NCBI GenBank assembly: GCA_964521715.1 | Contig: CAZFSS010000001.1 | Coordinates: 26,802-90,801, forward strand | Length of the DNA: 64,000 nt | Direction: 5' to 3' | Origin: an uncultured candidatus Brocadiaceae bacterium | GTDB taxonomy: Bacteria > Planctomycetota > Brocadiia > SM23-32 | Part shown: piece after piece, positions 1 through 64,000 of the stretch | Position numbering within the stretch: the stretch's first letter is position 1 | Layout of the letters: each line of letters begins with the position of its first letter | Notes under the pieces: model-generated | The model's input: only the letters and a program-made list of their open reading frames with translations | The model's database searches: none | Told to the model about the DNA's origin: nothing | Position numbers and translations under genes: made by a program

Positions 1-777
1 ATGCCGCAAGGCGAGCTGTCCGCGTTTGGCGATTACCTGAGCAAGGACTACGTGCTGGTGCTCGTCTGGATAGGTTCGCGCGAGGAGGTCATGAAGAAGT
101 TCCCGGGCTACGGGACGGCCTGGGACATGGCGCGGTGGCCGTGCGTGCACGTCCGGTTCCCAACGGAGCGCCCGTTCTACCCGCTTCGGCCGACGTCGTC
201 TTACGGAAGTGCCGAGATGAGGATACGCCTGTTCCTGATCGGCTACTTCGATGTCGCGAACAAAGAGTCATTAGGTCACGAAGCGGGTGTCCGCTACTAC
301 CGGCACGGGAGTCGCCTCGAAGGCGCGCCCAAGGGCTTCCCGCAAGGGACATCGGGCGGTCACATGCCATACACGCGCGTCTGGTTCCAGACGGCGGCGA
401 GGAATCTCACCGAGGACCTCTGGTTCTTGCCGGTCAAGGTGCCGAGCATGGCCTACGGCGCAGCCATCGACTCCATCCTCTCGCGCGAGTACGCCCCGTG
501 GTCCTGGCTCTACCCCTGGGCGCTCTGCCTGGCCGGGCTGTCCTATGTCTCGGCCGGGCTTGCGTCCCTGGTCGTCTACCGGTCGTGGAGGCGCAAGGCC
601 CTGATGGGCCTTTGGAACATGCTGACCCTCGTGGGCCTGGCCATCGCCGTGTTCACCCGGCCTGCCGCCGACAACCGGGAGCGCAACCTTCGGGCCCTGT
701 TCTTCCTCGCCTTCGGCTGCGCCTTCCTGCTTCTGAGCTGCTTGTTCGAGCAGGTGCTCCTCCGGCCGCTGGGCTGA
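1..777 (+). CDS. hypothetical membrane protein (5' partial, runs off window edge)
   Basis: Long protein-like ORF from position 1; C-terminal hydrophobic segments (LYPWALCLAGLSYVSAGLASLVV, MLTLVGLAIAVF, LFFLAFGCAFLLLSCLF); no family recognised. Confidence 0.5.
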   Translation: MPQGELSAFGDYLSKDYVLVLVWIGSREEVMKKFPGYGTAWDMARWPCVHVRFPTERPFYPLRPTSSYGSAEMRIRLFLIGYFDVANKESLGHEAGVRYYRHGSRLEGAPKGFPQGTSGGHMPYTRVWFQTAARNLTEDLWFLPVKVPSMAYGAAIDSILSREYAPWSWLYPWALCLAGLSYVSAGLASLVVYRSWRRKALMGLWNMLTLVGLAIAVFTRPAADNRERNLRALFFLAFGCAFLLLSCLFEQVLLRPLG

Positions 778-826
778 GCGTTCGACCCGGGAGGCAAGGG
801 AGCCGGTTTAGTCGAAAGGACACGCC

Positions 827-1327
827 ATGGAGTTCTTCGAAGTGATTGAGCGGAGGGCCAGCGTGCGGGCCTTCAAGAAGTGCGAGGTGCCGGAAGAGGA
901 CCTGATGCGGATCCTGGACGCCGGGCGACGCGCGCCGTCGGGCTACAACCGGCAGCCCTGGGAGTTCATCCTTGTGCGCCACGAGGAGACGCTCGGGGCG
1001 CTCGGGACGATACAGGGCTGCATCGGGCAGGCGTCCGTCGCCATCGCAGTGGTGATGGACGAGGAGGCCAGCCAGTATTGGAAAGAGGATGCGGCGGCCG
1101 CCATCGAGAACATGCTCCTAGCCGCCGTGGCGCTTGGCTACGCGTCCCTCTGGGTCGAGGGCTACGTGCTGCGGCACGAGGCCTACGGCAAGGAGGTGCT
1201 CGGCGTGCCGGACGACAGGCGCCTGCTGGCCATATTGCCCATAGGCGAAGCGGCGGTGGAGCCCTCCCAGGCAGGCAAGAAGCCTCTTGCCGAGATCTTG
1301 TACCGGGACCGTTACGGCCAGCGGTGA
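827..1327 (+). CDS. nitroreductase family protein
   Basis: ATG start; motifs RASVRAF..., SGYNRQPWEFILV, AIENMLLAAVALGY typical of the NADH oxidase/nitroreductase fold. Confidence 0.85.
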   Translation: MEFFEVIERRASVRAFKKCEVPEEDLMRILDAGRRAPSGYNRQPWEFILVRHEETLGALGTIQGCIGQASVAIAVVMDEEASQYWKEDAAAAIENMLLAAVALGYASLWVEGYVLRHEAYGKEVLGVPDDRRLLAILPIGEAAVEPSQAGKKPLAEILYRDRYGQR

Positions 1328-1479
1328 GCGGCGGGCGCTCGGGTCGCCGCACCGGCATGAGCTTTGCGACGCTGCCACGCACGTGGCCGTGTCCAGGTTT
1401 GACTTCGTCATGCCGTGCGGCGTAGCATGGCGGGCCGCTGCGGCGGCGCGTGCCGATCGCTTCTCTGGAGGAGCGGCAG

Positions 1480-1785
1480 ATGGAGCTCACGCGGGAAGAG
1501 CGCGAGTTGCTGGAGTCCTATCTCAAGATGAACGCGGATTACAGGGGCTGGATCGTCGGCGCGGTCGTGGGCGCGGCGATCTGCGCCGGGGCTCTGGTGG
1601 CGGCGTTCCTCAGGCTCCTGAACGTCCAGCCGGTCTACCTGCTGCTGGCCCTTATAGTCGGCATGGTTGTGGTCGAGCTCGCCCTGACTCGCCGCGACAA
1701 CACGTGCCTCGCGGGGATCCTCCAGAAGTACGACACGGAGGTCCGCCGGTTGAAGTATCCCGAGGAGGACGAGGAAACCGTCTGA
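1480..1785 (+). CDS. small membrane protein (hypothetical)
   Basis: ATG preceded by ggaggagcggcag (GGAGGAG Shine-Dalgarno, 6-nt spacing); two predicted TM helices; the track ORF begins at an upstream GTG (1450). Confidence 0.5.
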   Translation: MELTREERELLESYLKMNADYRGWIVGAVVGAAICAGALVAAFLRLLNVQPVYLLLALIVGMVVVELALTRRDNTCLAGILQKYDTEVRRLKYPEEDEETV

Positions 1786-1793
1786 GCCCGCCG

Positions 1794-4226
1794 TCAGAGC
1801 AGCCCCATCCTCTTGCGCAGCGCCCATTCCGCCGCCAGCGCCGCCACGAGCAGCGCCAGCAGGTAAGGCGTGTCCCACAGCGGCTTGAGCGGGCCGGGCT
1901 CGACGACCGTGCGGCTCCGGTCCGGGATGCTGCGGATGAACCGGGCGAACTCCGACGGCCTCACGTAGCGCCCGCCCGTCATGTGCGCCAGCCTCTGCAT
2001 GACGTCGCGCGCCGTGCGCGGATCATCGAACTCGACGTTCGGCCGCTTCACTTCGAAAGATTGCGTGATGCGCAAGCCGTCCGGCGCCGAGTAGGCCAGC
2101 TCGAACCGGCCGAACTGCTGCGGGTAGAGGACGCCGCCGTAGCCGCCCGGCGTCGCCTGGATCGGCTGCAGGCGGACCGGCTCTTCGTCCTCGCCATCGC
2201 GGCGGACGCTCAGCTCGACCGTGCCGGCCTGCACCGGCCTGAACTCGGCGTCCAGCAGACGGGCGCGGATTCGGACGGCCTGGCCGAGCTCGTAGGCCGA
2301 GCTGTCGAGCTCGATGCGCGCGCGCTTCTCCAGCCCGGTCGGCCGGCCGGACGCGCAGTAGCGCAGGGCCTGCAGCCAGAACCGGTCGTAATGGCCGATG
2401 CCGCGCCGGCGCCAACGCCACGTCTCCGGGCTGCCGCAGTAGAAGACGCGCCCGAGGCCGTAGCTGTGAACCGCCGCCAGGGGAATGCCCTGTGCCGCCG
2501 CCATGCCGGCGCGCCGGTCCGCGCAGCGCAGCAGCACGGTGGCGCCCGACTTCGCAGTGCGGGCCGGCAGGACCCAATACAGCCCCGGCATGGACTGCCA
2601 GAACGCGACGGCGTCGACGCCGCCCGCCGGACCGGTGATCGGATGGCCTGCGGCCTCCTCGTCCAGCGCCACGGCTCGGCTTTCCGTAGCGTAACCCGCT
2701 CCGCCGATCAGGGCCTGGTTCGCGGCGGCGTCCACGACGACCGGCAGCAAGTCCCGCAGGCGCCCGAGGGCAGGATCGGCCAGCAACTCTGGAGCATGCA
2801 TCGGTCCGGCCGAGAAGGCGAGGCCGAGCCCCTGGCTGTCCACGGCTTCCGCCAGCATGCCGATCCAGTCCGCCGCGAAATCGTCGGGCGCGGGGTCGCA
2901 GGCAAGAACGACGTCGTAGGCGAGCAGCTCCTCCCGCTGACGGGGGAGGGCGACTCCGCCTTCGGGCCCCGTCGCCCCGTACAGGCGCACCGTCGCCTCG
3001 AAGGCCGGATCGCGCTCGATCAGGGCCCTGAGGAACCGGTACTCGTGGGAGGGCTCGCCGGCCACGAGGAGCACGCGGATCTTCTCGTCCGCCACGGTGA
3101 CCTCCGTGGACGCGCTGTTGTCGTCGGTTCGCGCTTCGCCTTCGAGCGGCTCGGCTCGGGCCGTGTACGTGAACCTGCCCGCGGCCTCGGGCACGTGACT
3201 CAGGTCCACCTCCTGGCGGGCGCCTCCTGCCGCCAGCTCGACGGACCGTTCCAGGGCCTGCTGCTCCTCCTTGGTCTCGCCGTCCGTCGCCGTCAGCGTG
3301 ACGCGGACGGTCTGTCCTTCGTACCCCTGTGACCTGACGAAGGCCCGCATCTCGAGCGGCAGCCCCTTCAGGGCTCTGGCAGCGGCGGCAAGCTCGACGA
3401 CGGCGACGTTCCGCGGCATCTCGGGGCTGCCCAGGCCCACGAAATGCACCGGCACGCCGAGCTCTGCGGCGTCGACGGCCAGCGAGGCCAGATCGCCTCC
3501 CTCCGTGTCACGCCCGTCCGTCAGGACGACGATCCCGGCCGTCCGGTCCGGGTCGGGCTGCCTGAGCGCCCAGGTCAGGGCGCCGACCAGGTCGGTGCGA
3601 AGGCCCGTGGGGGCCCACTCGGGCGGCATGGCTCCTTCCGCGGCCGGACCGCCCGCTGCGGTTGCCTTCGCGGGCGCCGGGGGGAGTCCCAGCACCGACT
3701 GCACGTTCTCTGCGAACGTGGCCAGCTCCACCTGGTTCCTGCGGTCGCGGTCCTCTAGGATGCCCGAGGCCTGCAGGAGGCCGCGCAGGACTTCGTGCCT
3801 GGTGAGGTCCGCCAGCCGCTCCGGCCCTCCGAGGCCGAGCGCTGCCGCCCAGTCGGCCTTCAGTTCGCCCGGAAGCTGCGGATCGCGGATAGACATGCTG
3901 GCAGAGCGATCGGCCAGGATAAGCAGTCGCCCGGCCAGAAGGCGCTCGGCGTCGTGCGCAAGGGAGGGCTCCAGGAGGATGATGGCCGCCGCGGCCAGGC
4001 ACAGCAGGCGCAGGCCGCAGCATGCCCAGCGAAAGCGGGCGTCATGCGCCGGTCGTTCCCGGCGGTACAGGATCGCGACGAAGGCGACAATGCCGGCGGC
4101 GATGGCGAGTGCCACCAATGCCGCCGTCCCAGCGGGCATGCCCAGCCACTCGACGCGGGTGCGCAGGTGCTCGGCGGCGGCCGGGGGCCCCGCGGCTGCG
4201 AGCAGTAGGGACGGCGCCCAGTTCAT
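1794..4226 (-). CDS. BatA-like (aerotolerance-regulator N-terminal) / VWA-domain membrane protein
   Basis: ATG at 4224-4226 (MNWAPSLLLAAAG...); N-terminal TM region, VWA-like segment (ILADRSASMS ... VVLTDGRDTEG ... VHFVGLG), C-terminal TM helix; start overlaps the upstream gene stop (ATGA). Confidence 0.75.
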   Translation of the reverse strand: MNWAPSLLLAAAGPPAAAEHLRTRVEWLGMPAGTAALVALAIAAGIVAFVAILYRRERPAHDARFRWACCGLRLLCLAAAAIILLEPSLAHDAERLLAGRLLILADRSASMSIRDPQLPGELKADWAAALGLGGPERLADLTRHEVLRGLLQASGILEDRDRRNQVELATFAENVQSVLGLPPAPAKATAAGGPAAEGAMPPEWAPTGLRTDLVGALTWALRQPDPDRTAGIVVLTDGRDTEGGDLASLAVDAAELGVPVHFVGLGSPEMPRNVAVVELAAAARALKGLPLEMRAFVRSQGYEGQTVRVTLTATDGETKEEQQALERSVELAAGGARQEVDLSHVPEAAGRFTYTARAEPLEGEARTDDNSASTEVTVADEKIRVLLVAGEPSHEYRFLRALIERDPAFEATVRLYGATGPEGGVALPRQREELLAYDVVLACDPAPDDFAADWIGMLAEAVDSQGLGLAFSAGPMHAPELLADPALGRLRDLLPVVVDAAANQALIGGAGYATESRAVALDEEAAGHPITGPAGGVDAVAFWQSMPGLYWVLPARTAKSGATVLLRCADRRAGMAAAQGIPLAAVHSYGLGRVFYCGSPETWRWRRRGIGHYDRFWLQALRYCASGRPTGLEKRARIELDSSAYELGQAVRIRARLLDAEFRPVQAGTVELSVRRDGEDEEPVRLQPIQATPGGYGGVLYPQQFGRFELAYSAPDGLRITQSFEVKRPNVEFDDPRTARDVMQRLAHMTGGRYVRPSEFARFIRSIPDRSRTVVEPGPLKPLWDTPYLLALLVAALAAEWALRKRMGLL

Positions 4227-6454
4227 GGCTCCCTCCCCGTGCGTCGCGCTCCGGCGTCGAGCGGCCTGCCCGGGCGCCCGAAGGTCCAGGCGAGCAGGCT
4301 GTCCAGCAGGAGGACGACGATCGCCGCGGCGGCAAGAGCCGGCCAGTACCGGCGGCCGCCGATCGCGCCCCCGAACGCCGACTCCAGCAGATCGTCGCTG
4401 AACTGGAGGACCGTCAGCATCCCGCCGGCCGCGGCAGCCCGCACGACGGCCGGGTCGGTCCTGGCGAGCAGGCGCTCCCGGTCGGGGACGTTGACGGCGA
4501 AGAGGGCTTCCTGGCGTGCGCCGTCCTCGCCCGTCAGCTCGAGCTGCCATATGCCCGCCCGCGTCAGGGGCTCGCTGACGAACCAGAGCCCCTCCCTGTG
4601 CTCGATCGAGCCCGCGCGAAGCGTGGCTCCCCCGGCGGTGACCGGACCGCCGGCTCCCTCCGCATGGCGCAGCATGGCCTCCGGGCGGAAGCGCGAGGGG
4701 TCCAGCGGGTACTCGATGCGGGAACCCCCGGCCAGGTTGACCTCGGGCCTGCCGGCGGCCGCTGCGCTCTCGACCAGCCGATGCATCAGGGCAACGTACG
4801 TCACGCGCCCGGCCTCGGAGCGCGGCCAGTCCGTCCAGGCATCATCGGCGCTGCTGGCGAACAGCACCACCGATCCCCGTCCGGCCCGTCCAGCCAGGAT
4901 TGCGGGCGAGGACCGAGCATCGCCCAAACGCGCGAGCACCTTCGTGTCGCCGAGCGGCTGGACGGAGAAGAAGCGGGTGACGCGCACCAGGCCGAAGAGC
5001 GTCTGCCAGTCCGCGAACGGCGCGAGCAGCGGATCGGAGACGTCCAGTTCGGCCAGGTGCGCGGCCTCGGCCGGCTCCAGGTCGAATCGAGTTTCGATGC
5101 GGCATGGCAGCAGCCCGTCCTGCGCCCTGAAGAGCGTGGCGTTCCATGCCTCGGCGTCCACTTGATCGCCGAGAAAGACGACGAGGCGACCGCCGGATTC
5201 GACGTAGCGGGCAAGCGGTTCCTGCCAGGCGGCAGGCGAACGGACGTTGCACAGGAAGACGGCGGCGTATCGCCGCAGGTCGTCCGGCCGCGTCAAGCCG
5301 GCGGGGCTGAGTTCCGGCCTGATTCCCACGGGCGCCGCGTGCTCCGGCCGGAGCGCGCGCCTGAGGTAGTAGGCCGCCCCGTCCGGCCTGTCCGGTCGCG
5401 CGTCGCCCGCGGCGATGAGCACGGGCACCTCCCGGACCGCGTCGAGGGCGACGAACCGCCGGTCGTCGGGAGGAAAAGAGTCCGCATCGGACAGCGCCAC
5501 CTCGAGCGCGTGGGGGCCGGGCGACTCCAGGTAGACTTCCAGCGGCACCTCGCGTCGCTCCCCGGCCGGCACCGCTGGAGTCGCGACCGGCGGAAGCGCC
5601 TCTCCGTCCAGCCGGACGTCCATCCGTGATGCCGGCAGCCCGTCCGCGCCGTCGTTCTGAATGACGCCTTGCAGGACCGACGCGCTCTGCGCGTACGCCA
5701 ACTGGTCGGCGCCGGCCACGTCCGTGACCCCCGCGTTGTTGGTCCCCGGGGTACCGAAGTCGATGATGACGACGGAGCCGCGCTCTTGGAGCGCCTCGAG
5801 GCCCCGCCGGGCGTCGGGTCGCAGTTGGTGCTCTCCCCAGTCTGCCGCGCGCAGGTCGGTCAGCACGAGGAACGCCGTCTTGCCGGCGCCGGCTGCGGCC
5901 GCTGCGGCCAGCGTGGCAAGGGCGTCGCCGGGCTCGAAGACGAGGGCGCCCGGCCGCAGTCCGTCTAGCTCGTTTGCCACCCGGTCGAGGTCCCCCGCGA
6001 GCAAACGAGACGCCGCGAAGAAGGGCTCGCCCTCGCTCGCCACGTACCCGGCGAACGCGACGTCGCGACCCGCGACCTGACGGGCCGCCGCGAGCGTGAA
6101 ATCCTTTGCCCTATCGAAGGCGCTGATGCCGGCCTCTTGCTGCGCCATGCTTGCGGAGTCATCCAGCAGCACGACCACGCGGGACCCCGATTCCATCAAC
6201 GCGGACAGGGGCCGGGCCGAGCGCGGGCGGGCGAACACGAGAACGAGCAGGATAACGGCGCTCACCCGCAGCAGCAGCACCAGCAGATTCTGCCACTGGA
6301 TGCGCCGGCGGCTCTGCCTTTCGGCGCGGACCAGGTGTTCCATCGCCGCCCACGGGACGCGGCGATAGCGCCGCCTGTTGAGGATGTGGATCAGGACGGG
6401 GACGGCGGCGGCCGGCAGGGCCCAGAGGAACTCCGGGCGGGCGAAGTCAACCAT
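4223..6454 (-). CDS. BatA N-terminal domain + von Willebrand factor A domain protein
   Basis: N-terminus MVDFARPEFLWALPAAAVPVLIHILNRRRYRR matches the BatA N-terminal motif; VWA motifs VVVLLDDSASM and TAFLVLTDLRAADW; C-terminal TM helix. Confidence 0.8.
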   Translation of the reverse strand: MVDFARPEFLWALPAAAVPVLIHILNRRRYRRVPWAAMEHLVRAERQSRRRIQWQNLLVLLLRVSAVILLVLVFARPRSARPLSALMESGSRVVVLLDDSASMAQQEAGISAFDRAKDFTLAAARQVAGRDVAFAGYVASEGEPFFAASRLLAGDLDRVANELDGLRPGALVFEPGDALATLAAAAAAGAGKTAFLVLTDLRAADWGEHQLRPDARRGLEALQERGSVVIIDFGTPGTNNAGVTDVAGADQLAYAQSASVLQGVIQNDGADGLPASRMDVRLDGEALPPVATPAVPAGERREVPLEVYLESPGPHALEVALSDADSFPPDDRRFVALDAVREVPVLIAAGDARPDRPDGAAYYLRRALRPEHAAPVGIRPELSPAGLTRPDDLRRYAAVFLCNVRSPAAWQEPLARYVESGGRLVVFLGDQVDAEAWNATLFRAQDGLLPCRIETRFDLEPAEAAHLAELDVSDPLLAPFADWQTLFGLVRVTRFFSVQPLGDTKVLARLGDARSSPAILAGRAGRGSVVLFASSADDAWTDWPRSEAGRVTYVALMHRLVESAAAAGRPEVNLAGGSRIEYPLDPSRFRPEAMLRHAEGAGGPVTAGGATLRAGSIEHREGLWFVSEPLTRAGIWQLELTGEDGARQEALFAVNVPDRERLLARTDPAVVRAAAAGGMLTVLQFSDDLLESAFGGAIGGRRYWPALAAAAIVVLLLDSLLAWTFGRPGRPLDAGARRTGREP

Positions 6455-7559
6455 GGGGGCCGCCTCCGCACGCGCGTTCCACGGCGGCGTCGAGCAGGGG
6501 GGCGACGCGGTCCCACCCGAACCGGCGCATCTCGGCGCTCAGGTCCACGGATCTCGCCTCGCCCGGACGCTCGATCCAGCGGACGAGCCGGGCCTTCAAG
6601 CCGTCCCTGTCCCCGTAGAGGCACGCATCGTGCCGGCCAGCCGGCAGCAGCTCCGGATAGCTCAGATCGTCCGGCAGAAGAGGCGCGCAGCCCGCATAGA
6701 CGGCTTCCACCACCGAGATGCCGAAGAACTCCTGCACGGCGGTCGACACGACGACGTCGCTTTCCAGCAGGAGCCGGCAGTACTCGGCGCGGGACTGCAC
6801 GTAGCCGAAACTCCTGATGCGGGGCGCAAGGCGCCGACGGGCCTCCTCGAAGATCGCCGGCGCCGTGCGGAACGTCTGGCCCGTGACGACGAGCCGGAAC
6901 TCGCGGCCCTCGTCCTGGAGTTCCATCATCAGGTCGAAGAACGTCTCGGCCCCCTTGTCGTACTCCCACCGGTGGTTCCACAGGATGCAGAGCGGGCCGT
7001 CCGGCGCTTTGGCCGAGCCGCGCTGGGCGTCGATGGACGCGAGGTCCACGCCCACGGGCACGACTTCCGAACGCTGCCTGATCCGCTCCGCCGCCCAGTC
7101 CGGCGCGTAATCCGGCATGCGTGCCAGCAGATGCCCCGCCGCCGCGAGGAAGCTCTCCATGTGGTAGCGCGAGTTGAAGAGCACGCGGTCGGCGGCCAGG
7201 CACGTCGTGATGTTCGTGAAGCCGAACTGATAGTCTCGCTCGTCCTCGCTCGGCAGGGGATAGGTGAGCTGGTTCTCGTGGAAGTAGGCCACACAGGGCA
7301 CGCCGCCCAGCAGTTCCGCCCGCGTGCCGAGGAGGGCGGCCAGGTCAAGGTAGTCGCTGACCAGCAGCGCGTCGAACGTGCCGCGCCGTTCGCTCAGGAG
7401 CTCCCCCATGGCCAGCGCCGCGCCCCGCATCCGCCACTTCCATTTGCGCGCCGGCATCGTGAGCAGATCGAGCCTGTGGCGGCTGTGCCCGCGATAGCCG
7501 TCCAGGAATGCCTGATGCGAGCCGCCGTAGTAGGGCTCCAGGGCGAGGACGCGCAGCAT
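6447..7559 (-). CDS. DUF3524-type glycosyltransferase (GT4-like)
   Basis: N-terminus MLRVLALEPYYGGSHQAFLDG is characteristic of DUF3524/GT1 proteins; C-terminal GT-B motifs (EFFGISVVEAVYAGCAPLLP); 8-bp overlap with the downstream BatA gene. Confidence 0.75.
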   Translation of the reverse strand: MLRVLALEPYYGGSHQAFLDGYRGHSRHRLDLLTMPARKWKWRMRGAALAMGELLSERRGTFDALLVSDYLDLAALLGTRAELLGGVPCVAYFHENQLTYPLPSEDERDYQFGFTNITTCLAADRVLFNSRYHMESFLAAAGHLLARMPDYAPDWAAERIRQRSEVVPVGVDLASIDAQRGSAKAPDGPLCILWNHRWEYDKGAETFFDLMMELQDEGREFRLVVTGQTFRTAPAIFEEARRRLAPRIRSFGYVQSRAEYCRLLLESDVVVSTAVQEFFGISVVEAVYAGCAPLLPDDLSYPELLPAGRHDACLYGDRDGLKARLVRWIERPGEARSVDLSAEMRRFGWDRVAPLLDAAVERACGGGPHG

Positions 7560-8060
7560 GGGGGCCCTTCGCTTCCATGAGGGAGTAGGCCAGTGGCAAG
7601 CCGCCTGAGCGCATTCTAAGCATCGCCGTCCGCCTGCGCAAGGCAGCGGGGGATGGGCCCGATCTGCTCCGTGAGCGAGTGCTGCTCGACCTCGCCCACG
7701 CCTGTCCTTCGGAGCTTGAGCGGAGTGGGATCGCCGCGGGCGCTCTTCGGCCCCTGGAGCGGAAAGGGGTTCGGCGGTTGGACCCCGGCGGTCCGGGAGC
7801 GCGAGCAGCAGATCCTGGCCGAGGCCCTCGGCCTCGAGCGCGGGGCTATGGCCGAGATCGAGGCGGCGCTGGAGGCCTCAGGCGCGGAGATACCTTAACC
7901 GCCGGCTCGAAGCGCCTGAGGCGTGGCTGCCGGGCGGTTGAACAGGCCTTGACAATAGGCCGTCTTAAGTATAGACTCCCGCGCGGTTGACACCGCAGAG
8001 CCTCACAGGTTGTTCCCGTGGGCCAGCGACGGGCTGACCCTTGACCGGCGAAAGGAGGGG

Positions 8061-9251
8061 ATGGAGATGTCCAGGTGCGGATGGAGGGTGTTGGTTGGCG
8101 TAGCGGTGGCCGCACTCGCAGGGACGGCTGTGCCCGCCAGGGCTAGCGTCGTGCTGCTGGACGAGTACTGGTCGCCCGAGATCATGGTGAACGACGTGAA
8201 GATGACGGAGGTCGACACCGAGGCGACCGGCGACCCCACACAGGCCGTGGCTGGCTACTTCAGCGCGAAGCTGGAGAACACGACCGGCGCACCTAACGTG
8301 CGTTTCCGCAACGCGGCCACCGTGCGGCCAGCCGACCTGCCGCCGGATGACACGGAGGCCAGGCTCTGGTACCGAACCGACAAGTGGAACGGCAAGATGG
8401 CGCTGGAGGTCTGGCTCTACGTTCCGTCGGCCGGCCGGCCCGTGCAGATGCTGACGGCCGAGCTTGACGGAGGCGGCGAGGCCGGCCGGCTGATCGCCGA
8501 CGACCGCTGGCACCTCGCGAAGGGGCTCCTCAAGAAGGGCACGGAGTATGACGTGGCCGCTGCAGAGACAGTGCCGACTGCCGCCTTCATCTGGCTGCGC
8601 CCGAGGGAGGGCTGGGACATCGCCCACACGACCTACGTCGACCGCATCGAGGCCGTCGTCGTCAGTGGGCCGGTGAAGGACAAGCCCATGCCGGCGCCCG
8701 CCCGCCGCGTCAGGCCCCTGCCGGGCGCCCAGATCAACGCGCCCGGGCTGGTCCTGATCGAGGGCGAGAACATTGCCAAGGACCCGTTCCCTCCCGGCAG
8801 CGCCTACCTGCCGGACTACGCCGACGAGCAGAGGCTGCTGAGCAACGGCGCGTGGCTTCAGTCAGCGGAGGTGCCCGGCGCGGTGGCCGCATGGCAGTTC
8901 AGCGTCGCCGACGCCGGCCGCTACGCGCTGTGGGCGCGCGGGTTCTGGTTCCGCGGCGGGTTCCGCTGGCGCGTGGACGGGGGCGAGTGGCAGACGTCCG
9001 GCCCGGACCGGAAGATCGTGAACGCGGTCCATTACCGGGACATCGATGCCGAGGCCTGGGGCCTGCCGGCGATCACCGTCGGCTGGACGCCGCTCGGGCA
9101 GGTCACGCTGCCTGAGGGCGAACACACGCTGGAAATCGAATGCACGGAGGACGCGCTCGGCTTCGCCTTCGACTGCTGGGTGCTGGCGCGGGACGCGTTC
9201 GCCGCGCCTGGTCCGGCAGCCGCGCCGTCGGGCGAAGCACAAGCGCCGTGA
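8061..9251 (+). CDS. secreted protein with C-terminal carbohydrate-binding-like beta-sandwich domain
   Basis: ATG after aaaggagggg RBS; signal peptide MEMSRCGWRVLVGVAVAALAGTAVPARA; Trp/Gly-rich C-terminal region (AWQFSVADAGRYALWARGFWFRGGFRWRVDGGEWQ) resembling CBM-type domains. Confidence 0.6.
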   Translation: MEMSRCGWRVLVGVAVAALAGTAVPARASVVLLDEYWSPEIMVNDVKMTEVDTEATGDPTQAVAGYFSAKLENTTGAPNVRFRNAATVRPADLPPDDTEARLWYRTDKWNGKMALEVWLYVPSAGRPVQMLTAELDGGGEAGRLIADDRWHLAKGLLKKGTEYDVAAAETVPTAAFIWLRPREGWDIAHTTYVDRIEAVVVSGPVKDKPMPAPARRVRPLPGAQINAPGLVLIEGENIAKDPFPPGSAYLPDYADEQRLLSNGAWLQSAEVPGAVAAWQFSVADAGRYALWARGFWFRGGFRWRVDGGEWQTSGPDRKIVNAVHYRDIDAEAWGLPAITVGWTPLGQVTLPEGEHTLEIECTEDALGFAFDCWVLARDAFAAPGPAAAPSGEAQAP

Positions 9252-9459
9252 CGCGCAGGCAGCAGCGGCCCGGTCGTGACCAAGGACGCGGGAGGCCAGG
9301 TGACGTGGAGTTCCGCAGGCGGGTCGCAGTAGGTGCCGCAGGTCCCGATCTCGCCGCAGCGTTTTGCGCGCCGTTGACGCTTCCGCCGCCCGGCGGTAAT
9401 CTCGGAGCCTCTCTGTGGACCGGGCTCATTCCCCTTCCGTGCGAGCAGGCGAGGGCCAC

Positions 9460-10656
9460 ATGGCAGCGATCCAAGTCAGCCCGAACGGGCGTTACTTCGT
9501 GGACGATCAGGGGGAGCCTTTCTTCTGGCTGGGCGATACCCAGTGGGAGTTGTTCCGTGCCTTCACGCCCGAAGACGCCAGGACCGTGCTGGAACGCAGG
9601 AGGCAGCAGGGGTTCACGGCCATACAGATCATGATCACCGGCGTAGGCGAGGGGAAGCTGCCGAACGTGGCAGGCGAGCGGCCGTGGCTCGGGGACGATC
9701 CGTCCTCCCCCAACGAGGCCTATTTCCGCAACGTCGACCGCGTGGTCGAAGCGGCATGTGAGCTGGGCCTGATCCTGGTCCCGGGCGTGTTCCACCAGTT
9801 GCAGCGTGCCTCGATAACCACAGCCAACGCCAGGCGGTACGCCGGATGGGTGGCAGAGCGCTACGCTGAAGTGCCCAACATCGTGTGGACGATGTACCCT
9901 GCGGCCCAGGACGAGTTCATCCCCGTCCTTCGCGAGCTGGCGGCGGGCCTGCAGGAAGGGGATGGCGGCACTCATCCCATCACCGTGCATCCCGATCCCT
10001 CGCCTGCGTCCTCGAGCTTCATCCACGATGAGGAGTGGCTGGACTTCAACATGATCCAGCCGTGGCAGCGGCCCGACCTGGTCTACAGCATGGTGAGGGC
10101 GGACTACGCGCGCACGCCGGTCAAGCCCGTCGTCATGGCGGAAGCATCTTACGAAGGCGTCCGCCACGGAAGGGTTAACACCCCTCTGCTGATCCGCCAG
10201 CAGGCGTATTGGTCCTATCTGGCGGGGGGCCACCACACCTACGGCAACGGGGGCAACTGCGACTCGCCCGGCACCTGGCGGTCCTGGATCGACTCCCCGG
10301 GAGCGCGCCACGTCGGCGTTTGCCGGCAGGTGCTGATGGGATTGAGCGAGTGGTGGGGCCTCATCCCGGATCAGTCGGTCTTCGCCGCCGGAGAAGGCAG
10401 CGGGGCGACGGTCAACATGGCGGCGCGTTCTCCGACAGGCGAGTGGGCGCTCGTCTACCTGAGCAGCAGCACGACGGTGTCGGTCCGGCTGGAGCGGGTC
10501 GCTGCCGGAGCCCCGATCGCCGCGTCGTGGATCGACCCCACGACCGGCGCAAGGACGGGAATCGGCGGCGTCCCGAGCACGGGGGTCGCGCCCTTCTCGA
10601 CTCCGAGCGGATGGGAGGACGCCCTGCTGTTATTTGAGCGACTGCCTGGCGGTTGA
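9460..10656 (+). CDS. DUF4038 domain protein (GH140-like glycoside hydrolase family)
   Basis: Motif GEPFFWLGDTQWELF near the N-terminus is the DUF4038 hallmark; TIM-barrel-like hydrolase; ATG at 9460 with gagggccac upstream (the track ORF starts at 9415). Confidence 0.8.
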   Translation: MAAIQVSPNGRYFVDDQGEPFFWLGDTQWELFRAFTPEDARTVLERRRQQGFTAIQIMITGVGEGKLPNVAGERPWLGDDPSSPNEAYFRNVDRVVEAACELGLILVPGVFHQLQRASITTANARRYAGWVAERYAEVPNIVWTMYPAAQDEFIPVLRELAAGLQEGDGGTHPITVHPDPSPASSSFIHDEEWLDFNMIQPWQRPDLVYSMVRADYARTPVKPVVMAEASYEGVRHGRVNTPLLIRQQAYWSYLAGGHHTYGNGGNCDSPGTWRSWIDSPGARHVGVCRQVLMGLSEWWGLIPDQSVFAAGEGSGATVNMAARSPTGEWALVYLSSSTTVSVRLERVAAGAPIAASWIDPTTGARTGIGGVPSTGVAPFSTPSGWEDALLLFERLPGG

Positions 10657-12054
10657 GCCGGAGACGGTCGGCAGCCTCTTCGCCGCGTCGTCGAGGACCA
10701 GCACCCAGTCGTCCTGCTCGCCGCAGGAAGGCGGGGTGAACTCCTGCACGCCCGTGTTCGCGTACTCGCCGATGCGGTCCCAGCCGCCCGTGCGCGGATC
10801 GTACCAGTGAGCGACGACCCGGCCGCCGGAGATCCTGTCCAGGCGGGCGCTGAACGGGTTCCCGAACGGAGAGTACGCAAGGGCGAAGCTGCCATCCTCG
10901 GCACGGGCGGACTGGACGTGATCCTCCAGGGGCCCCTGGATTGACGCGACGATGCCCTGATCCGGAACCATGCGGTGCCAGGGCCGCAACTCCAGGAGCC
11001 TGCGCATGTAGCCGATGCCGAAGGCGCCCGCGCAGTCCATGGCCTCGCGCCAGTTCATGCTGGGCGACAGATCCCCCTGGAGGTACGAGTAGTCAACGGA
11101 TGAGAGCCGGGGATTATCGGCCTCGTAGAATTGCCACATCTCCCACGCGCCGTACCCGTTGCCGGCGGCGCCGGCCAGCATGTTCCAGTAGGCCGCTTCC
11201 CGGACCTGGTGTGCGTCTATGCGCTTCTTGCCCGCCGTCCAGGAGAAGATGGGCGGATGGTTCTCATAGCGGGTCTCCATGTCCAGCGTGGGCTTGGCGG
11301 GCGTGAGGTTGTAGTCGTGCGTGATGAACTCGTAGTTGAGGGTGCCCCACGCGTGGCTGGACTGGATCGCGTTGAAGTCGAGCCAGTCGGCCTCGTGGAA
11401 CCAGAACGAAGAGGAATACCCGACCACGCCCGGCGCGGGGCCGGGCCCGTGGTAGGAGACAAGGTGGGCGCCCGCGCTTCCCTCCTTGAGGCCCCCGGCA
11501 ATGGCGGCCCACACCGCCTCGTATCCGGCGGGCGACCGGTCGCCGCCAAGGAACCAGACGACGGCGTTCTGCCTGTAGCGACTGCCCAGGAACCTGCCGA
11601 AGGCGGATGCGTTGGACTCGGTCAGGACCTGCTCGTCGAGGCCGCCCTTGCGCACATGCTCGCCGGAGTTGGTCACGATGCCCATCACCAGGCCGAGCTC
11701 GTTCGCGCGGCTGACGATGTAGTCCACGTTCTCGAAGAACGCCTCGTTCGGCCGGGCGGGGTCGCCGTCCACGAGCGTAAGGTCGCCGTAAAGGTTCGGC
11801 GCCTTCAGGCCGCGCAGCATGTAGGCCTGGATGACCGTAAAGCCCTTGGCCGCGCGGTTCGTCAGGTACGCGTCCACTTCCTCATGGTTCAGGCGCTTGA
11901 ACAACTGCCAGCCGGTATCGGCGAGATAGAGGAACGGCCTGCCACTGTCGGTGACGAAGTGCCGGCCGTTGGAGCTGACTCTCAGCCGCATGCCTTTGAC
12001 CGAACCGGACGCCGGGAAGAGGGGACTCCCAGGCTTCTCCAAGGGCGTTGACAT
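10630..12054 (-). CDS. DUF4038 domain protein (GH140-like), paralog of 9460..10656
   Basis: Motif GRPFLYLADTGWQLF; strong RBS (caggaggaaccgtcATG); 3' end overlaps the convergent paralog by 27 bp. Confidence 0.8.
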   Translation of the reverse strand: MSTPLEKPGSPLFPASGSVKGMRLRVSSNGRHFVTDSGRPFLYLADTGWQLFKRLNHEEVDAYLTNRAAKGFTVIQAYMLRGLKAPNLYGDLTLVDGDPARPNEAFFENVDYIVSRANELGLVMGIVTNSGEHVRKGGLDEQVLTESNASAFGRFLGSRYRQNAVVWFLGGDRSPAGYEAVWAAIAGGLKEGSAGAHLVSYHGPGPAPGVVGYSSSFWFHEADWLDFNAIQSSHAWGTLNYEFITHDYNLTPAKPTLDMETRYENHPPIFSWTAGKKRIDAHQVREAAYWNMLAGAAGNGYGAWEMWQFYEADNPRLSSVDYSYLQGDLSPSMNWREAMDCAGAFGIGYMRRLLELRPWHRMVPDQGIVASIQGPLEDHVQSARAEDGSFALAYSPFGNPFSARLDRISGGRVVAHWYDPRTGGWDRIGEYANTGVQEFTPPSCGEQDDWVLVLDDAAKRLPTVSGSTARQSLK

Positions 12055-12099
12055 GACGGTTCCTCCTGATGTGATCTGCGCTCTCCAGAGCAGGCGGGC

Positions 12100-13050
12100 T
12101 CAAACGGCCCACTTCGGATCAGGCCGAAGGCGGGCCAGCTCGCCGGCCAGACCCTCGCAGGCCCGCACGTAGTGCGCGTCGCCAAAGACCCGCACGTGCA
12201 GCAGCATCGTATTGAGCCAGTAGACGCGGCAGCGCACGTCGAACCCGTCGCGAAGGGCGTGGCAGCGGGCGTACTCGCGGAAGAAGGGCGCCCCCGCCGT
12301 GTTGAACACCAGCAGGTAGGCCAGCTCGTACTCGACGTCGCAGCAGTCGGCGCCGCCGTCCACGAAGCCGCTGATCCGCGCCCCGCCCGGGCCCGCCGGC
12401 TCGACGATGATGTTCGTTGCCCAGAGGTCGCCGTGGACGAGCGTCGGCTCGCCGGACTCGGGCAGCCATTGGTCCAGGTGCTCCAGCACGTCCGTTATGG
12501 CGGTCCGGGCTTGGGCGGTGAGGCGCCCCGCCACCGAGTCGAACTCCCTGCGGATCCGCGGGCCGAAACGGTCGAGCCATCGCGGTGTGCCCCGGTCCTC
12601 CGGCTCCAGGGCGCTGCCGTAGGTGGCGCGGCGGTGCTCGTGCAAGTCCGCCAGTATGCCGGCCATCTCGCGCTCGACCGCCGCCCGCTCGCCGGCCGCG
12701 AGCCGGGCGTGCCCCAGGTTGGTGCCGGGCAGGCGCTCCATCAGCAGGCAACTGCCGCGAAAGATACGCCCGGACGTGTCAGCGCCGTACGGCTCAGGCA
12801 CAGGGAAGCCGGTGTTGGCCCGATACCACCGCAGCACGCGGCATTCCCACTCGAAGCCGGCGTGTCCCGGCTCGGAAGAGAGCTTCGCGACGATCTTGCG
12901 CGGCTCTCCGTCGGTGGTCAGCTCCAGCACGCTGTTGACCATCCCGCCGTGGAGCCGGTCTATGGCCGTCACGGTGAGGGGGCGGCCGACGAGGGCGCGG
13001 ACAAGCTCCGTGGCGGACTCCCGGGATATCGTGGTGGTGTCGAAGACCAT
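12100..13050 (-). CDS. fructosamine/ketosamine-3-kinase family protein (aminoglycoside phosphotransferase fold)
   Basis: Motifs LHGGMVNSV, PTLVHGDLWATNIIV and FVDGGADCCD typical of the fructosamine kinase / APH family. Confidence 0.8.
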   Translation of the reverse strand: MVFDTTTISRESATELVRALVGRPLTVTAIDRLHGGMVNSVLELTTDGEPRKIVAKLSSEPGHAGFEWECRVLRWYRANTGFPVPEPYGADTSGRIFRGSCLLMERLPGTNLGHARLAAGERAAVEREMAGILADLHEHRRATYGSALEPEDRGTPRWLDRFGPRIRREFDSVAGRLTAQARTAITDVLEHLDQWLPESGEPTLVHGDLWATNIIVEPAGPGGARISGFVDGGADCCDVEYELAYLLVFNTAGAPFFREYARCHALRDGFDVRCRVYWLNTMLLHVRVFGDAHYVRACEGLAGELARLRPDPKWAV

Positions 13051-13193
13051 GCTGCCGTTCCGGTCGGCGCTGTCAGAGCCAGTGGCGGGCCGGAGTCTAC
13101 ACGGCCTGGGGCGCAGTGCGCAAGTCGAGGCCCCGGAAGAGCGTCCACGTGGTGCACAATGTTTCCCATAAAGCCCGCATGTCGGCCCCGAAT

Positions 13194-13222
13194 TTGACTG
13201 CTGCTTACCTTTTCCATATAAT
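13194..13222 (+). promoter_or_regulatory. sigma-70 type promoter (TTGACT-17-TATAAT)
   Basis: Consensus -35 TTGACT and perfect -10 TATAAT with 17-nt spacer, about 70 nt upstream of the 13293 start; coordinates read from the sequence, +/-2. Confidence 0.55.
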
Positions 13223-13292
13223 GCGTAGCTCGCGTGGGTAAGCTCTTTGAGTTCCCAATCGCAATCTGGAGGCGCGGCGAGGGTAACGGGAG

Positions 13293-13823
13293 ATGGCGGC
13301 GCGGAACAGGGGCTCGCGTAAGGCAGACGCCGGCGCGGGGTCCCGCCCCCAGGGGGACGGCGGCACCGAAGTGCGGGACATCGGGTGGGGTCTGACGGCT
13401 GAGGAAGAGGAGGACTTCTTCCTGCGTAGGGTTCTCTTCTCTGTTCTCGTCGTCGTGGTGGTGTGTATAGGCTTCTGGTTCCTGGTGACCACCGTGCGGA
13501 GCGCTCCCGGGCAGACGCCGGCGCTTATCGCGCCGGCCGCCTATCTGCCGGAGCAGGGGCGCTACACGATCAGGCTGCTGACCTTCCCGGCCGCCAGGGA
13601 GGACGAGGCCAGGCGCCTGGCGGAGGCGCAGGCCGTCAGGGAGCTGGCGGGGCAGGAGGAGTTCCGTTGTCTGCCACTCGGCGACGGGCAGATGGCCCTC
13701 TGCGTCGGGAGTTTTGAGAGCGAGAGCTCGCCCGAGATGGACGAGCTGTTGCGCAGGTTCCGGAGTTTCACTGCGCAGGATAGGAAGCTGTTTGGAGACG
13801 CCGCGGTCCACCGCGTGCCGTAG
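13293..13823 (+). CDS. membrane-anchored protein with SPOR-like C-terminal domain (hypothetical)
   Basis: Charged N-terminus, one TM helix (VLFSVLVVVVVCIGFWFLV), C-terminal segment YTIRLLTFPAAREDEARRLAEAQAV...GQMALCVGSFES resembling a SPOR peptidoglycan-binding repeat. Confidence 0.5.
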   Translation: MAARNRGSRKADAGAGSRPQGDGGTEVRDIGWGLTAEEEEDFFLRRVLFSVLVVVVVCIGFWFLVTTVRSAPGQTPALIAPAAYLPEQGRYTIRLLTFPAAREDEARRLAEAQAVRELAGQEEFRCLPLGDGQMALCVGSFESESSPEMDELLRRFRSFTAQDRKLFGDAAVHRVP

Positions 13824-13874
13824 CCGTCCTCCTGGCTTTGCATCAGATCACCGCACATACAGGGAAGAAACACC

Positions 13875-14129
13875 ATGTCAATGCACAAGAGCTTGAAACG
13901 GAAGGACCACCTGACCAGGCGGCGCAACGTCCTGACCCGAGCCGAGCGCATCGAGCGGCTCAAGAAGGACGAGAAGTGGAACCCGGAGCAGGACTCCGTG
14001 TTCGGCCTGCCGAAGATCCTGCCGGAGGTGGTCGAGGCCCCCAGTGCGCGACGGCCTGCCGAGGAGAAAGCGGAAGGCGCCGCGGGAGCCAAGAGCGCCG
14101 CGCCCGAAGGCGAGCAAGCCGAGGAGTAG
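13875..14129 (+). CDS. small basic protein (PVC-superphylum type)
   Basis: 84-aa Lys/Arg-rich protein MSMHKSLKRKDHLTRRRNVLTRAERIERLKKDEKW; ATG preceded by agggaagaaacacc; resembles the conserved small basic protein of Planctomycetes/Verrucomicrobia (from memory, not verified). Confidence 0.55.
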   Translation: MSMHKSLKRKDHLTRRRNVLTRAERIERLKKDEKWNPEQDSVFGLPKILPEVVEAPSARRPAEEKAEGAAGAKSAAPEGEQAEE

Positions 14130-14175
14130 TCCGTCCCCCGACCGCCGATCCCGACCTGCTGCCAGGAGAGACCCC

Positions 14176-15282
14176 GTGGACGCTTCCGCACTTATCGCAG
14201 CGCGGATGGGCCGGATAGACTCGTCGGGCATCCGCAAGGTCTTCGATCTGGCCAAGACGCTCAAGAATCCCATCAACCTGAGCATCGGCCAGCCCGACTT
14301 CGACGTGCCCGCGCCGGTCAAGGCCAGCGCCATCCGTGCCATTGAGTCGGGCCAGAACAAGTACACCGTTACTCAGGGCATACAGGAACTGCGGGACGCG
14401 GTCCTTGAGTTCGAGCGGCGCGCGACGGGCATCCGGCATGACAGCGTCCTGATAACCAGCGGCGTCAGCGGGGCGATGCTGCTGGCGTTCATGGCGTTGA
14501 TCGACCCCGGCGACAGGGTCGCCATCCCCGATCCCTACTTCGTGATGTACAAGCACCTGTGCCGGCTGCTGGGCGGCGTGCCGCTCTACGTGGACACCTA
14601 TCCCGACTTCGGGCTTACGGCCGAGCGGCTCGACGCGGCCGGGGCCGCCGAGGCCAAGCTCCTGATGGTCAACAGCCCGTGCAACCCGACGGGCCGCGTG
14701 CTGTCCGAGGGCGAGCTGCGCGGCGTGGCGGACTGGGCGCGGCGCAACGAGGTCTTCGTCGTCAGCGATGAGATCTACCGGGCCTTCTGCTACGACGGGG
14801 AATGCCCGAGCATCGCCGGCATGACGGACGACGTGCTGCTTATGAACGGGTTCAGCAAGACGGCGGCCATGACGGGCTGGCGCCTCGGGTACGCGGTCGG
14901 GCCCGGCCCCATCATCGAGGAGATGGTGAAGCTGCAGCAGTTCAGCTTCGTGTGCGCTCCCTCGATTGCGCAGCATGCCGGCGTCGTCGCGCTGGGGCTC
15001 TCGACGGAGGACTACGTGCGCGCGTACAGGGCCAAGCGCGATCTGGTCTACCAGGGGCTGCAGGGGAAGTTCGACCTTCAGGAGCCTCAGGGGGCCTTCT
15101 ACGCCTTCGTAAGGGCGCCGGGGGGCGACGGCGACGGATTCTGCCAGAGGGCCATCGGGCGCAGCGTGCTCGTCATCCCGGGCAGCGTGTTCAGCGAGAG
15201 GGCGACGCACTTCCGGCTCTCGTTCGCCGCAGAGGACGCGGTGATCCAGGAGGGGGTCCGGGCGCTCTGCTCGCTCGTCTGA
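14176..15282 (+). CDS. pyridoxal-phosphate-dependent aminotransferase (class I/II, aspartate aminotransferase-like)
   Basis: Motifs NLSIGQPDF, NSPCNPTG, LMNGFSKTAAMTGWRLGY (Lys in SKT is the PLP lysine); GTG start at 14176 after ggagag RBS (ATG alternative at 14206). Confidence 0.85.
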   Translation: MDASALIAARMGRIDSSGIRKVFDLAKTLKNPINLSIGQPDFDVPAPVKASAIRAIESGQNKYTVTQGIQELRDAVLEFERRATGIRHDSVLITSGVSGAMLLAFMALIDPGDRVAIPDPYFVMYKHLCRLLGGVPLYVDTYPDFGLTAERLDAAGAAEAKLLMVNSPCNPTGRVLSEGELRGVADWARRNEVFVVSDEIYRAFCYDGECPSIAGMTDDVLLMNGFSKTAAMTGWRLGYAVGPGPIIEEMVKLQQFSFVCAPSIAQHAGVVALGLSTEDYVRAYRAKRDLVYQGLQGKFDLQEPQGAFYAFVRAPGGDGDGFCQRAIGRSVLVIPGSVFSERATHFRLSFAAEDAVIQEGVRALCSLV

Positions 15283-15297
15283 GGGGGCGCTGAAGGC

Positions 15298-16728
15298 CTA
15301 CCTGACGCCGTACTTATCCAGCTTGCGGTACAGCGTGGCGCGGCTGACGCCGAGCTTGCGGGCGGCCTTGCTGATATCCCCGTCGCACTTCTTGACGGCC
15401 GCCAGGATGGCGCGCTTCTCCAATTCGGCGATGGGGACCACTTCGTCGGTTTCCTCCGGTTCGGCGGGGGGGGCTTGCAGCGCCTGTTTGATGCACGCCA
15501 GGGCCTCTTCGACCGCCAGGGGGGGCGTCTTGCGCTTGGCGGCTTCCTCCCGGATGCGCTCGGGAAACAGGTCGGCGGTCACCCTGTCGCTGGTGGCCAG
15601 AAGCACGATCCGTTCGATCGTGTTGGCCAGCTCGCGCACGTTGCCCGGCCAGGGATGGCAGAGCAGCACGCGCACGGCTTCCGGTGAGAAGTCCCAGAAG
15701 TACTTGTTGTACTTCTCGCGCATCAGGATCAGGAAGTGCTGGGCCAGCACGGGGATGTCCTCGGGCCTCTCCCGGAGGGGCGGGATGAAGATGGGCACGA
15801 TGTTGAGGCGGTAGTAAAGGTCGTCGCGCAGCCGGCCCTTCTCGACCTCTGCCAGCGGGTCCTTGTTCGTGGCGGCTATGACGCGCGCGTTCACTTCGAT
15901 GTCCTCGGTGCCGCCGACGCGCGTGAAGATCTGGTTCTGCAGGAAGCGGAGCAGCTTCGACTGCAACCCCAGGTCCATCTCGCAGATCTCGTCCAGGAAC
16001 AACGTGCCCCGGTGCGCCCGCTCGCAGCAGCCGATGTGCTGGCGGTCGGCGCTGGTGAAGGCGCCCTTCTCGTGCCCGAACAGCTCGCTTTCCAGCAAGT
16101 CCTTGGGGATGGCGGCGCAGTTGACGGTCACGAACGCGCCGTCCACCCGGCTGCTCAGTTGATGGATGGCGCGGGCGACCAGTTCCTTGCCCGTGCCGCT
16201 TTCGCCCCAGACCAGGACCGTGGCGTCCGTGTTGGAGATGCTCTTGATCCGTGCGTAAATCTCGTGCATTGAGGGGCTTACGCCCACCAGGTCGCCGAGC
16301 GCGCCGCGTTCGTACACCGCAGTCAGCCGCTTGACCTGGACGACGAGGCGGTGCTTCTGCGCCGCATCGAGCAGAGCCCGGGCCAACTGGTTGTCCCCAT
16401 CGCCGACGTCCACGAAGTCCTCCGCCCCTTTCTTCATGCACTCGACGATGGTCCGCGCAGCCGGCTCTTTCCCCACGACGATCATGGGCAGGTCGGGGTA
16501 CTCCTCGCGGAAGCGTTCCAGGCAGCCGTCCTTGCCGGTGGAGCACTTCGCGTCGACCACCACGACGTCGGGCACTTCCTTGGTCATCTGGCGCAGGAGG
16601 GCCTCGCAGTCCTTGCACGATACGTTCTGGACGGAGGAGCCGTCTATCTCCGGCGGAACGAGCTTGGCCACGGCGCTGTTTCCGACCGTGTAGACGCGAA
16701 GCCCGGGCTGGATTTCCTGTTCGGCCAT
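15298..16728 (-). CDS. sigma-54-dependent transcriptional activator (NtrC/Fis family) with atypical N-terminal receiver-like domain
   Basis: AAA+ sigma-54 interaction motifs VLVWGESGTGKELVARAIH, GAFTSA, ESELFGHEKGAF, and C-terminal Fis-type HTH (ISKAARKLGVSRATLYRKL); N-terminal ~130 aa lacks the canonical receiver acidic pocket. Confidence 0.9.
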   Translation of the reverse strand: MAEQEIQPGLRVYTVGNSAVAKLVPPEIDGSSVQNVSCKDCEALLRQMTKEVPDVVVVDAKCSTGKDGCLERFREEYPDLPMIVVGKEPAARTIVECMKKGAEDFVDVGDGDNQLARALLDAAQKHRLVVQVKRLTAVYERGALGDLVGVSPSMHEIYARIKSISNTDATVLVWGESGTGKELVARAIHQLSSRVDGAFVTVNCAAIPKDLLESELFGHEKGAFTSADRQHIGCCERAHRGTLFLDEICEMDLGLQSKLLRFLQNQIFTRVGGTEDIEVNARVIAATNKDPLAEVEKGRLRDDLYYRLNIVPIFIPPLRERPEDIPVLAQHFLILMREKYNKYFWDFSPEAVRVLLCHPWPGNVRELANTIERIVLLATSDRVTADLFPERIREEAAKRKTPPLAVEEALACIKQALQAPPAEPEETDEVVPIAELEKRAILAAVKKCDGDISKAARKLGVSRATLYRKLDKYGVR

Positions 16729-16729
16729 T

Positions 16730-17110
16730 TCAGTCTGCCCCTTGCAGCGCGGCCTGAACGCGCTCCAGGGCTCGGCTGGGGCTGAAGGGCTTGGTCATGT
16801 ACTCGTCCGCGCCTGCGGCCAGGCCTTGCTCGCGATCGGCCTGCTGGCCCTTGGCGGTGAGTATGATCACGTACGTGCGGGCCAGGTCATCCCTCGACTT
16901 GATCCTGCGGCACACGTCGTAACCGTCCAGTTCGGGCATCATGATGTCCAGGAAGACGAGGTCCGGACGTTCCTGCTGGATCACGTCAAGCGCTTCGACT
17001 CCGCTGCGCGCCTCCAGGACGCCGTAGCCGGCCTTCTTCAGGACAAACCCGAGGGAACGGAGAATGTGCGGTTCGTCGTCGACGATGAGGACCTTCTTTG
17101 CGTCCGGCAT
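16730..17110 (-). CDS. response regulator receiver protein (single-domain, CheY-like)
   Basis: KKVLIVDDEPHILRSL...DLVFLDIMMPELDGYDV...ILTAKG...EYMTKPF: complete receiver signature (DD, D, T, K). Confidence 0.9.
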   Translation of the reverse strand: MPDAKKVLIVDDEPHILRSLGFVLKKAGYGVLEARSGVEALDVIQQERPDLVFLDIMMPELDGYDVCRRIKSRDDLARTYVIILTAKGQQADREQGLAAGADEYMTKPFSPSRALERVQAALQGAD

Positions 17111-17157
17111 GCCGCCCGTCCCGACCGGCCATAGAGGAGTGGCGACCCTCTGGCGCG

Positions 17158-17595
17158 TCAGCCGCCCTCTCGCTCCTTTATGGACTGGATAGCTTGTTCT
17201 TCGGTTTCGTTTACGTCGAAGACGCGAGTCAACCGGGTCAGCTCGAAGATGGAGCGACAGAAGGCGGGCACTTCGGCCAGGCGCAGTTCGCCGCCCTCTG
17301 CCGCCGCCCTCCGAAGGCAGCTCACGAGCGCTCCCAGGCCCGCGCTGTCGATGAAGTCCATCTTCTCCAGGTTCAGTATCAGGTTCTTTGCGCCGCCCTC
17401 GATCAGGCCGTGCAGTTCGGACTTGATCTCAGACGCCGACAGGGCGTCGAAACGCCCCTCAATGTCAACCACCGTGATGCCGTCATGCTGGCGGGTATCG
17501 CTGATCACTGGTGCAGATCCTCCGACTCGCCTGGTAAGGGAAGCGCAACCCGCTGCACCGTAATGATAAGGGCCGCCGCGCTGGTTGTCAATCAC
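17158..17595 (-). CDS. STAS-domain anti-sigma-factor antagonist (SpoIIAA-like)
   Basis: ITVVDIEGRFDALSASEIKSELHGLI...MDFIDSAGLGALVS matches the STAS/SpoIIAA fold; an internal GTG at 17506-17508 would give a more typical 116-aa product. Confidence 0.75.
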   Translation of the reverse strand: MIDNQRGGPYHYGAAGCASLTRRVGGSAPVISDTRQHDGITVVDIEGRFDALSASEIKSELHGLIEGGAKNLILNLEKMDFIDSAGLGALVSCLRRAAAEGGELRLAEVPAFCRSIFELTRLTRVFDVNETEEQAIQSIKEREGG

Positions 17596-18140
17596 CGTGC
17601 GGTTGGGGCGTGTCCTGCCGGTCGCACCGGCGCGCGTTCAGCAGGTCCAGATAGGCGCCCTCTACCAGGTCGTCCTTCCCGATCCCCATCGCCTGCATGA
17701 GCTTGCGCGCAACGGCGGCCCCCTCCTCCGGAGACTGGTCCTCGCGCACGACGACTTCGATCTCCACGAAGCAGCCCAGTCCCTCGACCTCGTCCAGGTG
17801 CACGCGCGTCTGGCCGACCATGTGGAGCGTCCTTTGCTTGCGGACCGCCCCGATGACGCCCAGGGCGCGGCGCAGCACTTCTTTGAGCGCTTCTGGAGCC
17901 TCCGTCCCGGCCAGCCAGTACGTGGACTGCCTGGGGCCCGGGGAGTCCGGTCGTTCGTAGAAGATGAGCTGCCCGCGGCCCTCGTCCTCCAGGCGCAGCT
18001 TCAGCCTGCCCGTCGGCACGCGGAAGAAGATGTCTTCGTGCTTCAGCAGGATGCCCGGCCCGCCGCTCAACTGCTCGGCCCGCTCGCGGACGGCCTCCAG
18101 GTCGCGGACGGACGCCTTCACCTCGACGTTTCGCGGCATG
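17588..18140 (-). CDS. CYTH-domain protein (class IV adenylate cyclase / CyaB-like)
   Basis: ATG at 18138-18140; MPRNVEVKASV...HEDIFFRVPTGRLKLRLEDEGRGQLIFYER...CFVEIEVV matches the CYTH (CyaB/thiamine triphosphatase) triphosphate tunnel fold; overlaps the STAS gene start. Confidence 0.75.
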
Positions 18141-18289
18141 CCGACGGCCTCCCTTGGTTGCTGTGCTTTATTCTTCGGCTGCGCCGTGGTAATGTCAACG
18201 GCCCGGCCGGTTGCCGACAATGGAGTAGGGGCGCTTCGCGAAGCGCTCCTGCGCCGCTCCTGGCCTGCAAGCATGGAGGCGCAGTGGAG

Positions 18290-19180
18290 ATGAGCGAGAC
18301 GGTGCCGTTGCTTCTGGACACGGACATCGGTTCGGACATTGACGACGCCATATGTTTGACCTACCTGCTGGCCGAGCCGCGGTGCGAGCTGCTGGGGGTG
18401 ACGACCGTGACGGGACAGCCGCGCGAGCGCGCCATGCTGGCGGACGCCGTCTGCCGGGCCGCCGGCCGCCGCGACGTGCCCATCATGAGTGGCTGCGACC
18501 GGCCGATCCTCTACCAGCAGAAGCAGCCGAAGGCGCCCCAGGCCGAAGTGCTGCCGGACTGGGACCACCGCGAGGACTTCGAGCAGTACGAGGCGGTGGA
18601 TTTCCTCCGGCGGACCATCCGTGCGCGGCCCGGCGAGGTGACGCTGCTGACCATCGGCCCGCTCACCAACGCCGGCCTGCTCTTCGCCGTGGACCCCGAG
18701 GCGGCCGGAATGCTGAAGCGACTGGTGATGATGGGCGGCTACTACTTCGAGCCGGGCGCGAACGAGTGGAATACCTCGGGCGATCCGATCGCCAGCGCCC
18801 TGGTCTTTGACGCGGACGTGCCGGAGCTCGTGGCCTTCGGGCTCGACGTGACGCTGAGGTGCAAGCTCTCCGCCGACGAGTGCCGCCGGCGTTTCCGGGG
18901 CGGGCCGTTCGACGTGGTACACCAGATGGCCGAAGTGTGGTACCGCCGCGCGGAGCACATTACGTTTCACGATCCGCTGGCCGCCGCCTGCGTCTTCGAG
19001 CCCGATCTCTGCACGTACCGGACCGGCCGCGTCACCATGGACCTCACGAAGGGGGCCACGTACGGGGTCACGCTGTTCGAGGAGGAGCCCGACGGGCCGC
19101 ACCGCGTGGCCAGGGACGTCGACGCCGCGCGGTTCTTCGATCATTACTTCAGCGTGACGGCCGTGTTCAGAGACGCGTAG
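18290..19180 (+). CDS. nucleoside hydrolase (inosine/uridine-preferring, IU-NH family)
   Basis: N-terminal fingerprint LLLDTDIGSDIDDAICLTYLL (DxDxxxDD) of IU nucleoside hydrolases; ATG at 18290 after ggag; only this 3' part of the 531-aa track ORF is coding. Confidence 0.9.
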   Translation: MSETVPLLLDTDIGSDIDDAICLTYLLAEPRCELLGVTTVTGQPRERAMLADAVCRAAGRRDVPIMSGCDRPILYQQKQPKAPQAEVLPDWDHREDFEQYEAVDFLRRTIRARPGEVTLLTIGPLTNAGLLFAVDPEAAGMLKRLVMMGGYYFEPGANEWNTSGDPIASALVFDADVPELVAFGLDVTLRCKLSADECRRRFRGGPFDVVHQMAEVWYRRAEHITFHDPLAAACVFEPDLCTYRTGRVTMDLTKGATYGVTLFEEEPDGPHRVARDVDAARFFDHYFSVTAVFRDA

Positions 19181-19314
19181 GCGCGTCCCGCCATGCTGGC
19201 AAGTGCGATCCGCTTTCGTAGGGGCACGGCGCGCCGTGCCCCTACCTCACGGAGCCAAAGGCGGCCTGCCCGGAAGCTCGGTGTTGAAGTTCCAGCGGGA
19301 ACCTGGCATTGCGT

Positions 19315-20424
19315 TCAGGTGCGCCTGCCGACGGCCCCGAGGACGGCGGCAGTGAAGGCCGTCGAGCCCTCGGTCATGTCCATTTCCGTCTGGAGCGCGT
19401 AGGCCGGGCACGCCGCAGGGAAGCCATCCCGCGCCGCCAGGGCTTCCACCTTGACGGCGTCCTTCTCGGTGGTCACGATGCGGTCGCAGCCATGCGCGTG
19501 CGCCTGCCGCAGCAGCCTCTCGATCTGCCGCGCGCTGTAACGTTCGTGGTCCGAGAACACGCGGAAGAGGGCCGGATTGCAGCCCGCCCGCCGGAGCGTC
19601 AGGCGGAATCCCTCGGGGTTGCCGATCCCGCAGAAAGCGCCCCACCGGCCCTCCGCGAGGGCATCCGGGGGCAGCGCCCTGTCGGGCGCGCGCCCCAGCG
19701 GCCGGAGCCCCTCGACCATCGTCTTGCAGAGCGCGACCGGCACGCCCGGGGCGGCTTGATTCAGCCTCCTCTTGACCTCCTGGACGTGCTCGGGGGCGAC
19801 GAGCTCCGTCCGCGTCATGACGAGGAAGTCGGCCCGCTTCAGCCCCCCCAGCGGCTCCCGCAGCAGGCCCCGCGGCAGCAGACGGCCCGCCCCGAACGGC
19901 CAGACGGCGTCAATGAGGACGACGTCCAGGTCCCGGGCGAGGCGCCGGTGCTGGAAGCCGTCATCCAGTATCAGCACGTCGGCGCCGTGCTCGCGGACGG
20001 CCGTCTCGGCGCCCTTCAGCCTGTCGGGGTTCACGACCACGGGCACGCCGTCCGCCAGCCGGGACAGCATGGCGTTCTCGTCGTCGAGCCCGAGCCCCTC
20101 GTGCCGTCCGTAGCCCCGGGACAGGATGGCCGGCCGCAGCCTGTGGATGACCATCAGCCGGGCCAGCCACGCGGCGAAGGGCGTCTTGCCCGTGCCGCCG
20201 GCCGTTATGTTGCCCACGCTCACGACGGGCGCGGCGGCCCGATGCGTCTTGAGCCAGCCGGCGCGGTAGAGGCCGTTCCTCGCCCTTACGCCGAGCCCGT
20301 AAGCGCAGGCCGCTATGCCCAGGGACACGCGGGCGGCGGCAAGCAGCGGACCCCGCCGGCGGGGGGAGATCACTGCTCTGTGGAACCGGAAAAGGCCTGC
20401 GCCCATCCTGTGCGCCCCCTCCAT
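19315..20424 (-). CDS. lpxK: tetraacyldisaccharide 4'-kinase
   Basis: P-loop VGNITAGGTGKTP and overall LpxK architecture; ATG at 20422-20424. Confidence 0.85.
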   Translation of the reverse strand: MEGAHRMGAGLFRFHRAVISPRRRGPLLAAARVSLGIAACAYGLGVRARNGLYRAGWLKTHRAAAPVVSVGNITAGGTGKTPFAAWLARLMVIHRLRPAILSRGYGRHEGLGLDDENAMLSRLADGVPVVVNPDRLKGAETAVREHGADVLILDDGFQHRRLARDLDVVLIDAVWPFGAGRLLPRGLLREPLGGLKRADFLVMTRTELVAPEHVQEVKRRLNQAAPGVPVALCKTMVEGLRPLGRAPDRALPPDALAEGRWGAFCGIGNPEGFRLTLRRAGCNPALFRVFSDHERYSARQIERLLRQAHAHGCDRIVTTEKDAVKVEALAARDGFPAACPAYALQTEMDMTEGSTAFTAAVLGAVGRRT

Positions 20425-20476
20425 GACCAGCCCGCCGCGTGACCGGGCCGAACGCCGGGCGTCCCGGCGGCGTCTC

Positions 20477-20504
20477 TTGCATGACTGCACTGTTTGCATA
20501 CAAT
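20477..20504 (+). promoter_or_regulatory. sigma-70 type promoter (TTGCAT-16-TACAAT)
   Basis: ttgcat gactgcactgtttgca tacaat, about 60 nt upstream of the 20567 start; coordinates +/-2. Confidence 0.45.
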
Positions 20505-20566
20505 ACAGCAGGCGTGCTCCTGCGGCAAGACCAGGGGCAGCCGAACCTCTGGCGGAGGACACGACG

Positions 20567-21583
20567 ATGATCAGGGTCGGAATCATAGGGCTGGGGGGCA
20601 TGGGCAACATGCATCTGGGCTGCTACGCCGCGGTCCAGGGCGCCGAGGTCGTGGCCGTGGCGGACATACGGGAGGAGAGGCTCCACGCCGGCCAGACCTC
20701 CCAGCAGATCAACATCGGCGCGGGCGGCGGCAGGCTCGATCCCGAGAAGCAGAAGCTCACCACGAACGCCGACGAGCTCATTGACGATCCGGACATCGAC
20801 ATGCTGGACATCTGCCTGCCGACGTTCCTGCACGCCGAGCACTGCAAGAAAGGGCTGCAAGCCGGCAAGCACGTCCTATGCGAGAAGCCGATGGCGCTCA
20901 CGCACCGCGAGTGCGAAGACGTGCTGAAGGTGGTCCAGGACGCCCCCGGCAAGCTGATGATCGCCCATTGCGTGCGGTTCTTCCCGGCCTACGAGTACCT
21001 GAACGAGGCGATCGAGTCCGGTCGGTTCGGCCGGCTGCTTGAGCTGTCCATGTGGCGGGGGGGCTCGCCGCCGCGCTGGTCGTGGGAGAACTGGCTCCTG
21101 AACCACGTGCGCAGCGGCGGCGGCATGCTGGACCTGCACGTGCACGACGCGGACTTCGTCCACCACGTGCTGGGCAGGCCGCGCGCCGTCTGCTCCACGG
21201 GAGCCGTGGGACCCAGCGGGGGCTACGACGCAGTGGACACCCAGTACGTCTACGAGGACAAGATGGCCGTGCGCGCCGGGGCCAACCTGGCGCTGCCGAC
21301 CGGCTTCGGCTTCGAGGCACACTTCCTGGCGGCCTTTGAGAAGGGGTGCCTGCGGTTCAGCACCGCCGAGCACGACGGGCTGATGGAGATCACCGACGAG
21401 GGCACCAGTCATCCCGGCCTGCCCGAGAAGAACGGCTACCAGGAGGAGATCGCCTACTTCGTGAGATGCATCCAGAACGACGAGGTCCCGGCCGTCGTTA
21501 CGCCCGAGTCAAGCGCCTTCTCCGTCAGGCTGATCGAGGCGGAGAGGGAATCCATCGAGACGGGCCGCTCCGTGGCGCTCTGA
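20567..21583 (+). CDS. Gfo/Idh/MocA family oxidoreductase
   Basis: Rossmann N-terminus MIRVGIIGLGGMGNMH, motif EKPMAL; GGAGG RBS 8 nt upstream. Confidence 0.9.
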   Translation: MIRVGIIGLGGMGNMHLGCYAAVQGAEVVAVADIREERLHAGQTSQQINIGAGGGRLDPEKQKLTTNADELIDDPDIDMLDICLPTFLHAEHCKKGLQAGKHVLCEKPMALTHRECEDVLKVVQDAPGKLMIAHCVRFFPAYEYLNEAIESGRFGRLLELSMWRGGSPPRWSWENWLLNHVRSGGGMLDLHVHDADFVHHVLGRPRAVCSTGAVGPSGGYDAVDTQYVYEDKMAVRAGANLALPTGFGFEAHFLAAFEKGCLRFSTAEHDGLMEITDEGTSHPGLPEKNGYQEEIAYFVRCIQNDEVPAVVTPESSAFSVRLIEAERESIETGRSVAL

Positions 21584-21601
21584 CGCGGCCCCCGTCCCCG
21601 C

Positions 21602-21835
21602 CACGGCCATCCACCACGGAGACACTGAGAACACGGAGAACGGCAACACCAGGATAAACCACTACGACACGACGAGCACAACGCAGTAATACAGGCTGTA
21701 ACGCCGTGCTCGTTGTGCCGTTGTGGTTGGCTCTCTCTGGTGCGCCGTGTTTCTGCTGTTTGTCGTTCGCCGAGGTCCCTGCCGTCTCTGCCGTTCTCGG
21801 TGCTCTCCGTGTCTCCGTGGTGAGATGTTGTCAGG
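21602..21835. repeat. copy 1 of a ~230-bp imperfect direct repeat flanking the R-M islet
   Basis: Aligns with 24373..24657 (shared cacggcca...cactgaga(c)acggag..aacggcaac..aaccactacgacacgacga.cacaacg.agtaat.caggctgtaacgccgtgctcgttgtgccgttgtggtt...ccgtctctgccgttctc.gtg.tctccgtggtg.gatgttgt); contains internal inverted repeats; coordinates approximate. Confidence 0.7.
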
Positions 21836-22151
21836 CTTCGGCCGCGCGCGCCAGGTTGAGCTCCAGCAGCTTCTCCAGTATCTCCTCGTCCGTGGTGTCG
21901 GGCTTCCAGGCCGGGTCGCCCGTCGTCGCCGCGTAGGCCGCGCAGACGGCCCCGTCCAGCTTCGCGTGTGCGTTGCGCAGCCAGGTGGGCGTCTCGTTGT
22001 AGAGGTTGGTGAGGGTCCGCTTCTTGAGGGCCTTCGCGAACGGCGGGTCCGGGACGGTGCGGGGATAGCGGACCGTGCCGATGCCGTTCTGGTCCGCGTC
22101 ATAGACGTACCGGGCCCAGGGGCCGTCTACGGAGCCGGGGAATTGGAGCAC
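21831..22151 (-). pseudogene. C-terminal remnant of a Type IIL/IIG (MmeI-like) or BREX PglX-like DNA methyltransferase
   Basis: 106-aa ORF with the characteristic C-terminal motif of these large methyltransferases: NLYNETPTWLRNAHAKLDGAVCAAYA...TDEEILEKLLELNLARA; far too short to be complete. Confidence 0.6.
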
Positions 22152-22223
22152 TTCCGCGACGGTCCACTCGGGCGGGTTGAGCCAGCGCTCGCGCAGCTCG
22201 TTCAGTTCCCGTGCGGCGAGTGT

Positions 22224-22857
22224 CTACGGCCCAATGCCGATGATGACGAGTGGGACGGGAGGGTTGTTGCGCCCGTGGCGCATTATGTTGTAGACCTCCC
22301 CCTCGAAGTACGCGATGCCGGTGGACATCAGGCGGCCGCCCTCGGGATCGCTCATCATCGCTTTCACCGGGAGAATCTCTATGCCGACGTCGATGATGCC
22401 GCCGGCGTAGAATAGCAGATGCTTGACGAACAGGTCGTAGGCGACAAACGCGTACTTGCCGAACTGTACCTCGATGGCGATTTGGTCCTTGACGAAGTCG
22501 GTCTGTTTATACGACAGGATCGGCTTCGTTACGCCGTGCTCCTCAAGGAACCTCTTCTGGTCGTCAAGGGACAGGTTCACAACTTGCTCTAACAGCTTGC
22601 GGTCAGTCGTCACGTAGTACTCGTACCGGACGCCCTGCCAGCCAGCGGCCTCGGGCCCGACTTGCGAAGCCGGCGTTCAACATGTGCGGGCTGTACAGCC
22701 TCTTCCCCTTCATCGTTTTCTCTTCGCTTACCTTCGTGCGGCACTGGTCGGCGTGTACCTGCGCGATCACGCAGTTGATTTCCCCGTAGAGACTCCGATG
22801 GTGTACGAGAAGGAACTCCTCGCCGTTCAGGTGCGAGTATACTTCGACTATCCTCAC
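22224..22857 (-). pseudogene. BglII/BstYI-family type II restriction endonuclease, split by a frameshift
   Basis: The 84-aa ORF (22603..22857, MRIVEVYSHLNGEEF...) and 129-aa ORF (22224..22613) are in different frames. The C-terminal part (KPILSYKQTDFVKDQIAIEVQFGKYAFVAYDLFVKHL...IDVGIEIL) aligns with the BglII catalytic core (DFLGTDIDFGKRDTLVEVQFSNYPFLL). Combined length of about 213 aa matches BglII (223 aa). Confidence 0.65.
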
Positions 22858-22899
22858 TGTTGGGGTCCCTCCCCGGCGGCCTGGCTTCGTCTATGATGT

Positions 22900-23793
22900 T
22901 TATGTGTCGAACAGAGAAGACGTCCGCGTGTTGCTGGCGGGCTCTTTCGGCTTGTATATGGGCTTATTCATCGGCCGAACGCGAAGTCTGCCCGCAGCCG
23001 CGGCCCTTATGCGTTCCTCCGCGATGTCGATGTACTCCTTCACTATCTCCGCACCGTGGCCGCTGCGCGCATGGCGCACAGCCGCAACGATCGTCGTCCC
23101 GACCCCAGCAAACGGATCGAAGACGGCATCCCCCGGACGAGTCATGGACAGCACGAGCCGCTCTACGAGGCCCACGGGGAACTGGCACGGATGCGCAGTC
23201 TTCTCCACATGGTTGCTCTTGACGTTCGGAATGTCCCACACGTCGCCGGGGTTCTTCCCCCGCGGGTCGCAGGAGTACTCGCCTGCCTTCGAGCCCTTGA
23301 AGTACTTCTTGCCAGGGTACTTCTGCGGGACGCGCACGGGGTCGAGATCGAAGAAGTAATCGTCGGTCTTCGTGTACCACACGATGGTCTCGTACCGGCC
23401 GGAGAAGCGGTTCTTGCAGTGCAGTCCGTGACCGAAGCGCCACACAATGCGGTTGCGCATCTTCAGACCTAAGTCCGCGAAGACCGGGTACAGCAGGGAG
23501 TCCACCGGGACGATCGCGCCGTTCTTCACATAGTTGCCGACCTGCCAGCACAGGCTGCCGTTCGGGCGCAGCACGCGCACGCACTCCGAGATGACCTGGC
23601 GCTGCTGGTCGGCGTAGCTGTCGGGGTCGATCCTGCTCTCGTACTCTTTGCCGATGTTGTACGGGGGCGAAGTAACCACAAGCTGGATGCACTCCGTCGG
23701 CATGGTGGAGAGCATCTCCAGGCAGTCCCCGTGGTACAGAGTGACAACGTTGTCGACGTGGAACGACTGAGCTATCTCGACTTGCCTGAGCAT
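22900..23793 (-). CDS. beta-class DNA methyltransferase (N4-cytosine/N6-adenine, M.BglII-like)
   Basis: Motif IV TSPPY N-terminal to motif I DPFAGVGTT (beta-class order); LYHGDCLEML N-terminus; ATG at 23791-23793 with GGAGG RBS 7 nt upstream; appears full length. Confidence 0.85.
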   Translation of the reverse strand: MLRQVEIAQSFHVDNVVTLYHGDCLEMLSTMPTECIQLVVTSPPYNIGKEYESRIDPDSYADQQRQVISECVRVLRPNGSLCWQVGNYVKNGAIVPVDSLLYPVFADLGLKMRNRIVWRFGHGLHCKNRFSGRYETIVWYTKTDDYFFDLDPVRVPQKYPGKKYFKGSKAGEYSCDPRGKNPGDVWDIPNVKSNHVEKTAHPCQFPVGLVERLVLSMTRPGDAVFDPFAGVGTTIVAAVRHARSGHGAEIVKEYIDIAEERIRAAAAGRLRVRPMNKPIYKPKEPASNTRTSSLFDT

Positions 23794-24371
23794 TCCGGCA
23801 CCTCCGAGCGCTCGGCGTTCTGCAAACGGATCGGCGTCCATTCTACCGTTCCCGTCGGCGAAAGCAACCTGCCCAACGCCGGCGCAGGCCAGGATGCTGA
23901 GCGCGGATCGGGCAGCTTGGAGAGGCGTATCTCGTGGACCTCGACGGGCGTGGCGGTGAAGTTCGTGCGGACGATGATGCGGTCCATGTCGGACACGACG
24001 AGGAGGGGCGGGTTCTCGAGGTCCTCGCGGTACTGGAGGAGCTGATCGTAGGCGGCGTCGAGGTCCTTGTGCTTGCCCTTGTGTTCCCAGGCGAAGAAGC
24101 CCTTCTTCCATACGTCGGCCCAGTCGTCGCCGCCGCCGTGCTTGGCGGCCCCCTTCTCGAAGGTGAACTACTCGCCGGTCGGGTCGGCCTCGGCGGGCTT
24201 GGGGTGGTCGACGAGCTCGCAGAGGTCGAGGAAGTGCTGCTGGGAGGCGGAGCGCTCCGAGAGATCGGCGGTGCCCCACTTCTGGATGAACCGGACGGCG
24301 TCCATGCGGATTGTGCCCTCCTCACTCCGGGCAACCCCGTGAAAGGTAACAGAACCGGCGGCCGGGGTCAA
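23772..24371 (-). pseudogene. N-terminal remnant of the same Type IIL / PglX-like DNA methyltransferase, with in-frame TAG
   Basis: Conserved N-terminal signature of MmeI/PglX-like enzymes: FIQKWGTADLSERSASQQHFLDLCELVDHPKPAEADPTGE*FTFEKGAAKHGGGDDWADVWKKGFFAWEHKGKHKDLDAAYDQLLQYREDLENPPLLVVSDMDRIIVRTNFT. The TAG at 24168-24170 replaces the Trp codon found in intact homologs; the reading frame ends at 23772. Confidence 0.6.
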
Positions 24372-24372
24372 T

Positions 24373-24657
24373 CACGGCCAGGACGGCACACCACTGAGAC
24401 ACGGAGGACACGGAGAACGGCAACGATGGGGTTAACCACTACGACACGACGAACACAACGAAGTAATGCAGGCTGTAACGCCGTGCTCGTTGTGCCGTTG
24501 TGGTTAGCTCATTCTGGTGGGCCGTCTCTCTGTTGTTCGTCGTTGCCCCAGGTATCTTCCGTCTCTGCCGTTCTCCGTGTGCTCCGTCCGGCCTTCGTAG
24601 CCGAAGCCACTTCGGCGGAGTAGGCTGTCTCCGTGGTGGGATGTTGTTGGGGGGGAC
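24373..24657. repeat. copy 2 of the ~230-bp direct repeat (carries an extra ~40-bp hairpin-containing insertion)
   Basis: Aligns with 21602..21835; extra segment ccggccttcgtagccgaagccacttcggcggagtaggctg containing the hairpin gccgaag-ccac-cttcggc; the repeat abuts the mutS stop codon (24657-24659); coordinates approximate. Confidence 0.7.
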
Positions 24658-27308
24658 TAACGGCTTTCGCGGTTCTGCTTGAGCCGCTCGATGATGTCGT
24701 TGAGCTTGTTGAGCGCTTCCAGCGGCGTCATGCCGCTCGTGTCGAGCGCGAGGAGCTCGTCCCTGACCTCCGCGTCGAGCGGCTTGAACAGCGGCATCTG
24801 GAGGTGGCGGGGCTCGGGGCCGCCAGCCCTCCTGTCGGCGGTCGACGGCTGCCTGGGGGCGAAGCGCGGCTCGTCGTTGGGCCCGACGGCGTTCTCCTCC
24901 AGGTGCTGAAGGATGTCCCGCGAGCGCTCGAGCACTTCGGCCGGCACTCCCGCCAGCCTGGCCACGTGGATGCCGTAGCTGCGGTCCGTTGCGCCAGGGA
25001 CGACGCGGTGCAGGAAGACGACCTCGTTCTGCCACTCGCGCACGGCCACGTTCAGGTTGCGCACGCCCTCGCAGACCTGTGCGAGTTGGGCCAGCTCGTG
25101 GTAGTGGGTGGCGAAGAGCGTTCTGGCGCCGATGCGATCGTGGACGTATTCGCCGGTGGCCCAGGCGATGCTGACGCCGTCGAAGGTGCTCGTGCCGCGG
25201 CCGACCTCGTCGAGGATGATGAGGCTGCGGTCGGTGGCGCTGTTGAGGATGTTGGCGACCTCGATCATCTCGACCATGAAGGTGCTCTGGCCCCGGCGCT
25301 GCTCGTCGCTGGCGCCGACGCGGGTGAAGATGCGGTCGACCAGGCCGACGGTCGCCTCGGCCGCCGGCACGAAGGAGCCAATCTGGGCCATCAGGACGAT
25401 GAGGGCCGTCTGCCGGATGTAGACGCTCTTGCCGGACATGTTCGGGCCGGTGATGACGAGAAGGCGCACCTGCTCGCCGTCCATCTCGATGTCGTTGGGC
25501 ACGAACTGCTCGTCCAGGATCCGCTCCAGCACGGGATGGCGCCCGTCCCTGATGCGCAGCGTGCGGTCCGCGGTCAGCGTGGGACGGACGTAGCCGTTCT
25601 CGTCCGCAACCGTCGCCAGCGAGACGAGCACGTCCAGGGCGGCCAGGGCTTCCGCCGTCCTCTGGAGCCTTTCGGTGTGCGAGCTGACTTGCTGGCGGAC
25701 CTGCTGGAACAGCTCGTATTCCAGCTCCTTGGCCCGCTCGCCCGCGCCCAGCACGGCGGACTCGCGATCCTTCAGCTCGGGCGTGATGTAGCGCTCGGCG
25801 TTCTTCAGCGTCTGCTTGCGGATGTAGTGCGCGGGCACCTTGTCCCGGTGGGTGTTGGTCACCTCGATGTAGTAGCCGAACACCTTGTTGAAGCCGACCT
25901 TGAGCGAGGGGATGCCGGTCCGTTCGGCCTCCTTTGCCTGGAGGTCGGCGATCCAGGTGCGGCCCTGGCGCCCGGTGCCGCGGAGCTCGTCGAGCTCCGG
26001 GTTGAATCCGTCCCGGATGATGCCGCCTTCCGTGATGACGGCGGGCGGGTCCGCCTTGATGGCGGAGGCGATCAGCCCTTCGACTTCGGGGATGGGGTCA
26101 ATGGCGGCGACCAGGTCCGCCAGCATCTGCGAGCCGACGCCGGCCGACTGCTCCTTCAGCTTGGGCAGGCGCGACAGGGATCGCCCCAGGGCGACCAGGT
26201 CCCGGGCGCCGGCGCGGGCGCAGTAGATCTTCGTCGTCAGCCGCTCGATGTCGTAAATGCTTTTGAGCTCGTTGCTTAGCGCATGGCGGCGAGGGCGGTT
26301 GCCGTGCAGTTCGGCCACGGCGTCCAGGCGCCGCTCGATCTCGTCGGCCTGGCGCAGGGGCGTAAGGAGCCAGCGCCTCAGGAGCCGCGCGCCCATCGGC
26401 GTGGACGTCCTGTCCAGCATTTGCAGGAGGCTGCCCTCCTGGCCGGCGCCGCGTATGGTATGGATGAGCTCCAGGCTGCGTTGCGTCGTGCTGTCGAGGA
26501 TCAGGTAACGCTCGCTGGCGAAGGGCTCTATCTTGCGGATGTGCCCGAGCGTGGTCTTCTGGGTCTCCTGCAGGTAGCAGAGCAGGGCGCCCGCGGCCCC
26601 GAGCGCCGGGCCCATGCCTTCGCATCCGAAGCCGTCCAGGCTGCGCGTGCCGAAGTGCCCGTTCAGCCGCCGCCGCCCGTCTTCCTGGTTGAACTCCCAC
26701 GGCGGGCGGCGCGTGATGAGGCAGCCCTCCGGCAGGCGCGCCCGGGGGGAGAGGCCGTCGCCCTCGTCCTCGCGCTCGACGCGGGGCAGGAGGCACTCAG
26801 CGGGCGAGACGCGCTGCAGGCTGTCGCCGACCGCCTCGGGGGGCACTTCTTCAACCTCGAACTTGCCGGTCGAAAGGTCGACCCAGGCCAGTCCGGCCCT
26901 GGCGTCGCCGAGCGCGACGGCCGCCAGGAAGTTATTCGAGCGGCTGTCCAGCAGGTGATCTTCGGTCAGCGTGCCGGCGGTGATAACGCGCGTGACGTCC
27001 CGCTCCACGAGCCCGGTGGCCTCCGCCGGATCCTGCACCTGCTCGCAGATGGCGACGCGGTGTCCGGCCCGGATCAGGCGCTTGATGTAGTTCTCGGCTG
27101 CGTGGTGAGGGAAGCCGGCCATGGGCACGGCGTTCTCGCCTTTCTCGCGGCTGGTCAGGGCCAGGCCGAGGTCGCGCGCGCAGACCTGCGCGTCGTCGAA
27201 GAACACCTCGTAGAAATCCCCCATGCGGAAGAGCAGGATGGCGTCCTGGTGCCTTTTCTTGAAGGCCAGGTACTGCTTCATCACGGGTGTATGGGCCGGT
27301 TTCGCCAT
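24657..27308 (-). CDS. mutS: DNA mismatch repair protein MutS
   Basis: N-terminal TPVMKQYLAFKKRH...LLFRMGDFYE, Walker A GPNMSGKS, ST..DE; full-length (~884 aa) MutS1; ATG at 27306-27308 preferred over the upstream TTG track start. Confidence 0.95.
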   Translation of the reverse strand: MAKPAHTPVMKQYLAFKKRHQDAILLFRMGDFYEVFFDDAQVCARDLGLALTSREKGENAVPMAGFPHHAAENYIKRLIRAGHRVAICEQVQDPAEATGLVERDVTRVITAGTLTEDHLLDSRSNNFLAAVALGDARAGLAWVDLSTGKFEVEEVPPEAVGDSLQRVSPAECLLPRVEREDEGDGLSPRARLPEGCLITRRPPWEFNQEDGRRRLNGHFGTRSLDGFGCEGMGPALGAAGALLCYLQETQKTTLGHIRKIEPFASERYLILDSTTQRSLELIHTIRGAGQEGSLLQMLDRTSTPMGARLLRRWLLTPLRQADEIERRLDAVAELHGNRPRRHALSNELKSIYDIERLTTKIYCARAGARDLVALGRSLSRLPKLKEQSAGVGSQMLADLVAAIDPIPEVEGLIASAIKADPPAVITEGGIIRDGFNPELDELRGTGRQGRTWIADLQAKEAERTGIPSLKVGFNKVFGYYIEVTNTHRDKVPAHYIRKQTLKNAERYITPELKDRESAVLGAGERAKELEYELFQQVRQQVSSHTERLQRTAEALAALDVLVSLATVADENGYVRPTLTADRTLRIRDGRHPVLERILDEQFVPNDIEMDGEQVRLLVITGPNMSGKSVYIRQTALIVLMAQIGSFVPAAEATVGLVDRIFTRVGASDEQRRGQSTFMVEMIEVANILNSATDRSLIILDEVGRGTSTFDGVSIAWATGEYVHDRIGARTLFATHYHELAQLAQVCEGVRNLNVAVREWQNEVVFLHRVVPGATDRSYGIHVARLAGVPAEVLERSRDILQHLEENAVGPNDEPRFAPRQPSTADRRAGGPEPRHLQMPLFKPLDAEVRDELLALDTSGMTPLEALNKLNDIIERLKQNRESR

Positions 27309-27514
27309 GTAAGGAGGGCCCGCCGAGGTGAATTCCGGGGACGCCGGCTGCAAAGATATAGGGAGCTTCTCACCTTGTCAATCGGCCCGCTCGCGAGCTG
27401 TCCCCGACCGGCGGGGGACGGGGCCCGGCAGGACGGTTGGAAAGCCGCCTGTGGCCGTGTTAGCATGCGGTCCGGACGCGGGACAGGTGAGACAGGCGGC
27501 CGGAGGCGGCTGGA

Positions 27515-27991
27515 TTGAGTCCGAGACGATGCCCGCAATGCGGCGCCGAGTGCGAGGGCAGGGCGCGCTTCTGCACGGCCTGCGGCGCCAGGCTTGCCGC
27601 AGGGCTTGCGGAACGGCTGAGGGTCGAGTACGAGGAGCAGGAGGAGCCCAGCGGCCCTGTGCTGCTGCTCTACTGGTTCCTGGACCTCTTTCCGGGCCTA
27701 ATGAGGCCCAAGGTGCTCATCCTCTCGATACTGGCGGTGCCCGTGGCGGCGGCGGTCGGTGTGCTGGGCCTGTTCATCACCGGCCTTGGGGCGGTGATCG
27801 CGGGCATGCTCATCGCCGGTTTCGCCCTGGTGATCTACTCCACGGCGGTGGCCTGGATGATCTACGGCGACCTGGCGGCGCCGTCCGAGGCGCTGGCCGA
27901 TTTCGACGGCAAGAGGTGGGTCGCCTTCCTGCTGCTGGCATTGGCGCCCATAGCGATCGGCCTGGCCCTGATTGGGGGCGGGGGGCCGTAG
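27515..27991 (+). CDS. zinc-ribbon membrane protein (hypothetical)
   Basis: N-terminal CPQCGAECEGRARFCTACG zinc ribbon followed by three TM helices; TTG start 8 nt downstream of a GGAGG; no in-frame ATG nearby. Confidence 0.5.
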   Translation: MSPRRCPQCGAECEGRARFCTACGARLAAGLAERLRVEYEEQEEPSGPVLLLYWFLDLFPGLMRPKVLILSILAVPVAAAVGVLGLFITGLGAVIAGMLIAGFALVIYSTAVAWMIYGDLAAPSEALADFDGKRWVAFLLLALAPIAIGLALIGGGGP

Positions 27992-28020
27992 GGCGCCGAA
28001 TGCTGACTCGCCGAATGTCG

Positions 28021-28049
28021 TTGACATGCGGGCGCCCGTGGCTTATACT
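28021..28049 (+). promoter_or_regulatory. sigma-70 type promoter of rplM-rpsI (TTGACA-17-TATACT)
   Basis: ttgaca tgcgggcgcccgtggct tatact about 60 nt upstream of rplM; coordinates +/-2. Confidence 0.5.
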
Positions 28050-28109
28050 TGGCCTTTTGCCTGCTACGGGGGCGCGGGTCTGGTTGTTGTTCCCTGCGGG
28101 TCATGTGCG

Positions 28110-28544
28110 ATGAAGACGCCATCTGCCAGAAAAGAAGACTTCGAGAACAACCGTCGCTGGTACCATGTCGATGCGAGCGGCAAGGTGCTGGGCCGCCTGG
28201 CCACGCGCGTGGCGACGGTCCTGATGGGCAAGGACAGGCCCGACTTCACCCGGCACGTGGACACCGGCGCATTCGTCGTGGTCACCAACGCGGAGAAGGT
28301 GGCGCTGACGGGCTCAAAGCGGTCCCAGAAGGTCTACAGGCACTACTCGGGCTATCCGGGCGGTCTGAAGGAGAGGTCCGTCGGCGAGCTGCTGGAGAGG
28401 CGGCCCGACTTCGTCGTGCGCGAGTCCGTCAGACGGATGCTGCCGAAGAGCAAGCTCGGCGCGAAGATGCTCAAGAAGCTCAAGGTCTACGCCGGACCGG
28501 CGCATCCGCATACGTACCACAAGCCGGAGGAGCTGGAGGTCTGA
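28110..28544 (+). CDS. rplM: 50S ribosomal protein L13
   Basis: WYHVDASGKVLGRLATRVA...KVYAG closely matches L13 family sequences. Confidence 0.95.
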   Translation: MKTPSARKEDFENNRRWYHVDASGKVLGRLATRVATVLMGKDRPDFTRHVDTGAFVVVTNAEKVALTGSKRSQKVYRHYSGYPGGLKERSVGELLERRPDFVVRESVRRMLPKSKLGAKMLKKLKVYAGPAHPHTYHKPEELEV

Positions 28545-28607
28545 GGCCCGGAGTGCCGCTTTGTCGTTCCGGGCAGCCTGCCGTCGAAGCCGAGAAAGAC
28601 AAGGGCT

Positions 28608-29000
28608 ATGCCGGGCATTTATGACTGGGGAACGGGACGCAGGAAGAGCGCCGTGGCCGCCGTGCGGATCAAGCCGGGCACGGGCGTCATCAAAGTCAAC
28701 GGCAAGGACATGGAGGGGTACTTCACGCGCGAGGACCATCAGCACACCATCCGCGAGCCCCTGCGCGTGACGCACAACCAGGGACGTTACGACATCTTCG
28801 TGCGCGTCCGGGGCGGCGGGATCACCGGCCAGGCCGGCGCCGTCCGCCTCGGCGTGGCGCGCGCCCTCCTTAAGAGCGATTCGTCCCTGCACGGCTCGCT
28901 GAGGGAGGAGGGGCTGCTGACGCGCGACAGCCGACGCGTCGAACGCAAGAAGTACGGCTTGCGCGGCGCGCGCCGTGCCCCGCAGTACAGCAAGCGCTGA
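28608..29000 (+). CDS. rpsI: 30S ribosomal protein S9
   Basis: GTGRRKSAVAAVRIKPGTG...RVERKKYGLRGARRAPQYSKR is the S9 signature C-terminus. Confidence 0.95.
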   Translation: MPGIYDWGTGRRKSAVAAVRIKPGTGVIKVNGKDMEGYFTREDHQHTIREPLRVTHNQGRYDIFVRVRGGGITGQAGAVRLGVARALLKSDSSLHGSLREEGLLTRDSRRVERKKYGLRGARRAPQYSKR

Positions 29001-29093
29001 ACGCCGCGAGGGTCCCGACTGCCGAATGAAACGGGCGCCCGGCGAGATGTCTCCCGCCGGACGCCCATGGCTTTGTACGGCTCGGCCTGCGGC

Positions 29094-29846
29094 CTATTCG
29101 GCCTCCAGTTCCGCGACGAGTTCGGGGGGCAGGCTGAAGTTCGAGTGGACGTTCGTCACGTCCTCGTTGTCTTCCAGTTCCTCCATCAGCTTGAGGGCTT
29201 TGAGGCCGTCATCGCGCGAGAGGTCGACGTAGGACTTCGGCACCATCGTCACCTGGGCCGATTCCCACTTCACGTTTGCGGCGCTCAGGGCGACCTTGAC
29301 GCGCTGGAGCTGCCTGACGTCGCAGCTCAGTTCATAGAGGTCCCCCTCCCTCTGGAAGTCATCGGCCCCCGCCTCGATTGCGATGTCGAACAGCTCGTCC
29401 TCGCTCCTGTCGTTGAGAGGCAGGAGGACCAGACCCTTCGTCTCGAAGCTCCAGGCGACGCAGCCGCTGGCGCCGAGCTCGCCGCCGTGGCTGCTGAGTA
29501 TCTTGCGCACTTCGGAGGTGGTGCGGTTGCGATTGTCGGTCAGCACGTCCACCATGACGGCCGCTCCGCCCGCGCCGTAGCCTTCGTAGCGCACGCCCTC
29601 CAGCTTGGTTCCTTCCAGCTCGCCAACCCCCTTCAGGATCGCCCGTTCGACCGTGTCCTTGGGCATGTTGGCGGCCCTGGCCTCCTCGATGGCGTACTTG
29701 AGCTCCAGGTTGAGGTCCGGGTCCTTGCCTGCCCTTCTGGCGGCGCTCATGATCTGTTTGGCGACCCGGCTGAAGACCTTGCCGCGCCTCTTGTCTTCCT
29801 TGGCCTTCTTGTGCTTTATGGTAGCCCAGTGTGAATGCCCCGACAT
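29094..29846 (-). CDS. YebC/PmpR family DNA-binding transcriptional regulator
   Basis: MSGHSHWATIKHKKAKEDKRRGKVFSRVAKQI is the canonical YebC N-terminus. Confidence 0.95.
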   Translation of the reverse strand: MSGHSHWATIKHKKAKEDKRRGKVFSRVAKQIMSAARRAGKDPDLNLELKYAIEEARAANMPKDTVERAILKGVGELEGTKLEGVRYEGYGAGGAAVMVDVLTDNRNRTTSEVRKILSSHGGELGASGCVAWSFETKGLVLLPLNDRSEDELFDIAIEAGADDFQREGDLYELSCDVRQLQRVKVALSAANVKWESAQVTMVPKSYVDLSRDDGLKALKLMEELEDNEDVTNVHSNFSLPPELVAELEAE

Positions 29847-30260
29847 GTTCCGCCCTTTCTATTGGCGAGTCGCTGCGACGGGTTGGGACGGACGGATGGG
29901 GGTCGAGCGGCTATGGGCCGTACGGTGGGGGCTTCTTCTTGCGCAGCACGGGCGGGAGCATAATCCCTGGACCCGTGACGGGCCGGTCCGTGACGTTCAC
30001 CGGTGGGCTTCCTTCCGATACGGTATTGCCAGCAGCATTATACAGCACGGATTGCCCGGCGCAAAGTGCGCGGCGGACGCCGGCGCCGCCCGCCCTGCCC
30101 GGGCGGCTTGTTCGCCCCTGCGGCCGGGGCGTATAATCCGCCCGTGGCCGCCCCACCCGAGCCCAGCCATGCCGCTTGAGGAATGCCAGAGGAAGCTGGC
30201 GAGGCGTGAACGCCCGCCGGATGCGGGCGCCGAGACGAAGCCGATAACGAGGGGTCCGAG

Positions 30261-30635
30261 ATGAGAGCCTTGCGGGCCGTGGTCGCACGCACCGGCCGGG
30301 CGCTCCTGGAGCGCGTAGAGGTCGCCGAAGTCGGCTGGCAGCGCGTCAGGGGGCTGATGCTCCGCAAGGAGCTTGCTGCGGGCGAGGGGCTCCTGATCCC
30401 GGGCTGCGGCAGCGTCCACATGTTCTTCATGCGGTTCCCGATCGACCTCGTCTACCTGGACCGTGAGGATCGGGTGGTGAAGATCGTGGACGGCATCAAG
30501 CCGTGGCGGCTTTCGGCGTGTCTGGGTGCGCGCTCGGTCCTGGAGATCGCGGCCGGCCGTGCCCGTGAGGTGGGGCTGCAGGTGGGGGACAGCCTGCGCT
30601 TCGAACGCCGCGCGGCTTCGTCCGACCGAGGTTGA
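30261..30635 (+). CDS. DUF192 domain protein
   Basis: GLMLRKELAAGEGLLIPGCGSVHMFFMRFPIDLVYLD matches the DUF192 (ACR, COG1430) pattern. Confidence 0.7.
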   Translation: MRALRAVVARTGRALLERVEVAEVGWQRVRGLMLRKELAAGEGLLIPGCGSVHMFFMRFPIDLVYLDREDRVVKIVDGIKPWRLSACLGARSVLEIAAGRAREVGLQVGDSLRFERRAASSDRG

Positions 30636-30680
30636 AGCCAGCAGGGAACGCGCCCGCCGGACTCCCGTGCCTCCCGGACT

Positions 30681-31745
30681 TCAGCCCTGGCCCTTTGACC
30701 AGTTCTCGGGCCTGAGGCCGCGGACTGCGGCGCCCGCCTGCCACATTTCGGAGTTTTTCATTTGGTCCAGTTCGGCCCGCAGCTTCTCGGCGTAGTCCGG
30801 AGCGCTATTGGCGTCGAGGACGATCTGGGTCTCGGTGCCGTCCTGGACTCTCTTGTAGAGCTCGTTGAAGACCGGCTCGACGGCCTTGCGGAACTTGTGC
30901 CGCCAGTCGAGGGCCCCGCGCTGCGCCGTCGTGCTGCAGTTGGCGTACATCCAGTCCATGCCGTTCTGCGCGATGAGGGGGATCAAGCTCTGCGTGGCCT
31001 CTTCGACCGTCTCGTTGAACGCCTCGCTGGGCGTGTGGCCGCGCTTGCGCAGCAGGTTGTACTGGGCCTCCATGATGCCGGCCAGGGCGCCCATCAGCAC
31101 GCCTCGCTCTCCCGTCAGGTCGCTCCAGACTTCCTTCTCGAACGTGGTGCGGAACAGGTAGCCGGACCCGACGGCGATGCCGATGGCCAGGCAGCGCTCT
31201 TGGGCGCGCCCCGTGGCGTCCTGGAAGACGGCGTAGCTGGAGTTGATGCCGCTGCCTTTGAGGAAGTTCTGTCGCACCGACCGGCCCGCGCCCTTCGGGG
31301 CGACCAGGATGACGTCCACGTCCTCGGGCGGCTCCACCCCGGTACGGTCCCGGTAGACGATGGAGAAGCCGTGGGAGAAGTAGAGGGCGTCGCCGGCCTT
31401 CAGGCACGGCTTCACCCTCGGCCAGCAGATCATCTGCGCCGCGTCGCTGACGAGGTACTGGACGATCGTTCCCTTCTCGGCAGCCTCCTCGATGGGGAAG
31501 AGCGTCTCGTCCGGCTCCCAGCCGTCGGCCAGGGCGCGGTCCCAGTCCCTCTTGAACTCGGGCGCCTGGCCGATGATGACGCTGAAGCCGTTGTCGCGCA
31601 TGTTCAGCGATTGCGCCGGGCCCTGGACGCCGTAGCCGATGACGCAGATGACCTCATCGTCGAGGACCTCGTGGGCCCTCTCCATCGTGAACTCCTCGCG
31701 TGTCACGACATCTTCGACGACGCCTCCGAAGTCGATCTTGGCCAT
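30681..31745 (-). CDS. ilvC: ketol-acid reductoisomerase
   Basis: ICVIGYGVQGPAQSLNMRDNG Rossmann motif and the C-terminal knotted domain typical of class I KARI. Confidence 0.95.
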   Translation of the reverse strand: MAKIDFGGVVEDVVTREEFTMERAHEVLDDEVICVIGYGVQGPAQSLNMRDNGFSVIIGQAPEFKRDWDRALADGWEPDETLFPIEEAAEKGTIVQYLVSDAAQMICWPRVKPCLKAGDALYFSHGFSIVYRDRTGVEPPEDVDVILVAPKGAGRSVRQNFLKGSGINSSYAVFQDATGRAQERCLAIGIAVGSGYLFRTTFEKEVWSDLTGERGVLMGALAGIMEAQYNLLRKRGHTPSEAFNETVEEATQSLIPLIAQNGMDWMYANCSTTAQRGALDWRHKFRKAVEPVFNELYKRVQDGTETQIVLDANSAPDYAEKLRAELDQMKNSEMWQAGAAVRGLRPENWSKGQG

Positions 31746-31982
31746 TGTCTCGCTCCCTCGGCAAGAGGCACGGGTTTGGGCGGAAGTCCTGGTCAGGCCA
31801 CACCCCCGCTGCGGCCGCCCGACGCGGTTTAGGCCGCGCGACGCGGTTTCGGCCGCGCAGCGCCGCTGCGGCCGCGGAAGGCCATTCTGTCCCGCCGGCG
31901 CCGGTTTTTCAAGGGCATCCCTTCGTTGCGGCTCCCGCGCGGATGTGCTCTAATCGGGGGACCACTCTCTGGAGGGGCCCGC

Positions 31983-33197
31983 ATGCCGAAGCGTAGGCGC
32001 AGCCCGGCAGCTGCACACACGATAGGCTACTTCGACTGCTTCAGTGGCATCAGCGGCGACATGTGCCTGGGGGCAATCGTCGACGCCGGCGTGCCGCTCC
32101 AGACGATACGGGACGCGCTGGCGGGCCTGCCGGTCTCTGGCTACTCGCTGGAGGCCGAGCCCGTCGTCCGGGGCGGCATCGCCGCCACGCAGGTGCAGGT
32201 GAAGCTGGACGATCACGAGCATCATCCCCATCGCGGCCTGGCCGACGTGCTGGACATCGTCCAAGGCGGCGCCCTGCCGGACGACGTGGCCGAGCGGAGC
32301 GCGGCCGTTTTCCGCAACCTGGCTGAAGCCGAAGCGAAGGTCCACGGCACGGACGTCGACAGCGTTCATTTCCACGAGGTCGGGGCCGTCGACGCCATCT
32401 GCGACGTCGTGGGCACGGTCGTCGGCCTGCGGGAGCTCGGGGTGGGGGCGCTGAAGTTCTCCACCGTCATGTTGGGCGGCGGCACGGCGCGGTCAGCCCA
32501 CGGCTTCCTGCCCGTGCCGGCCCCAGCCACGGCGGAGCTGCTCAAAGGGCTGCCCTCGGCGGGAGGCCCGGTCGACTTCGAGCTCACTACGCCGACCGGC
32601 GCGGCCATACTGAAGGCCCTGGGCGAGCCGTCGCCTCGATGGCCCCGGATGACGATCGACGCCGTGGGATACGGCGCGGGAAGCCGCGAGATCGGGGCGC
32701 TGCCCAACGTGCTGCGGCTGGCGCTCGGCACTGCCGAGCCGGCGGAGGGGACGGAAGCCGACTGCATCTGGGTGCTCGACACAAACCTGGATGACATGAC
32801 GGGCGAGGAGATCGGCTATTGCACCGAGAAGCTGATGGCCGCCGGCGCGCTGGACGTCTTCACGGCGCCGGTGCAGATGAAGAAGAACCGCCCGGGCGTG
32901 CTGCTCACCGTCCTTTGCGCGCCCGAGGCGCTGGCGGCCATGGAGGGCCTCCTGTGGAGGCACACTTCGACGCTCGGCGTGCGCCGTTGCCTGTGGCAGC
33001 GCTCCAAGCTGCGCCGGGAGACCGTGACAGTGCAGACGGCCTGGGGAGACGTGAGGGTCAAGGTCGCCTACCTGGGGGACGAGGCCGTCCGCCGTGAGCC
33101 GGAGTACGAGGATTGCCGGGCCCTGGCCGATGCCCACGGCGTCCCGCTGCGGGAGGTGAGCCGGGCGGCGGTCGCGGCGGCCGATGGCGGGACCTGA
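31983..33197 (+). CDS. larC: nickel-pincer cofactor biosynthesis protein LarC (DUF111)
   Basis: N-terminal GYFDCFSGISGDMCLGA, FHEVGAVDAICDVVG; typical ~400-aa LarC. Confidence 0.85.
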   Translation: MPKRRRSPAAAHTIGYFDCFSGISGDMCLGAIVDAGVPLQTIRDALAGLPVSGYSLEAEPVVRGGIAATQVQVKLDDHEHHPHRGLADVLDIVQGGALPDDVAERSAAVFRNLAEAEAKVHGTDVDSVHFHEVGAVDAICDVVGTVVGLRELGVGALKFSTVMLGGGTARSAHGFLPVPAPATAELLKGLPSAGGPVDFELTTPTGAAILKALGEPSPRWPRMTIDAVGYGAGSREIGALPNVLRLALGTAEPAEGTEADCIWVLDTNLDDMTGEEIGYCTEKLMAAGALDVFTAPVQMKKNRPGVLLTVLCAPEALAAMEGLLWRHTSTLGVRRCLWQRSKLRRETVTVQTAWGDVRVKVAYLGDEAVRREPEYEDCRALADAHGVPLREVSRAAVAAADGGT

Positions 33198-33299
33198 TCC
33201 CGGCCGCGCGGCGAGGCCTATGGCGACGCGCCCGGTGCCTTCCCGCCGTTCAATGCTGGGCTCCTGGCCGTTGCGGGCAAGGGCGAGCAGCCGGCGGAG

Positions 33300-34352
33300 C
33301 TACTGCCGCGCGCGCCGGCCGTAGAGCGCGGTCAGCACTCCCAGACAGAGGCCGCCCAGCCCCAGCCCGTAGACGTAGAGCAGGCCCCGGCTGATCAGGG
33401 CTACTGCGGCCGCTGCGTGCGCTTCCAGGCCGAAGGCCGCGCACAGGCCGATCATGGTCGTCTCCGCGAATCCCATCCCTCCCGGCACGAACGAGATGTC
33501 CGCCACGAAATCGGAGATCGTCACTATGACCAGCACCTTCAGGAAGCTCACGTTGACGCCGAGGGCGGCGAACAACACGAAATGCGCCATGTAGAAGAGC
33601 AGCCACGAAGCGCCCGAGATGAGGATGATCTTGGCGAGGGCCTTCGGGCTGCCGGCCGCGCGGGCCATCGGCGTGAGCACGTTGTCGAGCTTGCGGATGA
33701 CGTAGATCTCGAAGTGCTCGTAGTGGGGAAACAACCGGCGCAGGGACGTCAGCGTAGTGCTGTTGTACAGGGCCGGCAAGGCGCGGGCCAGCAGCCGCGA
33801 CTTGAGCCGGGCCTTCTTCTGGACGATCAGGCCGCCGGTCACGGCCCCGACGGCCAGCAAGAGGATTCCGCCGAGCGCTGCCTTGATGCCTATCGCCAGG
33901 GGGACTGAGAACAGGATGAAGACCAGTGACCCCAGAAGGAACACCATGAAGACGGCGCTGTTGCCGAGCTTGTCCACCAGCACCGTGCCCAGGTGTACGG
34001 TCTTCTCTCCTCCAAAGGCCCTGCTCATGTAGAAGGCCCGGATGGGTTCGCCGCCGACGCGGGCGCCGGGGGTAACCACGTTGCCGAAGACGCCGGCCAT
34101 GTAGATCGGCCAGAGCGCGACGATGCTCTTGCGGTCTTCCGGCTTCATCAACTGCTGCCACCGGAACGTCCAGAGCACGAAGACAGTCAGATGCAGTGAG
34201 GCCGCCGCCAGGATCGCCCGCGGGCTGACGCGCCGCATGGCCTCGATGATCCTGCCGAACCCGATGTGGGTGAGGACGACCCAGAGGAGGCCCACCACCG
34301 CGAGCACGGCCAACGCGTTTATGCCCGTCCAGAGGAAGGTGCGTCTGCCCAT
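33300..34352 (-). CDS. flippase-like domain / lysylphosphatidylglycerol synthase TM-region family membrane protein
   Basis: About 8 TM helices with the UPF0104-family arrangement; ATG at 34350-34352 (AGGA 9 nt upstream) or 34359-34361; the long GC-rich upstream part of the 558-aa track ORF is not coding. Confidence 0.7.
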   Translation of the reverse strand: MGRRTFLWTGINALAVLAVVGLLWVVLTHIGFGRIIEAMRRVSPRAILAAASLHLTVFVLWTFRWQQLMKPEDRKSIVALWPIYMAGVFGNVVTPGARVGGEPIRAFYMSRAFGGEKTVHLGTVLVDKLGNSAVFMVFLLGSLVFILFSVPLAIGIKAALGGILLLAVGAVTGGLIVQKKARLKSRLLARALPALYNSTTLTSLRRLFPHYEHFEIYVIRKLDNVLTPMARAAGSPKALAKIILISGASWLLFYMAHFVLFAALGVNVSFLKVLVIVTISDFVADISFVPGGMGFAETTMIGLCAAFGLEAHAAAAVALISRGLLYVYGLGLGGLCLGVLTALYGRRARQ

Positions 34353-34363
34353 GCTGTGCATTC

Positions 34364-35074
34364 CTAGCGCTGGAGTCTGGCCAGGGCGGCGGCGTGGTAG
34401 ACGGCCGCCCATGTGAGCTGCAGATTGTCCCTCGGCCTGATGCTGCTTTGGGCGCCCTCGTAGGTGTAGGGGACGGTGACCTCGGCGATCCGGAAGTCGC
34501 GCCCTCGCTCCGCGGCCAGCCTCCCGAACAGGAGCATGGACGTGTGCTCGAGCGTGTAGCGCCCGCGGGTCGCCAGGTGCCGGGCCAGGTATCCGGCGAC
34601 CTCCCGCGTGTAGACGCGGTAGCCGCTCTGCACGTCGTGGATCCGGACGGCCACGAGCTGGTAGGGCGCGTTGGCGAGGGCGTTGGCCAGGCGCCTGATG
34701 GCCGGCATGTCGCCGCGCCACCGGTGTCCGATCGCCAGGTCGTAGTCGCCGACGAGGCAGCACATGGCGGGCAGGTGAGCGGGATCGTCCTGCATGTCGG
34801 CGTCGAGCACGGCGATCTTCTCGGCGTCGGCGTGGCGAAGGATTGCCTCCAGCCCGTGCTTGACCGCCGCCTGCTTGCCCTGGTTGACGGCGTGGTGGAC
34901 GGCTTCGGCGGCCCCGTCGGCCGCCAGGGCGTCCAGGATCTCTCCCGTGGCGTCCCTGGAGCAGTCGTTCACGCACACAACGCGACCGACGCCGACCGAA
35001 AGCGCGGCCCGGACGGCCTCCGCCACGTTGCGTTCCTCGTTGTAGGCGGGGAAGACGACGCCCACGCGCCGCAT
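34364..35074 (-). CDS. family 2 glycosyltransferase (polyprenol-phosphate sugar synthase-like)
   Basis: VGVVFPAYNEERNV...VVCVNDCSRD...AVLDADMQDDP (DxD) GT-A motifs; start at 35072-35074 with GAGG RBS; stop adjacent to the downstream flippase-like gene. Confidence 0.8.
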   Translation of the reverse strand: MRRVGVVFPAYNEERNVAEAVRAALSVGVGRVVCVNDCSRDATGEILDALAADGAAEAVHHAVNQGKQAAVKHGLEAILRHADAEKIAVLDADMQDDPAHLPAMCCLVGDYDLAIGHRWRGDMPAIRRLANALANAPYQLVAVRIHDVQSGYRVYTREVAGYLARHLATRGRYTLEHTSMLLFGRLAAERGRDFRIAEVTVPYTYEGAQSSIRPRDNLQLTWAAVYHAAALARLQR

Positions 35075-35143
35075 GTTATCCTCATGCCCTTGCTGCCTGA
35101 CACGCTCTACGATTATGCGCATGCCGCCTCCGTGCCGTTCGGG

Positions 35144-36310
35144 TCAGGAGCAGTCCAGCACGGCCCGGGCCGCCTGGACCGCGCCCGTTCGCACTTTCGC
35201 TCCCTCGGCCTTCAGTATCTCCTCCAGCGCGCCGAGCAGGAGAAACACGTTCTCTTCGGTGCTGGAGTGGCCCATCAGGCCGATGCGCCAGACGCGCCCG
35301 GCCAGGGGGCCGAGCCCGCCGCCGATCTCAATCTTGTGTCCCTCGAGCAGGGCGCGTCGCACGGCCTTGTCCTCAGCGCCCTCGGGGATGAACACGGCGT
35401 TGAGCATCGTCAGCCGGTAGGGCTCGGCGACGAGCATCTCGAGCCCCATGGCCTCCAGCCCGGCGACGAGCGCCTCATGGTTGCGGCGGTGGCGCCGGAA
35501 GCGGGCGTCCAGGCCTTCCTCCAGCACCACTTTGAGGGCCTGGTTCAGGGCATAGATCATCGAGATCGGCGCCGTGTGATGGTACGTCCGCTCGGAGCCC
35601 CAGTACTTCTTGACCATGCTCATGTCGAGATACCAGCTCGGGACTTTCTCCTTCCGGGCGTCGAGGACCTCCAGCGCGCGCTGGCTAAACGAAACCGGCG
35701 CCAGGCCGGGCGGGCAGCTCAGGCATTTCTGCGTGCCGCTGTAGATGGCCTCGATCCCCCACCCGTCGGTGTCCACGTCGCATCCTCCCAGGGAGGTGAC
35801 CGCGTCGACGAGCAGGAGGCCCCCGGCGTCATGGACGATGCGGCTCACGTCTTGCAGCGGCTGAAGCACCCCGGTCGAGGTCTCGGCGTGCACGATGGCG
35901 ACCACCTTCGGGTCGCAGCGGCGGACCGCGTCCTCGATTGCGGCCGGATCGAGCGGTTCGCCCCATTCCGCTTCCACCGTATGCAGCTCGCCGTGCAGCC
36001 GCTCCACGATGTCGGCCATGCGGGTGCCGAAGACGCCGTTGACGCAGACCAGGACGCGGTCACCGGGCTCGATGAGGTTGCACAGGCACGCTTCCATGCC
36101 GGCGCTGCCGGTGCCGGAGACCGGCAGCGTCAGGCGGTTGCTCGTCTTCATGACGCGGCGCAGGAGGTCCTGCGTTTCGTCCATGATGGCCAGGAAGTCC
36201 GGATCCAGGTGGCCGAGAAGCGGCCGGGACATCGCTTCCAGCACGCTCGGGTGGCAGTTGCTCGGCCCGGGGCCCATCAGTACTCTGCGCAGCCGATTCG
36301 GGCTGGTCAT
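35144..36310 (-). CDS. class V aminotransferase (alanine--glyoxylate / serine--pyruvate aminotransferase family)
   Basis: LMGPGPSN N-terminus, SGTQKCLSCPPGLA PLP-lysine motif; ATG at 36308-36310. Confidence 0.85.
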   Translation of the reverse strand: MTSPNRLRRVLMGPGPSNCHPSVLEAMSRPLLGHLDPDFLAIMDETQDLLRRVMKTSNRLTLPVSGTGSAGMEACLCNLIEPGDRVLVCVNGVFGTRMADIVERLHGELHTVEAEWGEPLDPAAIEDAVRRCDPKVVAIVHAETSTGVLQPLQDVSRIVHDAGGLLLVDAVTSLGGCDVDTDGWGIEAIYSGTQKCLSCPPGLAPVSFSQRALEVLDARKEKVPSWYLDMSMVKKYWGSERTYHHTAPISMIYALNQALKVVLEEGLDARFRRHRRNHEALVAGLEAMGLEMLVAEPYRLTMLNAVFIPEGAEDKAVRRALLEGHKIEIGGGLGPLAGRVWRIGLMGHSSTEENVFLLLGALEEILKAEGAKVRTGAVQAARAVLDCS

Positions 36311-36344
36311 TGCACGGCCTCTCGGATGGAAGAGATGCGCCGGC

Positions 36345-37235
36345 TCACGGAGCGGGCTGATCCCGCTCGGCGTCCTGGGCATCGTAGACCTTGTTCGTGC
36401 CGCGGGGCAGGTCGGCCACGTCGAAGGGCGGCTCGAACTCGTCGACGAGCCGCACGTTCCGTTCGACTTCCTCCGGCCATCGCATTCCGACGTTCGCCAC
36501 GTGCACGCGCGAATCCGCCAGCACGTACTTCAGGCATGCCTCGTAGAGATCGCAGCCGGACTCGAGCTCGGGCAGCAGTCTGCGCGCCAGGTGTTGGAGG
36601 ATGCCGGAAGTGAGCGGCCGCATCAACGTCACGCCCAGGTCCATCTCCCGGGCCTTGTCGAGCGCGTGATGGGCGGCCGACTGGTAGATCAAGTTGTAGC
36701 GCAACTGCACGACGTCCAGCAGGCCCGTGTCCATCAGCGCGAGCAGGCTGAACGGCTCCTCCGTGGTGGCGCCGATGAAGCGGACCTTCCCCTGCTTGCG
36801 CAGCTCCATGAGGGCATCCATCGGGCCGTCCTCGAGGACCCGGCGCGTGACCTCGTCTGTGTAGACGCCGCCGTGAAACTGGATCAGGTCGAGTCGCTCG
36901 CACCCGAGGCGGCGCAGCGAGTCGTGGACGCTCTTGACCGTGCCCTCCCGGTCCAGGCCCAGGACGACCTTCGTGGCGATGAACAGTTCATCGCGCTGTC
37001 CGGTGACGGCCTCCCCGATGATGCTCTCGCTGTGCCCGTCGCCGTAGGCGGCCGCCGTGTCGATGTAGTTGATACCCAGCTCGACGGCGCGCCTGACCGT
37101 GCGCCGGGCCGCGGCGCGTCCTTCGTCGGTGTAGGGATCCCATCCCCTCGCCAGGTTCCTGGCGCAGATCGGGTAGCCGCCGAACCCTATCCGCGATACC
37201 TTTGCGCCCGTTCTGCCGAGCGTGACGTATTTCAT
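36345..37235 (-). CDS. aldo/keto reductase
   Basis: GRTGAKVSRIGFGG, INYIDTAAAYG, LDLIQFH motifs of the AKR superfamily. Confidence 0.85.
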   Translation of the reverse strand: MKYVTLGRTGAKVSRIGFGGYPICARNLARGWDPYTDEGRAAARRTVRRAVELGINYIDTAAAYGDGHSESIIGEAVTGQRDELFIATKVVLGLDREGTVKSVHDSLRRLGCERLDLIQFHGGVYTDEVTRRVLEDGPMDALMELRKQGKVRFIGATTEEPFSLLALMDTGLLDVVQLRYNLIYQSAAHHALDKAREMDLGVTLMRPLTSGILQHLARRLLPELESGCDLYEACLKYVLADSRVHVANVGMRWPEEVERNVRLVDEFEPPFDVADLPRGTNKVYDAQDAERDQPAP

Positions 37236-37299
37236 GGCCCATTCTCCCGCAGCAGGATTCTAGCAGCCGGAGCCCCCGCTGCAAAACGCACGGGCGGCG

Positions 37300-37329
37300 T
37301 TGCCCGGCGGGAGGGCGTGTTCCTATAAT
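37300..37329 (+). promoter_or_regulatory. sigma-70 type promoter of rtcA (TTGCCC-18-TATAAT)
   Basis: ttgccc ggcgggagggcgtgttcc tataat, about 30 nt upstream of the 37358 ATG; coordinates +/-2. Confidence 0.45.
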
Positions 37330-37357
37330 GCGTCCGCTCTCAGTGGGAGGGGATCGC

Positions 37358-38404
37358 ATGGGGCCGGTCGAGATCGACGGCAGCTACCTGGAAGGGGGAG
37401 GGCAGATCCTGCGCACGGCCATCGGCCTGGCCGCCGCCACGGCCACTCCCTGCCGCGTGTTCAACATCCGCAAGGGCAGGCGCGAACTGGGCCTGGCCGC
37501 GCAGCATCTGAGCGGGGTCGGCGGCGTGGCGCAGCTCTGCGCGGCCCGGGTGGAGGGCGCACGGATCGGCTCCCAGGAACTGGAGTTCGTCCCCGGCCCG
37601 CTCGATCCGCCCGAGACCATCTCGGTGAACGTGGGCACGGCGGGCTCCGTCGCCCTTGTCCTCCAGGGGATGATGATCCCGCTCGCCGTCGCCGGACGCC
37701 GCGTTGAGGTGGTCGTGAGCGGCGGCACGCACGTCAAATGGTCGCCCACCGTCGACTACTTCCAGCGCGTGTTCTGCTACTGGCTGGGCCGAATGGGCGT
37801 CCGGATCGAGGTGCTGGCGGCCGAGCCCGGCTTCTACCCCAAGGGCGCGGGCCGCGTGCGCGTCCGGACCAACCCGGGGACGCTCACGCCGCTCGTGCTG
37901 ACGGAGCGCGGCGAGCTGCAGCGCGTCCACGCGCGCAGCATCGCCGCCAGAGAGCTGGCCGGGGCGCGAGTCGCCGAGAGGCAACTGGAGGGGGCGGCCG
38001 AACTCGTCCCGGTGGACGCCCCCGACTTCGACTACGTGCAGTCAGCCTCCATCGGCAGCGCCATCCAACTGACGGCGGAGTACGCGGGCTGCCGCCTGGG
38101 GGCGTCGTCGCTGGGCGAGCGAGGCAAGCGCGCCGAAAAGGTGGGCCGGGAGGCGGCGCAGCTCCTGGAACGCGCTATGGACGGCGGCGCCTGCCTGGAC
38201 GAGCACATGGCCGACCAGGTCCTGCCCTACCTGGCGCTGGCCGGGGGAGCGTCCTGCGTGAGCACGGCCGGCGTTACGGACCACTGCCGCACGAACGTGT
38301 GGGTGATCGAGCAGTTCCTGCCCGTCCGATTCGACGTGGACGAGGGGGGCGGCCGCATCTCGTGCGCGGCCGCATCTCGTGCGCCCCTTGAGCCCGGGGA
38401 CTGA
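37358..38404 (+). CDS. rtcA: RNA 3'-terminal phosphate cyclase
   Basis: IDGSYLEGGGQILRTAIGLAA... typical RtcA N-terminus; ATG after gggaggggatcgc RBS. Confidence 0.85.
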   Translation: MGPVEIDGSYLEGGGQILRTAIGLAAATATPCRVFNIRKGRRELGLAAQHLSGVGGVAQLCAARVEGARIGSQELEFVPGPLDPPETISVNVGTAGSVALVLQGMMIPLAVAGRRVEVVVSGGTHVKWSPTVDYFQRVFCYWLGRMGVRIEVLAAEPGFYPKGAGRVRVRTNPGTLTPLVLTERGELQRVHARSIAARELAGARVAERQLEGAAELVPVDAPDFDYVQSASIGSAIQLTAEYAGCRLGASSLGERGKRAEKVGREAAQLLERAMDGGACLDEHMADQVLPYLALAGGASCVSTAGVTDHCRTNVWVIEQFLPVRFDVDEGGGRISCAAASRAPLEPGD

Positions 38405-38405
38405 C

Positions 38406-39191
38406 TCAGAGCCTGTCGGCGATCAGCTTCCAGTTCTCCTGCTGCCACCGGTAGAAGTCCGCCCGCTTGAGCTTCGCGGCGGCCGCCTCGTCCACGATGG
38501 CCACGGTGTCCGGATGCAACTGGAGGGCCGAGGCGGTGATGGCGCTCGTGAGCGGGCCCTCGATGGCGGCCCTGACGGCGTCCGCCTTGTTGGCCCCGCT
38601 GGCGAGCAGAAGGCACTTGCGTGCCTCCAGGATGCTGCCAATTCCCATGGTCACGGCGAAGCGGGGCACCTCGTCCGGGCTGTCGAAGAAGCGCGAGTTG
38701 TCCTCGATGGTCTCTCGGGTCAGCGCGGTCACGTGAGTGCGGGAGCCCAGCGAGGTGCCTGGCTCGTTGAAGGCGACGTGGCCGTCGCGTCCTACGCCCA
38801 GCACCTGGAGGTCGATGCCGCCGGCCTCGTCTATCATGTTCTCGTACTCGGCGCAGCAGCGGCGCAGGCTCTCGGCCATGCCGTCGGGCACGTGCGTGTT
38901 CTCGGGTCTGATGTTGATGTGGTTGAACAGCTTCTCGTTCATGAAGTAGCGGTAGCTCTGGGGGTGATCCGGCCCCAGGCCGACGTACTCGTCCAGGTTG
39001 AACGAGACGACGGGCGAGAAGTCGACGCCGTTTCTTCTGTGCGCCTTGATCAGGCTCCGGTAGAGGCCCTCGGGCGTGCTGCCCGTGGCCAGGCCGAGCA
39101 CCAGGTCCGGCTTCTCCCTCATGGCGCGGACGATGATGTCGGCGGCGCGCTCACTCATTTCCTCGTAGTCCTTGACGATGATGACGTCCAT
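38406..39191 (-). CDS. nagB: glucosamine-6-phosphate deaminase
   Basis: VLGLATGSTP...FNLDEYVGL...GVGRDGHVAFNEPG...FAVTMGIG are NagB signature motifs. Confidence 0.9.
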   Translation of the reverse strand: MDVIIVKDYEEMSERAADIIVRAMREKPDLVLGLATGSTPEGLYRSLIKAHRRNGVDFSPVVSFNLDEYVGLGPDHPQSYRYFMNEKLFNHINIRPENTHVPDGMAESLRRCCAEYENMIDEAGGIDLQVLGVGRDGHVAFNEPGTSLGSRTHVTALTRETIEDNSRFFDSPDEVPRFAVTMGIGSILEARKCLLLASGANKADAVRAAIEGPLTSAITASALQLHPDTVAIVDEAAAAKLKRADFYRWQQENWKLIADRL

Positions 39192-39293
39192 TTGCTCTCC
39201 CTGGCTGCGGTGAAATGGCGGCGCGTCCGGGGCGAGGAGCTCGAAGCAGCACGCGGGCGGCAGGCGTTGACGCGCCGTCGGCCCGTGCGGGTG

Positions 39294-39548
39294 TTACTCG
39301 CCTTGCTCCTCGACGACGCGCGCGATGAAGTCGACGGCCGTCCCCACGGTCTGGACCTGCAGGGCGGCCTCCTCGTCCATCTCGATTTCGAACTCCTCCT
39401 CGAAGGCGGCGACGAGTTCGACGCTCTGGATGGACTCAGCTCCCAGATCCTGAACGAACCGCGAGTCGGGCGTAATGTCCTCGACGTTCACGCCCAGCAC
39501 TTCGCTGACTACCTCGCGGACCCTCTCCAGTATCTCCTCTTTTTCCAT
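39294..39548 (-). CDS. acyl carrier protein
   Basis: 84 aa, acidic, DLGAESIQSVELVAAFEEEF with the phosphopantetheine-attachment Ser (DLGAES). Confidence 0.85.
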   Translation of the reverse strand: MEKEEILERVREVVSEVLGVNVEDITPDSRFVQDLGAESIQSVELVAAFEEEFEIEMDEEAALQVQTVGTAVDFIARVVEEQGE

Positions 39549-39572
39549 GCTGGACCTCTTGCAGAGGATGCG

Positions 39573-40850
39573 TCAGCGGAACGCCTTCCGTCTTTCCCTC
39601 TTGACGATCTCCATCTTCTGGGGGCGGGTGAGCTCCTCGGTGTACTCGATCAGCTTGACCGCCGCGTCAGTCAGCTCGACGCCGCGCCGGTCCATTGCCG
39701 CCCGGGCCGTGTCCAGGCTCGCCGTCAGCCCAATTCCCTTGCCGATCCTGCCTTCCAGGAACCAGCAGAAGGAGGGGACGTACTTCGGCAGGATCCTGGA
39801 GCCGCCGACAAGATTGCACATTATGCCCACGACCGATCCCGTGTTCAAGAGCGTGCCGATGCTGGTTTTGGTGTGATCCCCGATGAAGGAGCCCACCTTC
39901 ATCGAGCCCGTGTCGGTCGGCTGCCCGTTCAGGTAGACGGTCACGTTGCCGTAGTCGTTTTTCAGGTCGCTGTTGGTCGTCAACGCGCCGAGGTTGACCC
40001 ATTCGCCCACGTAGCTGTGCCCCAGAAAGCCCGTGTGGTACTTGTTCGCATAGCCGTGGATGATGCTCTCCTCCACCTCCCCGCCGACGCGGCACACAGG
40101 CCCCAGAGAGGTGCCCTCGCGAATGAGCGCCTCGAACAGATGCGTCCGCGCCCCAATGAAGGCGGGGCCGTGTATGCTCGAATGGGCGTGCACGACGGCG
40201 CCCTCGTCGATGACGACCGGACCCTTGCGGCAGTCGATGAAGGCACAGGGCTCGACTTCGGCTCCCCTGCCCACGTGGAGGTCGGACGTGGCGCCCCAGA
40301 CGCCGGCGCCCTCGTCGACGTGGCCCTCGGTGGCGGCGCCGTAGGCGGCCGCGAAGTCCGCCTCGATCTCGTCGGCGTTCCGCCCGACGAGGTCCCAGGG
40401 GTACCCTATGAGGACGTCGTCGCAGGTCTCCGTGCCCAGTTCGTTCGCGGCCAGGGCGGCCAACTCGCGCGCGGAGCGGGCGGACAGCCTGGCCACAACG
40501 TCCCTGTCCAGGTAGGCCCAGACGACCGCGCCCTCCGCCGTGCCCGCCACCCTGCGCTCGGCCGCGTAGGAGTCCGCCGGCCCCTTCAGGATCGCACCCG
40601 CGTTGACCAGCAGGACGTCATCGTCGGCGGCCAGGCGCTCCTCGGCATTGACGGCGTCAGCGCCGCAGGTCTCCCTGGCGACGGCATCCAGGACGTCCCG
40701 CGTCTCCAGGTGGAGCTTGCATCCCGGGAACTTCATCTGCACCTTCTCGCGAAGGCTGAATGCCCCGCAACGCAGCTCGAAGACCGGCCGCAAGTAGGTG
40801 AGGGGATAGAGGCGGTCGAAGCCTTCGTCTTCGAAAAGGATGATCTTCAT
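39573..40850 (-). CDS. nucleotidyltransferase-like N-terminal domain + left-handed beta-helix (hexapeptide) protein, GlmU-like
   Basis: N-terminal MKIILFEDEGFDRLYPLTYLRPVFEL and C-terminal hexapeptide repeats (IGDHTKTSIGTLLNTGSVVGIMCNLVGG); 4-bp overlap with ackA stop. Confidence 0.65.
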   Translation of the reverse strand: MKIILFEDEGFDRLYPLTYLRPVFELRCGAFSLREKVQMKFPGCKLHLETRDVLDAVARETCGADAVNAEERLAADDDVLLVNAGAILKGPADSYAAERRVAGTAEGAVVWAYLDRDVVARLSARSARELAALAANELGTETCDDVLIGYPWDLVGRNADEIEADFAAAYGAATEGHVDEGAGVWGATSDLHVGRGAEVEPCAFIDCRKGPVVIDEGAVVHAHSSIHGPAFIGARTHLFEALIREGTSLGPVCRVGGEVEESIIHGYANKYHTGFLGHSYVGEWVNLGALTTNSDLKNDYGNVTVYLNGQPTDTGSMKVGSFIGDHTKTSIGTLLNTGSVVGIMCNLVGGSRILPKYVPSFCWFLEGRIGKGIGLTASLDTARAAMDRRGVELTDAAVKLIEYTEELTRPQKMEIVKRERRKAFR

Positions 40851-42052
40851 TGCGGGTCTTGCCTCGCGGCGATCTCGTAGGTCTCGATGGCTATCTGGAG
40901 CTCTTCGTTCGTCGGGACGACCAGGACGGCGGTCCGCGAGCCTTCGGCGCTGATCACGGCCTCGCGCCCGACTGCCTCGGCGTTCCTGCTCTTATCCAAT
41001 ACGACGCCCAGGTCCTGAAGGCCGATGCAGATGCGGCGACGCAGTTCGGCGCAGTTCTCGCCGATGCCGGCCGTGAAGACCACGCCGTCCACGCGGCCCA
41101 GCACGGCGAAGTAGGCGCCTATGTACTTGCGCGCCCGGTAGGCAAAGACGTCCAGGGCGATGTCCGCCTGCGCGTTGCCCGCGGAGGCCGCCTCGAGTAT
41201 CTCGCGCACATCGTTGCTCACGCCGCTGAGGCCGAGCAAGCCGCTCCGCCGGTTGAGCAAGTCGTAGACCTCGGTCGGACTCAAGCTCAGCCACTGCGCC
41301 AGGAAGTAGAAGAGCCCGGGGTCCACGTCCCCGCTGCGGGTCCCCATCACCAGGCCCTGAAGCGGCGTCATGCCCATGCTGGTGTCCACGGAGCGGCCGT
41401 TCCTCACGGCTGTGGCCGAGCAGCCGTTGCCCAGGTGGAGGGTCACGGCGTTTATCCTGCCGGGCGGTATGCCCAGGATGTCGGCGGCGCGCGAGGTCAC
41501 GTAACGGTGCGACGTGCCGTGGAATCCGTAGACCCTCACGTGGCGCTCCCTGTAGAGGGAGTAGGGGAGGGCGTAGAGGTAGGCCTCGGGGGCCATGGAC
41601 GTGTGGAAGGCCGTGTCGAAGACGGCCACCTGCGGCCTGTCCGGCAGCATGCGGAGGGCGGCCTCTATGCCCGCCAAGTTCGGAGGATTGTGCAAGGGGG
41701 CGAGAACTGCGTTGTCGCGGATCAGCCGGAGCGTCTCCTCGTCCACCAGCGCACTGTCCGACATCTCCCCGCCGTGCACGACCCGATGCCCGACGGCGCC
41801 GATCTCGTCCGCGCCGCTCAGAATCCGCAGCCTCGCGTCCAGGAAGCGATCCATCAGTATCCGCAGGGCTTCGCCGTGCTCGTCCGCGTGGCAGGCCTCC
41901 TCAACGTCCGTCCGGCCGGCGGAGAAGGACATGACGGCGTCCCCCTCGCCGATCTTCTCGACCAGGCCGTTCGCCAGGGCGCGCCTCTGCGGCATCTCGA
42001 ACAGGGTGCACTTCAGCGAAGAGCTGCCCGCGTTGATGACCAGTACCTTCAT
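40847..42052 (-). CDS. ackA: acetate kinase
   Basis: MKVLVINAGSSSLKCTLFEM..., HLGNGCS, VFTAGIGEN are acetate kinase signatures. Confidence 0.95.
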   Translation of the reverse strand: MKVLVINAGSSSLKCTLFEMPQRRALANGLVEKIGEGDAVMSFSAGRTDVEEACHADEHGEALRILMDRFLDARLRILSGADEIGAVGHRVVHGGEMSDSALVDEETLRLIRDNAVLAPLHNPPNLAGIEAALRMLPDRPQVAVFDTAFHTSMAPEAYLYALPYSLYRERHVRVYGFHGTSHRYVTSRAADILGIPPGRINAVTLHLGNGCSATAVRNGRSVDTSMGMTPLQGLVMGTRSGDVDPGLFYFLAQWLSLSPTEVYDLLNRRSGLLGLSGVSNDVREILEAASAGNAQADIALDVFAYRARKYIGAYFAVLGRVDGVVFTAGIGENCAELRRRICIGLQDLGVVLDKSRNAEAVGREAVISAEGSRTAVLVVPTNEELQIAIETYEIAARQDPQ

Positions 42053-42055
42053 GGC

Positions 42056-43027
42056 TCAGACCTGCAGCGCCGTCACGGCGGTCAGGGCTACTACGTCCTC
42101 CACGCTGGCGCCGCGGGACAGGTCGTTGACCGGCTTGGCGAAGCCCTGAAGGATCGGTCCTATGGCGTGCGCGCCGCCTGTGTACTGGACGGCTTTGTAG
42201 GCGATGTTGCCCGAGTTCAGGTCGGGGAAGATCAGGACGTTGGCCTGGCCCGCCACTTCGCTTTTGCCCTTCAGCTTGAGGCGAGCCACTTCCGGCACGA
42301 GGGCCGCGTCGAACTGCATGTCTCCCTCCACGAAGCCTTCTTTCAGCCTGGCGCGGGCCAGCTCGACGGCACGGCGGACCAGGTCGACCTTGGGATGGCT
42401 CACGCCTCCCCCGGTGGAGAAGGAGAGCATAGCGATGCGGGGAACCTGGCGCAAGAAGACGCGGGCCGTCTCAGCGCTGGCCAGCGCGGTGTCCGCCAGG
42501 TCCTCGGCATCGGGCTCGACGTTGACCGCGCAGTCGGCGAACACGAGTGGCACGTCCCGCCGGTCGCCCAGGCGGGGCAGCACCATGATGAAGGAACTGG
42601 ATGGCCTGCGGATCCCCTCTCGGAGGCCGACGACCAGTTGCGCCGCCTGGATGACGCTGCCGGTCAGGTGAGCGATGCCCGCTACCATGCCGTCGGCGCA
42701 ACCCAGGGCCACCATCATCGCGCCGTGGATCAGCGGCCTGCGGACCATCCGTGCCGCAAGCTTCTCGCTCACGTGACGCCGGCCTGCGTAGTGCAGCGCG
42801 AAGCGCTCGAGCCGCTCGGGGTCCTCGATCGGCAGGGCCCTGACGCCCGGACTCAGGCGCTCCGGCAGGTCAGCCGAAGGTCCGATGAGCAAGGGGTCCG
42901 CGATGCCTTCTTCGGCCACGTGCTCGGCGGCCTGGCGGATGCGGGGATCGGCGGGCTCGGGATAGACAATCGTGCGACGCACCTTCGTCGCTCTGGACTT
43001 GAGTTCTTCCACGAACTGCGAACTCAT
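42056..43027 (-). CDS. pta: phosphate acetyltransferase
   Basis: TIVYPEPADPRIRQAA...IFPDLNSGNIAYK...SRGASVEDVVALTAV matches the Pta catalytic domain; ATG at 43025-43027. Confidence 0.9.
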   Translation of the reverse strand: MSSQFVEELKSRATKVRRTIVYPEPADPRIRQAAEHVAEEGIADPLLIGPSADLPERLSPGVRALPIEDPERLERFALHYAGRRHVSEKLAARMVRRPLIHGAMMVALGCADGMVAGIAHLTGSVIQAAQLVVGLREGIRRPSSSFIMVLPRLGDRRDVPLVFADCAVNVEPDAEDLADTALASAETARVFLRQVPRIAMLSFSTGGGVSHPKVDLVRRAVELARARLKEGFVEGDMQFDAALVPEVARLKLKGKSEVAGQANVLIFPDLNSGNIAYKAVQYTGGAHAIGPILQGFAKPVNDLSRGASVEDVVALTAVTALQV

Positions 43028-43358
43028 GGGCTTCCCTCGAGACATGGCGCGCCTGGGACCGTCCAACGGGGGTCAGGTGCGCCGAGGACCGAAAGGGCCT
43101 GGAAAAAGAGACGTCCTGAAGCCGGGCGCGAGCCGCCCCGCTCCGAGGAGTCCCCCCCCGGGGGATGGGCTGCCGACTGAAAGCCGATGGCTCCGCTCGC
43201 TATGGGCCCGCAGAGCCTAAAGCCGACAGATACGCCTCAGGGACTGAGGGCAGAGGAAGGAAACAAAGCCGTGCAGGCCGCGACTGCCGCCAGAGCCAGA
43301 CACAAGCATACCGCCCTGGGTGACGGAGCATGAGACGGCATATAGGCAGGGCGAGCCC

Positions 43359-43595
43359 TCAGTGGGCAAGCCGCCCGGACCGGTACGGCGTCACGCTTTC
43401 CTCGTAGATCATGCTGGGTTCGTCCAGGCCGAGCGCCCAGTCCATGTCGTCCACGATGCCGTCCAGGTCTCTGTTCACAACGTAGTCGCGTTGACGGGTG
43501 CGCTCCGCCGAGAACGCGTTGGAACAACCGGTCGACAACGCCATGCCTGCGATGACCAACACGCCCACGAACCAGCCAAGCAAACGGTTCCTCAT
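43359..43595 (-). CDS. small lipoprotein (hypothetical)
   Basis: 78 aa; signal peptide with lipobox MRNRLLGWFVGVLVIAGMALSTGC; GGGAG RBS 9 nt upstream. Confidence 0.55.
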   Translation of the reverse strand: MRNRLLGWFVGVLVIAGMALSTGCSNAFSAERTRQRDYVVNRDLDGIVDDMDWALGLDEPSMIYEESVTPYRSGRLAH

Positions 43596-43862
43596 CAGCG
43601 TCTTCTCCCTTCCGATCGCGCCGCACCTGGCGCGGCGACGCCCGCCGCATGCGGCCAGCCGGAGCAAGGGTGCGTGCCAGAGAACGCTCCCCTCGCAGGC
43701 ACAAGCCGCTCCTCGGGCCGCGGACGCGTACCAGGGACACACCAGCGCGGCCCTCATCCGCACCCAACCGCCCGCCACAGCGACAGGCGGACAGCACGTG
43801 GGAAGAGTACTCTCACGCACGTGCCAGCCCCGTCCGGCACGCAACTTCGCAGCACGGCCCTG

Positions 43863-44144
43863 CTACTTGCCGCCGGTGGCTGCTTCTTGAGCTTTGCGGG
43901 CTTCCTCAATGGCCTTCTGCCGCTCAGCTGCCGCTTGCGTCTGCGCTGTCTGCTGCTCCTGGCGCGCCGTTTCCGGCACAGCGGCCTGCTGTTGCTGCTG
44001 CTGCGGGGCCTTGGCTGCCGCTGCGCCCGCCGCACCGGTGGCCGGCACAACGGGTGCAGGCGCCGGCTTCTTGCCGCCCGAAAACAGGATGATCACCACT
44101 ACGATCACTACGACCACTATTACGGCTATCAGCCCCTTCTTCAT
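43863..44144 (-). CDS. membrane-anchored low-complexity (Ala/Gln-rich) protein (hypothetical)
   Basis: N-terminal TM helix (LIAVIVVVVIVVVIILF) then PAPAPVVPATGAAGAAAAKAPQQQQQQ... ; GGAGGGAG RBS. Confidence 0.45.
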   Translation of the reverse strand: MKKGLIAVIVVVVIVVVIILFSGGKKPAPAPVVPATGAAGAAAAKAPQQQQQQAAVPETARQEQQTAQTQAAAERQKAIEEARKAQEAATGGK

Positions 44145-44446
44145 CTACTCCCTCCGGACAAGAACGTGCCTTGCGTCGAGAAACAACCTCAAGCCTCAGT
44201 GACTCGCCGCACCGCGGGACGCGGCAGCGGTACAGAACCCATAAGCGCTAAGTGCCTCGCCTCCCTTCGCCGGTAATCCCATGCCGGGCCCAGGCCCTGA
44301 AGCCACAATGGAATCTGATCCCAACGTGGGCCGCATTATAACCGCAGGAAATCTCGCCTTCAAGTCCTAACGGCCCCCTCTGCAAAGCCCGTCGGGAGCC
44401 CCACGCCCGGCGGCGAGCGCTCCCAGGATGGGGGGCAGCCGGGGCT

Positions 44447-44474
44447 TGACTGCGACCGAAGAAGGATTACAATG
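44447..44474 (+). promoter_or_regulatory. sigma-70 type promoter of mtnP (TTGACT-16-TACAAT)
   Basis: cttgact gcgaccgaagaaggat tacaat, about 85 nt upstream of the 44558 ATG; coordinates +/-2. Confidence 0.5.
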
Positions 44475-44557
44475 CGCCTGCGACGCCTTCCGAGCCTCCA
44501 CCGCGTGCGGCTTCTCCCGCGATTCGTTGGTGCGTCCCGCATTTGAGGGCAGCGCAG

Positions 44558-45418
44558 ATGGACACTCCGCTGGGCATCGTCGGGGGCAGTGGCCTCTACC
44601 GAATGGAGGGGCTCGAGGTCGAGCAGGAGGCGGAGGTCCGGACGCCCTTCGGCGAACCGTCGGACCGTTACGTGCTGGGCCGGCTGGACGGGCGGCCCGT
44701 CGCGTTCCTGGCCAGGCACGGGCGCGGGCATACCCTCATGCCCGGCGAGGTGAATTACCGGGCCAACGTCTACGGCTTCAAGAAGCTGGGAGTCCAGCGC
44801 CTGGTGGCCGTCTCTGCCGTCGGCAGCATGAGGGAGGAAATCCATCCGCTGCACATCGTGTTGCCCGATCAGTTCATTGATCGGACGCGCGGGCGGGCGG
44901 ACACATTCTTCGGCCGCGGCGTCGTGGCCCACGTTTCCTTCGCGCAGCCGGTCTGCCCCGAGCTGCATGGCGCGCTCCTGCGGGCGGCGGAATCCTCCGG
45001 CGCCACCGTCTGGCCGGGGGGGACGTACGTCTGCATCGAGGGGCCGGCCTTCTCCACGCGGGCCGAATCCCGACTCTACCGTTCCTGGGAAGTCAGCGTG
45101 ATCGGCATGACGAACCTGCCCGAGGCAAAGCTTGCCCGCGAGGCGGAGATGTGTTACGCTACGCTCGCCCTCGTGACAGACTTCGATTGCTGGCACGAAG
45201 CCGAGGAGGAGGTCTCCGTGGAGATGCTGCTGGATAACCTGCAGAGCAACGCCGGCACGGCCCGGCAGATCCTGAGGGCGCTCGTGCAGACGGTTCCTCC
45301 CGAACGCGCCTGCCCCTGTCGGGACGCCCTCCGAGACGCCATCGTTACCTCGCGCGAACACATCCCGGCGGAGACCAGAAGTAGACTGGACATCATCATT
45401 GGAAGATACGTAAAATAG
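44558..45418 (+). CDS. mtnP: S-methyl-5'-thioadenosine phosphorylase
   Basis: LGIVGGSGLY, MTNLPEAKLAREAEMCYATLALVTDFDCW typical of MTAP/PNP family II. Confidence 0.9.
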   Translation: MDTPLGIVGGSGLYRMEGLEVEQEAEVRTPFGEPSDRYVLGRLDGRPVAFLARHGRGHTLMPGEVNYRANVYGFKKLGVQRLVAVSAVGSMREEIHPLHIVLPDQFIDRTRGRADTFFGRGVVAHVSFAQPVCPELHGALLRAAESSGATVWPGGTYVCIEGPAFSTRAESRLYRSWEVSVIGMTNLPEAKLAREAEMCYATLALVTDFDCWHEAEEEVSVEMLLDNLQSNAGTARQILRALVQTVPPERACPCRDALRDAIVTSREHIPAETRSRLDIIIGRYVK

Positions 45419-45461
45419 CGCACGGATAGACTCCGACCGGTTCTGTGGGAGACTCGGGGAC

Positions 45462-46004
45462 ATGGCAGAGGAAATCGTCATAAAGTGCCAGAAGTGCGGA
45501 CAGAAGCTGAAGCTGACCGACAGCCGTTATATCGGGCGCAAGGGGCGGTGCCCGAAATGCGGGTCCGTGATCCGGTTCCAGAAGAGCGGCGAGGGCAAAG
45601 CGGACGGCAGCGAGCAGCAGGTCGTGGAGGTGGACGAAGTCGCCACCCGCAAGGACGCCCTGCTGAGGATACAGAAGCAGAATCAGGTGGCTGTCGTCAG
45701 CTTCTCGACCTCCCGGATACTGGATCAGACGAACGTCCAGCAGCTCGGCGAGGAGCTCGACGCCCTCGTGGACGAGCACAAGCTCGACAAGATCGTGCTG
45801 AACTTCGCCGGCGTCACCTACATGAGCAGCGCCGTCATGGGCAAGCTGGTCAGCCTCCTGAAGAAGGTCAAGACCGCCGGCGGCCGGTTGAAGCTCTGCA
45901 GTATCGAAGACAGCATCTATGAGATCTTCGAGATCATGCGGTTCGACAAGATGTTCGACATCGCGCAGAATGAAGACGACGCGGTGATCGACCTGATGGA
46001 CTGA
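45462..46004 (+). CDS. zinc-ribbon + STAS domain protein (anti-sigma-factor antagonist-like)
   Basis: N-terminal CQKCGQKLKL...CPKCGSVIRF zinc ribbon; C-terminal STAS-like fold (VAVVSFSTSRILDQTNVQQLGEELDALV...KIVLNFAGVTYMSSAVMGKLVSL). Confidence 0.75.
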   Translation: MAEEIVIKCQKCGQKLKLTDSRYIGRKGRCPKCGSVIRFQKSGEGKADGSEQQVVEVDEVATRKDALLRIQKQNQVAVVSFSTSRILDQTNVQQLGEELDALVDEHKLDKIVLNFAGVTYMSSAVMGKLVSLLKKVKTAGGRLKLCSIEDSIYEIFEIMRFDKMFDIAQNEDDAVIDLMD

Positions 46005-46009
46005 GTCGC

Positions 46010-46939
46010 ATGGTTCCCGATCGGGTCCCGCCCGGCAGCGACGGGTATAAGACATTCGGGTGGCAAGGCATCAACCTGACGGTCCCCCCGGCGTGGGAGC
46101 TTGTCTTCACTCAGGGCGGGCACCAGAGCGGCTACTTCAGACTCGCCGACGAGGACAGGACGCGTCTGGAGGTGCGCTGGGACGCCTCGCGAGAGGCCCT
46201 GCCGCCTGCCGACACGGTGAGCGCCTACCTGGACAAGCTCGCGAAGAAAGCCCGCAAGCGGGGAGATGAGTTCTCCTGCCAGCGCAGCCTGAAGCTGGCC
46301 TCGCCGCCTCAGAAGGAGGTCGAGTGCTATCGCTGGGCGGCCGACGGGCAGGGCATCGGGATGATGAGCCGATGCGCCGCCTGCGGCCGGGCCGTGCATC
46401 TGCAACTGCTGGGCGTGGCGGACGAATCGCTCAGAGGCCTGGCCCGGACCGTGTTCGGGTCTCTGAAGGACCACCCGGACGGGGACTGGCACCTGTGGCG
46501 CTTCTTCGACGTGGAATTCAGGAGCCCCGTGGGTCTCCGCTTGTTGAGGCCCAACCTGCAAGCGGGCTGCATTCGCATGCTGTTCGGGCAGGGGCGGACG
46601 AGGCTCGAGTTCATCCGGGTCAGCCTGGCCCAGGTCGTGTTGGGGGGCGAGGGCCTGGCGGAGTGGTTCCCCCGCTTCTACGCCAAGGCTTTGAAGCGCC
46701 GTTCCTACTCGATTCGCGGCACCGACGTGAAAGGGCACCCGGGCATCATCGTGGAGGGGCGCCCGTGGCTGCTGGTCAACCCGCTGCGGCTTGTCGGGCG
46801 TGGCCGGGCCGTCCGTGTCGCCGTCTGGCACTGCCAGGACTCGAACAGGCTCCTCGCCTGCTGCTTCGACGGGCCCGAGGCGGACGCCGGCGTCCTGTCG
46901 GATGCCGTGGACGGCTTTCGGTGCTGCGAAGGCGCCTGA
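46010..46939 (+). CDS. hypothetical protein (no family recognised; Cys-containing)
   Basis: 309-aa ORF starting 6 nt after the STAS gene stop, protein-like composition, internal CAACGR and CC motifs; function unknown. Confidence 0.55.
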   Translation: MVPDRVPPGSDGYKTFGWQGINLTVPPAWELVFTQGGHQSGYFRLADEDRTRLEVRWDASREALPPADTVSAYLDKLAKKARKRGDEFSCQRSLKLASPPQKEVECYRWAADGQGIGMMSRCAACGRAVHLQLLGVADESLRGLARTVFGSLKDHPDGDWHLWRFFDVEFRSPVGLRLLRPNLQAGCIRMLFGQGRTRLEFIRVSLAQVVLGGEGLAEWFPRFYAKALKRRSYSIRGTDVKGHPGIIVEGRPWLLVNPLRLVGRGRAVRVAVWHCQDSNRLLACCFDGPEADAGVLSDAVDGFRCCEGA

Positions 46940-46958
46940 GGAGTGCGATCGCCACGCA

Positions 46959-47360
46959 ATGAGACTGTTCGGCGGCAAAAGGCAGAAGGGCCCCGAACTG
47001 GACCGGGACCAGTCCCTCTCGGCGAAGCCCTTCCTGAACCGGCGGGTCAAGGTGGAGAGGACCGATGACGGGACCGTCATCCTCCAGGTCCCTCGCCGCA
47101 ATACGGCGATGATGAGGACCGTCTCGCGGTTCTTCCGGATCCCTCCTTACAGGCAGGTGGCACTTGACGAGCTCGGCACCTTCGTAATAGAACTTTGCGA
47201 TGGAACGCATGCCGTGCGGGATATAGTTGATAAGTTCGCGGAAAGGTTTAGACTGAACCGCCGAGAGGCGGAGGTTTCGACAAGTGCTTTCCTGCGGACC
47301 CTCGCCGGGCGTTCGATAGTCGGCCTGCTCATCGAGGAGACCGACCGGTCCGGGCGTTAG
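46959..47360 (+). CDS. PqqD-family protein (RiPP-recognition-element-like)
   Basis: LQVPRRNTAMMRTVSRFFRIPPYRQVALDELGTFVIELCDGTHAVRDIVDKFAERFRLNRREAEVSTSAFLRTLAGRSIV matches the PqqD pattern (LxxxGxxIWxLxDGxxTxxEIxxxL...DVxxFLxxL). Confidence 0.7.
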   Translation: MRLFGGKRQKGPELDRDQSLSAKPFLNRRVKVERTDDGTVILQVPRRNTAMMRTVSRFFRIPPYRQVALDELGTFVIELCDGTHAVRDIVDKFAERFRLNRREAEVSTSAFLRTLAGRSIVGLLIEETDRSGR

Positions 47361-47388
47361 CCTGTCCGGGGCGGCAGTGGGCTTCTGA

Positions 47389-48813
47389 TTGCGGAGGATG
47401 TCCGTGGCAGACAAGCATGGCGTGGCGCCACGTGGACGGCACGGGATCGGAAGACAGATCGTGCTGCCTCTGAGCAAGGCCTTCGAGATCGCCTGGAAGG
47501 GCATAAGGATCCGCATCTGGCGTTCGCTCATCACGATGAGCGGCATCATCCTGGCCATCGCCTTCCTGATGTCGGTCTGGACCACAAGCGTGTTCACGCG
47601 GGCGCTGCGCAGCGTTAAGCCGACCGACCCGATGTACGCGCTGGTGCAGGACTCTCTGGAGGCGGAAGCCATCGCCAGCGGCGGAGTCAGCATACGCTGC
47701 GCCGTGGTGGAGAGGGAGAACGAGGCGGTCACGGTTGAACGCGTTACTCCGGCGGCGAGCATCCGCGGTTTCCTGGATGCTGTGGAGGCGTTCCGCGCCG
47801 TATCCGTCCCGTTGGACGCCCAAGCGATCGGGGAATTGCTCGCCGGAGACGAAGCGCCCGGCGCGGTGATCCTTGCGGGGCTGCCGGACGCGGCCTCCGC
47901 CCTCGCCGTGAAGAACGCCCTCGGGAGCTACGTCGAGCAAGGCGGCTTCCTCCTGGTCTACGGCACCGAAGGGCTTCAGGCGCCGCCGTCGGCCGGGGAG
48001 AACGCCCTGGCCGAGCTGCTGCCGGGCGTGCCTGCGGGCGGGACCTTCTCGACGGAGGGAGCCCAGATCCGGCCCGGCGAACTCCTGGCGCAGGTGCTGT
48101 GGCAGAACCATCCCCGGGCTACCTTTGTGCAGACCTCCGGCAAGCCGGGCGCGGAGGCCCTCGCGACGGCGGACGGACGGGCCCTGGGCTGGCGGCAAGA
48201 CGTGGGTAAGGGCTCCGTGGCGTGGTACGCCGTGGCCGATGTTTCCGCTGCTGACCCGGACGTCGTGTCCTGGTTCCTGCGGGGTCAGATGGCGGAGGCC
48301 ACGGCAGAACCGGGCGGCAGGAGCGGTCCGCTGGTGCGGCTGCTGGCAAGAGGCGCCGGAAAGGCCGGTGAGCAGCGAGACATGCGAGGCGTCTGGCTGG
48401 TCACTCTGAGCCTCATGGTCTGCGTCGTCGGCATCACCAACGCCATGCTGATGAGCGTGACCGAGCGCTTCCGGGAGATCGGGACGATGAAGTGCCTGGG
48501 CGCGCTCGATAGGTTCGTCGTCAAGCTGTTCCTGATAGAGTCGTCGCTGCAGGGCGTGGCCGGCTCGTTGCTCGGAGCCGTGATCGGGTTCATGCTGTCC
48601 TTCGGCCGCGCGCTGTTCACCTTCCACGTCAAGGACGTGCAGACGGGGGAGGGCTACTGGCTCGCCCTGCGGTACTTCCCCGGCCTCGGCCTGCTGGGCT
48701 GGGGGGCGGTGGCCATGGGCACGGGGATCGTGCTGAGCGTGGTCGCCGCCATTTACCCCGCCATACGGGCTGCCCGGATGGAGCCCGTGCAGGCCATGCG
48801 CGCTGAGGCGTAG
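47389..48813 (+). CDS. ABC transporter permease (FtsX/MacB-type, large periplasmic domain)
   Basis: N-terminal TM helix, ~250-aa extracytoplasmic domain, C-terminal FtsX-type 3-TM bundle (GITNAMLMSVTERFREIGTMKCLGA); TTG track start, ATG alternative at 47398. Confidence 0.85.
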   Translation: MRRMSVADKHGVAPRGRHGIGRQIVLPLSKAFEIAWKGIRIRIWRSLITMSGIILAIAFLMSVWTTSVFTRALRSVKPTDPMYALVQDSLEAEAIASGGVSIRCAVVERENEAVTVERVTPAASIRGFLDAVEAFRAVSVPLDAQAIGELLAGDEAPGAVILAGLPDAASALAVKNALGSYVEQGGFLLVYGTEGLQAPPSAGENALAELLPGVPAGGTFSTEGAQIRPGELLAQVLWQNHPRATFVQTSGKPGAEALATADGRALGWRQDVGKGSVAWYAVADVSAADPDVVSWFLRGQMAEATAEPGGRSGPLVRLLARGAGKAGEQRDMRGVWLVTLSLMVCVVGITNAMLMSVTERFREIGTMKCLGALDRFVVKLFLIESSLQGVAGSLLGAVIGFMLSFGRALFTFHVKDVQTGEGYWLALRYFPGLGLLGWGAVAMGTGIVLSVVAAIYPAIRAARMEPVQAMRAEA

Positions 48814-48867
48814 GTGCTGCCGGAGCGGGACGCCGGCCGTGTCGGGAAATGAGAGGAGGGGTAAACC

Positions 48868-49677
48868 TTGGCGGAAGCAACGGCTGTGGAAACCGGCGTG
48901 GGCCAGCAGATCGTGGTCCGCACCAAGGACGTCAAGAAGGTCTACAAGATGGGCAAAGTCGAGGTCCACGCCCTCAAAGGCGTAACGCTGGAGGTCTCGA
49001 TCGGCGAATACATCAGCATCATGGGCCCGAGCGGGAGCGGCAAGACGACCCTGTTCAACATGATCGGCGCCCTTGACAAGCCGAGCAGCGGCCAGGTCTA
49101 CATCGACGAGGTGGACGTGGCCCAGCTGGACGCCTATGAACTGGCCTGGCTGCGCTGCCGCAAGATCGGCTACATCTTCCAGACCTTCAACCTCATCCCC
49201 GTCATGTCCGCCCTGGAGAACGTGACGCTGCCCATGACGTTCGCCGGACTGACCACCGACGAGGCGCGCGACAAGGGCATGGACCTCCTGGACCAGGTGG
49301 GGCTGGCCGAGCGCTACGACCACAAGCCGTTCGAGCTTTCCGGCGGCCAGCAGCAGCGCGTCGCCATCGCCCGCGCAATGGCCAACTCCCCCAGCATCAT
49401 CCTGGCCGACGAGCCGACCGGCAACCTCGACCTGGCCACCGGCAAGGAGATCATCCAGCTGCTGGGCGAGATGAACAAGAAGCAGCACGTGACCATCATC
49501 ACCGCCACGCACGACATCAAGATGCTCAGCGCCTCCGACCGCATCATCTGGGTGCGGGACGGCACACTCGCGAAGATCGAACGCCGCGAGGACCTGGACA
49601 TCCAGGTGGGCTCCATCGGAGGCGACGCCGAAGGCGGCGTAGAGGCCAGCCTCCGCGGCGCGCTGGAGGAGGATTGA
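48868..49677 (+). CDS. ABC transporter ATP-binding protein (MacB/LolD type)
   Basis: Walker [10 protein letters not shown], signature [14 protein letters not shown], Walker [13 protein letters not shown]-loop. Confidence 0.95.
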
Positions 49678-49744
49678 GCCGGGCGCAGCCGCCCCTTTGA
49701 GCGTGAGCCACGCGTCCTGCGGCCCGCCCGGAGCCGGACGGGCT

Positions 49745-50932
49745 TCAGTAGATCCTGCTCAGCTCCGCCCCCGGATAGTAGTACCGCAGGATCTCCCACC
49801 AATCCCTGCCGGCCGCCGCCAGCCCGCGTGCGCCCCACTGGCACAGGCCGACGCCGTGACCGTGACCGTGTCCCTTGAAGAGGAACCGGCCGTCGCCTGC
49901 CTCCACGGTGAAGCGGGCGCTCTTGAGCAGGTTCGAGCCCACGCTGGACCGGAAGGCGTTCGCGCTGACCCGCAACGTGCCGTTGACCTCAACGTAGCGC
50001 GCGTACCCGTCCCCTTCGACGCCCACGGGCGATATCGTGCGCACGGGCTCTGCGTCGTCGCGACCGAGCGCCTGGGAGATCCGGTAGCCCGGGATTTCCG
50101 CGCGCCATTCGTAGGTGGGGCTCTGCCGGCACCACTCGCACGGTACCCCCTGCAAAGGAGGAATGGGGTCCATGGCGAACGCCTTGTCGACTGCGGCCGT
50201 GTGCCCTCCGCACGTGCTGTGGAAGTAGGCAGGCAGTGCCTTCGACCCGTAGGTGAGCACCACTCCGGCCGTCAGCCCCACGGCCAGGTCGGCGGAGGCG
50301 TTCTCCTCGGCGCTGCCGCCGTAGGCCATGTCGTACGGGCTCAGATAGCCCTTGTCCTGCAGGGCGTAGAGCATGAAGGTCCTGGCCGCCACGGCCTGGG
50401 CCATGAGGGCGTCGAGCGGCCAGGTTCGGTACACCTCGGTGCCGACGACGCTGCGCAGGTAGTCGTCCGGCCTGACGAGGTCCACCGCGACGATGCGGCC
50501 GTCAGAGCCGGCTTCGACGGCGAGCACGCCCCTGTACTTGCGCCCGCCGAGCCTGAACGGGCCGGAGGAAGGCTGCAGTTCCAGCTTGGCCCAGGGCTGC
50601 TGCTCGTCGTCCAGCACCAGATGCCCCTCCGCAACGGCCAACCGCCACGGCCCGATGCCGCCGGTCAGGGCCTCCCGCGTCCCGTCGGCCACGCCGTACC
50701 AGGTGCCGCCCTCGGCGCACCCCGCGAGCAGCTCCCCGTCCGATCTGGCCAGTTGGGCTCGCATGAGGGGCGGCTCGGCCACGGCCGGCGGAGCCGGCGG
50801 GTATGCGAGCGGCCACTGCGGCCTGGCCGGCCGGCAGGAGAGAAGCAACAGCGCCGGGCCCGCCACCATCAGGACAAGGAGCAGTGCCCCGCCCACACCG
50901 CATGCGGCCTTTAGATGGGTCCGCTTCCTCAC
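49745..50932 (-). CDS. SpoIID/LytB domain protein
   Basis: Signal/TM N-terminus; SpoIID-type motifs ([42 protein letters not shown]). Confidence 0.85.
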
Positions 50933-50975
50933 GGCCTCCTCGCTCGGGTTGCGCTGGCGCTCATGCCTCGCCGGG

Positions 50976-51557
50976 TCAGCCTTTCTCCATCGGGCCAGGG
51001 CCCTGGTAGACGTGGCGCGTCGTGTCCCTGAATCTCTCCCACTCGCTGAAGACGCAGCCGCAGTAGCTCTGCAGGTAGAGCCTCATCTCCCCGGCCCGGC
51101 GGTGGCTCTCCTCGGCCAGCGGCCGCCAGTCGAGGTACAGGAACGGGACCCCCGCCAGGTCGGCGCATTGCTCGCCAATGCTCCGGGCCAGGTCATGGTA
51201 CTGGTGATGGCTGGCCAGCAGCGTTGTGGTAAACGCGCTGAACCCGCGCCGGGCCGCCTCCTGCGCCGTGCGCTTCAGGCGGAAGCGGTAGCAGTCCGCG
51301 CAGCGTTCCCGGCGTTCAACGCCGGACCAGCGCACGGACCTCAGGTACTCTTCCAGCCCGTAGTCCTCCTCGCAGAGGACACCGATCGGCAGGCGCTCCT
51401 GCAGCACCTTCAGGGCCTTCTTGCGCCGGCGGAACTCGATCAACGGGTGGATGTTGGGGTTGTAGAAATGCCCGGTCACGTCGTGCCCCAGGTCCACCAG
51501 ATTCTCATACGGGCCGATGGCGCAGGGAGCGCAGCAGATGTGCAGGAGGATTCGCAT
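50976..51557 (-). CDS. queH: epoxyqueuosine reductase QueH (DUF208)
   Basis: MRILLHICCAPCAIGP N-terminus with conserved Cys cluster, plus CADCYRFRL and CGCVFS. Confidence 0.9.
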   Translation of the reverse strand: MRILLHICCAPCAIGPYENLVDLGHDVTGHFYNPNIHPLIEFRRRKKALKVLQERLPIGVLCEEDYGLEEYLRSVRWSGVERRERCADCYRFRLKRTAQEAARRGFSAFTTTLLASHHQYHDLARSIGEQCADLAGVPFLYLDWRPLAEESHRRAGEMRLYLQSYCGCVFSEWERFRDTTRHVYQGPGPMEKG

Positions 51558-51594
51558 GGCGTGCTGGGGCGCGGACCGGGCGCGCGGAGGAGCT

Positions 51595-52644
51595 TCAGAA
51601 CAGGGCGCCTTGTCCCTCGCCGTCCTGTCCCTCGCCCAGGTGTTCGCGGACCATCTTTGCCCCGTCGGCGGTGAGGACGCGTCCGCGCGCCGTCCGCTCC
51701 ATCAGGCCCTCCCTGATCAGGAAGGGCTCGTAGACGTCCTCAATGGTGTCTTCCTCTTCGCCGACGACGGCGGCTATGGTCTTGAGGCCGACGGCCTGAC
51801 CGGCGTTGCGGGCCAGCACCAGGAGGATCCTGCGGTCCATCTCGGCGAGGCCCATCTGGTCGACTCCCAGTCGGGCGAGTCCCTCCAGGGCCAGTTCGCA
51901 CGTGACCGCGGAGCGGCCCTGTGCCTGGGCCACGTCCCGGATCCGTCGCAGGAGGCGATTGGCGACCCGAGGGGTGCCGCGGGCGCGCCGGGCGATCAGC
52001 GTCGCCGCCTCTTCGTCAATGCCTATGTTGAGGACGCGGGCGCTGTTCTTCAGGATGCAGGTGAGCTCGTCCGGCGTGTAGAAGTCGAGTCTCTCCATTA
52101 TCTGGAACCGGCCCCGCAGAGGCGGGGAGAGCAGGCCTTCCCGCGTCGTCGCGCCGATCAAGGTGAAGGGCTTCAGGTCCATCCTGACCGAGCGGCTGTG
52201 AGGCCCGGAGTCGATCATGATCGAGATGAAGAAGTCCTCCATCGCCGTGTAGAGGAACTCCTCGACGCGCACGTCGAGACGATGTATCTCGTCGATGAAG
52301 AGGATGTCGCCCGCCTGCCGGTTCGTCAGCAGGCCGACCAGGTCGCGCGCCTTGGTGAGCGCGGGCCCGCTGGTCGGCTTGATGTCCACTTGGAGCTCAT
52401 TGGCGATGATGTAGGCCAGGGTCGTCTTGCCCAGGCCGGGCGGCCCGCTGAAGAGGATGTGGTCCAGGGCCTCGCCCCGCATTCTGGCTCCCTGGATCCA
52501 CGTCTTCAGGTTCTCGATGGTCTTGGGCCGGCCCACGAAGTCCCTGAACGAACGAGGCCGCAGCATGCCGTCCAGCGCGCGCTCGTCGTCCTGGGGAAAC
52601 CCCGAGTATACGCTCCGGTCTCTCGTGGCAGCCATTTGCCGCAC
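51595..52644 (-). CDS. ruvB: Holliday junction branch migration DNA helicase RuvB
   Basis: LFSGPPGLGKTTLA Walker A, DEIHRL Walker B, winged-helix C-terminus. Confidence 0.95.
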   Translation of the reverse strand: MRQMAATRDRSVYSGFPQDDERALDGMLRPRSFRDFVGRPKTIENLKTWIQGARMRGEALDHILFSGPPGLGKTTLAYIIANELQVDIKPTSGPALTKARDLVGLLTNRQAGDILFIDEIHRLDVRVEEFLYTAMEDFFISIMIDSGPHSRSVRMDLKPFTLIGATTREGLLSPPLRGRFQIMERLDFYTPDELTCILKNSARVLNIGIDEEAATLIARRARGTPRVANRLLRRIRDVAQAQGRSAVTCELALEGLARLGVDQMGLAEMDRRILLVLARNAGQAVGLKTIAAVVGEEEDTIEDVYEPFLIREGLMERTARGRVLTADGAKMVREHLGEGQDGEGQGALF

Positions 52645-52665
52645 GTCGCTGCGAGATCAATGCTC

Positions 52666-53247
52666 TCAATGGGAGAGCGCTTCTTCAACCAGGCTCTGTC
52701 TGTCCGCATCGGCGCCGAGCTTCTTCACGGCCGCCTTCACGGCCCTCTCGGCCGCCGCCCGCGATTCGCCCAGGGCGATCAGAGCTGCGACGGCGTCGCG
52801 GGCGACCTGGCCGGCCGGCCCCTCCCAGGGCTCGACGGCCAGTCCCTCGACGGGCCCCTGAAGCTCGGCCACCAGCCTCCTGGCCGTCTTGGCTCCGATG
52901 CCCTTCACCATGCTCTTGAGCGCGTCGACGTCCTCGTCCAGGACGTAGCGCTTGAGCTGCCCGGGCGTGCATCCGCTCAGGATCCGCATGGCCACCATCG
53001 GCCCGATCTGGCTGACGCCCAGCAGCATGTGGAAGAGCTGGCGTTCGACCTCGGTGGCGAACCCGTACAGCCGCAGCTCGTCCTCGCGCACGTGCAGGCA
53101 GGTCAGGAGCCGGACCTCTTGGCCGACCTTGGGGAGGGACTCATAGGTGGCCAGAGAAACGTGCAGGCGCAAACCGACCCCGGCCGTCCGAACGATGGCG
53201 ACGCCAGGGCTCTTGGAGGCAAGCTCGCCCTGGAGGAAGTCGATCAT
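52666..53247 (-). CDS. ruvA: Holliday junction DNA helicase RuvA
   Basis: MIDFLQGEL...LYGF N-terminal OB domain, HhH motifs, C-terminal RuvB-interaction domain. Confidence 0.9.
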   Translation of the reverse strand: MIDFLQGELASKSPGVAIVRTAGVGLRLHVSLATYESLPKVGQEVRLLTCLHVREDELRLYGFATEVERQLFHMLLGVSQIGPMVAMRILSGCTPGQLKRYVLDEDVDALKSMVKGIGAKTARRLVAELQGPVEGLAVEPWEGPAGQVARDAVAALIALGESRAAAERAVKAAVKKLGADADRQSLVEEALSH

Positions 53248-53253
53248 CCCGAA

Positions 53254-54507
53254 TCAGTCGCTCTTGAGGGAGAGCCCCAGCGCGCCCAGTTTGGTCTCGA
53301 TCTCCTTCAGGCTGGTCGCGCCGAAGTTAGGGACGCCCAGCAAGTGCTTCCTGGTCAGTTGGATCAACTGGCCGACCGTCGTCACTCCCAACCGTTCCAT
53401 ACACTTGCGGGACCGGGTCGAGAGCTCAAGCTCCTCGACCGACATGTTCAGCCTTTCCTGGACCGGTATGTCCTCGCCGGCCTCGAGCGCGCTGATCGCG
53501 CGGCCCGTCCTGGCGCCTGTGGCCTCGTAGCGGGCCAACAGATCCTGCACTTCGTGCTCGTTGAGCATGTTGTCCCGCACGGCGGGGCCGGGCATCGAGG
53601 CGCCGATCTCTCCCAGGCCTCCCTCGGGCAGGCCGAATATCTCGTCCATCGTCCTCAGGCGCTGCGGCTTGCTCACGTCGACGTACATCGTCAATGACGA
53701 CTCGGCGTCCTTCAGGTACAACTGCGCCTGCTTGTGCGTCGGCTCGATGGCCAGCACACGCTTGTAGCAGTTGATCGCCTCCTCGTATTCTCCGTGGTCT
53801 TCGTAGAGGACGCCCAGGTTGATCAGCGCGCCCACGTACGTGGGCTGGAGCCTGACGCAGCGCTCGTAGAGCCCCCTGGCGCGGTCGTCTTCGCCGTTCA
53901 GGTCGCAGTTCAGCGCCAGGCGGAACAGGCTGCGGGTATGCTTCGGGTCCTTGGTCAGAGCCGCCTCGAAGAACTCGATGGCCTGGCCGTACTCCCCCTC
54001 GGTCTCGGCCACGCGGCCCCTCGCGTAGAGGACGTCGGCCGACGCCCCCCCATCGTCGGGCAGGCCCTTCAGCAGCTTCTCCGCCGGTTCGTAGTCGCGC
54101 AGGTTGCAGTGGGCCTCGATCATCAGGACGTCGGTTTCCCGGTCGTCCTCGCTGAGTCGGCCCTTGTCCAGGTACTCGATGGCTTCCCGTTCCCGGCCCA
54201 TCTTCAGGTATGCGCGACCGAGGAAATGGGAAGCCGTCTTGCGCGTACGGATCTTCTCGAGCTCCCGCGCTGCGGCGCCGTAGTCGCCCCTCGCGAAGTG
54301 CAGTATGCCGACCTTCTCCAGCACGTCGCGCTGCTGGTCCTCGGAAGCTCCTTCGAGCTGCGCTTGCACGTCTCTGATCCGGCTGTCGGTGAAGTCGACG
54401 TTCGAGTAGCTCTCGTAGATGCGCTGAACCAGCTCATCGAAGTTCGTGCGGTCGAGCACTCCGGCCAGCAGCTCGTCCAACTTCTGCTTCGTGGCAGCAG
54501 TCGTCAT
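53254..54507 (-). CDS. TPR-repeat protein with C-terminal RNA polymerase alpha-subunit CTD-like domain
   Basis: Multiple TPR repeats (AIEYLDKG..., YARGRVAETEGEYGQAIEFFEAAL, YVGALINLGVLYEDHGEYEEAINCYKRVLAI); the last ~65 aa (MSVEELELSTRSRKCMERLGVTTVGQLIQLTRKHLLGVPNFGATSLKEIETKL) match the RpoA alpha-CTD helix-hairpin-helix. Confidence 0.75.
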   Translation of the reverse strand: MTTAATKQKLDELLAGVLDRTNFDELVQRIYESYSNVDFTDSRIRDVQAQLEGASEDQQRDVLEKVGILHFARGDYGAAARELEKIRTRKTASHFLGRAYLKMGREREAIEYLDKGRLSEDDRETDVLMIEAHCNLRDYEPAEKLLKGLPDDGGASADVLYARGRVAETEGEYGQAIEFFEAALTKDPKHTRSLFRLALNCDLNGEDDRARGLYERCVRLQPTYVGALINLGVLYEDHGEYEEAINCYKRVLAIEPTHKQAQLYLKDAESSLTMYVDVSKPQRLRTMDEIFGLPEGGLGEIGASMPGPAVRDNMLNEHEVQDLLARYEATGARTGRAISALEAGEDIPVQERLNMSVEELELSTRSRKCMERLGVTTVGQLIQLTRKHLLGVPNFGATSLKEIETKLGALGLSLKSD

Positions 54508-54600
54508 AATGGTCCTTTAGCAAATGACTTAGGGCATGGAAGGAGGGCCATACAAGCGACATGCGACAGCACGCGCTTTTGTCTCAGGGTACCAGAAAGT

Positions 54601-54629
54601 TTGACCAGTGTCAAGCTATCTGGTATGCT
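54601..54629 (+). promoter_or_regulatory. sigma-70 type promoter of kdsA-nadD (TTGACC-17-TATGCT)
   Basis: ttgacc agtgtcaagctatctgg tatgct about 60 nt upstream of the kdsA ATG; coordinates +/-2. Confidence 0.45.
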
Positions 54630-54691
54630 GCTTGCTCTGGGGGCGCGACTGCTGCAAGGACCATGGTGGGCTCGGAAGGAAAGCCCGTCCG

Positions 54692-55516
54692 ATGGGAAGA
54701 GTCAACATAACGGACTCCGTCGCCGTCGGCGATGGCCTGCCCCTGTTCGTGGTGGCCGGGCCCTGCGTCATCGAGAGCAGGCAGTTGTGCATCGACATTG
54801 CGGGCCGCATGAAGGAGGCCTGCGACGAGCTGGAGCTGCCCTACGTCTTCAAGGCGTCCTTCGACAAGGCCAATCGGACCAGCATCGCGTCCTTCCGCGG
54901 CGTGGGGCTCGAGGAGGGGCTGCGCATCCTGGGCCAGGTGAAGGAGCAGGTGCATGTGCCCGTCCTGACGGACATCCACACGCCCGACCAGGCCGCGCCC
55001 GTCGCGCAGGTCGTCGACGTGCTCCAGATCCCCGCCTTCCTGTGCCGGCAGACAGACCTGCTGGTGGCCGCCGCCCGCACGGGCGCCGCGATCAACATCA
55101 AGAAGGGCCAGTTCATGGCTCCGGATGAGATGAAGCGCGCGGCGGAGAAGGTCACCCTGATGGGCAACGACCGCGTGATGCTGTGCGAGCGGGGCACGTG
55201 CTTCGGTTACCACGACTTGGTGGTGGACATGCGTTCCATCGTGCGCATGAAGTCCATCGGGCACCCGGTCCTGTTCGATGCCACGCATTCGACGCAGCGG
55301 CCGGGAGGCCTCGGCTTCCAGAGCGACGGGGAGCGGCAGATGATCCCCGCGTTGGCCCAGGCGGCCGTGGCCGTCGGCGTCGACGGCGTGTTCCTGGAAG
55401 TCCATCCCGACCCAGACACGGCCCTCTCCGACGGCGCCAGCATGCTGCACATCAATGCGGCTCCGGCCTTGCTGGCGCAGTTGAAGGCCATCTCGACTCT
55501 TCCGGGAATAAGGTGA
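54692..55516 (+). CDS. kdsA: 3-deoxy-8-phosphooctulonate synthase
   Basis: FVVAGPCVIES, FKASFDKANRTS, QIPAFLCRQTDLL KDO8P synthase motifs. Confidence 0.95.
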   Translation: MGRVNITDSVAVGDGLPLFVVAGPCVIESRQLCIDIAGRMKEACDELELPYVFKASFDKANRTSIASFRGVGLEEGLRILGQVKEQVHVPVLTDIHTPDQAAPVAQVVDVLQIPAFLCRQTDLLVAAARTGAAINIKKGQFMAPDEMKRAAEKVTLMGNDRVMLCERGTCFGYHDLVVDMRSIVRMKSIGHPVLFDATHSTQRPGGLGFQSDGERQMIPALAQAAVAVGVDGVFLEVHPDPDTALSDGASMLHINAAPALLAQLKAISTLPGIR

Positions 55517-56136
55517 TGGCCGGAACGGGCATCTTCGGGGGTTCGTTCAATCCCGTCCACGTCGGGCACCTGATCCTGGCCGAACGGGCCCGTTCGGAAC
55601 GTTCCCTGGACGAGGTCCTCTTCGTGCCCGCCCCGCGGCCCCCGCACAAGTCGGATCGCCCGCTGATTGCGGCCCGGCATCGCATGCGCATGGTGGAGCT
55701 GGCCATCGAGGGCAACCCGGCCTTCACGGCTCTGCCGCTCGAGATAGAACGCGAGGGGCCGTCCTACACGCTCACTACGGTCAGGCAGCTTCGCCAGGAG
55801 AAGGGCGGGGCGGATCTGTACCTCGTTCTTGGGGGGGACAGCCTGCACGACATCCCGACCTGGTGGCGCGCCGAGGAGCTGGTCCGAGAAGTGGACATCA
55901 TCGCCTTCGACCGGCCCGGCAGCACGGTCGAGGCAGCGCTTTCAAGGCTGACGGGCGTCTTCGGCGAGGCATGGGCGGAGCGGGTCCGCGAACTGAAGGT
56001 CGAGGCTCCCCTGCTGGACATGTCCGCCACGGACGTTCGCTGCCGGGTTGGCGAGGGCAAGTCCGTCCGCTACCTGGTGCCCGACGCGGTGCACCGCTAC
56101 ATCATCGACAACGGCCTCTACCGCAGCGCCCGATGA
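55516..56136 (+). CDS. nadD: nicotinate-nucleotide adenylyltransferase
   Basis: GIFGGSFNPVHVGHL (HxGH) and ISATDVR motifs; ATG overlaps the kdsA stop (TGATG). Confidence 0.9.
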   Translation: MAGTGIFGGSFNPVHVGHLILAERARSERSLDEVLFVPAPRPPHKSDRPLIAARHRMRMVELAIEGNPAFTALPLEIEREGPSYTLTTVRQLRQEKGGADLYLVLGGDSLHDIPTWWRAEELVREVDIIAFDRPGSTVEAALSRLTGVFGEAWAERVRELKVEAPLLDMSATDVRCRVGEGKSVRYLVPDAVHRYIIDNGLYRSAR

Positions 56137-56167
56137 GCCGTTGGGGCCGGTCGGCGCGCGGCGGCAT

Positions 56168-57208
56168 TCACTCGGGCTCGACGTCCTCCGTGTCTTCCAG
56201 GTCGCGGCCGGCTATGCGGCGCAGGTCCTGCCTTCGCTTGCGCCGGCTCGGGCTGCGCCTTGCCTTGGCGATCTGCTGCGTTGGCTCCTCGACGTCGGTC
56301 TCCCGCGGCACCCGCTGCTCCTCGGTTGTCTCGACGATTCTGACGTACCTGCCGTAGTGGGCCGGCGGCAGTTCGCCCGTTTCGACCGCTTCTTTGACGG
56401 CACAACCGGGCTCGTGCATGTGGAGGCAATCGGGCATGCGGCAATCCGCGGACAGCTCCCATATGCGGGGGAAGAACTGCGCCACGTCCCGCTTCTCGAT
56501 CTCCCACAGCGTGAACTCGCGTATGCCGGGCGTGTCCACGACGTAGCCGCCGAAGTCCAGGGCCAGCAGCGAGACGCTGCTGGTCGTGTGCCGCCCCTTC
56601 GCCATGACCGGTCCGGTCTTGAGCCTCAGGCCGGGCTGGATGGCATTGATCAGAGCCGATTTGCCGACGCCGCTGTGGCCGGCCAGAACCGTGCTCTTGT
56701 TGCGGAGGACGTTTATCAGGGCCCCCAGGCCCGTGCGCTTCGTGGCGCTGGTCAGGAGCACCTCGTAGCCCATCTCGCGGTAGAGCTCTGCGGCGTCCAG
56801 GTAATCCGATTCGTCCTTTGCCAGGTCGGTCTTGTTGATGCAGACGACCGGCTCGATGCCGCCGGCCTCGCCGGCGATGACGTAGCGGTCGATGATGCCG
56901 GGAGTCAGCGACGGCCTGCGGACGGAGGCGACGATGAGGATCTGGTCGACGTTGGCCACGATGACGTGTTCGATCCTGGGATCGCGGGGCGATCGGCGGG
57001 AAAGCTTGGTGCGGCGGGGAAGCACCTCCCCGATGATGCCCTCGCCCTCCTCGGTGGGCGCGAAGACAACGCCGTCGCCGACGGCCAGCGGCTTCGATTC
57101 CCCCGTGTCGCTCCCTACCAGACGCCCGCGGACCTTGCACTCGTAGGTCCTGCCGCCCGCGTTCACCTCGCACAGCACCGCTTGTATCTTCGTGACGGTC
57201 CCTTGCAT
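56168..57208 (-). CDS. rsgA: ribosome small-subunit-dependent GTPase A
   Basis: OB fold N-terminus, circularly permuted GTPase motifs (CINKTDL ... LAGHSGVGKSALINA ... DTPG), C-terminal zinc-finger Cys/His (CRMPDCLHMHEPGC). Confidence 0.9.
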   Translation of the reverse strand: MQGTVTKIQAVLCEVNAGGRTYECKVRGRLVGSDTGESKPLAVGDGVVFAPTEEGEGIIGEVLPRRTKLSRRSPRDPRIEHVIVANVDQILIVASVRRPSLTPGIIDRYVIAGEAGGIEPVVCINKTDLAKDESDYLDAAELYREMGYEVLLTSATKRTGLGALINVLRNKSTVLAGHSGVGKSALINAIQPGLRLKTGPVMAKGRHTTSSVSLLALDFGGYVVDTPGIREFTLWEIEKRDVAQFFPRIWELSADCRMPDCLHMHEPGCAVKEAVETGELPPAHYGRYVRIVETTEEQRVPRETDVEEPTQQIAKARRSPSRRKRRQDLRRIAGRDLEDTEDVEPE

Positions 57209-57216
57209 ACGCTCCT

Positions 57217-58260
57217 TCAGTCGGCGCCGGTGCGGCGACTCCCCAGTTCGGTGAACAGATGATCGAGCGCTAGGCGGCGGTTGGCGTTGTTGCCGACTGC
57301 CTCGATGGCGTCGAGCACGAGATCGGCCTGCTCGAGGAAGCCGTCGGGCCCGGCGTCGGCCGCCGCCTTCCGGATTGCGTCCCGCCCGGCCCTGTTGAGG
57401 AGGGGCGGCTCACCTTTGGGGTCAGCCGCCGTCACGGCGAGGTCGCGGTAGTAGAGGAGCGCGCACTCAAGCAGCTCCTGGAGCTCGACGCGGCTTGCAG
57501 CGGCGGAGCCGCCGGCCTGCCTGGCCAGGCCGTCCAGCCAGTCGGAGAGGCGGAAGTTGTCCTCGACGGAGACTGCCCGGAGCTGCTCGATCAACTCCTT
57601 GTTGAACGCGTGCAGCCCCCCCCGGCGGAGCTGCTCGGCCAGGCCGGGGCTGCCCCAGGCGCGGCCGGCCAGCCAATGCGCGTCTTCCGGCGCCGCGCCG
57701 TCCGCCTCGAGGCGGGCGCCCAGGACCTCGGGCCTGAGGTTCCGGAGCCTGACGACGCGGCAGCGGCTGATGACCGTCTCCGGGATCGGGCGGAGGCTCG
57801 ACGCGATGAGCAGGAACACGCAGCCCCCCGGCGGCTCTTCCAGCGTCTTCAGGAAGCAGTTCGCCGCCTCGATGGACAGGCGTTCGGCGTCGCGGATGAC
57901 GAAGACGCGTCGCGAGGCGGTCACCGGCTTCAGGGCGGCCACGCGCTGCATCTCGCGCACCGCGTCGATCGGGATGAGCTGCCTGCTCTCGGGCACGGCC
58001 TCCTCCCGGTAGTCGGGGTGTCCGCCGGCGCCCATAAGCCGGCAGCTCCGGCAGGCCCCGCACGCGGCGTCCGGCTGCGGAGGCTCGTCGCACAGAAGGA
58101 TGCGGGCGAGCTCCCGCGCCATTGCCAAGCGTCCGGTGCCAGCAGAGCCTACGAAGAGAAGGGCGTGCGGCAGCCTGTCGCTCCTGAGCGCCGCACGGAT
58201 CAGGCGCGCCGCGGTCTCCTGTCCCGGGATGTCATCAAGCGACATGGTGCCCTCGGTCAC
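57217..58260 (-). CDS. holB: DNA polymerase III subunit delta'
   Basis: HALLFVGSAGTGRLAMAREL, zinc-module CGACRSC, LIASS(L)RPIPETVISRC. Confidence 0.85.
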   Translation of the reverse strand: MTEGTMSLDDIPGQETAARLIRAALRSDRLPHALLFVGSAGTGRLAMARELARILLCDEPPQPDAACGACRSCRLMGAGGHPDYREEAVPESRQLIPIDAVREMQRVAALKPVTASRRVFVIRDAERLSIEAANCFLKTLEEPPGGCVFLLIASSLRPIPETVISRCRVVRLRNLRPEVLGARLEADGAAPEDAHWLAGRAWGSPGLAEQLRRGGLHAFNKELIEQLRAVSVEDNFRLSDWLDGLARQAGGSAAASRVELQELLECALLYYRDLAVTAADPKGEPPLLNRAGRDAIRKAAADAGPDGFLEQADLVLDAIEAVGNNANRRLALDHLFTELGSRRTGAD

Positions 58261-58496
58261 TCCTCCACGATGGCGAGCACTTCGCTGACTTTGACCTTGT
58301 CCCCTTCCATGGCGAGGATGCTCTTCAGCGTTCCGCTGACCGGGGCGGGCACGGTGAACGCCGCCTTGTCCGTCAGCATCTCCACCATGTCCTGTCCCTG
58401 TTGCAGCGCTTCGCCTTCCTCCACGTACCAGAAGGAGACCTCGGCCTCGTCGGGGGCGTCGTCGCCCAGGGATGGCAGCCTGACCTCGAATGCCAT
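58257..58496 (-). CDS. lipoyl/biotin attachment domain protein (stand-alone)
   Basis: 79 aa; VEMLTDKAAFTVPAPVSG: the lipoyl-lysine hairpin (TDKA) of E2/H-protein-like lipoyl domains. Confidence 0.75.
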   Translation of the reverse strand: MAFEVRLPSLGDDAPDEAEVSFWYVEEGEALQQGQDMVEMLTDKAAFTVPAPVSGTLKSILAMEGDKVKVSEVLAIVEE

Positions 58497-58497
58497 G

Positions 58498-59400
58498 TCA
58501 TCCTCCGGTTGCGTTTCCTGATCCCGCGCCGGCCCGGCCCAGCAGGGCGGCGGCCACGGCCTCGGCGTGGTAGCTGCTTCGCACGAAGGGGCCGCTGGCG
58601 ACCGCTGCGAACCCCATCTCCAGCGCCCGGGCCTTCAGCCCATCGAAGCGCTCGGGCGGCACGAACTCCACGACGGGATGGTGCGCCTGAGAGGGCGCCA
58701 GATACTGCCCCAGCGTCAGGACGCGGCAGCCTGCCTCCAGCAGGTCGGCCAACGCAGCGGCCAGCTCGTCCTCCGTCTCGCCGAGGCCGAGCATCAGTCC
58801 GCTCTTGACGACGGGGGGCGGGCAGGATTGCGCCGCCTGGGCAAGGACGGCCAGCGACCGGCCGTAGTCCGCCTGCGGCCTGACCTCCGGATACAGCCTG
58901 GGGACAGTCTCCACGTTGTGGTTGAAGACCTCCGGCCCGGCCTTCAGGACGCGCTCCACGTCATTGGGATTGCCCCTGAAGTCGGGCACCAGGACCTCCA
59001 CGGCCGCCGTCGCGGCCTCGTGAACGGCCCGGACCGTCCGCGCGAACTGCTCGCTTCCGCCATCCGGCAGGTCGTCGCGGGTCACGCTCGTGATAACGAC
59101 GTGCCGCAATGCCATGCGGCGCACCGCCTCGGCGATGCGGGCCGGTTCATCGGCGTCGGGGGGCCGGGGGATGCCGCTCGAAACGGCGCAGAACGTGCAG
59201 CCCCTCGTGCACACCGAGCCCAGTATCATGAATGTGGCGGTCCCTCGGGCGAAGCATTCCCCGATGTTCGGGCAGTGCGCCTCCTGGCAGATTGTGTGCA
59301 GGTCGAGCTCCTTCAGCAATGCCAGGACCGGTTCGGTGCTGCCGCGGGGGGGCAGGCGCCTCTTCAGCCAGGGGGCCAGTCTCTTGCCGGTTGCCTTCAT
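58498..59400 (-). CDS. lipA: lipoyl synthase
   Basis: CPNIGECF auxiliary cluster and CTRGCTFC radical-SAM CxxxCxxC motif; ATG at 59398-59400. Confidence 0.95.
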   Translation of the reverse strand: MKATGKRLAPWLKRRLPPRGSTEPVLALLKELDLHTICQEAHCPNIGECFARGTATFMILGSVCTRGCTFCAVSSGIPRPPDADEPARIAEAVRRMALRHVVITSVTRDDLPDGGSEQFARTVRAVHEAATAAVEVLVPDFRGNPNDVERVLKAGPEVFNHNVETVPRLYPEVRPQADYGRSLAVLAQAAQSCPPPVVKSGLMLGLGETEDELAAALADLLEAGCRVLTLGQYLAPSQAHHPVVEFVPPERFDGLKARALEMGFAAVASGPFVRSSYHAEAVAAALLGRAGAGSGNATGG

Positions 59401-60089
59401 GCCGTCGCCACCGTCTGCGCAGCCGCCTTCGCAAGGGACATCTCGAAGTGCTCGGCGAAGTATCGCGCCGCCCGCTCGGCCACGTCTTCCAGGGCAGGTG
59501 CTGATCCCAGCTCGCGCTCCAGGGACGTGATCTCGGCCCGGCGCAGCCCGCACGGGACGATCAGGTCGAACCTGGACAGGTCGGTCGAGACGTTCAGGGC
59601 CACGCCGTGGTAGCTGACCCAGCGACGCACCGCGATGCCGATCGACGCGATCTTCCTGTTTTCCACCCAGACGCCCGTATGCGGGGAGTCGGCGTGAGCG
59701 GGCACGCCGTAGCTGCGGCAGAGCCTGACCAGCCAGCCCTCCAGGTCGCGCAGGTAGCGATGCAGGTCGCAGCCGCGCGGCTTCAGGTGGACGATGGGAT
59801 AGACCACCAACTGGCCGGGGCCGTGGAAGGTGACCTCCCCGCCGCGGTTCGTCTCGGCCACCGAGACGCCGAGCTCCGCCAGCCGCGACTCGCCCGCCAG
59901 CACGTCGGAACGCCGGCCTCGGCGGCCGAGCGTGATCGTCGCAGGGTGTTCGATGCAGAGCAGGTAGTTGGCTGCGCCCTCGGAGGCGATGCAGGCGTCC
60001 CGCAGTCGCTCCTGAAGCTGTACCGCTTCCTGGTAGCCCAAATGGAGCAGGTCAGTGCGGAACAGCCTCGGTCGTTCGGCGGCTGCCAT
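59397..60089 (-). CDS. lipB: octanoyltransferase
   Basis: ITLGRRG, RGGEVTFHGPGQLVVYPI, catalytic Cys/Lys region (KIASIGIAV) typical of LipB. Confidence 0.9.
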   Translation of the reverse strand: MAAAERPRLFRTDLLHLGYQEAVQLQERLRDACIASEGAANYLLCIEHPATITLGRRGRRSDVLAGESRLAELGVSVAETNRGGEVTFHGPGQLVVYPIVHLKPRGCDLHRYLRDLEGWLVRLCRSYGVPAHADSPHTGVWVENRKIASIGIAVRRWVSYHGVALNVSTDLSRFDLIVPCGLRRAEITSLERELGSAPALEDVAERAARYFAEHFEMSLAKAAAQTVATA

Positions 60090-60094
60090 CGCGG

Positions 60095-61493
60095 TCAACC
60101 CCTCCAGTTGACGGGCAGGCCGATGAGCCCTTCGGCGGCCTCCCGAAGCGCCTCGGGCAGCGTCGGATGGGCGTGAATCGTGTCGGCCAGCTCCTCGGCG
60201 GTGCACTCCAACTGCATGGCCAGGGCTGCCTCTCCGATCAAGGAGCTCGCCTCGGGCCCGCAGATGTGCACGCCCAGCAGCTCTCCGGTCCTCGCGTCGG
60301 CCAGCATCTTGACGAAGCCGTCCGTCTCGCCCAGGATGTGGGCCCTGCCCAGGGCGCGCAGGGGGAACCTCTTCACGCTCACCTCCGTGACGGCGCGCCG
60401 CGCTTCGTCCTCGGTCAGGCCCACCGTCGCGACCTCCGGCAACGTGAAGACGCAGGCCGGCACGACGCGGCGGTCCATCGCCGCCGTGAGCGAGCCGGTG
60501 GCGTGCGTGGCCGCTACGATGCCTTCCCGGCTGCCCACATGGGCCAGCATGAGGTGGCCGACCACGTCGCCCGCGGCGTAGATGTGGGGCTGCGCGGTCT
60601 GCATGTGTTCGTTGACGACCAACTGGCCCTCTCCGGCCGGCTCGAGGCCCGCCCGCTCGACCTCCAGCCCGGTGCAGTCTGCCCGGCGGCCGACGCAGAC
60701 GAGCATGCGCCGCGCCGCCACCTCATCTCCACCGGTCAGCTTCGCTCGCACGCCCCCTTTGTCCTTGTTGACGCTCTCCAGCCGGACGCCCGTGAGCATG
60801 GAGACGCCGAGCTTCTTCAGGCTCTTCGCTACCTCACGGCCGCAGTCCTCGTCCATCCCGGGCAGGATGCGGTCCATGGCTTCGATGACCACCACCTCGA
60901 CGCCGAAGGCGGCGAAGATCCCGGCGAATTCGATCCCGATGTAGCCGCCGCCGACGATGACGACGGACTCGGGAAGCTCGTTCGAGAGGACGGCGTCCGC
61001 GCTGTCCATCACGATCTCGTGGTCGAACGGGACTTCCGGAAGCTCGACAGGCCTGGAGCCCGTGGCGATGATGACGTTGCGGGCGGTTACGTCGCGCTCG
61101 CCTTCCTGGCCCTCCACGTGGAGCGTATGGGGGTCCTTGAATCGGGCGACGGCCTGGATCAGCTCCACGCCATTGCCGCCCAGCAGGGCCCTGACGCCGC
61201 CGCGCAGCCTCGCCACGATGGCGTCGCGCCGCGCTGCCACGGCGGCGTAGTTCAGCTCGCATCCCCCGACGTTGAGGCCGTACTCGGCGGCACGCTCGAG
61301 CTGTCGCAGCATGTGGGCCGAGTGCGACAACGCCTTGGTGGGGATGCAGCCTACGTTCGTGCAGACGCCGCCGAGTTCGGACTTCTCGACGATGCATGTT
61401 CGCGCCCCGAGCTGGGCCGCGCGTATCGCGGCCACGTACCCGGCCGGCCCGGCGCCGATGACGGCCATGTCGAAGTCGTAACTGTCGCTCATC
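60095..61493 (-). CDS. lpdA: dihydrolipoyl dehydrogenase
   Basis: FAD motif VIGAGPAGY, redox-active disulfide GGVCTNVGCIPTK, C-terminal HAHPTLPE. Confidence 0.95.
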
Positions 61494-61708
61494 ATTTCCC
61501 TGTTGACTGCGGGCGGGTCCTGAGAGGTCCACGAGGGATGCAGCAGGGACTCCCGCCAGGGCTCCATTGTAATGCGTGGGGACGGCCAGTCAAAGGCGTC
61601 GCGCCACCCGGGCGACCATGACGGCTAGGGTGGCAGGGCTCGGCCGTGCCGCTGGTTCTGCCCTCGTTCCGCACCGGCGGACGTGAACGCGCCCTGGCGC
61701 AGGGACCC

Positions 61709-63172
61709 TCAGGAGCAACGGCCGGGGAGAAGGCCGCCGTTGAGCTTTTCGAGCGTCTCGGCGTGCTGCCCGCGTTCCGTCTCGCGCAGGCGCCGGGCGT
61801 AGGTCTCCAGCCTGCCGCGGGTGTGGAACGGGCCGCCTTCGTCCATGACGGTCCAGAGCGGGTCGATCCGGCTCGTTGACGTTGCCATCATGTCCGCGTG
61901 CCACTTTTCCAGGAGCGCCAGGCCCCTGTCCGCGATGTCCTGGCGCTCCTTGGCCAGGTTATGGGTCTCGTGGGGATCCTCCTCCAGGTTGAAGGCCATG
62001 ACCTGGGGGAAGTCCTTCATGCCGGTGTGGTAGGTCCGGATGACGATCCACGGGCCGAACCGGACGCTGCGCTGGCAGCTCCAGGCGCACTGGCTGACGA
62101 CCAGGCACTCGCGGCCGCGATCCCGCCCGTCCAGGGCGGCGGCGAAGCTCCGGCCGTCCCATCGCGCCGGACACTGCCCGCCCAGCAGCTCCATCATGGT
62201 GGGCGGCAGGTCCAGATTGTAATGCAGCCCGTCGTCGGCGCGTCTGCCTTCCTTGCCCGGCCAGCGGATGATGAGGGGTACGCGGCTGGTGATGTGGTCG
62301 GCCGTGTGGTGGTCCCCGTAGATGTTCAGCTCTCCCTGGTTCTCCCCGTGGTCGGAGCTGATGATGACGGCGGTGTCGTCCAGAACGCCCTTGCGCTCGA
62401 GGGCCTCCAGTATCCGGCCGAAGTGGTCGTCCGCGTAGCGGACGCCGACGTCGTAGCCGTCGATCCAGCGCCGGAAGTCCTGAAGGTTGCGGATCTGGGC
62501 CGGCTGGCGCGGCAGGTCGCGGTCGGACCCGAAGCCCCACGGTTCGTGGGCGCTGTGGGGGCCGAAACCGTTGTAATGCCGTTCGATCAGTTCATCGCTG
62601 ATCCAGCCGGGGATTGGCTCTCCTTCGAACGGATTGCCGTACTCCTCCGGCGTGCGGTAGGGCGTGTGGGGGTCCCAGACGTTCACGTGCAGGAACCAGT
62701 TGTCCTCCCCGCCGTGCCGCTCTATCCAGTCCAGTGCGATGGGGACGACCTCGTCGGCACGCTCCATGCCGCCTTTGCCCGGGTTGTGCATCTCGCGCCA
62801 GCCGTGGTAGAACCACCACGCCGAGTGCCGCTCGGCAAAGGGGCTGACGCTGACGGGGTAGAGGCCACAGTGCCGCATCGCCATCGGCCATGAGTGCCAC
62901 TCCTGCGGGAGCCTGAACCCGCGCTCGTGCCCGACGATGTAGGGGTCAGCCGCGCTGCCGCCGTGGCCCACCACGCCCGTGTGGATGCCGAACCGGCCCA
63001 GGAACAACGCCGCGCGCGAGGGCAGGCACGGCGCGTCCGTCGCGTAGCAGTTCGTGAAGACGGTCCCTTGGCGCGCGACGCGGTCGATGTTCGGCGACGT
63101 GTTGCGCTCATACCCATAGCAGCCGAGGTGATCCGGCCTGAGCGTGTCGATGTCGTAGTACAGGACGCGCAT
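61709..63172 (-). CDS. sulfatase (formylglycine-dependent arylsulfatase family)
   Basis: Sulfatase signature CLPSRAALFLGR (C-x-P-S-R), metal-binding DxD and HH motifs. Confidence 0.9.
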   Translation of the reverse strand: MRVLYYDIDTLRPDHLGCYGYERNTSPNIDRVARQGTVFTNCYATDAPCLPSRAALFLGRFGIHTGVVGHGGSAADPYIVGHERGFRLPQEWHSWPMAMRHCGLYPVSVSPFAERHSAWWFYHGWREMHNPGKGGMERADEVVPIALDWIERHGGEDNWFLHVNVWDPHTPYRTPEEYGNPFEGEPIPGWISDELIERHYNGFGPHSAHEPWGFGSDRDLPRQPAQIRNLQDFRRWIDGYDVGVRYADDHFGRILEALERKGVLDDTAVIISSDHGENQGELNIYGDHHTADHITSRVPLIIRWPGKEGRRADDGLHYNLDLPPTMMELLGGQCPARWDGRSFAAALDGRDRGRECLVVSQCAWSCQRSVRFGPWIVIRTYHTGMKDFPQVMAFNLEEDPHETHNLAKERQDIADRGLALLEKWHADMMATSTSRIDPLWTVMDEGGPFHTRGRLETYARRLRETERGQHAETLEKLNGGLLPGRCS

Positions 63173-63351
63173 TCGGGCCTCCGATGCGTTTGGCGGAACG
63201 GCGCGCTGCGTTAGCGCGGCCGCCCGACACGGCGGAGGTCCGGATTGTAAGCGTGCGTCCCCGGAGTGTCAATCGGCCGGCGATTGCGTCGGCCGCCGCC
63301 CGCCCGTAACATCAGCTTCTTCCCACGCCGCGCATGGAGGGAGGGACGCCC

Positions 63352-63765
63352 ATGAAGGCGCACACGGAGTACTTCACGTTCAATACCCGGCGGCATCGGG
63401 AGTACATCAACGTCACCGACCGCGTCGCGGACGTCGTCGCGGCCAGCGGAGTTCAGGACGGGATGGCGCTGGTCTCGGCGATGCACATCACGGCCGGCGT
63501 CTACGTCAACGACGCGGAGTCCGGACTTATCCAGGACATTGACGATTGGCTCCAGAAACTCGCGCCTGAGGGTCCGGACTACCGCCACCACCGGACGGGC
63601 GAGGTCAACGGCGACGCCCACCTGAAGAACCTGCTCATCGGGCACGAGGTGATCGTGCCGGTCACGGGCGGGAAGATGGACCTGGGGCCGTGGCAGCAGA
63701 TCTACTACGCCGAGTTCGACGGCCAGCGCCCCAAGCGCCTCATTGTGAAGGTGATGGGGGAGTAG
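63352..63765 (+). CDS. secondary thiamine-phosphate synthase enzyme YjbQ (UPF0047)
   Basis: [19 protein letters not shown]..., [26 protein letters not shown] match the YjbQ family; ATG after ggagggagggacgccc RBS. Confidence 0.85.
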
Positions 63766-64000
63766 GGGCCGCCTCGCCCTCCCCGGCGGGCTTCTCCTTC
63801 AGCGTGGCAAGGTGCTCGGCCACCGAGACGACCTTGTCCGGTAGGTTCGGCACGCGCGCCACGATCCGCAGCGCGGCGTCTGACACCTGTTCTATCGCCA
63901 CTTCCTTCAGTGACGCCGAATCGCCGGCCGCGTCGGCGAACTGCTGGAGCTTCTGCCGCAGCTCCCCGGCCGACTCGGCGTCGGCGCACGCCACGAAGAG
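63740..64000 (-). CDS. hypothetical protein, 5' partial (continues beyond window end)
   Basis: Protein-like C-terminal 84 codons (…[40 protein letters not shown]…); overlaps the yjbQ 3' end by about 26 bp; weak support. Confidence 0.3.

Follow-up and report, generated by a model that had tools for sequence, protein, structure and literature searches.

Organization of the locus

The window analyzed here is a 64-kb stretch (64,000 nucleotides) from an uncultured candidatus Brocadiaceae bacterium. Gene calls and Pfam searches across the window identified a minus-strand row of genes for a CYTH-domain protein, a STAS protein, a stand-alone CheY-type receiver (REC) and a sigma-54 activator (bEBP), with a nucleoside hydrolase gene placed divergently from CYTH (Table 1). 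The row, the divergent hydrolase and the gap of 1 nt between the REC stop codon and the activator ATG agree with a first-pass annotation of the sequence. That annotation also grouped the four genes as a single unit: all four are real, but the conserved unit comprises three genes and CYTH lies outside it. The functional unit is predicted to be a three-gene STAS-REC-bEBP operon with its own sigma-70 promoter. A second STAS gene is located in the window at 45462-46004.

Table 1. Features of the locus, with positions counted from the first nucleotide of the window
Feature	Position	Strand	Basis
bEBP, 476 aa: pseudo-receiver, helical linker, AAA+, HTH_8	15298..16728	-	Pfam
HTH_8 Fis-type DNA-binding domain, aa 433-473	15310..15432	-	PF02954, 54 bits
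AAA+ sigma-54 interaction domain, aa 147-313	15790..16290	-	PF00158, 229.4 bits
Helical linker of bEBP, aa 113-143	16300..16392	-	AlphaFold2 model, structural matches
Pseudo-receiver of bEBP, aa 1-112	16393..16728	-	AlphaFold2, Foldseek, residue map
Stand-alone CheY-type REC, 126 aa	16730..17110	-	Response_reg, 112.7 bits
STAS, anti-sigma-antagonist-like, 116 aa, revised start GTG 17508	17158..17508	-	Pfam STAS, 70.2 bits
Predicted sigma-70-type promoter of the STAS-REC-bEBP operon	17563..17591	-	Consensus match, conservation
CYTH-domain protein, 183 aa	17588..18139	-	Pfam CYTH, 70.6 bits
Candidate sigma-70-like promoter 5' of CYTH	18170..18198	-	Consensus match, 10/12
Inosine-uridine-preferring nucleoside hydrolase	18290..19180	+	Pfam IU_nuc_hydro, 184 bits

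The STAS gene and its predicted promoter

The CYTH stop codon was thought initially to overlap the STAS start. This holds for the longest open reading frame, which begins at GTG 17595, and is an artifact of over-extension because the true STAS start is assigned to GTG 17508. The latter codon is preceded at a distance of 9 nt by a Shine-Dalgarno sequence (GGAGGA), and the resulting protein of 116 residues has the commonest length among 120 clusters of STAS homologs. The predicted promoter consists of TTGACA (17591-17586) and TATCAT (17568-17563) hexamers separated by a 17-nt spacer and agrees with 11 of the 12 consensus positions. It sits 3' of GTG 17595, and its -35 hexamer includes the CYTH stop codon. 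An element of the form TTGACx-17-TAxxxT is located 128-158 nt 5' of the STAS GRFDA codon in all 11 family loci compared, regardless of which gene precedes STAS, and in-frame stop codons intervene between this element and STAS in seven of them. Thus, the revised start and the conserved promoter together leave a promoter-bearing spacer of 79 nt between CYTH and STAS.

The STAS protein scored 73.4 bits against TIGR00377, which is above the cut-off of 53.45. Ser55, which is part of an FIDSAGLG motif, aligns with Ser58 of SpoIIAA, and the Asp-Ser phospho-site is kept in 115 of the 120 STAS-subfamily clusters. In both its fold and its phosphorylatable serine the protein resembles, on sequence grounds, an antagonist of the SpoIIAA/RsbV type.

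The CYTH gene and the nucleoside hydrolase

CYTH abuts STAS in one of 14 loci, the window itself, and the conserved STAS promoter lies between the two genes, so that the four-gene CYTH-STAS-CheY-activator operon envisaged in the first-pass annotation was not borne out. The closest relative with CYTH near the operon is a 76%-identical one (L003), in which a thrC-like gene separates CYTH from STAS; the other loci annotated by similarity yielded no CYTH gene. Assignment of the protein as a class IV adenylate cyclase was not supported either: it scored 43.4 bits against TIGR00318 (cyaB) where the cut-off is 57.95. Solved class IV cyclases matched CYTH no better than E about 0.003. Better matches came from archaeal CYTH proteins whose function is unknown, and these were the nearest solved structures. 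A nucleotide-linked input via CYTH, which had been entertained as well, is not sustained by the unconserved adjacency and the sub-cut-off cyclase score. CYTH is preceded by a candidate promoter of its own, in which TTGACA and AAGAAT hexamers flank a 17-nt spacer (10 of 12 consensus positions).

CYTH and STAS share a strand with no terminator-like site between them, so that some read-through is possible, and this, together with the nearby CYTH gene in L003, could be accommodated by an operon of four genes in which CYTH makes or hydrolyzes a nucleotide or polyphosphate and this signal reaches the activator by way of STAS and CheY. That scheme is extremely improbable and is already largely refuted by the comparative data: the two genes adjoin in the window alone, the thrC-like gene intervenes in L003, the STAS promoter is conserved, the apparent CYTH/STAS overlap is an open reading frame artifact, and CYTH is under the class IV cyclase cut-off. 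CYTH is judged to be a chance neighbor outside the conserved unit. The nucleoside hydrolase, which was found also in L001, L003, L005 and L020, is assigned as a conserved syntenic neighbor that likewise falls outside the unit.

The activator has a degenerate receiver and competent-looking output domains

The N-terminal domain of the activator scored 26.1 bits against Response_reg, below the cut-off of 30.2, in keeping with the absence of a phospho-acceptor pocket noted in the first-pass annotation. Residues D12, D13, D57, T87 and K109 of CheY correspond to G16, N17, D59, G86 and V108 in the bEBP. Among 72 bEBP homologs, D12, T87 and K109 each were kept once and are gone in about 71; Thr or Ser occupies the T87 position in three homologs, and Lys the K109 position in one. 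The D57 position is not conserved, with Asp in 49 homologs, Glu in 13 and other residues in 10. Four of the five receiver signature residues are lost across the family (n=72). The N-terminal receiver of the bEBP has decayed to a pseudo-receiver with no acidic Mg2+ pocket and no switch Thr or Lys. An AlphaFold2 model of the domain (pLDDT 82) adopted a (beta/alpha)5 fold for which the top Foldseek matches were the receivers of NtrX, NtrC1 and DctD (TM about 0.7; E about 1e-8). Residues 113-143 form a single helix in the model, and structural matches to receiver-plus-linker constructs of NtrC1 and DctD extend over this linker. The best-conserved part of the pseudo-receiver is the alpha4-beta5 stretch VECMKKGAEDFV.

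The remainder of the protein matched Sigma54_activat, AAA_lid_14 (89 bits) and HTH_8, and both Walker A (GESGTGKE) and Walker B (LFLDE) motifs are present. The sigma-54 contact loop reads GAFTSA compared to GAFTGA, with the essential Phe-Thr retained; the Ser variant is common to 29 of the 82 clusters that make up the bEBP homologue family (P0001-P0082), in which P0001 is 100% identical to the window protein. The AAA+ domain, the contact loop and the DNA-binding domain all appear competent. A search of the window for TGGCAC-N5-TTGC with up to two mismatches yielded 49 matches compared to 62 expected by chance, and no conserved sigma-54 promoter was found at the locus across 11 family loci. Target promoters of the bEBP would lie elsewhere in the genome.

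STAS and bEBP genes are paired across divergent loci

The STAS gene is immediately 5' of the bEBP gene in all 14 loci that could be inspected (the window, L001, L003, L005, L006, L013, L015, L017, L019, L020, L022, L100, L101 and L103), in which bEBP identity ranges from 47 to 100%. The genes 5' of STAS vary and include CYTH, thrC-like, ADP-ribosylglycohydrolase, TPR, AP endonuclease and aminotransferase genes. As a control, 44 generic STAS loci of 36-42% identity that had 1.5 kb or more of downstream sequence were examined, and none contained a bEBP gene. As an indirect check, 37 of the 82 bEBP clusters share the exact size of their longest contig with a STAS-subfamily cluster, and among clusters with contigs of at least 6 kb the pairing extends to 31 of 50. 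Orthology of the STAS proteins across the deep and reduced clades is only moderate, at 61-85 bits compared to 63 bits for SpoIIAA of B. subtilis.

Planctomycetota have many STAS proteins and RsbW/RsbU modules and the window itself has a further STAS gene, as noted above, so an ordinary anti-sigma antagonist that serves a sigma-70-family switch elsewhere might have come to rest beside an ordinary NtrC-type regulator by chance. Such a coincidence is highly improbable in view of the 14 of 14 loci that maintain the pairing amid changing flanks compared to none of the 44 controls, and of the extended cassettes described below, which are devoid of a sigma-factor gene. The comparative evidence suggests instead that STAS, often with the stand-alone REC, probably controls the bEBP in place of phosphorylation.

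An extended cassette in deeper relatives

In each of the four deeper relatives approached from the bEBP gene (L019, L100, L101 and L103), the gene order is STAS-bEBP-RsbW-like kinase-PP2C-REC. The RsbW-like proteins belong to HATPase_c_2 and look functional, having kept the N and G boxes on direct reading of their sequences, and the phosphatase is of the SpoIIE/PP2C type, GAF-linked in three of the four. A PAS-HisKA kinase follows REC in L019, L100 and L103. A fifth, partial locus approached from the PP2C side (L104) shows the C-terminal part of a bEBP and, after it, STAS, RsbW-like, GAF-PP2C, REC and histidine kinase genes. The set of six components is complete in L019, L100 and L103, and one component is lacking or unseen in each of L101 and L104. 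Gene junctions range from -4 to +46 nt in L019, L101 and L103, and L100 has a gap of 894 nt 5' of the PP2C gene. In L101 the first STAS gene adjoins the bEBP gene and a second is beside the RsbW-like gene. None of the five cassettes includes a sigma-factor gene.

The window retains STAS, REC and bEBP from this set; its 64 kb contains no cognate RsbW-type kinase or HATPase_c_2 protein, no PP2C, and no HisKA histidine kinase that resembles that of the cassette. As the best 120 GAF-PP2C homologs included none on a contig of the size of the reduced-clade long contigs, this lineage may no longer have the kinase and phosphatase.

The stand-alone REC was described at first pass as a complete single-domain receiver just 5' of the activator, and this was confirmed by the presence of all five signature residues of the CheY pattern (D11, D12, D55, T85 and K107). 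It is an ortholog of the REC of the full cassette, with 57-63% identity and a score of 217 bits against the profile of that REC, and these orthologs are directly 5' of the PAS-HisKA kinase gene in L019, L100, L103 and L104. A distance of 0-13 nt separates the REC stop codon from the start of the bEBP gene in the window, L001, L003 and L005, and the two genes overlap by 2 nt in L006; such tight junctions suggest translational coupling. Juxtaposed with the dead pocket of the bEBP and the strong conservation of its alpha4-beta5 stretch, the intact pocket of REC could denote a split response regulator, in which phosphorylated REC activates the bEBP by pairing with its pseudo-receiver via the alpha4-beta5-alpha5 face and STAS is accessory or unrelated. 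This arrangement is improbable. Four reduced-clade loci (L013, L015, L017 and L020) have no REC beside the bEBP, so the locus can do without REC, and yet the bEBP receivers of these four are just as degenerate. Moreover, REC of the full cassette adjoins PP2C and the kinase rather than the bEBP, whose invariant neighbor is STAS.

A proposed mechanism for bEBP control

Comparison across loci strongly supports the suspicion voiced at first pass that the activator receives a split or partner-switching input, given the STAS-bEBP pairing in 14 of 14 loci and the kinase, PP2C and REC genes in four of four deeper relatives; how STAS or REC would act on the bEBP we infer, at each step, from gene linkage. 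The reading that we favor, and to which we assign about even chances, is of a reduced partner-switching and two-component cassette with a bEBP output, in which the bEBP of the STAS-REC-bEBP operon would be released in trans. The operon would be a reduced form of an ancestral set that comprised STAS, the bEBP, an RsbW-like kinase, a PP2C with or without GAF, REC and a PAS histidine kinase. The pseudo-receiver and long linker helix would keep the AAA+ domain inactive, as happens in NtrC1 and DctD, and release would be delivered in trans and not via Asp phosphorylation. STAS would toggle between phosphorylated and unphosphorylated states at Ser55 as set by an RsbW-type kinase and PP2C, and one of these states would relieve the block on the bEBP. 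Relief might occur by direct binding of STAS to the pseudo-receiver or by capture of an RsbW-like protein that would otherwise keep the bEBP sequestered, the latter being a partner switch in which the bEBP replaces the sigma factor. The PAS kinase would phosphorylate the stand-alone REC which in turn would bias the balance between kinase and phosphatase, a role likened to that of the REC domain of Vibrio SypE but performed here by a separate protein. CYTH would have no part in bEBP control.

Elements of this scheme have precedents. Control of bEBPs in trans by binding proteins is established for PspA-PspF and HrpV-HrpS (PMC7057263), and STAS proteins act on targets other than sigma factors in the cases of SypA, RbaV, HmpV and BtrV (PMC10120452). 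A true partner switch on an AAA+ bEBP, in which an RsbW-like GHKL anti-activator docks on the pseudo-receiver and STAS is the anti-anti-activator under the control of Ser phosphorylation, is a more tentative version that we consider rather unlikely. If true, receiver decay would mark the point at which control of sigma-54 transcription passed from Asp to Ser phosphorylation, and bEBPs of this type would be candidates for the targets of orphan Rsb modules in the Planctomycetota-Verrucomicrobiota-Chlamydiota (PVC) group.

Comparison with known regulatory systems

The Syp regulators of Vibrio fischeri consist of the STAS protein SypA, SypE in which a Ser kinase, REC and PP2C are joined, the histidine kinase SypF and the sigma-54 response regulator SypG (PMC4517449, PMC10120452). 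The full cassette of the deeper relatives has the same domains, namely a phospho-Ser STAS, an RsbW-type kinase, PP2C, a receiver, a histidine kinase and a bEBP. However, the kinase, REC and PP2C that are fused in SypE are separate proteins in the cassette, where PP2C usually bears GAF; STAS and bEBP genes are directly coupled; the bEBP has a degenerate receiver, unlike SypG, which accepts phosphate as a normal regulator does; and there is no surrounding polysaccharide locus, with the window keeping just STAS, REC and bEBP. No description of the STAS-bEBP coupling or of the decayed receiver was found in the literature searched. The parts match the Vibrio Syp regulators, and the coupling and the decayed receiver set this Planctomycetota unit apart.

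This exact correspondence of parts, and the action of Vibrio SypA downstream of syp transcription instead of on the bEBP SypG (PMC4517449), lend some weight to an arrangement of parallel branches. Here a single kinase pathway would have two outputs, the bEBP directing its regulon and STAS acting on a separate post-transcriptional target without contact between the two, and gene linkage would reflect a shared process and not protein binding. The deep-clade bEBP P0087, which retains D57, T87 and K109, could accept phosphate from the adjacent kinase in such a pathway. This alternative is unlikely, if less so than the split regulator. The receiver of the window-clade bEBP cannot be a normal phospho-acceptor, which would leave the bEBP with no input. 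STAS and bEBP genes, whose junctions measure -4 to +19 nt in the deep clade, remain strictly adjacent even where the other cassette genes have left the locus, and the first STAS gene in L101 stays with the bEBP gene even though the second adjoins the RsbW-like gene. Structural genes, such as those of a polysaccharide locus, also are absent around the cassette.

The RsbV-RsbW-SigB and SpoIIAA-SpoIIAB-SigF systems share with the cassette a phospho-Ser STAS, a HATPase_c_2 GHKL kinase and a SpoIIE/RsbU PP2C within one operon. In contrast to these systems, the cassette has no sigma-factor gene, the bEBP gene is between the STAS and kinase genes, and the kinase and phosphatase are absent from the window. 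In the NifL-NifA system, a GHKL-containing protein inhibits a bEBP by binding. The PspA-PspF and HrpV/HrpG-HrpS pairs likewise consist of an AAA+ activator set by a separately encoded binding protein and not through phosphorylation of a domain of the activator (PMC7057263), an arrangement that is proposed here. Both PspF and HrpS are entirely without an N-terminal domain, while the bEBP described here has a folded pseudo-receiver and linker, and neither those pairs nor NifL-NifA use a STAS protein or a Ser-phosphorylation switch. In comparison with NtrC1 and DctD, the pocket and switch residues have been lost (G16, N17, G86 and V108) and no cognate histidine kinase is adjacent, but a receiver fold and long helical linker N-terminal to the AAA+ domain are shared with these proteins, which are the best structural matches and have the same Pfam domains thereafter.

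A conserved STAS-bEBP module

The genes for CYTH, the anti-sigma-antagonist-like STAS protein, the stand-alone CheY-type receiver (REC) and the sigma-54 enhancer-binding protein (bEBP) lie consecutively on the minus strand of the window, whose G+C content is 68%. The first-pass annotation had placed the CheY stop 1 nt from the activator start and a nucleoside hydrolase gene divergent from CYTH; both features were confirmed, the former at the junction of the REC stop with the bEBP ATG and the latter by Pfam. A gap of 15 nt separates the end of the bEBP gene from an aminotransferase gene convergent with it. With Walker A and Walker B, a sigma-54 contact loop in its GAFTSA form and a helix-turn-helix of the Fis type, the bEBP looks functional as an enhancer-binding protein.

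Related loci in other genomes and metagenomes (denoted L001, L003 and so on) were compared with the window. A STAS gene of one subfamily is directly upstream of the family bEBP in all 14 loci with readable upstream sequence, which span 47-100% bEBP identity. In an indirect check, the longest contig of 37 of 82 bEBP clusters was identical in length to that of one of the top 120 STAS-subfamily clusters. A metagenome scan with the STAS alignment relied on the generic FIDSxGLG pattern, and therefore 77 of its 80 loci are unrelated STAS genes (36-42% identity), which were retained as a negative control. None of the 44 generic loci among these 77 with at least 1.5 kb of downstream sequence has a bEBP gene downstream. 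The control loci contradict the view that STAS-bEBP adjacency is meaningless, which is highly unlikely. A narrower-alignment search for related loci in genome contigs yielded only 4 true relatives, and the boundary of the family is marked by a 46%-identical Sumerlaeota NtrC, encoded beside glnD, that has no STAS.

The REC gene is located between STAS and bEBP in the window, L001, L003, L005, L006 and L022, and follows STAS in the partial locus L021; it is absent from L013, L015, L017 and L020. A split response regulator, in which phosphorylated REC pairs with the degenerate N-terminal receiver of the bEBP (the pseudo-receiver), fits the 1-nt REC-bEBP junction but is at odds with the loci from which REC is missing, and is quite improbable. 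No STAS-bEBP fusions were present among the 120 STAS-subfamily and 120 bEBP clusters listed. The serine aligned with SpoIIAA Ser58 is retained in 115 of 120 STAS-subfamily clusters. What is real in the observation is a STAS-(REC)-pseudo-receiver-bEBP module, which is conserved within Planctomycetota and descends from a Syp- or Rsb-like cassette.

Coordinates of features in the window and in related loci
Feature	Sequence	Position	Strand	Remarks
CYTH	Window	18139-17588	-	Pfam CYTH 70.6 bits
CYTH N-terminus	Window	18139-18119	-	M-P-R-N-V-E-V-K
Sigma-70-type promoter	Window	17591-17563		TTGACA-17-TATCAT
STAS	Window	ORF open 17595 to 17158	-	Pfam STAS 70.2 bits; revised GTG start 17508
REC, single-domain receiver	Window	17110-16730	-	Pfam Response_reg 112.7 bits
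bEBP, 476 aa	Window	16728-15298	-	Pfam Sigma54_activat 229 bits, AAA_lid_14, HTH_8
bEBP segment holding Cys38 and Cys97	Window	16728-16393	-	
bEBP contact loop	Window	16065-16048	-	Residues 222-227, GAFTSA
Syntenic block beside module	Window	12100-15282		Also in L001, L003, L005, L006, L013, L015, L019, L020, L103
PNP_UDP_1-family phosphorylase	Window	44543-45418		
Second window STAS, 180 aa	Window	45462-46004	+	Pfam STAS 62 bits
thrC-like PLP enzyme	L003	4476-5822		
thrC-like PLP enzyme	L005	2934-4268		
thrC-like PLP enzyme	L001	5787-7121		
Second cassette STAS	L101	2581-2928		
Second cassette STAS	L104	247-558		
Rearranged-looking segments	L100	3447-5748, 8760-10458		IS21/Mu-type transposases just upstream of cassette; short PP2C gene and opposite-strand ORF
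CTCAAG-N18-GGATAAG	L019	~6490-6530		Upstream of STAS
CTCAAG-N18-GGATAAG	L100	~6480-6520		Upstream of STAS
CTCAAG-N18-GGATAAG	L103	~2200-2240		Upstream of STAS

Gene order in related loci (bEBP homologue cluster in brackets; HK, histidine kinase)
Locus	Order
L003	Nucleoside hydrolase, CYTH, thrC-like PLP enzyme, STAS, REC, bEBP
L001, L005	thrC-like gene, without CYTH, precedes STAS
L006	ADP-ribosylglycohydrolase gene precedes STAS
L019 (P0098)	STAS, bEBP, RsbW-like, GAF-PP2C, REC, PAS-HK
L100 (P0099)	STAS, bEBP, RsbW-like, one opposite-strand ORF, PP2C without GAF, REC, PAS-HK
L101 (P0085)	STAS, bEBP, second STAS, RsbW-like, GAF-PP2C, REC
L103 (P0087)	STAS, bEBP, RsbW-like, GAF-PP2C, REC, PAS-HK
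L104	bEBP end, STAS, RsbW-like, GAF-PP2C, REC, PAS-HK

Start of STAS and position of CYTH

The genes had been described initially as a four-gene CYTH-STAS-CheY-activator operon in which the CYTH stop overlaps the STAS start. A promoter scan revealed a sigma-70-type promoter matching 11 of 12 consensus positions, which sits exactly in the interval from the CYTH stop to an internal GTG that has a GGAGGA Shine-Dalgarno sequence 9 nt on its 5' side; the CYTH stop codon falls inside the -35 hexamer. The element TTGACx-17-TAxxxT recurs 128-158 nt upstream of the STAS GRFDA codon in the window and in 10 of 10 related loci, whatever gene is upstream, and in-frame stops intervene between the element and STAS in seven loci. 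Initiation at the GTG produces a 116-aa STAS protein; no other length is as frequent among the top 120 STAS-subfamily clusters, whose N-termini read MI-x-N. In view of the conserved promoter, the in-frame stops in relatives and the 116-aa length, the overlap is an artefact of selecting the longest ORF.

The four-gene operon did not withstand comparison either, as the unit consists of three genes with a promoter proper to STAS, and CYTH is not a conserved neighbor. The chief difference between the window and its 76%-identical relative L003 is that the thrC-like gene is missing from the window, which is why CYTH adjoins STAS there. Outside L001, L003, L005 and L006, a TPR protein, AP endonuclease or aminotransferase gene is upstream of STAS. 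An operon linked to CYTH is largely refuted by these comparative data and is scarcely credible. For annotation more generally, the CYTH link and the stop/start overlap illustrate how longest-ORF artefacts are corrected by comparative promoter evidence.

The CYTH protein scored 43.4 bits with the NCBIfam class IV adenylate cyclase model, which is below the cut-off of 57.95, and is closer to archaeal CYTH proteins of unknown function than to solved cyclases. Its N-terminus, like that of the L003 orthologue (R-R-N-V-E-V-K), bears Asn where the signature ExExK has the first Glu, a substitution which could affect metal binding or catalysis. The thrC-like PLP enzymes (PALP, 444-448 aa) that precede STAS in three loci possess N-terminal CxxC motifs which by eye resemble a zinc ribbon.

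The pseudo-receiver of the bEBP

The first ~110 residues of the bEBP scored 26 bits with the Pfam receiver model, for which the cut-off is 30.2. An AlphaFold2 model (42 homologues, pLDDT 82) displays the (beta/alpha)5 fold of receivers and, over residues 113-143, a long helix that forms a linker of the NtrC1/DctD type; the structures closest to the model are the NtrX, NtrC1 and DctD receivers (TM about 0.7). When the pseudo-receiver was aligned with CheY, NtrC and the neighboring REC, CheY residues D12, D13, D57, T87 and K109 corresponded to G16, N17, D59, G86 and V108. The proposal that this domain has lost the canonical phospho-acceptor pocket is borne out by the HMM comparison and the residue alignment, and the gene upstream does encode a complete single-domain receiver, with D, D, D, T and K at the five signature positions. 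Among 72 full-length bEBP homologues, D12, T87 and K109 are each kept in a single protein, and the phospho-acceptor position is D in 49, E in 13 and another residue in 10. The pseudo-receiver is a folded, conserved domain, but what has been conserved is not phospho-acceptance. The family is narrow, as a profile searched against 1.84 billion proteins recovered only four cluster representatives at E ≤ 1e-30; the named sources are all Planctomycetota MAGs except for one contig labelled Polyangiaceae.

Two pseudo-receiver cysteines are conserved in the reduced clade, which comprises window-type loci with STAS-(REC)-bEBP only: Cys38 is present in 58 and Cys97 in 66 of 72 homologues, the latter within the highly conserved stretch VECMKKGAEDFV. 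Both are absent from the bEBPs examined from the deep clade of relatives with a longer cassette (e.g., P0087), and possibly represent a ligand, redox or interface feature. A Cys38-Cys97 redox pair was considered but is not favored, as a reading of receiver topology would put the residues at opposite ends of the fold. The canonical sigma-54 contact loop is GAFTGA; of 82 close-family clusters, 29 carry a serine form, GAFTSA or GSFTSA, and the 38 bEBPs listed at greater distance all lack it.

A full partner-switching cassette in deeper relatives

At 47-51% identity, each of the four relatives inspected from the bEBP side possesses a longer operon, and L104 was found independently from the phosphatase side. 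Gene junctions in L019, L101 and L103 are -4 to +46 nt. The RsbW-like proteins belong to the HATPase_c_2 family (142-174 aa), and the cassette REC proteins (126-129 aa) are orthologous and 57-63% identical to the window REC. No sigma-factor gene is present in any cassette inspected, and the bEBP gene occupies the position expected for it. The entire set of kinase, phosphatase, REC and histidine-kinase genes is kept in intermediate genomes. Searches with phmmer and small HMMs detected no RsbW-like, PP2C or cassette-type histidine kinase genes within the 64-kb window, and contig matching of the top 120 GAF-PP2C homologues linked deep-clade contigs only and none of the long reduced-clade contigs. 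In the reduced lineage, the kinase and phosphatase genes may have been lost or may have moved to another place.

A second STAS paralogue is directly upstream of the RsbW-like kinase gene in L101 and L104; rsbV-rsbW is the classical order. The first STAS gene in L101 is still upstream of bEBP, and L104 is truncated at its upstream end. The second proteins scored 56-62 bits with the profile of window-clade STAS sequences, a result no better than that of Bacillus subtilis SpoIIAA (63 bits). The L100 cassette looks rearranged: a transposase pair lies just upstream, the PP2C is short (253 aa) with no GAF domain, and the opposite-strand ORF separates its gene from that of the RsbW-like protein. The deep-clade cassettes are without the TTGACA-17-TATxAT promoter. 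Three instead carry CTCAAG-N18-GGATAAG upstream of STAS, and L101 has TTGAGC-N17-CTAAAG. These motifs could belong to a promoter read by another sigma factor.

Proposed mode of action

The usual switch of a sigma-54 activator is its own sensory domain or one of a small number of known binding proteins, and partner-switching modules are best known on sigma factors, with few described on other targets. The present lineage appears to join both types of control, with a STAS phospho-switch tied firmly to a bEBP that has a decayed receiver. In the proposed mechanism, the pseudo-receiver and linker would keep the AAA+ domain inactive, in the manner of NtrC1 and DctD, and release would be delivered in trans. 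STAS would be toggled at Ser55 by an RsbW-type kinase and PP2C, and in one state would either bind the pseudo-receiver directly or capture an RsbW-like anti-activator and so free the bEBP from it. Phosphorylated REC, made by the PAS kinase, would bias the kinase/phosphatase balance. The chances are about even that STAS, with or without REC, is a trans-acting input to the bEBP; a specific anti-activator partner switch acting on the bEBP is a more tentative and somewhat doubtful proposal. Other bEBPs are regulated in trans by binding proteins, as with PspA-PspF and HrpV-HrpS (PMC7057263), and the STAS proteins SypA, RbaV, HmpV and BtrV have outputs other than sigma factors (PMC10120452).

By composition, the closest known system to the full cassette is the Syp regulators of Vibrio fischeri, which consist of SypA (STAS), SypE (Ser kinase-REC-PP2C), SypF (histidine kinase) and SypG (sigma-54 regulator) (PMC4517449). 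As SypA acts downstream of transcription and not on SypG (PMC4517449), parallel branches in which STAS and bEBP are separate outputs are a serious rival. However, this arrangement would leave the receiver-dead bEBP without an input, and STAS-bEBP adjacency outlasts dispersal of the remaining cassette; the rival is considered unlikely. If instead STAS or an RsbW-like protein acts on the bEBP, this would be a route of sigma-54 control that was not found described, and the series of cassettes, from full to reduced, would record a shift of regulator input from Asp to Ser phosphorylation. Within the literature searched, whose coverage is incomplete, no account was found in which STAS or a partner switch is coupled to a bEBP, NtrC or a pseudo-receiver. 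Overall, the initial observation was confirmed in part and its reading as a split or partner-switching input, possibly nucleotide-linked, was supported in part: the pseudo-receiver, REC and partner-switching context stand, and the overlap and CYTH link are withdrawn.

Sigma-54 sites and neighboring genes

The sigma-54 promoter search that had been suggested was performed on the window and 11 family loci, and no site stood out. TGGCAC-N5-TTGC produced 49 matches in the window compared to 62 expected by chance, and a stricter -24/-12 scan of the 11 loci that required the GG and GC dinucleotides identified nothing conserved. No local sigma-54 target is proposed.

The syntenic block around the module consists of genes for a class I/II aminotransferase, an 84-aa basic protein, a ~176-aa protein and an APH/fructosamine-kinase-like protein; neither the 84-aa nor the ~176-aa protein has a Pfam match. 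The aminotransferase gene is convergent with bEBP in the reduced clade and is directly upstream of STAS on the same strand in L019 and L103. The enzyme might be functionally linked to the module, or even be a target.

A second STAS protein with an N-terminal zinc-ribbon is encoded elsewhere in the window, directly downstream of a purine/uridine phosphorylase gene. The ribbon scored 25.5 bits with Zn_ribbon_5, which is under the cut-off of 29.3 for the model, and the phospho-site position of the protein reads YMSSAVMG instead of DSxGLG.

What the first reader, a model, noticed from the sequence alone, without database searches (positions are those of the whole stretch)
21602..24657. AT-richer ~3-kb defence islet between a Gfo/Idh/MocA oxidoreductase and mutS, bounded by 230-bp direct repeats
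The segment differs from its ~68% GC surroundings. The endonuclease and methyltransferase genes contain AT-rich runs such as gtctgtttatacgacaggat and caacttgctctaacagcttg. All of its ORFs are on the minus strand, and all belong to restriction-modification or BREX-type functions. They are two remnants of a PglX/MmeI-like methyltransferase, a frameshifted BglII-like endonuclease and a beta-class methyltransferase. The unit sits exactly between the stop codons of two unrelated housekeeping genes and is flanked by two copies of a ~230-bp repeat. This pattern suggests a horizontally acquired defence cassette now decaying, with only a probable orphan methyltransferase left intact. There is no integrase or transposase inside, so the mobilisation mechanism is not obvious.
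Basis: partly seen in the sequence, partly recalled or inferred. Interest (0 to 1): 0.8.

Follow-up and report, generated by a model that had tools for sequence, protein, structure and literature searches.

The report
Restriction genes nested between palindromic repeats
A 3-kb gap between two housekeeping genes of a planctomycete holds the wreck of one restriction-modification gene whose middle was replaced by a second, foreign restriction-modification pair (now only a lone methylase works), and the unit sits between two copies of a hairpin-forming repeat that marks a site where related genomes gain and lose such genes.

Summary
Two copies of a ~240-bp repeat (83% identical) bracket window 21,595-24,647. 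All islet genes are on the minus strand and no integrase or transposase is present.

The islet is not one decaying cassette but two nested layers.

Layer 1 is an MmeI-family Type IIG gene, not BREX. Only codons 1-136 and 850-976 remain. These arms have host-like composition and host-like divergence. A relative with 88% identical mutS carries the full-length gene at the same site, also between two repeats.

Layer 2 is a 1.68-kb cassette at 22,218-23,900: promoter-like motif, m4C-type beta-class methylase and a BstYI-like endonuclease. It replaced 2.1 kb of the MmeI gene and alone accounts for the low GC. The endonuclease has one +1 frameshift, which leaves a solitary methylase.

The repeat is a dispersed, hairpin-forming intergenic element. 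At two loci, occupied sites carry two copies and empty sites carry one. This points to integrase-free gain and loss by recombination at the repeat.

The MmeI-arm / M-R / MmeI-arm composite recurs in three other contigs, at two or more other loci. Arms are 81-97% identical across the closely related genomes; cores are about 70%.

This is a new variant of known RM-mobility patterns, of moderate interest.

The parts
20567..21583 (+). Gfo/Idh/MocA oxidoreductase (338 aa). Conserved left flank, convergent with mutS.
   Evidence: Pfam GFO_IDH_MocA 3.3e-25. The same neighbour of mutS is seen in L081, L083, L085, L087 and L094.
21595..21831 (.). Left copy of the palindromic intergenic repeat (237 nt; TIR CACCACGGAGACACTGAGAACACGGAGAACGGCA). 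It abuts the MmeI stop codon.
   Evidence: (DNA fold z = -8.1).
21831..22217 (-). C-terminal arm of an MmeI-family Type IIG gene (codons 850-976 plus TGA stop).
   Evidence: tblastn to the L081 full-length gene: 82% aa identity. nt identity 85%. Pfam MmeI_C weak. GC3 0.92.
22224..22857 (-). BstYI/BglII-family Type IIP endonuclease pseudogene (634 nt). A net +1 nt lies within 22657-22670; the rest is intact.
   Evidence: Pfam Endonuc-BglII 2.2e-24. Alignment with four intact homologs of 209-213 aa. The frame switch is located by tblastn. The same frameshift occurs in Logan contigs L108/L109. The intact L111 homolog (71% aa identical) matches BstYI (PDB 1sdo) at 4.5e-70.
22900..23793 (-). Intact beta-class N4/N6 DNA methyltransferase (297 aa). 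Motif IV (TSPPY) precedes motif I (FDPFAGVGTT). Predicted m4C methylase, cognate to the endonuclease.
   Evidence: Pfam N6_N4_Mtase 2.8e-52. Database entry P0121 is 100% identical over 297 aa. PADLOC MTase_II 9e-88. PDB M.RsrI 1.6e-38. Motif order is read from the sequence.
23840..23867 (-). Promoter-like motif TTGCTT-16 nt-TAGAAT upstream of the methylase. An equivalent TTGCT(A/T)-16 nt-TACAAT motif sits upstream of the methylase start in L111, L114 and L110, and in the cassette leader of L095.
   Evidence: Read from the alignments. It does not pass the tool's sigma-70 criteria, so it is an inference.
22218..23900 (-). The foreign cassette as a whole (promoter-M-R, 1683 bp). It replaces 2142 bp of the MmeI gene (L081 13405-15546).
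   Evidence: blastn breakpoints. Junction alignments. GC 0.605, the lowest in the window.
23898..24305 (-). N-terminal arm of the MmeI-family gene (codons 1-136). It keeps the D-X9-E-X-K nuclease motif and carries a TGG-to-TAG nonsense mutation at codon 46 (24168-24170).
   Evidence: tblastn 83% aa identity to L081. The translation is and the codon check. GC3 0.95.
24306..24371 (-). Leader/upstream region of the MmeI gene (GTGATTGACC...). It is conserved in L081, L095, L111 and L114.
24372..24647 (.). Right copy of the palindromic repeat (276 nt), with a 39-nt hairpin-forming insertion at 24588-24626.
   Evidence: (z = -6.5).
24657..27308 (-). mutS (883 aa). Conserved right flank.
   Evidence: P0001 is 100% identical; Pfam MutS_I-V.

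Best explanation
The islet is a two-layer wreck of restriction-modification genes sitting in a recombination-prone intergenic hotspot.

Layer 1. An MmeI-family Type IIG enzyme gene (nuclease and methylase in one polypeptide) lay between mutS and the oxidoreductase before this genome and the L081 relative diverged. It sits between two direct copies of a dispersed, hairpin-forming palindromic element. Genomes without the gene keep a single copy. The module 'one repeat + gene' is therefore gained and lost without an integrase, by recombination within the repeat. The route could be a single crossover of a circle into a resident copy with deletion by crossover between the two copies, or the related 'insertion with long target duplication'.

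Layer 2. A compositionally foreign 1.68-kb cassette with its own promoter-like motif replaced the central 2.1 kb of the MmeI gene. It encodes an SPPY-type (probably m4C) beta-class methylase and a BstYI-like (probably RGATCY) endonuclease. This destroyed the resident system. The same arm-core-arm composite occurs in other related genomes at other repeat-bounded loci. It most likely spreads as a unit, by homologous recombination through the conserved MmeI ends or together with the repeat-bounded module.

Layer 3. In this genome the endonuclease then took a single +1 frameshift. Today the locus can only methylate; it behaves as an orphan methylase.

Shown: anatomy, breakpoints, synteny, empty and occupied sites, composition, the frameshift.
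Inferred: the recombination mechanisms, the order of events, the recognition sequence, and expression.
For: Layer 1: the MmeI gene and the repeats
- L081 (mutS 88% nt identical) has mutS - repeat - full-length MmeI-like gene - repeat - oxidoreductase - lpxK.
- The window keeps only codons 1-136 and 850-976 of that gene, at 82-83% aa identity. Over the N-arm coding region nt identity is about 88%, against 88.2% for mutS and 86.2% for the oxidoreductase.
- The arms have host-like GC3 of 0.92-0.95.
- The intact ortholog matches PADLOC REase_MTase_IIG at 9e-279 over its full length, and Pfam MmeI_hel, MmeI_Mtase, MmeI_TRD and MmeI_C.

Empty and occupied sites
- L094 (mutS 88% to the window, 93-96% to L081/L095) has oxidoreductase - one ~290-bp repeat - mutS.
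- The mutS-side part of that single repeat matches the mutS-side copy in L081. Its oxidoreductase-side end matches the other L081 copy.
- Second locus: L111 has AP_endonuc_2 - repeat - [MmeI aa1-69, M, R, MmeI aa847-976] - repeat - CsgG-like. L099 and L107, from two other samples, have a single repeat there. The L111 insertion spans 7486-10155.
- More distant relatives (mutS 78-80% nt) have mutS next to the oxidoreductase with a 74-98-bp spacer and no such repeat.

The repeat family
- A metagenome scan and nhmmer found it at about ten loci, always intergenic, between housekeeping genes: sulfatase, mutY-like, gatC, an aconitase-family gene, tgt/queA and others.
- Hairpin potential is a property of the whole family.
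- In the window it occurs only at the two islet borders. The two window copies are each other's closest relatives (144 bits, against 78 bits or less to any other copy).

Layer 2: the cassette
- GC is 0.605, the lowest in the window, and the tetranucleotide distance is the highest.
- Homologous cassettes are AT-richer than their hosts in all five contigs examined.
- The composite recurs in L111, L114 and L110 with intact endonucleases. L095 carries the L111-type N-arm junction and leader at the mutS locus, followed by different cargo.
- Between the window and L111, arms are 91.5% and 80.6% identical while M is 71.7% and R 70.6%.

Layer 3: the frameshift
- The window endonuclease gene is 634 nt, where four intact homologs have in-frame genes of 630-642 nt.
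- The same frameshift occurs in Logan contigs L108 and L109.
- The intact L111 homolog matches BstYI at 4.5e-70, and the DFVKD-x-VAIEVQFGKY active-site block is the same.
Against: - The window's two repeat copies resemble each other more than they resemble the positionally equivalent copies in L081. This needs either gene conversion or independent insertions in the two lineages.
- No circular or excision intermediate has been seen.
- A single-repeat empty site is predicted equally by deletion and by insertion, so the direction of events cannot be told.
- The left junctions of the composites differ (MmeI codon 136 in the window, about 69 in L111/L095/L114, about 51 in L110). The non-MmeI leaders upstream of the -35 element are not alignable between the window and L111. 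One ancestral composite therefore needs secondary deletions.
- Arm identity to L081 shows no clear gradient towards the junctions, although recent arm-mediated crossovers would predict one.
- Recognition sequence, methylation type and promoter activity are all untested. The promoter motif fails the consensus scan.
- RGATCY is only modestly depleted in the window: 47 sites against 68 +/- 7 expected.
- Copy number of the repeat in the source genome is unknown, because only 64 kb was seen.
Confidence: 0.6

Rival explanations
1. The whole ~3-kb unit (MmeI remnants + M + R) arrived in one horizontal event, delimited by the 230-bp repeats, and has since decayed in place.
For: The unit is bounded by the repeats and lies exactly between two stop codons. 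The same arm-M-R-arm composite, also flanked by repeats, occurs at another locus in L111 and in L114. A pre-formed composite can therefore move as a unit.
Against: - Only 22218-23900 is compositionally foreign; the arms have host-like GC3.
- The arms diverge from the intact L081 gene at the same locus about as much as mutS and the oxidoreductase do.
- The window's M-R core is only about 70% identical to every other cassette found, while the arms are 81-92% identical to those of L081 and L111.
Confidence: 0.2
2. Non-homologous 'insertion with long target duplication' (Nobusato 2000; Furuta 2010). The MmeI gene inserted once beside or into a pre-existing single palindromic element and duplicated about 230 bp of target. 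The dispersed nature of the element plays no part.
For: - Long direct repeats, no mobility genes, and a one-copy empty site match the class as described in PMC2853133.
- The window copies are each other's nearest relatives.
Against: - The same pattern occurs at a second locus with the same repeat family.
- The L111-type N-arm, junction and leader module is found at two different repeat-bearing loci (L095 and L111). This implicates the repeat itself rather than an arbitrary target.
- Furuta et al. treat high-copy repeats as a separate case.
Confidence: 0.2
3. Composite-transposon model. The two palindromic elements are MITEs, and a transposase encoded elsewhere moves 'MITE-gene-MITE' as a unit, as described for MITE-flanked integron mobilisation units.
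For: Each element has 34-nt terminal inverted repeats, no coding capacity and dispersed copies.
Against: - Empty sites at both loci keep one element. A composite transposon should leave or find a naive site without one.
- By eye, there is no direct target-site duplication outside the pair.
- No transposase lies in the 64-kb window near the islet.
Confidence: 0.1
4. The repeats have nothing to do with mobility. They are structural or regulatory elements, for example bidirectional terminators, that colonise intergenic spacers. Inserting a gene made two spacers, and each was colonised.
For: The element is always intergenic and often lies between convergent or tandem housekeeping genes. It forms strong hairpins.
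Against: - In 64 kb the only two copies are the two islet borders.
- They are each other's closest relatives.
- Two loci show the pattern of one copy when empty and two when occupied. The outer ends of the two copies are orthologous to the two ends of the single copy.
Confidence: 0.1

Closest known systems
RM gene units inserted with long target duplication, and allelic substitution of RM systems (Nobusato et al. 2000; Furuta, Abe and Kobayashi 2010, PMC2853133)
   Same: An RM unit without mobility genes is flanked by long direct repeats, and the empty site in a related genome holds one copy. One RM system is substituted by another at the same locus (for the definitions; for the data here).
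   Different: Here the duplicated sequence is a dispersed palindromic element, not unique target DNA, and it is used at two or more loci. The substitution happened inside the reading frame of the earlier RM gene and left both of its ends.
BstYI (R^GATCY) / BglII-family Type IIP R-M systems
   Same: The intact L111 homolog (71% aa identical to the window's reconstructed endonuclease) aligns end to end with BstYI (PDB 1sdo, 4.5e-70) and has an identical active-site block. A beta-class PF01555 methylase lies directly upstream.
   Different: The window's endonuclease gene is frameshifted. Specificity and m4C chemistry are predicted only.
MmeI-family Type IIG/IIL restriction-modification enzymes
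   Same: The ortholog in L081 has the MmeI_hel, MmeI_Mtase, MmeI_TRD and MmeI_C domains, an N-terminal D-X9-EXK motif, and a full-length PADLOC IIG match.
   Different: In the window only 136 N-terminal and 127 C-terminal codons remain, with a nonsense codon in the N-arm. The L081 copy is itself frameshifted by a 35-bp tandem duplication.
Neisseria 'minimal mobile elements' and repeat-rich intergenic arrays (my own knowledge; papers surfaced but not read in detail)
   Same: Integrase-free exchange of small cassettes, including RM genes, between conserved flanking genes by homologous recombination, in repeat-rich intergenic regions.
   Different: In minimal mobile elements the homology lies in the flanking core genes. 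Here the evidence points to a dispersed palindromic repeat and possibly to the ends of the older RM gene. Natural competence of this planctomycete is unknown.
MITE / REPIN-type palindromic intergenic repeats
   Same: Length 130-300 nt, non-coding, with terminal inverted repeats, a long hairpin, and many dispersed intergenic copies.
   Different: No target-site duplication and no partner transposase or RAYT has been identified. The arms are built from 8-9-nt sub-repeats (CACGGAGA-).
Solitary (orphan) methyltransferases derived from decayed R-M systems
   Same: Intact M next to a frameshifted R.
   Different: The loss is very recent: a single indel, with the rest of R intact. It is not a conserved, long-lived orphan.

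Membership tests
BglII/BstYI-family Type IIP R-M system | Endonuclease with the BglII/BstYI fold and family signature | tested here: met
   Pfam Endonuc-BglII 2.2e-24 over profile positions 1-162 of 163. The intact L111 homolog matches BstYI 1sdo at 4.5e-70 over its full length. PADLOC REase_II 6.9e-74.
BglII/BstYI-family Type IIP R-M system | Catalytic block D...E-x-Q conserved | tested here: met
   The window has DFVKDQIAIEVQFGKY. BstYI has DFVKDRVAIEVQFGKY in the alignment.
BglII/BstYI-family Type IIP R-M system | Uninterrupted endonuclease reading frame (a functional R) | tested here: not met
   The gene is 634 nt, with a net +1 nt within 22657-22670 relative to four intact homologs. The same is seen in L108 and L109.
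BglII/BstYI-family Type IIP R-M system | Adjacent cognate methyltransferase | tested here: met
   A PF01555 methylase lies 42 nt upstream of R on the same strand. The same M-R order is seen in L110, L111, L112 and L114.
BglII/BstYI-family Type IIP R-M system | Recognition of RGATCY (or AGATCT) and m4C protection | not testable with these tools
   The only indirect evidence is the SPPY motif IV and similarity to BstYI. RGATCY occurs 47 times against 68 +/- 7 expected.
MmeI-family Type IIG/IIL enzyme | Single polypeptide with N-terminal PD-ExK nuclease, helical spacer, gamma-class N6A methylase, TRD and C-terminal domain | tested here: not met
   The window keeps only codons 1-136 and 850-976. 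The L081 ortholog has all the domains. The window locus is a remnant, not a member in working order.
BREX (PglX methyltransferase) | A PglX-type profile match, with the partner genes pglZ, brxC and brxA/B/L in the neighbourhood | tested here: not met
   PADLOC's best hit is REase_MTase_IIG at 9e-279, and no PglX model is listed. The neighbours in the window and in L081 are mutS, rplM, rpsI, an oxidoreductase and lpxK.
[quoted passage not shown] | RM unit under 20 kb flanked by direct repeats over 30 bp, with no linked mobility genes | tested here: met
   Repeats of 237 and 276 nt, 83% identical; a 3-kb unit; no integrase or transposase.
[quoted passage not shown] | The related genome has one copy of the repeated sequence at the empty site | tested here: met
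   L094 for the mutS locus; L099 and L107 for the L111 locus.
[quoted passage not shown] | The duplicated sequence is local target DNA, not a multi-copy genomic repeat | tested here: not met
   The repeat family occurs at about ten other loci in related contigs.
MITE / REPIN-like element | Short, non-coding, terminal inverted repeats, dispersed copies | tested here: met
MITE / REPIN-like element | Target-site duplication and a cognate transposase or RAYT in the genome | tested here: inconclusive
   No obvious target-site duplication at the element ends. Only 64 kb of the source genome was available, so a transposase elsewhere cannot be excluded.

The most novel reading that the evidence does not exclude
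The BstYI-like M-R cassette may be a 'homology-armed' selfish element. It carries the conserved N- and C-terminal ends of MmeI-family genes. It uses them to recombine into resident MmeI-type genes of new hosts, which installs the cassette and knocks out a competing restriction system. The resulting module then hops between intergenic sites through a dispersed palindromic repeat, all without any dedicated recombinase.

This would explain three observations:
- The arm-core-arm composite is found at three or more loci.
- The arms track the host lineage (81-97% identity) while the cores are about 70% identical and star-like, including a non-nested cassette (L112).
- The right junction falls within codons 847-853 in three of the four composites.
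Probability: 0.3. Interest if true: 0.65.

Novelty: new variant of a known kind. Interest (0 to 1): 0.45.

Why it matters
The locus gives a clean, multi-genome snapshot of defence-gene turnover in Planctomycetota, a phylum where mobile-element biology is barely described. In four near relatives the mutS-oxidoreductase spacer is in four different states:
- empty;
- carrying an almost intact Type IIG gene (one late frameshift);
- Type IIG gene hollowed out by a Type IIP system;
- Type IIG stub followed by other cargo.

It points to a testable integrase-free route for moving defence genes, namely recombination at a dispersed hairpin repeat. It also shows one restriction system displacing another from within its own reading frame. 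If arm-mediated spread is confirmed, it would be a concrete mechanism for competition between restriction systems. On the practical side, it predicts an m4C RGATCY methylome signature from a newly orphaned methylase.

Tried and rejected
- Exact look-up of the window's own MutS failed twice, so the source record could not be retrieved. Close relatives were reached instead through the search for homologous proteins and the look-up of encoding contigs.
- Rfam at gathering thresholds and tRNA scans of the whole window found nothing. There is no tRNA attachment site and no known RNA family in the repeats.
- The sigma-70 consensus scan found no promoter in the islet. The conserved TTGCT(A/T)-16 nt-TA(C/G)AAT motif is my own reading.
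- I looked for a gradient of arm identity towards the junctions, which recent arm-mediated crossovers would predict. No clear gradient was seen.
- I looked for target-site duplications outside the repeat pair, as a composite transposon would leave. None was evident.
- RGATCY avoidance as evidence of specificity is only modest, 47 sites against 68 +/- 7, and GATC palindromes are often depleted anyway.
- The BREX reading was rejected. An assembly artefact for the frameshift and junction was rejected, because Logan contigs L108 and L109 (from runs ERR4334733 and ERR4334734) reproduce both. I could not establish whether these runs are independent of the data behind the window's own assembly.
- A search with the C-arm returned only short fragments. 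Their genomic contexts could not be inspected because the look-ups were exhausted.

Full report
1. THE OBSERVATION

The described features are all present.

A direct repeat occupies 21595-21810 and 24372-24587 at 83% identity. It resumes at 21810-21831 and 24626-24647 at 95% identity, after a 39-nt insertion in the right copy. Motif searches and nhmmer find no other copy in the 64-kb window. Each copy is itself a long imperfect palindrome with 34-nt terminal inverted repeats (CACCACGGAGACACTGAGAACACGGAGAACGGCA). Folding energies lie far below those of shuffled sequence, with z = -8.1 and -6.5.

The unit lies between the stop codons of two convergent genes. One is a Gfo/Idh/MocA oxidoreductase (20567-21583, +). 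The other is mutS (27308-24657, -).

GC drops to 0.575, against about 0.68 in the flanks. There is no tRNA and no Rfam family in the window.

2. ANATOMY

Three-frame translation of the minus strand, Pfam and comparison with relatives give the following order, read from mutS towards the oxidoreductase:
- the right repeat;
- a 66-nt leader;
- codons 1-136 of an MmeI-family gene (24305-23898), with a TGG-to-TAG nonsense mutation at codon 46;
- a promoter-like TTGCTT-16 nt-TAGAAT motif (23867-23840);
- a 297-aa methyltransferase (23793-22900);
- a BglII/BstYI-family endonuclease gene (22857-22224);
- codons 850-976 of the MmeI-family gene, starting seven bases after the endonuclease stop codon (22217-21831);
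- the left repeat.

The methyltransferase belongs to PF01555. Its motif IV (TSPPY) precedes motif I (FDPFAGVGTT), which is the beta-class order. The serine in motif IV is typical of N4-cytosine enzymes; that point rests on established knowledge and was not tested here.

The endonuclease gene is 634 nt long, whereas four intact homologs have in-frame genes of 630-642 nt. The extra base lies within 22657-22670. Two short-read contigs from runs ERR4334733 and ERR4334734 carry the identical methylase, the same junction with the MmeI N-arm, and the same frameshift. Neither the junction nor the frameshift is therefore an artefact of one assembly.

The 459-aa ORF at 22900-24279 is an out-of-frame read-through across the N-arm, not a gene.

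3. WHAT THE GENES ARE

The intact L111 homolog of the endonuclease (71% aa identical to the window's reconstructed protein) aligns end to end with BstYI (R^GATCY; PDB 1sdo, E = 4.5e-70). The active-site block is the same. The cassette is therefore best described as BstYI-like rather than BglII-like.

The full-length relative of the two 'PglX/MmeI' remnants has the Pfam domains MmeI_hel, MmeI_Mtase, MmeI_TRD and MmeI_C. It matches PADLOC's Type IIG REase-MTase model over its whole length (9e-279) and gives no PglX hit. Its N-terminus, and the window's N-arm, keep a D-X9-E-X-K nuclease motif; this is read from the sequence. No BREX partner genes are nearby. The BREX reading is rejected.

4. ONLY THE INNER 1.68 KB IS FOREIGN

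The segment 22218-23900 has GC 0.605. That is the lowest of 1247 sliding windows of the same size, and its tetranucleotide distance is the largest of 312 windows. GC3 is 0.84 for M and 0.79-0.83 for R.

The MmeI arms have GC3 of 0.92-0.95, the same as mutS and the oxidoreductase.

Homologous cassettes in four other contigs are likewise 6-12 GC points below their hosts. The intact MmeI gene of L081 (0.663) matches its host (0.678).

5. RELATED GENOMES: THE LOCUS IS A TURNOVER HOTSPOT

MutS homologs and contig look-ups gave the context in relatives.

L081 has mutS 88.2% nt identical to the window's. Its order is mutS - repeat - MmeI-family gene - repeat - oxidoreductase - lpxK. The MmeI gene is 979 codons long once a 35-bp tandem duplication that frameshifts it is removed. 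The window's arms align to the ends of this gene, and 2142 bp of it are replaced by the 1683-bp cassette. Arm identity is about 85-88% nt, similar to mutS (88.2%) and the oxidoreductase (86.2%). The MmeI gene was therefore most probably already at this site in the common ancestor.

L094 has mutS 88% identical to the window and 93-96% identical to L081 and L095. The mutS-side part of that single repeat matches the mutS-side copy in L081. Its other end matches the oxidoreductase-side copy.

L095 is a near relative of L094. It has mutS - repeat - MmeI codons 1-72 - an M-R-type leader - unrelated cargo, including a 348-aa zinc-ribbon membrane protein.

More distant relatives (mutS 78-80% nt) have mutS directly next to the oxidoreductase. 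The spacer is either 74-98 bp with no repeat, or holds a different repeat family.

6. THE REPEAT IS A DISPERSED PALINDROMIC ELEMENT

A metagenome scan with a 21-mer from the inner arm returned 20 contigs. nhmmer confirmed whole elements in about 14 high-GC contigs. All copies are intergenic. The flanking genes include a sulfatase, an enolase-family gene next to a mutY-like gene, gatC next to an IMP-cyclohydrolase-like gene, an aconitase-family gene, tgt/queA, and a Gfo-family gene next to a xylose-isomerase-like gene. Strong hairpin potential is a property of the family.

The element is therefore not private to the islet. Even so, the only two copies in the window are the islet borders, and they are each other's closest relatives.

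7. A SECOND LOCUS SHOWS THE SAME LOGIC

Contigs carrying the closest methylase homologs were inspected.

L111 has the order AP_endonuclease-2-family gene - repeat - MmeI codons 1-69 - promoter-M-R (R intact) - MmeI codons 847-976 - repeat - CsgG-like gene. Two contigs from other samples, L099 and L107, have the same flanking genes at 88-94% identity, with a single repeat in place of the 2.67-kb insertion.

L114 is a further composite. It has repeats on both sides, MmeI codons 1-67 and 925-979, and an intact M-R pair.

L110 comes from a more distant, 71%-GC organism. It has MmeI codons 1-51 and 853-974 around an intact M-R pair, at yet another locus.

L112 has the M-R pair with no MmeI arms.

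The arm-core-arm composite is thus recurrent and mobile. The L111-type N-arm, junction and leader module occurs at two different repeat-bearing loci, in L095 and in L111.

8. ARMS AND CORES HAVE DIFFERENT HISTORIES

Between the window and L111, the N-arm is 91.5% identical and the C-arm 80.6%, but M is 71.7% and R 70.6%.

The cores of the window, of L111/L114, of L110 and of the non-nested L112 are all 67-74% identical to one another. The L111 arms are 97% and 93% identical to the intact L081 gene.

Pseudogene arms that are better conserved than the working genes between them cannot come from simple co-inheritance. Recombination must have happened in the arms. It could have been allelic replacement of resident MmeI genes by incoming composites, or gene conversion from intact copies.

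In three of the four composites the right junction falls within codons 847-853; in L114 it lies at codon 925. The left junctions differ (codons 136, about 69, about 51), which calls for secondary deletions or more than one event. I found no clear gradient of identity towards the junctions. The arm-mediated mechanism therefore remains an inference.

9. MOST LIKELY MECHANISM

Shown:
- the anatomy, the breakpoints and the foreign composition of the core;
- the orthology of the arms;
- one-repeat empty sites and two-repeat occupied sites at two loci;
- the recurrence of the composite;
- the single frameshift in R.

Inferred:
(a) The module 'one repeat + MmeI gene' enters and leaves by recombination within the dispersed repeat. 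This could be Campbell-type homologous recombination or the related 'long target duplication' process of Furuta et al. (PMC2853133).
(b) The M-R cassette displaced the middle of the MmeI gene and spreads with or through the MmeI arms.
(c) The endonuclease was lost very recently, leaving a solitary, probably m4C RGATCY methylase.

RGATCY is modestly under-represented in the window: 47 sites against 68 +/- 7 expected.

10. COMPARISON WITH KNOWN SYSTEMS, AND VERDICT

Every component belongs to a known kind:
- BstYI-family Type IIP systems, which also occur on small plasmids and Burkholderia phages at about 50% identity;
- MmeI-family Type IIG enzymes;
- RM units flanked by long direct repeats, and allelic RM substitution;
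- MITE/REPIN-like elements;
- orphan methylases.

Three things go beyond the described cases. The duplicated sequence is a dispersed hairpin element that is reused at several loci. One RM system is nested inside the reading frame of another as a recurrent, mobile composite. The histories of arms and cores disagree.

I rate the finding a new variant of a known kind, with moderate interest (0.45).

Noticed in passing
L081:15600-15690: The otherwise full-length MmeI-family gene of the closest relative carries a 35-bp tandem duplication (GGAGTTCCCCGGCTCCATCGACGGCCCC...) that frameshifts it at about codon 884. The 'intact' allele is therefore also decaying, or phase-variable.
   Followed up: partly
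L087:6705-7110 and L086:12660-13027: In a relative with mutS 80% nt identical to the window's, the same mutS-oxidoreductase spacer holds a different repeat family. It has about three tandem ~120-bp units whose arms are built from 9-nt sub-repeats (GGACAGGAT GAACAGGAT / ATCCTGCCTATCCTGTATATCCTGTT). The architecture resembles the window's element but the sequence is unrelated. One contig ends inside it.
   Followed up: no
window 24588-24626; L095:8004-8030; L114:2290-2315: Some copies of the palindromic element carry a short extra hairpin-forming insert at the same point inside the terminal inverted repeat. The insert sequence differs from copy to copy.
   Followed up: no
window 17521-25516: The longest RGATCY-free stretch in the window (8.0 kb) spans the islet and its flanks. 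About 6-8 sites would be expected there. Across the window, RGATCY occurs 47 times against 68 +/- 7 in shuffles.
   Followed up: partly
L095:8560-10091: At the mutS locus of this relative, the MmeI N-arm and the M-R-type leader/promoter are followed not by M-R but by unrelated DNA. That DNA encodes a 348-aa zinc-ribbon, multi-pass membrane protein with no Pfam hit. It may be another defence cargo.
   Followed up: partly
protein database: A search with the 130-aa MmeI C-arm returned 1176 hits. The best 120 are all short proteins of 105-227 aa carrying only MmeI_C and/or MmeI_TRD. Several lie on contigs of 200-870 kb. Truncated C-terminal stubs of MmeI-family genes may be common. Their contexts could not be checked.
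   Followed up: no
L110:6500-7300: Downstream of the L110 composite there are about four tandem copies of a ~200-bp GC-rich repeat (GGCTTCCACAGCCGAGGCGGCTGTGCTACAC...). It is unrelated to the window's element.
   Followed up: no
window 22224-22226 / 22217: In the window and in L110 the MmeI C-arm is in the same reading frame as the endonuclease, 2 and 5 codons respectively after its TAG stop. It is not in frame in L111. This is probably coincidental.
   Followed up: partly

Follow-up and report, generated by a model that had tools for sequence, protein, structure and literature searches.

Paired nested inverted repeats around a decaying restriction-modification islet belong to a dispersed, apparently undescribed family of Planctomycetota extragenic palindromes

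Among the described bacterial sequences to which the repeats analyzed here can be likened, REP and BIME elements are present in tens to thousands of copies per genome. The Correia elements of Neisseria occur as hundreds of near-identical copies per genome and are associated with a TA target duplication. Integron attC sites, with a usual length of 57-141 nt, contain the R'' (RYYYAAC) and R' (GTTRRRY) cores and an unpaired central spacer. REP palindromes span 20-40 bp and carry a GTAG or CGTC tag, with stems of 5-13 bp and loops of 2-20 nt, the CGTC-tagged variety having stems of 8-9 bp and loops of 4-5 nt (Di Nocera et al., 2013; PMC3733652). A precedent of another kind comes from restriction-modification (R-M) systems, for which 'insertion with long target duplication' has been described, in which the empty site carries a single copy of the repeat (Furuta et al., 2010; PMC2853133). 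So to which of these, if any, does a pair of long, direct, hairpin-forming repeats around an R-M locus belong?

The locus in question lies in a 64-kb stretch of DNA, hereinafter the window, from a member of the Planctomycetota (68% GC) that encodes LpxK and MutS, the closest named relatives of the latter coming from 'Candidatus Brocadiia' and Planctomycetota MAGs. A preliminary description of this DNA had pointed to a pair of ~230-bp repeats, and both BLASTN and global alignment show that the pair is present, with the three identical runs quoted at the time found in both copies and with no copy in the 64-kb window beyond these two:

21602-21831, no strand: copy 1, occupying the interval from the oxidoreductase stop (21583) to the MmeI_C fragment stop (21831-21833)
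24373-24647, no strand: copy 2, with the start region of the Type IIG remnant (ATG 24305, minus strand) on one side and the mutS stop (24657-24659) on the other

The copies are direct repeats with 85-87% identity. BLASTN aligns 21612-21810 with 24389-24587 over 199 nt without gaps (85.4% identity, E = 3e-62); an extra 39 nt are present in copy 2 at ~24588-24625, and the 22-nt tails (21810-21831 and 24626-24647) are 95% identical. Global alignment yields 87% identity across 231 aligned nt, and the 5' limits, 21602 and 24373, are set by the CACGGCCA start that is common to both copies. On the minus strand, each copy starts directly after a stop codon, as originally stated: the mutS stop is 9 nt away from copy 2, and copy 1 overlaps at its end with the stop of the 106-aa MmeI_C fragment. 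The plus-strand gene that ends beside copy 1, at 21583, encodes a Gfo/Idh/MocA oxidoreductase.

Between them, the copies bracket a 2.5-kb islet located between two convergent core genes, mutS and the oxidoreductase gene, with a GC content of 56-62% against 68% for the window. The genes are as follows:

20567-21583, plus strand: Gfo/Idh/MocA oxidoreductase, core gene; start approximate, from 338-aa orthologs
21837-22217, minus strand: C-terminal remnants of a Type IIG (MmeI-family) gene, comprising aa 850-911 with a frame change and the MmeI_C ORF
22224-22857, minus strand: BglII-like Type II restriction endonuclease, in two ORFs (22603-22857 and 22224-22613)
22900-23841, minus strand: Type II N6/N4 DNA methyltransferase; likely start ATG 23841 or 23793
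23898-24305, minus strand: Type IIG N-terminal remnant, aa 1-136, 83% identical to the protein at the related locus L013
24657-27308, minus strand: mutS, core gene; 883 aa (public record P0001)

On the minus strand, the order is mutS, copy 2, the Type IIG N-terminal remnant, the methyltransferase, the BglII-like endonuclease, the Type IIG C-terminal remnants and copy 1. The fragment that had been taken for the C-terminus of PglX gives its best score with Type IIG/MmeI proteins, not with the PglX of BREX systems. No integrase, recombinase or transposase is found among the islet genes. Given the gene content and the drop in GC between the copies, we conclude that they bracket a small decayed defense islet. 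This islet began as a single Type IIG gene, the middle of which later gave way to a Type II pair, namely a methylase and a frameshifted BglII-like endonuclease; in the lineage of the window, this pair displaced ~2.1 kb of the original gene. The split of the endonuclease is due to a frameshift or else to a sequencing error. We also considered that the MmeI N-terminus might be fused in frame with the methylase, but BLASTP and tblastn refuted this. The locus is a clear case of one R-M system overwriting another in place.

Each copy is a nested hairpin in which an outer stem of ~34 bp surrounds an inner stem of ~26 bp, with a 59-nt spacer on one side of the inner hairpin. The outer arm is built of three ~9-nt CAC-n-GAG units and the inner arm of three CAC-n-ACG units:

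21612-21647, plus strand: copy 1 outer 5' arm, CAC-CACGGAGA-CACTGAGAA-CACGGAGAA-CGGCAAC; three CAC-n-GAG units, Tandem Repeats Finder period 9
21657-21685, plus strand: copy 1 inner 5' arm, AACCAC-TACGA-CACGACGAG-CACAACG; CAC-n-ACG units
21702-21729, plus strand: copy 1 inner 3' arm, CGCCGTGCTCGTTGTGCCGTTGTGGTT; holds a 22-mer that is exact in 12 other Planctomycetota loci
21730-21788, plus strand: copy 1 spacer, pyrimidine-rich, separating the inner hairpin from the outer 3' arm; 78% identity between copies
21789-21822, plus strand: copy 1 outer 3' arm, TGCCGTTCTCGGTGCTCTCCGTGTCTCCGTGGTG
24389-24424, plus strand: copy 2 outer 5' arm
24434-24462, plus strand: copy 2 inner 5' arm
24479-24506, plus strand: copy 2 inner 3' arm
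24566-24638, plus strand: copy 2 outer 3' arm, interrupted by the 39-nt insertion (~24588-24625)

The inner stem is as first described, with aaccac..cacaacg pairing with cgttgtg..gtggtt. The 15-nt terminal stem proposed at the same time is exact in copy 2, as claimed, but in copy 1 contains two mismatches rather than one (TGCCGTTCTCGGTGC vs TGCCGTTCTCCGTGT), and it is part of a longer stem, in copy 1 the 34 nt of 21612-21645 that pair with 21789-21822 at 91% complementarity. Folding of both copies on both strands produces structures far more stable than those of dinucleotide shuffles: copy 1 reaches -117 kcal/mol on the plus strand and -128 kcal/mol on the minus strand (z of -7.7 and -9.2), and copy 2 -136 and -127 kcal/mol (z of -4.9 and -5.9), and none of 200 shuffles per copy and strand was as stable (z from -4.9 to -9.2 overall). 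The arms are 86-96% identical between the two copies, compared with 38-78% for the spacers, the least conserved parts being the 8-nt linker 21648-21655 (38%) and the 59-nt spacer (78%). The insertion in copy 2 makes a small hairpin of its own, GTAG-CCGAAG-CCA-CTTCGG-C. Small palindromes of the GTAG type, separate from the arms, are located in this genome at 19218-19245 and 24597-24616.

Comparison of the same locus in relatives shows that the arrangement is not confined to the window. In L013 (MutS 88% identical), mutS is followed by one element, a nearly intact Type IIG gene (924 + 70 aa), a second element and the oxidoreductase gene, and in L014 (MutS 88%), an element starts directly after mutS, just before the contig end. 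In L015, L017 and L020, which belong to a group with 75-79% MutS identity, mutS and the oxidoreductase gene converge with spacers of 17-98 nt (17, 74 and 98) and no element, and in L019 the same slot is a 405-nt spacer that holds a different hairpin of like architecture together with GTAG-type palindromes. A solo copy of the element at the mutS-oxidoreductase site was found in none of the relatives compared, and the databases contain no empty-site relative closer than L015, L017 and L020. The presence of the arrangement in L013 as against the element-free distant relatives therefore indicates that the element-gene-element arrangement predates the split of the window and L013 lineages and was acquired in their common ancestor.

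Both L013 copies occupy positions exactly orthologous to those of the window copies, yet differ from them internally. The two copies align with a score of 248 (87% identity) within the window and 123 within L013, compared with 30-60 for all cross-genome pairs, and the two genomes are 87-89% identical over the neighboring 600 nt of both mutS and the oxidoreductase gene. Furthermore, the two genomes differ in the orientation of the inner hairpin (arms and loop) with respect to the flanking genes, one being the inverse of the other, and within each genome both copies are oriented alike. As the most economical account, these observations suggest that the hairpin flipped once and that gene conversion then acted between the direct repeats.

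Beyond this locus, the element belongs to a family that is dispersed among Planctomycetota. The 22-mer of the inner 3' arm, CGTGCTCGTTGTGCCGTTGTGG, is found exactly in seven loci of six Planctomycetota genomes, mostly Pirellulales and including the chromosome of Lacipirellula limnantheis, and in five metagenome contigs, in unrelated intergenic contexts such as the groES-groEL gap and the region upstream of prmC; exact sharing of this 22-mer across classes may stem in part from the low-complexity unit pattern. The outer palindromes that enclose the inner hairpin differ in sequence, being of the CGCCAAGG type, the CGCRAAGG type and the CGCGGAG type, with the CACGGAG type in the window, such that one inner hairpin is found inside at least 4 different outer palindromes, and L019 interleaves GTAG palindromes, which makes for a mosaic. 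Internal sequences between the arms are unrelated between genomes, and members are found in both orientations without synteny. Given that the arm occurs alone in L003, L004 and L009 and tail-to-tail in L005 and L008, the arm rather than the hairpin is the basic module.

This module follows a simple grammar, in which C-R-C, one base, a triplet (ACG, GAG, AAG or GAT) and one to three bases make up a unit of 8-10 nt, and three such units an arm; further hairpins in the family loci have the same build with other units. Across the 263 kb of loci sampled, the strict triple-unit regular expression matches 57 sites, whereas order-3 Markov simulations predict 0.57 and never exceeded 3, and Tandem Repeats Finder detects a period of 8-9 nt in every arm. 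The dinucleotide AC immediately precedes 56 of 67 arms, often as TCTCAC in the lineage of the window, and the arm types share the outer termini NAC/CRC, often TCTCAC/CAC (the slash marks the arm boundary). Readings of the units as CsrA (GGA) or Shine-Dalgarno-like motifs were rejected because arms of the ACG type lack those motifs. A search of annotated plasmids and phages gave no matches, and a search of the accessible literature for Planctomycetes repeats, MITEs and the raw motifs returned no description of these elements. Thus, we are dealing with a family of dispersed Planctomycetota extragenic palindromes that apparently has not been described.

With respect to the known systems, the elements share a number of traits with REPs and BIMEs. 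Like these, the elements are extragenic, located downstream of genes in tandem or convergent gaps, occur in both orientations as singletons and as head-to-head and tail-to-tail pairs, form mosaics of modules with lineage-specific variants, and are amenable to the role proposed for REPs and BIMEs as hairpins at mRNA 3' ends. None of the ~13 elements that could be scored is located in a divergent gene gap. Unlike REPs, however, the unit here is a non-palindromic arm of ~26-36 nt that consists of three C-R-C-n-X-Y-Z units and carries no tag, the stems are 26-34 bp long with loops of 18-128 nt, and the hairpins are nested. A RAYT transposase was found neither in the islet nor among the genes called at the related loci. 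In relatives, the 3' arm begins with CCGTCGTG, which brought a CGTC-tagged REP to mind; we rejected this candidate because the stems of those REPs measure 8-9 bp and their loops 4-5 nt. With Correia, ERIC and bacterial MITE-like elements, the elements share a size of 100-250 bp, long terminal inverted repeats, an intergenic location and the capacity to flank genes, and may be likened to Correia and ERIC also in being co-transcribed with neighbors as long hairpins that are processed or stabilize mRNA. They differ from Correia elements in that target duplication is absent, copy number in the lineage is low, internal sequences are unrelated between genomes and the arms contain periodic sub-repeats. 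On balance, we consider it fairly probable that the element is an extragenic inverted-repeat element of the REP/BIME or Correia-like kind.

Which other explanations could accommodate these findings? The preliminary description had offered a MITE-like element as one of its two readings and, indeed, a dispersed inverted-repeat family at many intergenic sites is what we observe; of the other expected traits, target-site duplication, an autonomous partner and high copy number, none could be demonstrated in this genome. In its full form, this explanation holds that the elements are non-autonomous transposons whose terminal inverted repeats include subterminal transposase-binding repeats, with the R-M gene caught between two insertions or carried within a composite unit. 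The long terminal inverted repeats (the 34-nt arms), the similarity of the copies over their full length, the dispersal over non-syntenic sites and the conservation of the outer termini across arm types are all compatible with such an origin. So are the solo and tail-to-tail arms, which resemble decayed or abutting ends, and the accessory genes bracketed by arms in L020 and L022. It has to be set against this that copy 1 is flanked by …GTCCCCGC / CAGGCTTC… and copy 2 by …GGGTCAAT / TGGGGGGG…, without a direct repeat in either case, that no target-site duplication surrounds the whole element-islet-element unit either, and that no transposase is present in the islet or among the called genes of related loci. 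Moreover, the internal sequences are unrelated between genomes, the L013 copies differ internally from those of the window despite their orthologous positions, and three close Type IIG homologs are not flanked by the element. Because the arms occur also singly and tail-to-tail, assignment to the MITE class is not established, and we regard a transposon origin as unlikely.

A plain long target duplication of unique intergenic DNA upon insertion of the R-M gene, with no wider significance, appears quite unlikely. The locus does resemble the class described by Furuta et al. (2010; PMC2853133), being a small R-M unit without a mobility gene that is located between core genes and flanked by long direct repeats; both R and M functions are represented, the insert is shorter than 20 kb (~3 kb in L013 and 2.5 kb in the window), and the repeat is longer than 30 bp (~230 bp). 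The outermost flanks of the pair are also complementary to each other, as if a whole palindrome had been duplicated. Nevertheless, the repeat is not unique DNA but part of a dispersed family whose arms recur at many unrelated Planctomycetota loci, and the islet-free sites compared hold no copy, with L015, L017 and L020 lacking the repeat and L019 containing a different element; a single copy at such a site is the decisive trait of that class. The copies, furthermore, have diverged by 13-15% and yet share derived features, so later homogenization would be needed. Under the same classification, the locus would fit just as well the category of 'chance insertion between repeated sequences' (Furuta et al., 2010; PMC2853133).

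The genomic placement of the family brings up another possibility, namely that the elements are cassette-type recombination sites, attC-like, at which a recombinase inserts single accessory genes, leaving one copy on each side. The elements are intergenic. Strict arms are rare in the lineage of the window, where ~175 kb of related DNA yield about one site per 90 kb, and every such site adjoins an accessory gene. These sites are the R-M islet in the window and L013; L020, where a kinase-like 216-aa gene after lpxK is flanked by an 85-nt direct repeat that consists of the loop end, the 3' arm and a 35-nt tail; and L022, where arms border a GNAT gene next to another Type IIG gene. Thus, the elements border accessory genes at three independent loci and so may mark or promote sites of defense-gene turnover. 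The link between elements and accessory genes is suggestive but weak because L022 was picked for carrying a Type IIG gene, three close Type IIG homologs come without the element, and the L020 gene has homologs elsewhere that lack flanking arms of this sort. A hairpin travelling with a mobile Type IIG cassette was rejected separately, given that the three homologs (70-74% identity) reside in unrelated contexts with no element.

In L024, four hairpins are located between same-strand genes, with a hairpin in most gaps of the array; a Shine-Dalgarno leader and a start codon follow three of the four hairpins as well as a fourth, lone arm, and the leaders are near-identical in three of the four. The possibility that the L024 hairpin is translated as a signal peptide was dismissed: the coding signature starts only after the hairpin, so that any overlap with the CDS start is limited to the 3' arm. 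L024 itself is a 70%-GC contig from a viral collection that encodes a glycosyltransferase and methyltransferases and no phage hallmark.

The likeness to attC sites, including the CALIN type, extends to imperfect palindromes in direct orientation around single accessory genes at the three independent loci, to within-genome copies that are more alike than those of different genomes, as is the case for chromosomal attC sites, and to one conserved stem position that is unpaired in all 9 inner hairpins compared. The same-strand array of L024 fits as well, and a homolog of the L020 gene belongs to an integron-like array in L028. The cores, however, are absent or inconsistent. An R'-like end matches at 6-7 of 7 positions in the window and L013 (GTTGGCT, GTTAGCT, GTTAGAC), and an R''-like end at 5-6 of 7 positions in the two window copies (GGTTAAC, GATAAAC), but L013 has no AAC there, and across the family members the attC cores are inconsistent, being absent from those of the Pirellulales. 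In addition, the stems lack the unpaired central spacer, the ~230-nt elements and several inner hairpins exceed the usual attC length, no integrase or other tyrosine recombinase is found near any locus, elements are located also between core genes such as groES and groEL, and the real attC-like sites of L028 do not contain triple-unit arms. We therefore consider cassette-type recombination very unlikely. With no REP tag, no target-site duplication, no single copy at empty sites and no attC cores, the element falls outside any named family and is a variant of the extragenic-palindrome kind.

The other reading in the preliminary description, in which the pair derives from duplication of the 3' end of a small structured RNA gene that served as an integration target, is not supported. 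A search of the whole window against Rfam at gathering thresholds gave no hits, and a permissive search returned only models of miRNA precursors at ~25 bits, against gathering scores of 87-98, which we dismiss as hairpin noise. The whole 64-kb window contains no tRNA or tmRNA, a consensus scan found nothing promoter-like or terminator-like at either copy, and no U-tract follows the hairpins. The related sites without the islet contain no such sequence, which argues against an integration target. Covariation was assessed in nine distinct inner hairpins, those of the window, L013 and seven other loci. In their alignment, 83% of the cells pair and 18 of the 30 pairs are invariant, and the covariation score of 0.078 is no different from the 0.073 of shuffles, being reached by 196 of 500. 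One stem column, the unpaired position mentioned above, is never a standard pair in any of the nine. The invariant columns are alternating CAC and ACG triplets, and the single bases between them vary freely, often mismatched, without compensation. Thus, the constraint appears to act on the sequence of the arms, not on the helix.

Nor did the pair arise by segmental duplication of a coding region: none of the reading frames stays open in both copies, the 66-aa ORF of copy 2, considered as a possible small peptide, is broken by a TAA in copy 1, and the 29 differences in the gapless block are distributed 12/9/8 by codon phase, with transitions about as frequent as transversions. That each copy is a structured small-RNA gene, or the pair its duplicated end made by an integrating element, can thus be considered largely refuted: the stable folding of both strands and the conservation of arms across distant lineages are outweighed by the lack of Rfam, tRNA or tmRNA matches, of covariation, of promoter-like or terminator-like signals and of an integrase, and by a family that is found in both orientations, without synteny and with solo arms.

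How, then, could the present arrangement have come about if the element is, as we favor, of the REP/BIME or Correia-like kind? The pair might have arisen as the R-M gene entered, through duplication of a resident element in the form of a long target duplication; alternatively, an incoming circular DNA with a copy of its own might have recombined with the resident element in the Campbell fashion. Gene conversion between the direct repeats would since have kept the copies alike within each genome, and selection would act on the sequence of the arms, that is, on the C-R-C and X-Y-Z triplets, rather than on base pairing. In functional terms, transcription from the upstream gene would produce a long hairpin at the 3' end of the mRNA or between cistrons, and this hairpin would stop both read-through and exonucleases and so shield the inserted gene from its neighbors, in the manner of REP/BIME and Correia elements; such a role at the RNA level is suggested purely by analogy. 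Speaking against the favored reading are the lack of a U-tract after the hairpins, the low copy number in the lineage of the window and the lack of a solo copy in the relatives compared.

The constraint on arm sequence implies that the arms are probably read in a sequence-specific manner by a putative protein. One could go further and propose that the triple-unit arms, with the pattern N-A-C followed three times by C-R-C, one base, X-Y-Z and one to three bases, are recognition arrays for a dedicated putative Planctomycetota protein, a recombinase or transposase or else an RNA- or DNA-binding factor, and that they mark, and perhaps mediate, insertion and exchange of single accessory genes across the phylum. 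This is a speculation to which we assign a low likelihood. If true, such a system would mark R-M, kinase-like, GNAT and glycan-modification genes and would be a functional analog of integron attC sites or of the REP-RAYT system, with a new sequence grammar.

Locally, a decaying R-M islet has a copy of a dispersed element on each side, and the grammar of the family to which these copies belong is unusual. For annotation, this means that the hairpins should not be recorded as sRNA genes, att sites or signal-peptide ORFs. The mobile and regulatory non-coding DNA of Planctomycetota is poorly charted, and the grammar of the family is simple and searchable, so the elements can be catalogued in complete genomes. 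By analogy with the better known extragenic palindromes, they probably shape transcript ends and operon polarity in these bacteria.

The paired repeats of the window belong to a dispersed family of nested hairpins. A role as a strict terminator is ruled out for the nested hairpin of this family that fills the 228-nt groES-groEL gap in the comparison locus L001 (about 266-494), because groES and groEL are normally tightly co-transcribed. On L024 (1600-13100), a contig from a viral collection on which no phage hallmark was found and whose genes include those for a GT2 glycosyltransferase and a methyltransferase, 12 strict arms occur within 13.8 kb, and four hairpins lie in the gaps of same-strand genes. 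Three of these four hairpins, and also a fourth, lone arm, precede a Shine-Dalgarno leader with its start codon; in three of the four cases the leaders are near-identical (GTGAGAnCGCCGTTT…GGAGAGGAGGTGC). At 8227-8249 of this contig, a lipoprotein-like protein appears to take its hydrophobic N-terminus (…VVLVVSSWLILPGC) from the GT-rich arm. Within copy 2 of the window repeat, a 66-aa, signal-peptide-like ORF runs from an ATG on the plus strand (24426-24626; MGLTTTTRRTQRS…AVLVVPLWLAHSGG…); the same frame is closed by a TAA in copy 1, and the ORF is probably incidental to the order of the arms, AC-rich first and GT-rich second.

In L020, a more distant relative, an accessory gene for a 216-aa P-loop kinase-like protein (8170-9335) follows lpxK and is bracketed by an 85-nt direct repeat that consists of a CACGGAT-type 3' arm and its tail, with a complete hairpin at the upstream copy; a homolog of this gene with 73% identity belongs to a same-strand array at L028 that is integron-like and has GCCTAAC…GTTAGGGC sites. 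The mutS-oxidoreductase slot of L019 (6705-7109), and likewise that of L018, holds a triple-unit hairpin different from that of the window, in which GGACAGGAT-GAACAGGAT pairs with CCCATCCTG-CCTATCCTG-TATATCCTG. The 3' arm of this hairpin, together with its tail, is present three times in tandem; the repeat units, about 130 nt long, include GTAG palindromes too, and the L018 contig ends within this array. Downstream of another Type IIG gene, in L021 (7968-8540), there are at least 10 tandem 55-nt units (GGTGGTTGTGGT…GGACGCCACGGAGGGCGTCC…) in an array that is interrupted by an assembly gap; small hairpins appear to be clustered here in the manner of a satellite.

Palindromes of the GTAG type occur in the window as well. 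A perfect 28-nt palindrome, GTAGGGGCACGGCGCGCCGTGCCCCTAC, resembling a GTAG-tagged REP, is present once in the window, in the gap where the nucleoside hydrolase gene and lpxK converge (19218-19245), and near-identical copies are found in the mutS-oxidoreductase spacer of L019. Copy 2 alone carries a 39-nt insertion (24588-24625), with no second occurrence in the window, that forms a small hairpin of its own (GTAG-CCGAAG-CCA-CTTCGG-C); it has the appearance of a small GTAG-type REP inserted into the outer stem once the duplication had taken place.

The islet enclosed by the two copies (21837-24305, minus strand) is an older R-M system overwritten in place by another. About 2.1 kb of a Type IIG/MmeI-family gene (aa ~137-849) have been swapped for a Type II methyltransferase and a BglII-like endonuclease, and remnants of both ends of the older gene persist. 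The interval that separates copy 2 from the Type IIG start codon contains, just downstream of the copy 2 hairpin, TTGACC and TACCTT with a 17-nt spacer (24343-24371, minus strand), followed by GGAGG 11 nt upstream of the ATG (24305); this motif, which is kept in the closest relative, L013, as GATTGACC…TTCTGTTACCTTTC, is a candidate promoter of the R-M gene. Because the BglII-like endonuclease is encoded in two separate frames, with the break at about 22603-22613, the islet may now be a solitary methylase. In L013, the 'intact' Type IIG gene (13000-15968) is broken into 924 and 70 aa, full-length homologs being about 980 aa, so that decay of the defence gene may extend to the L013 lineage.
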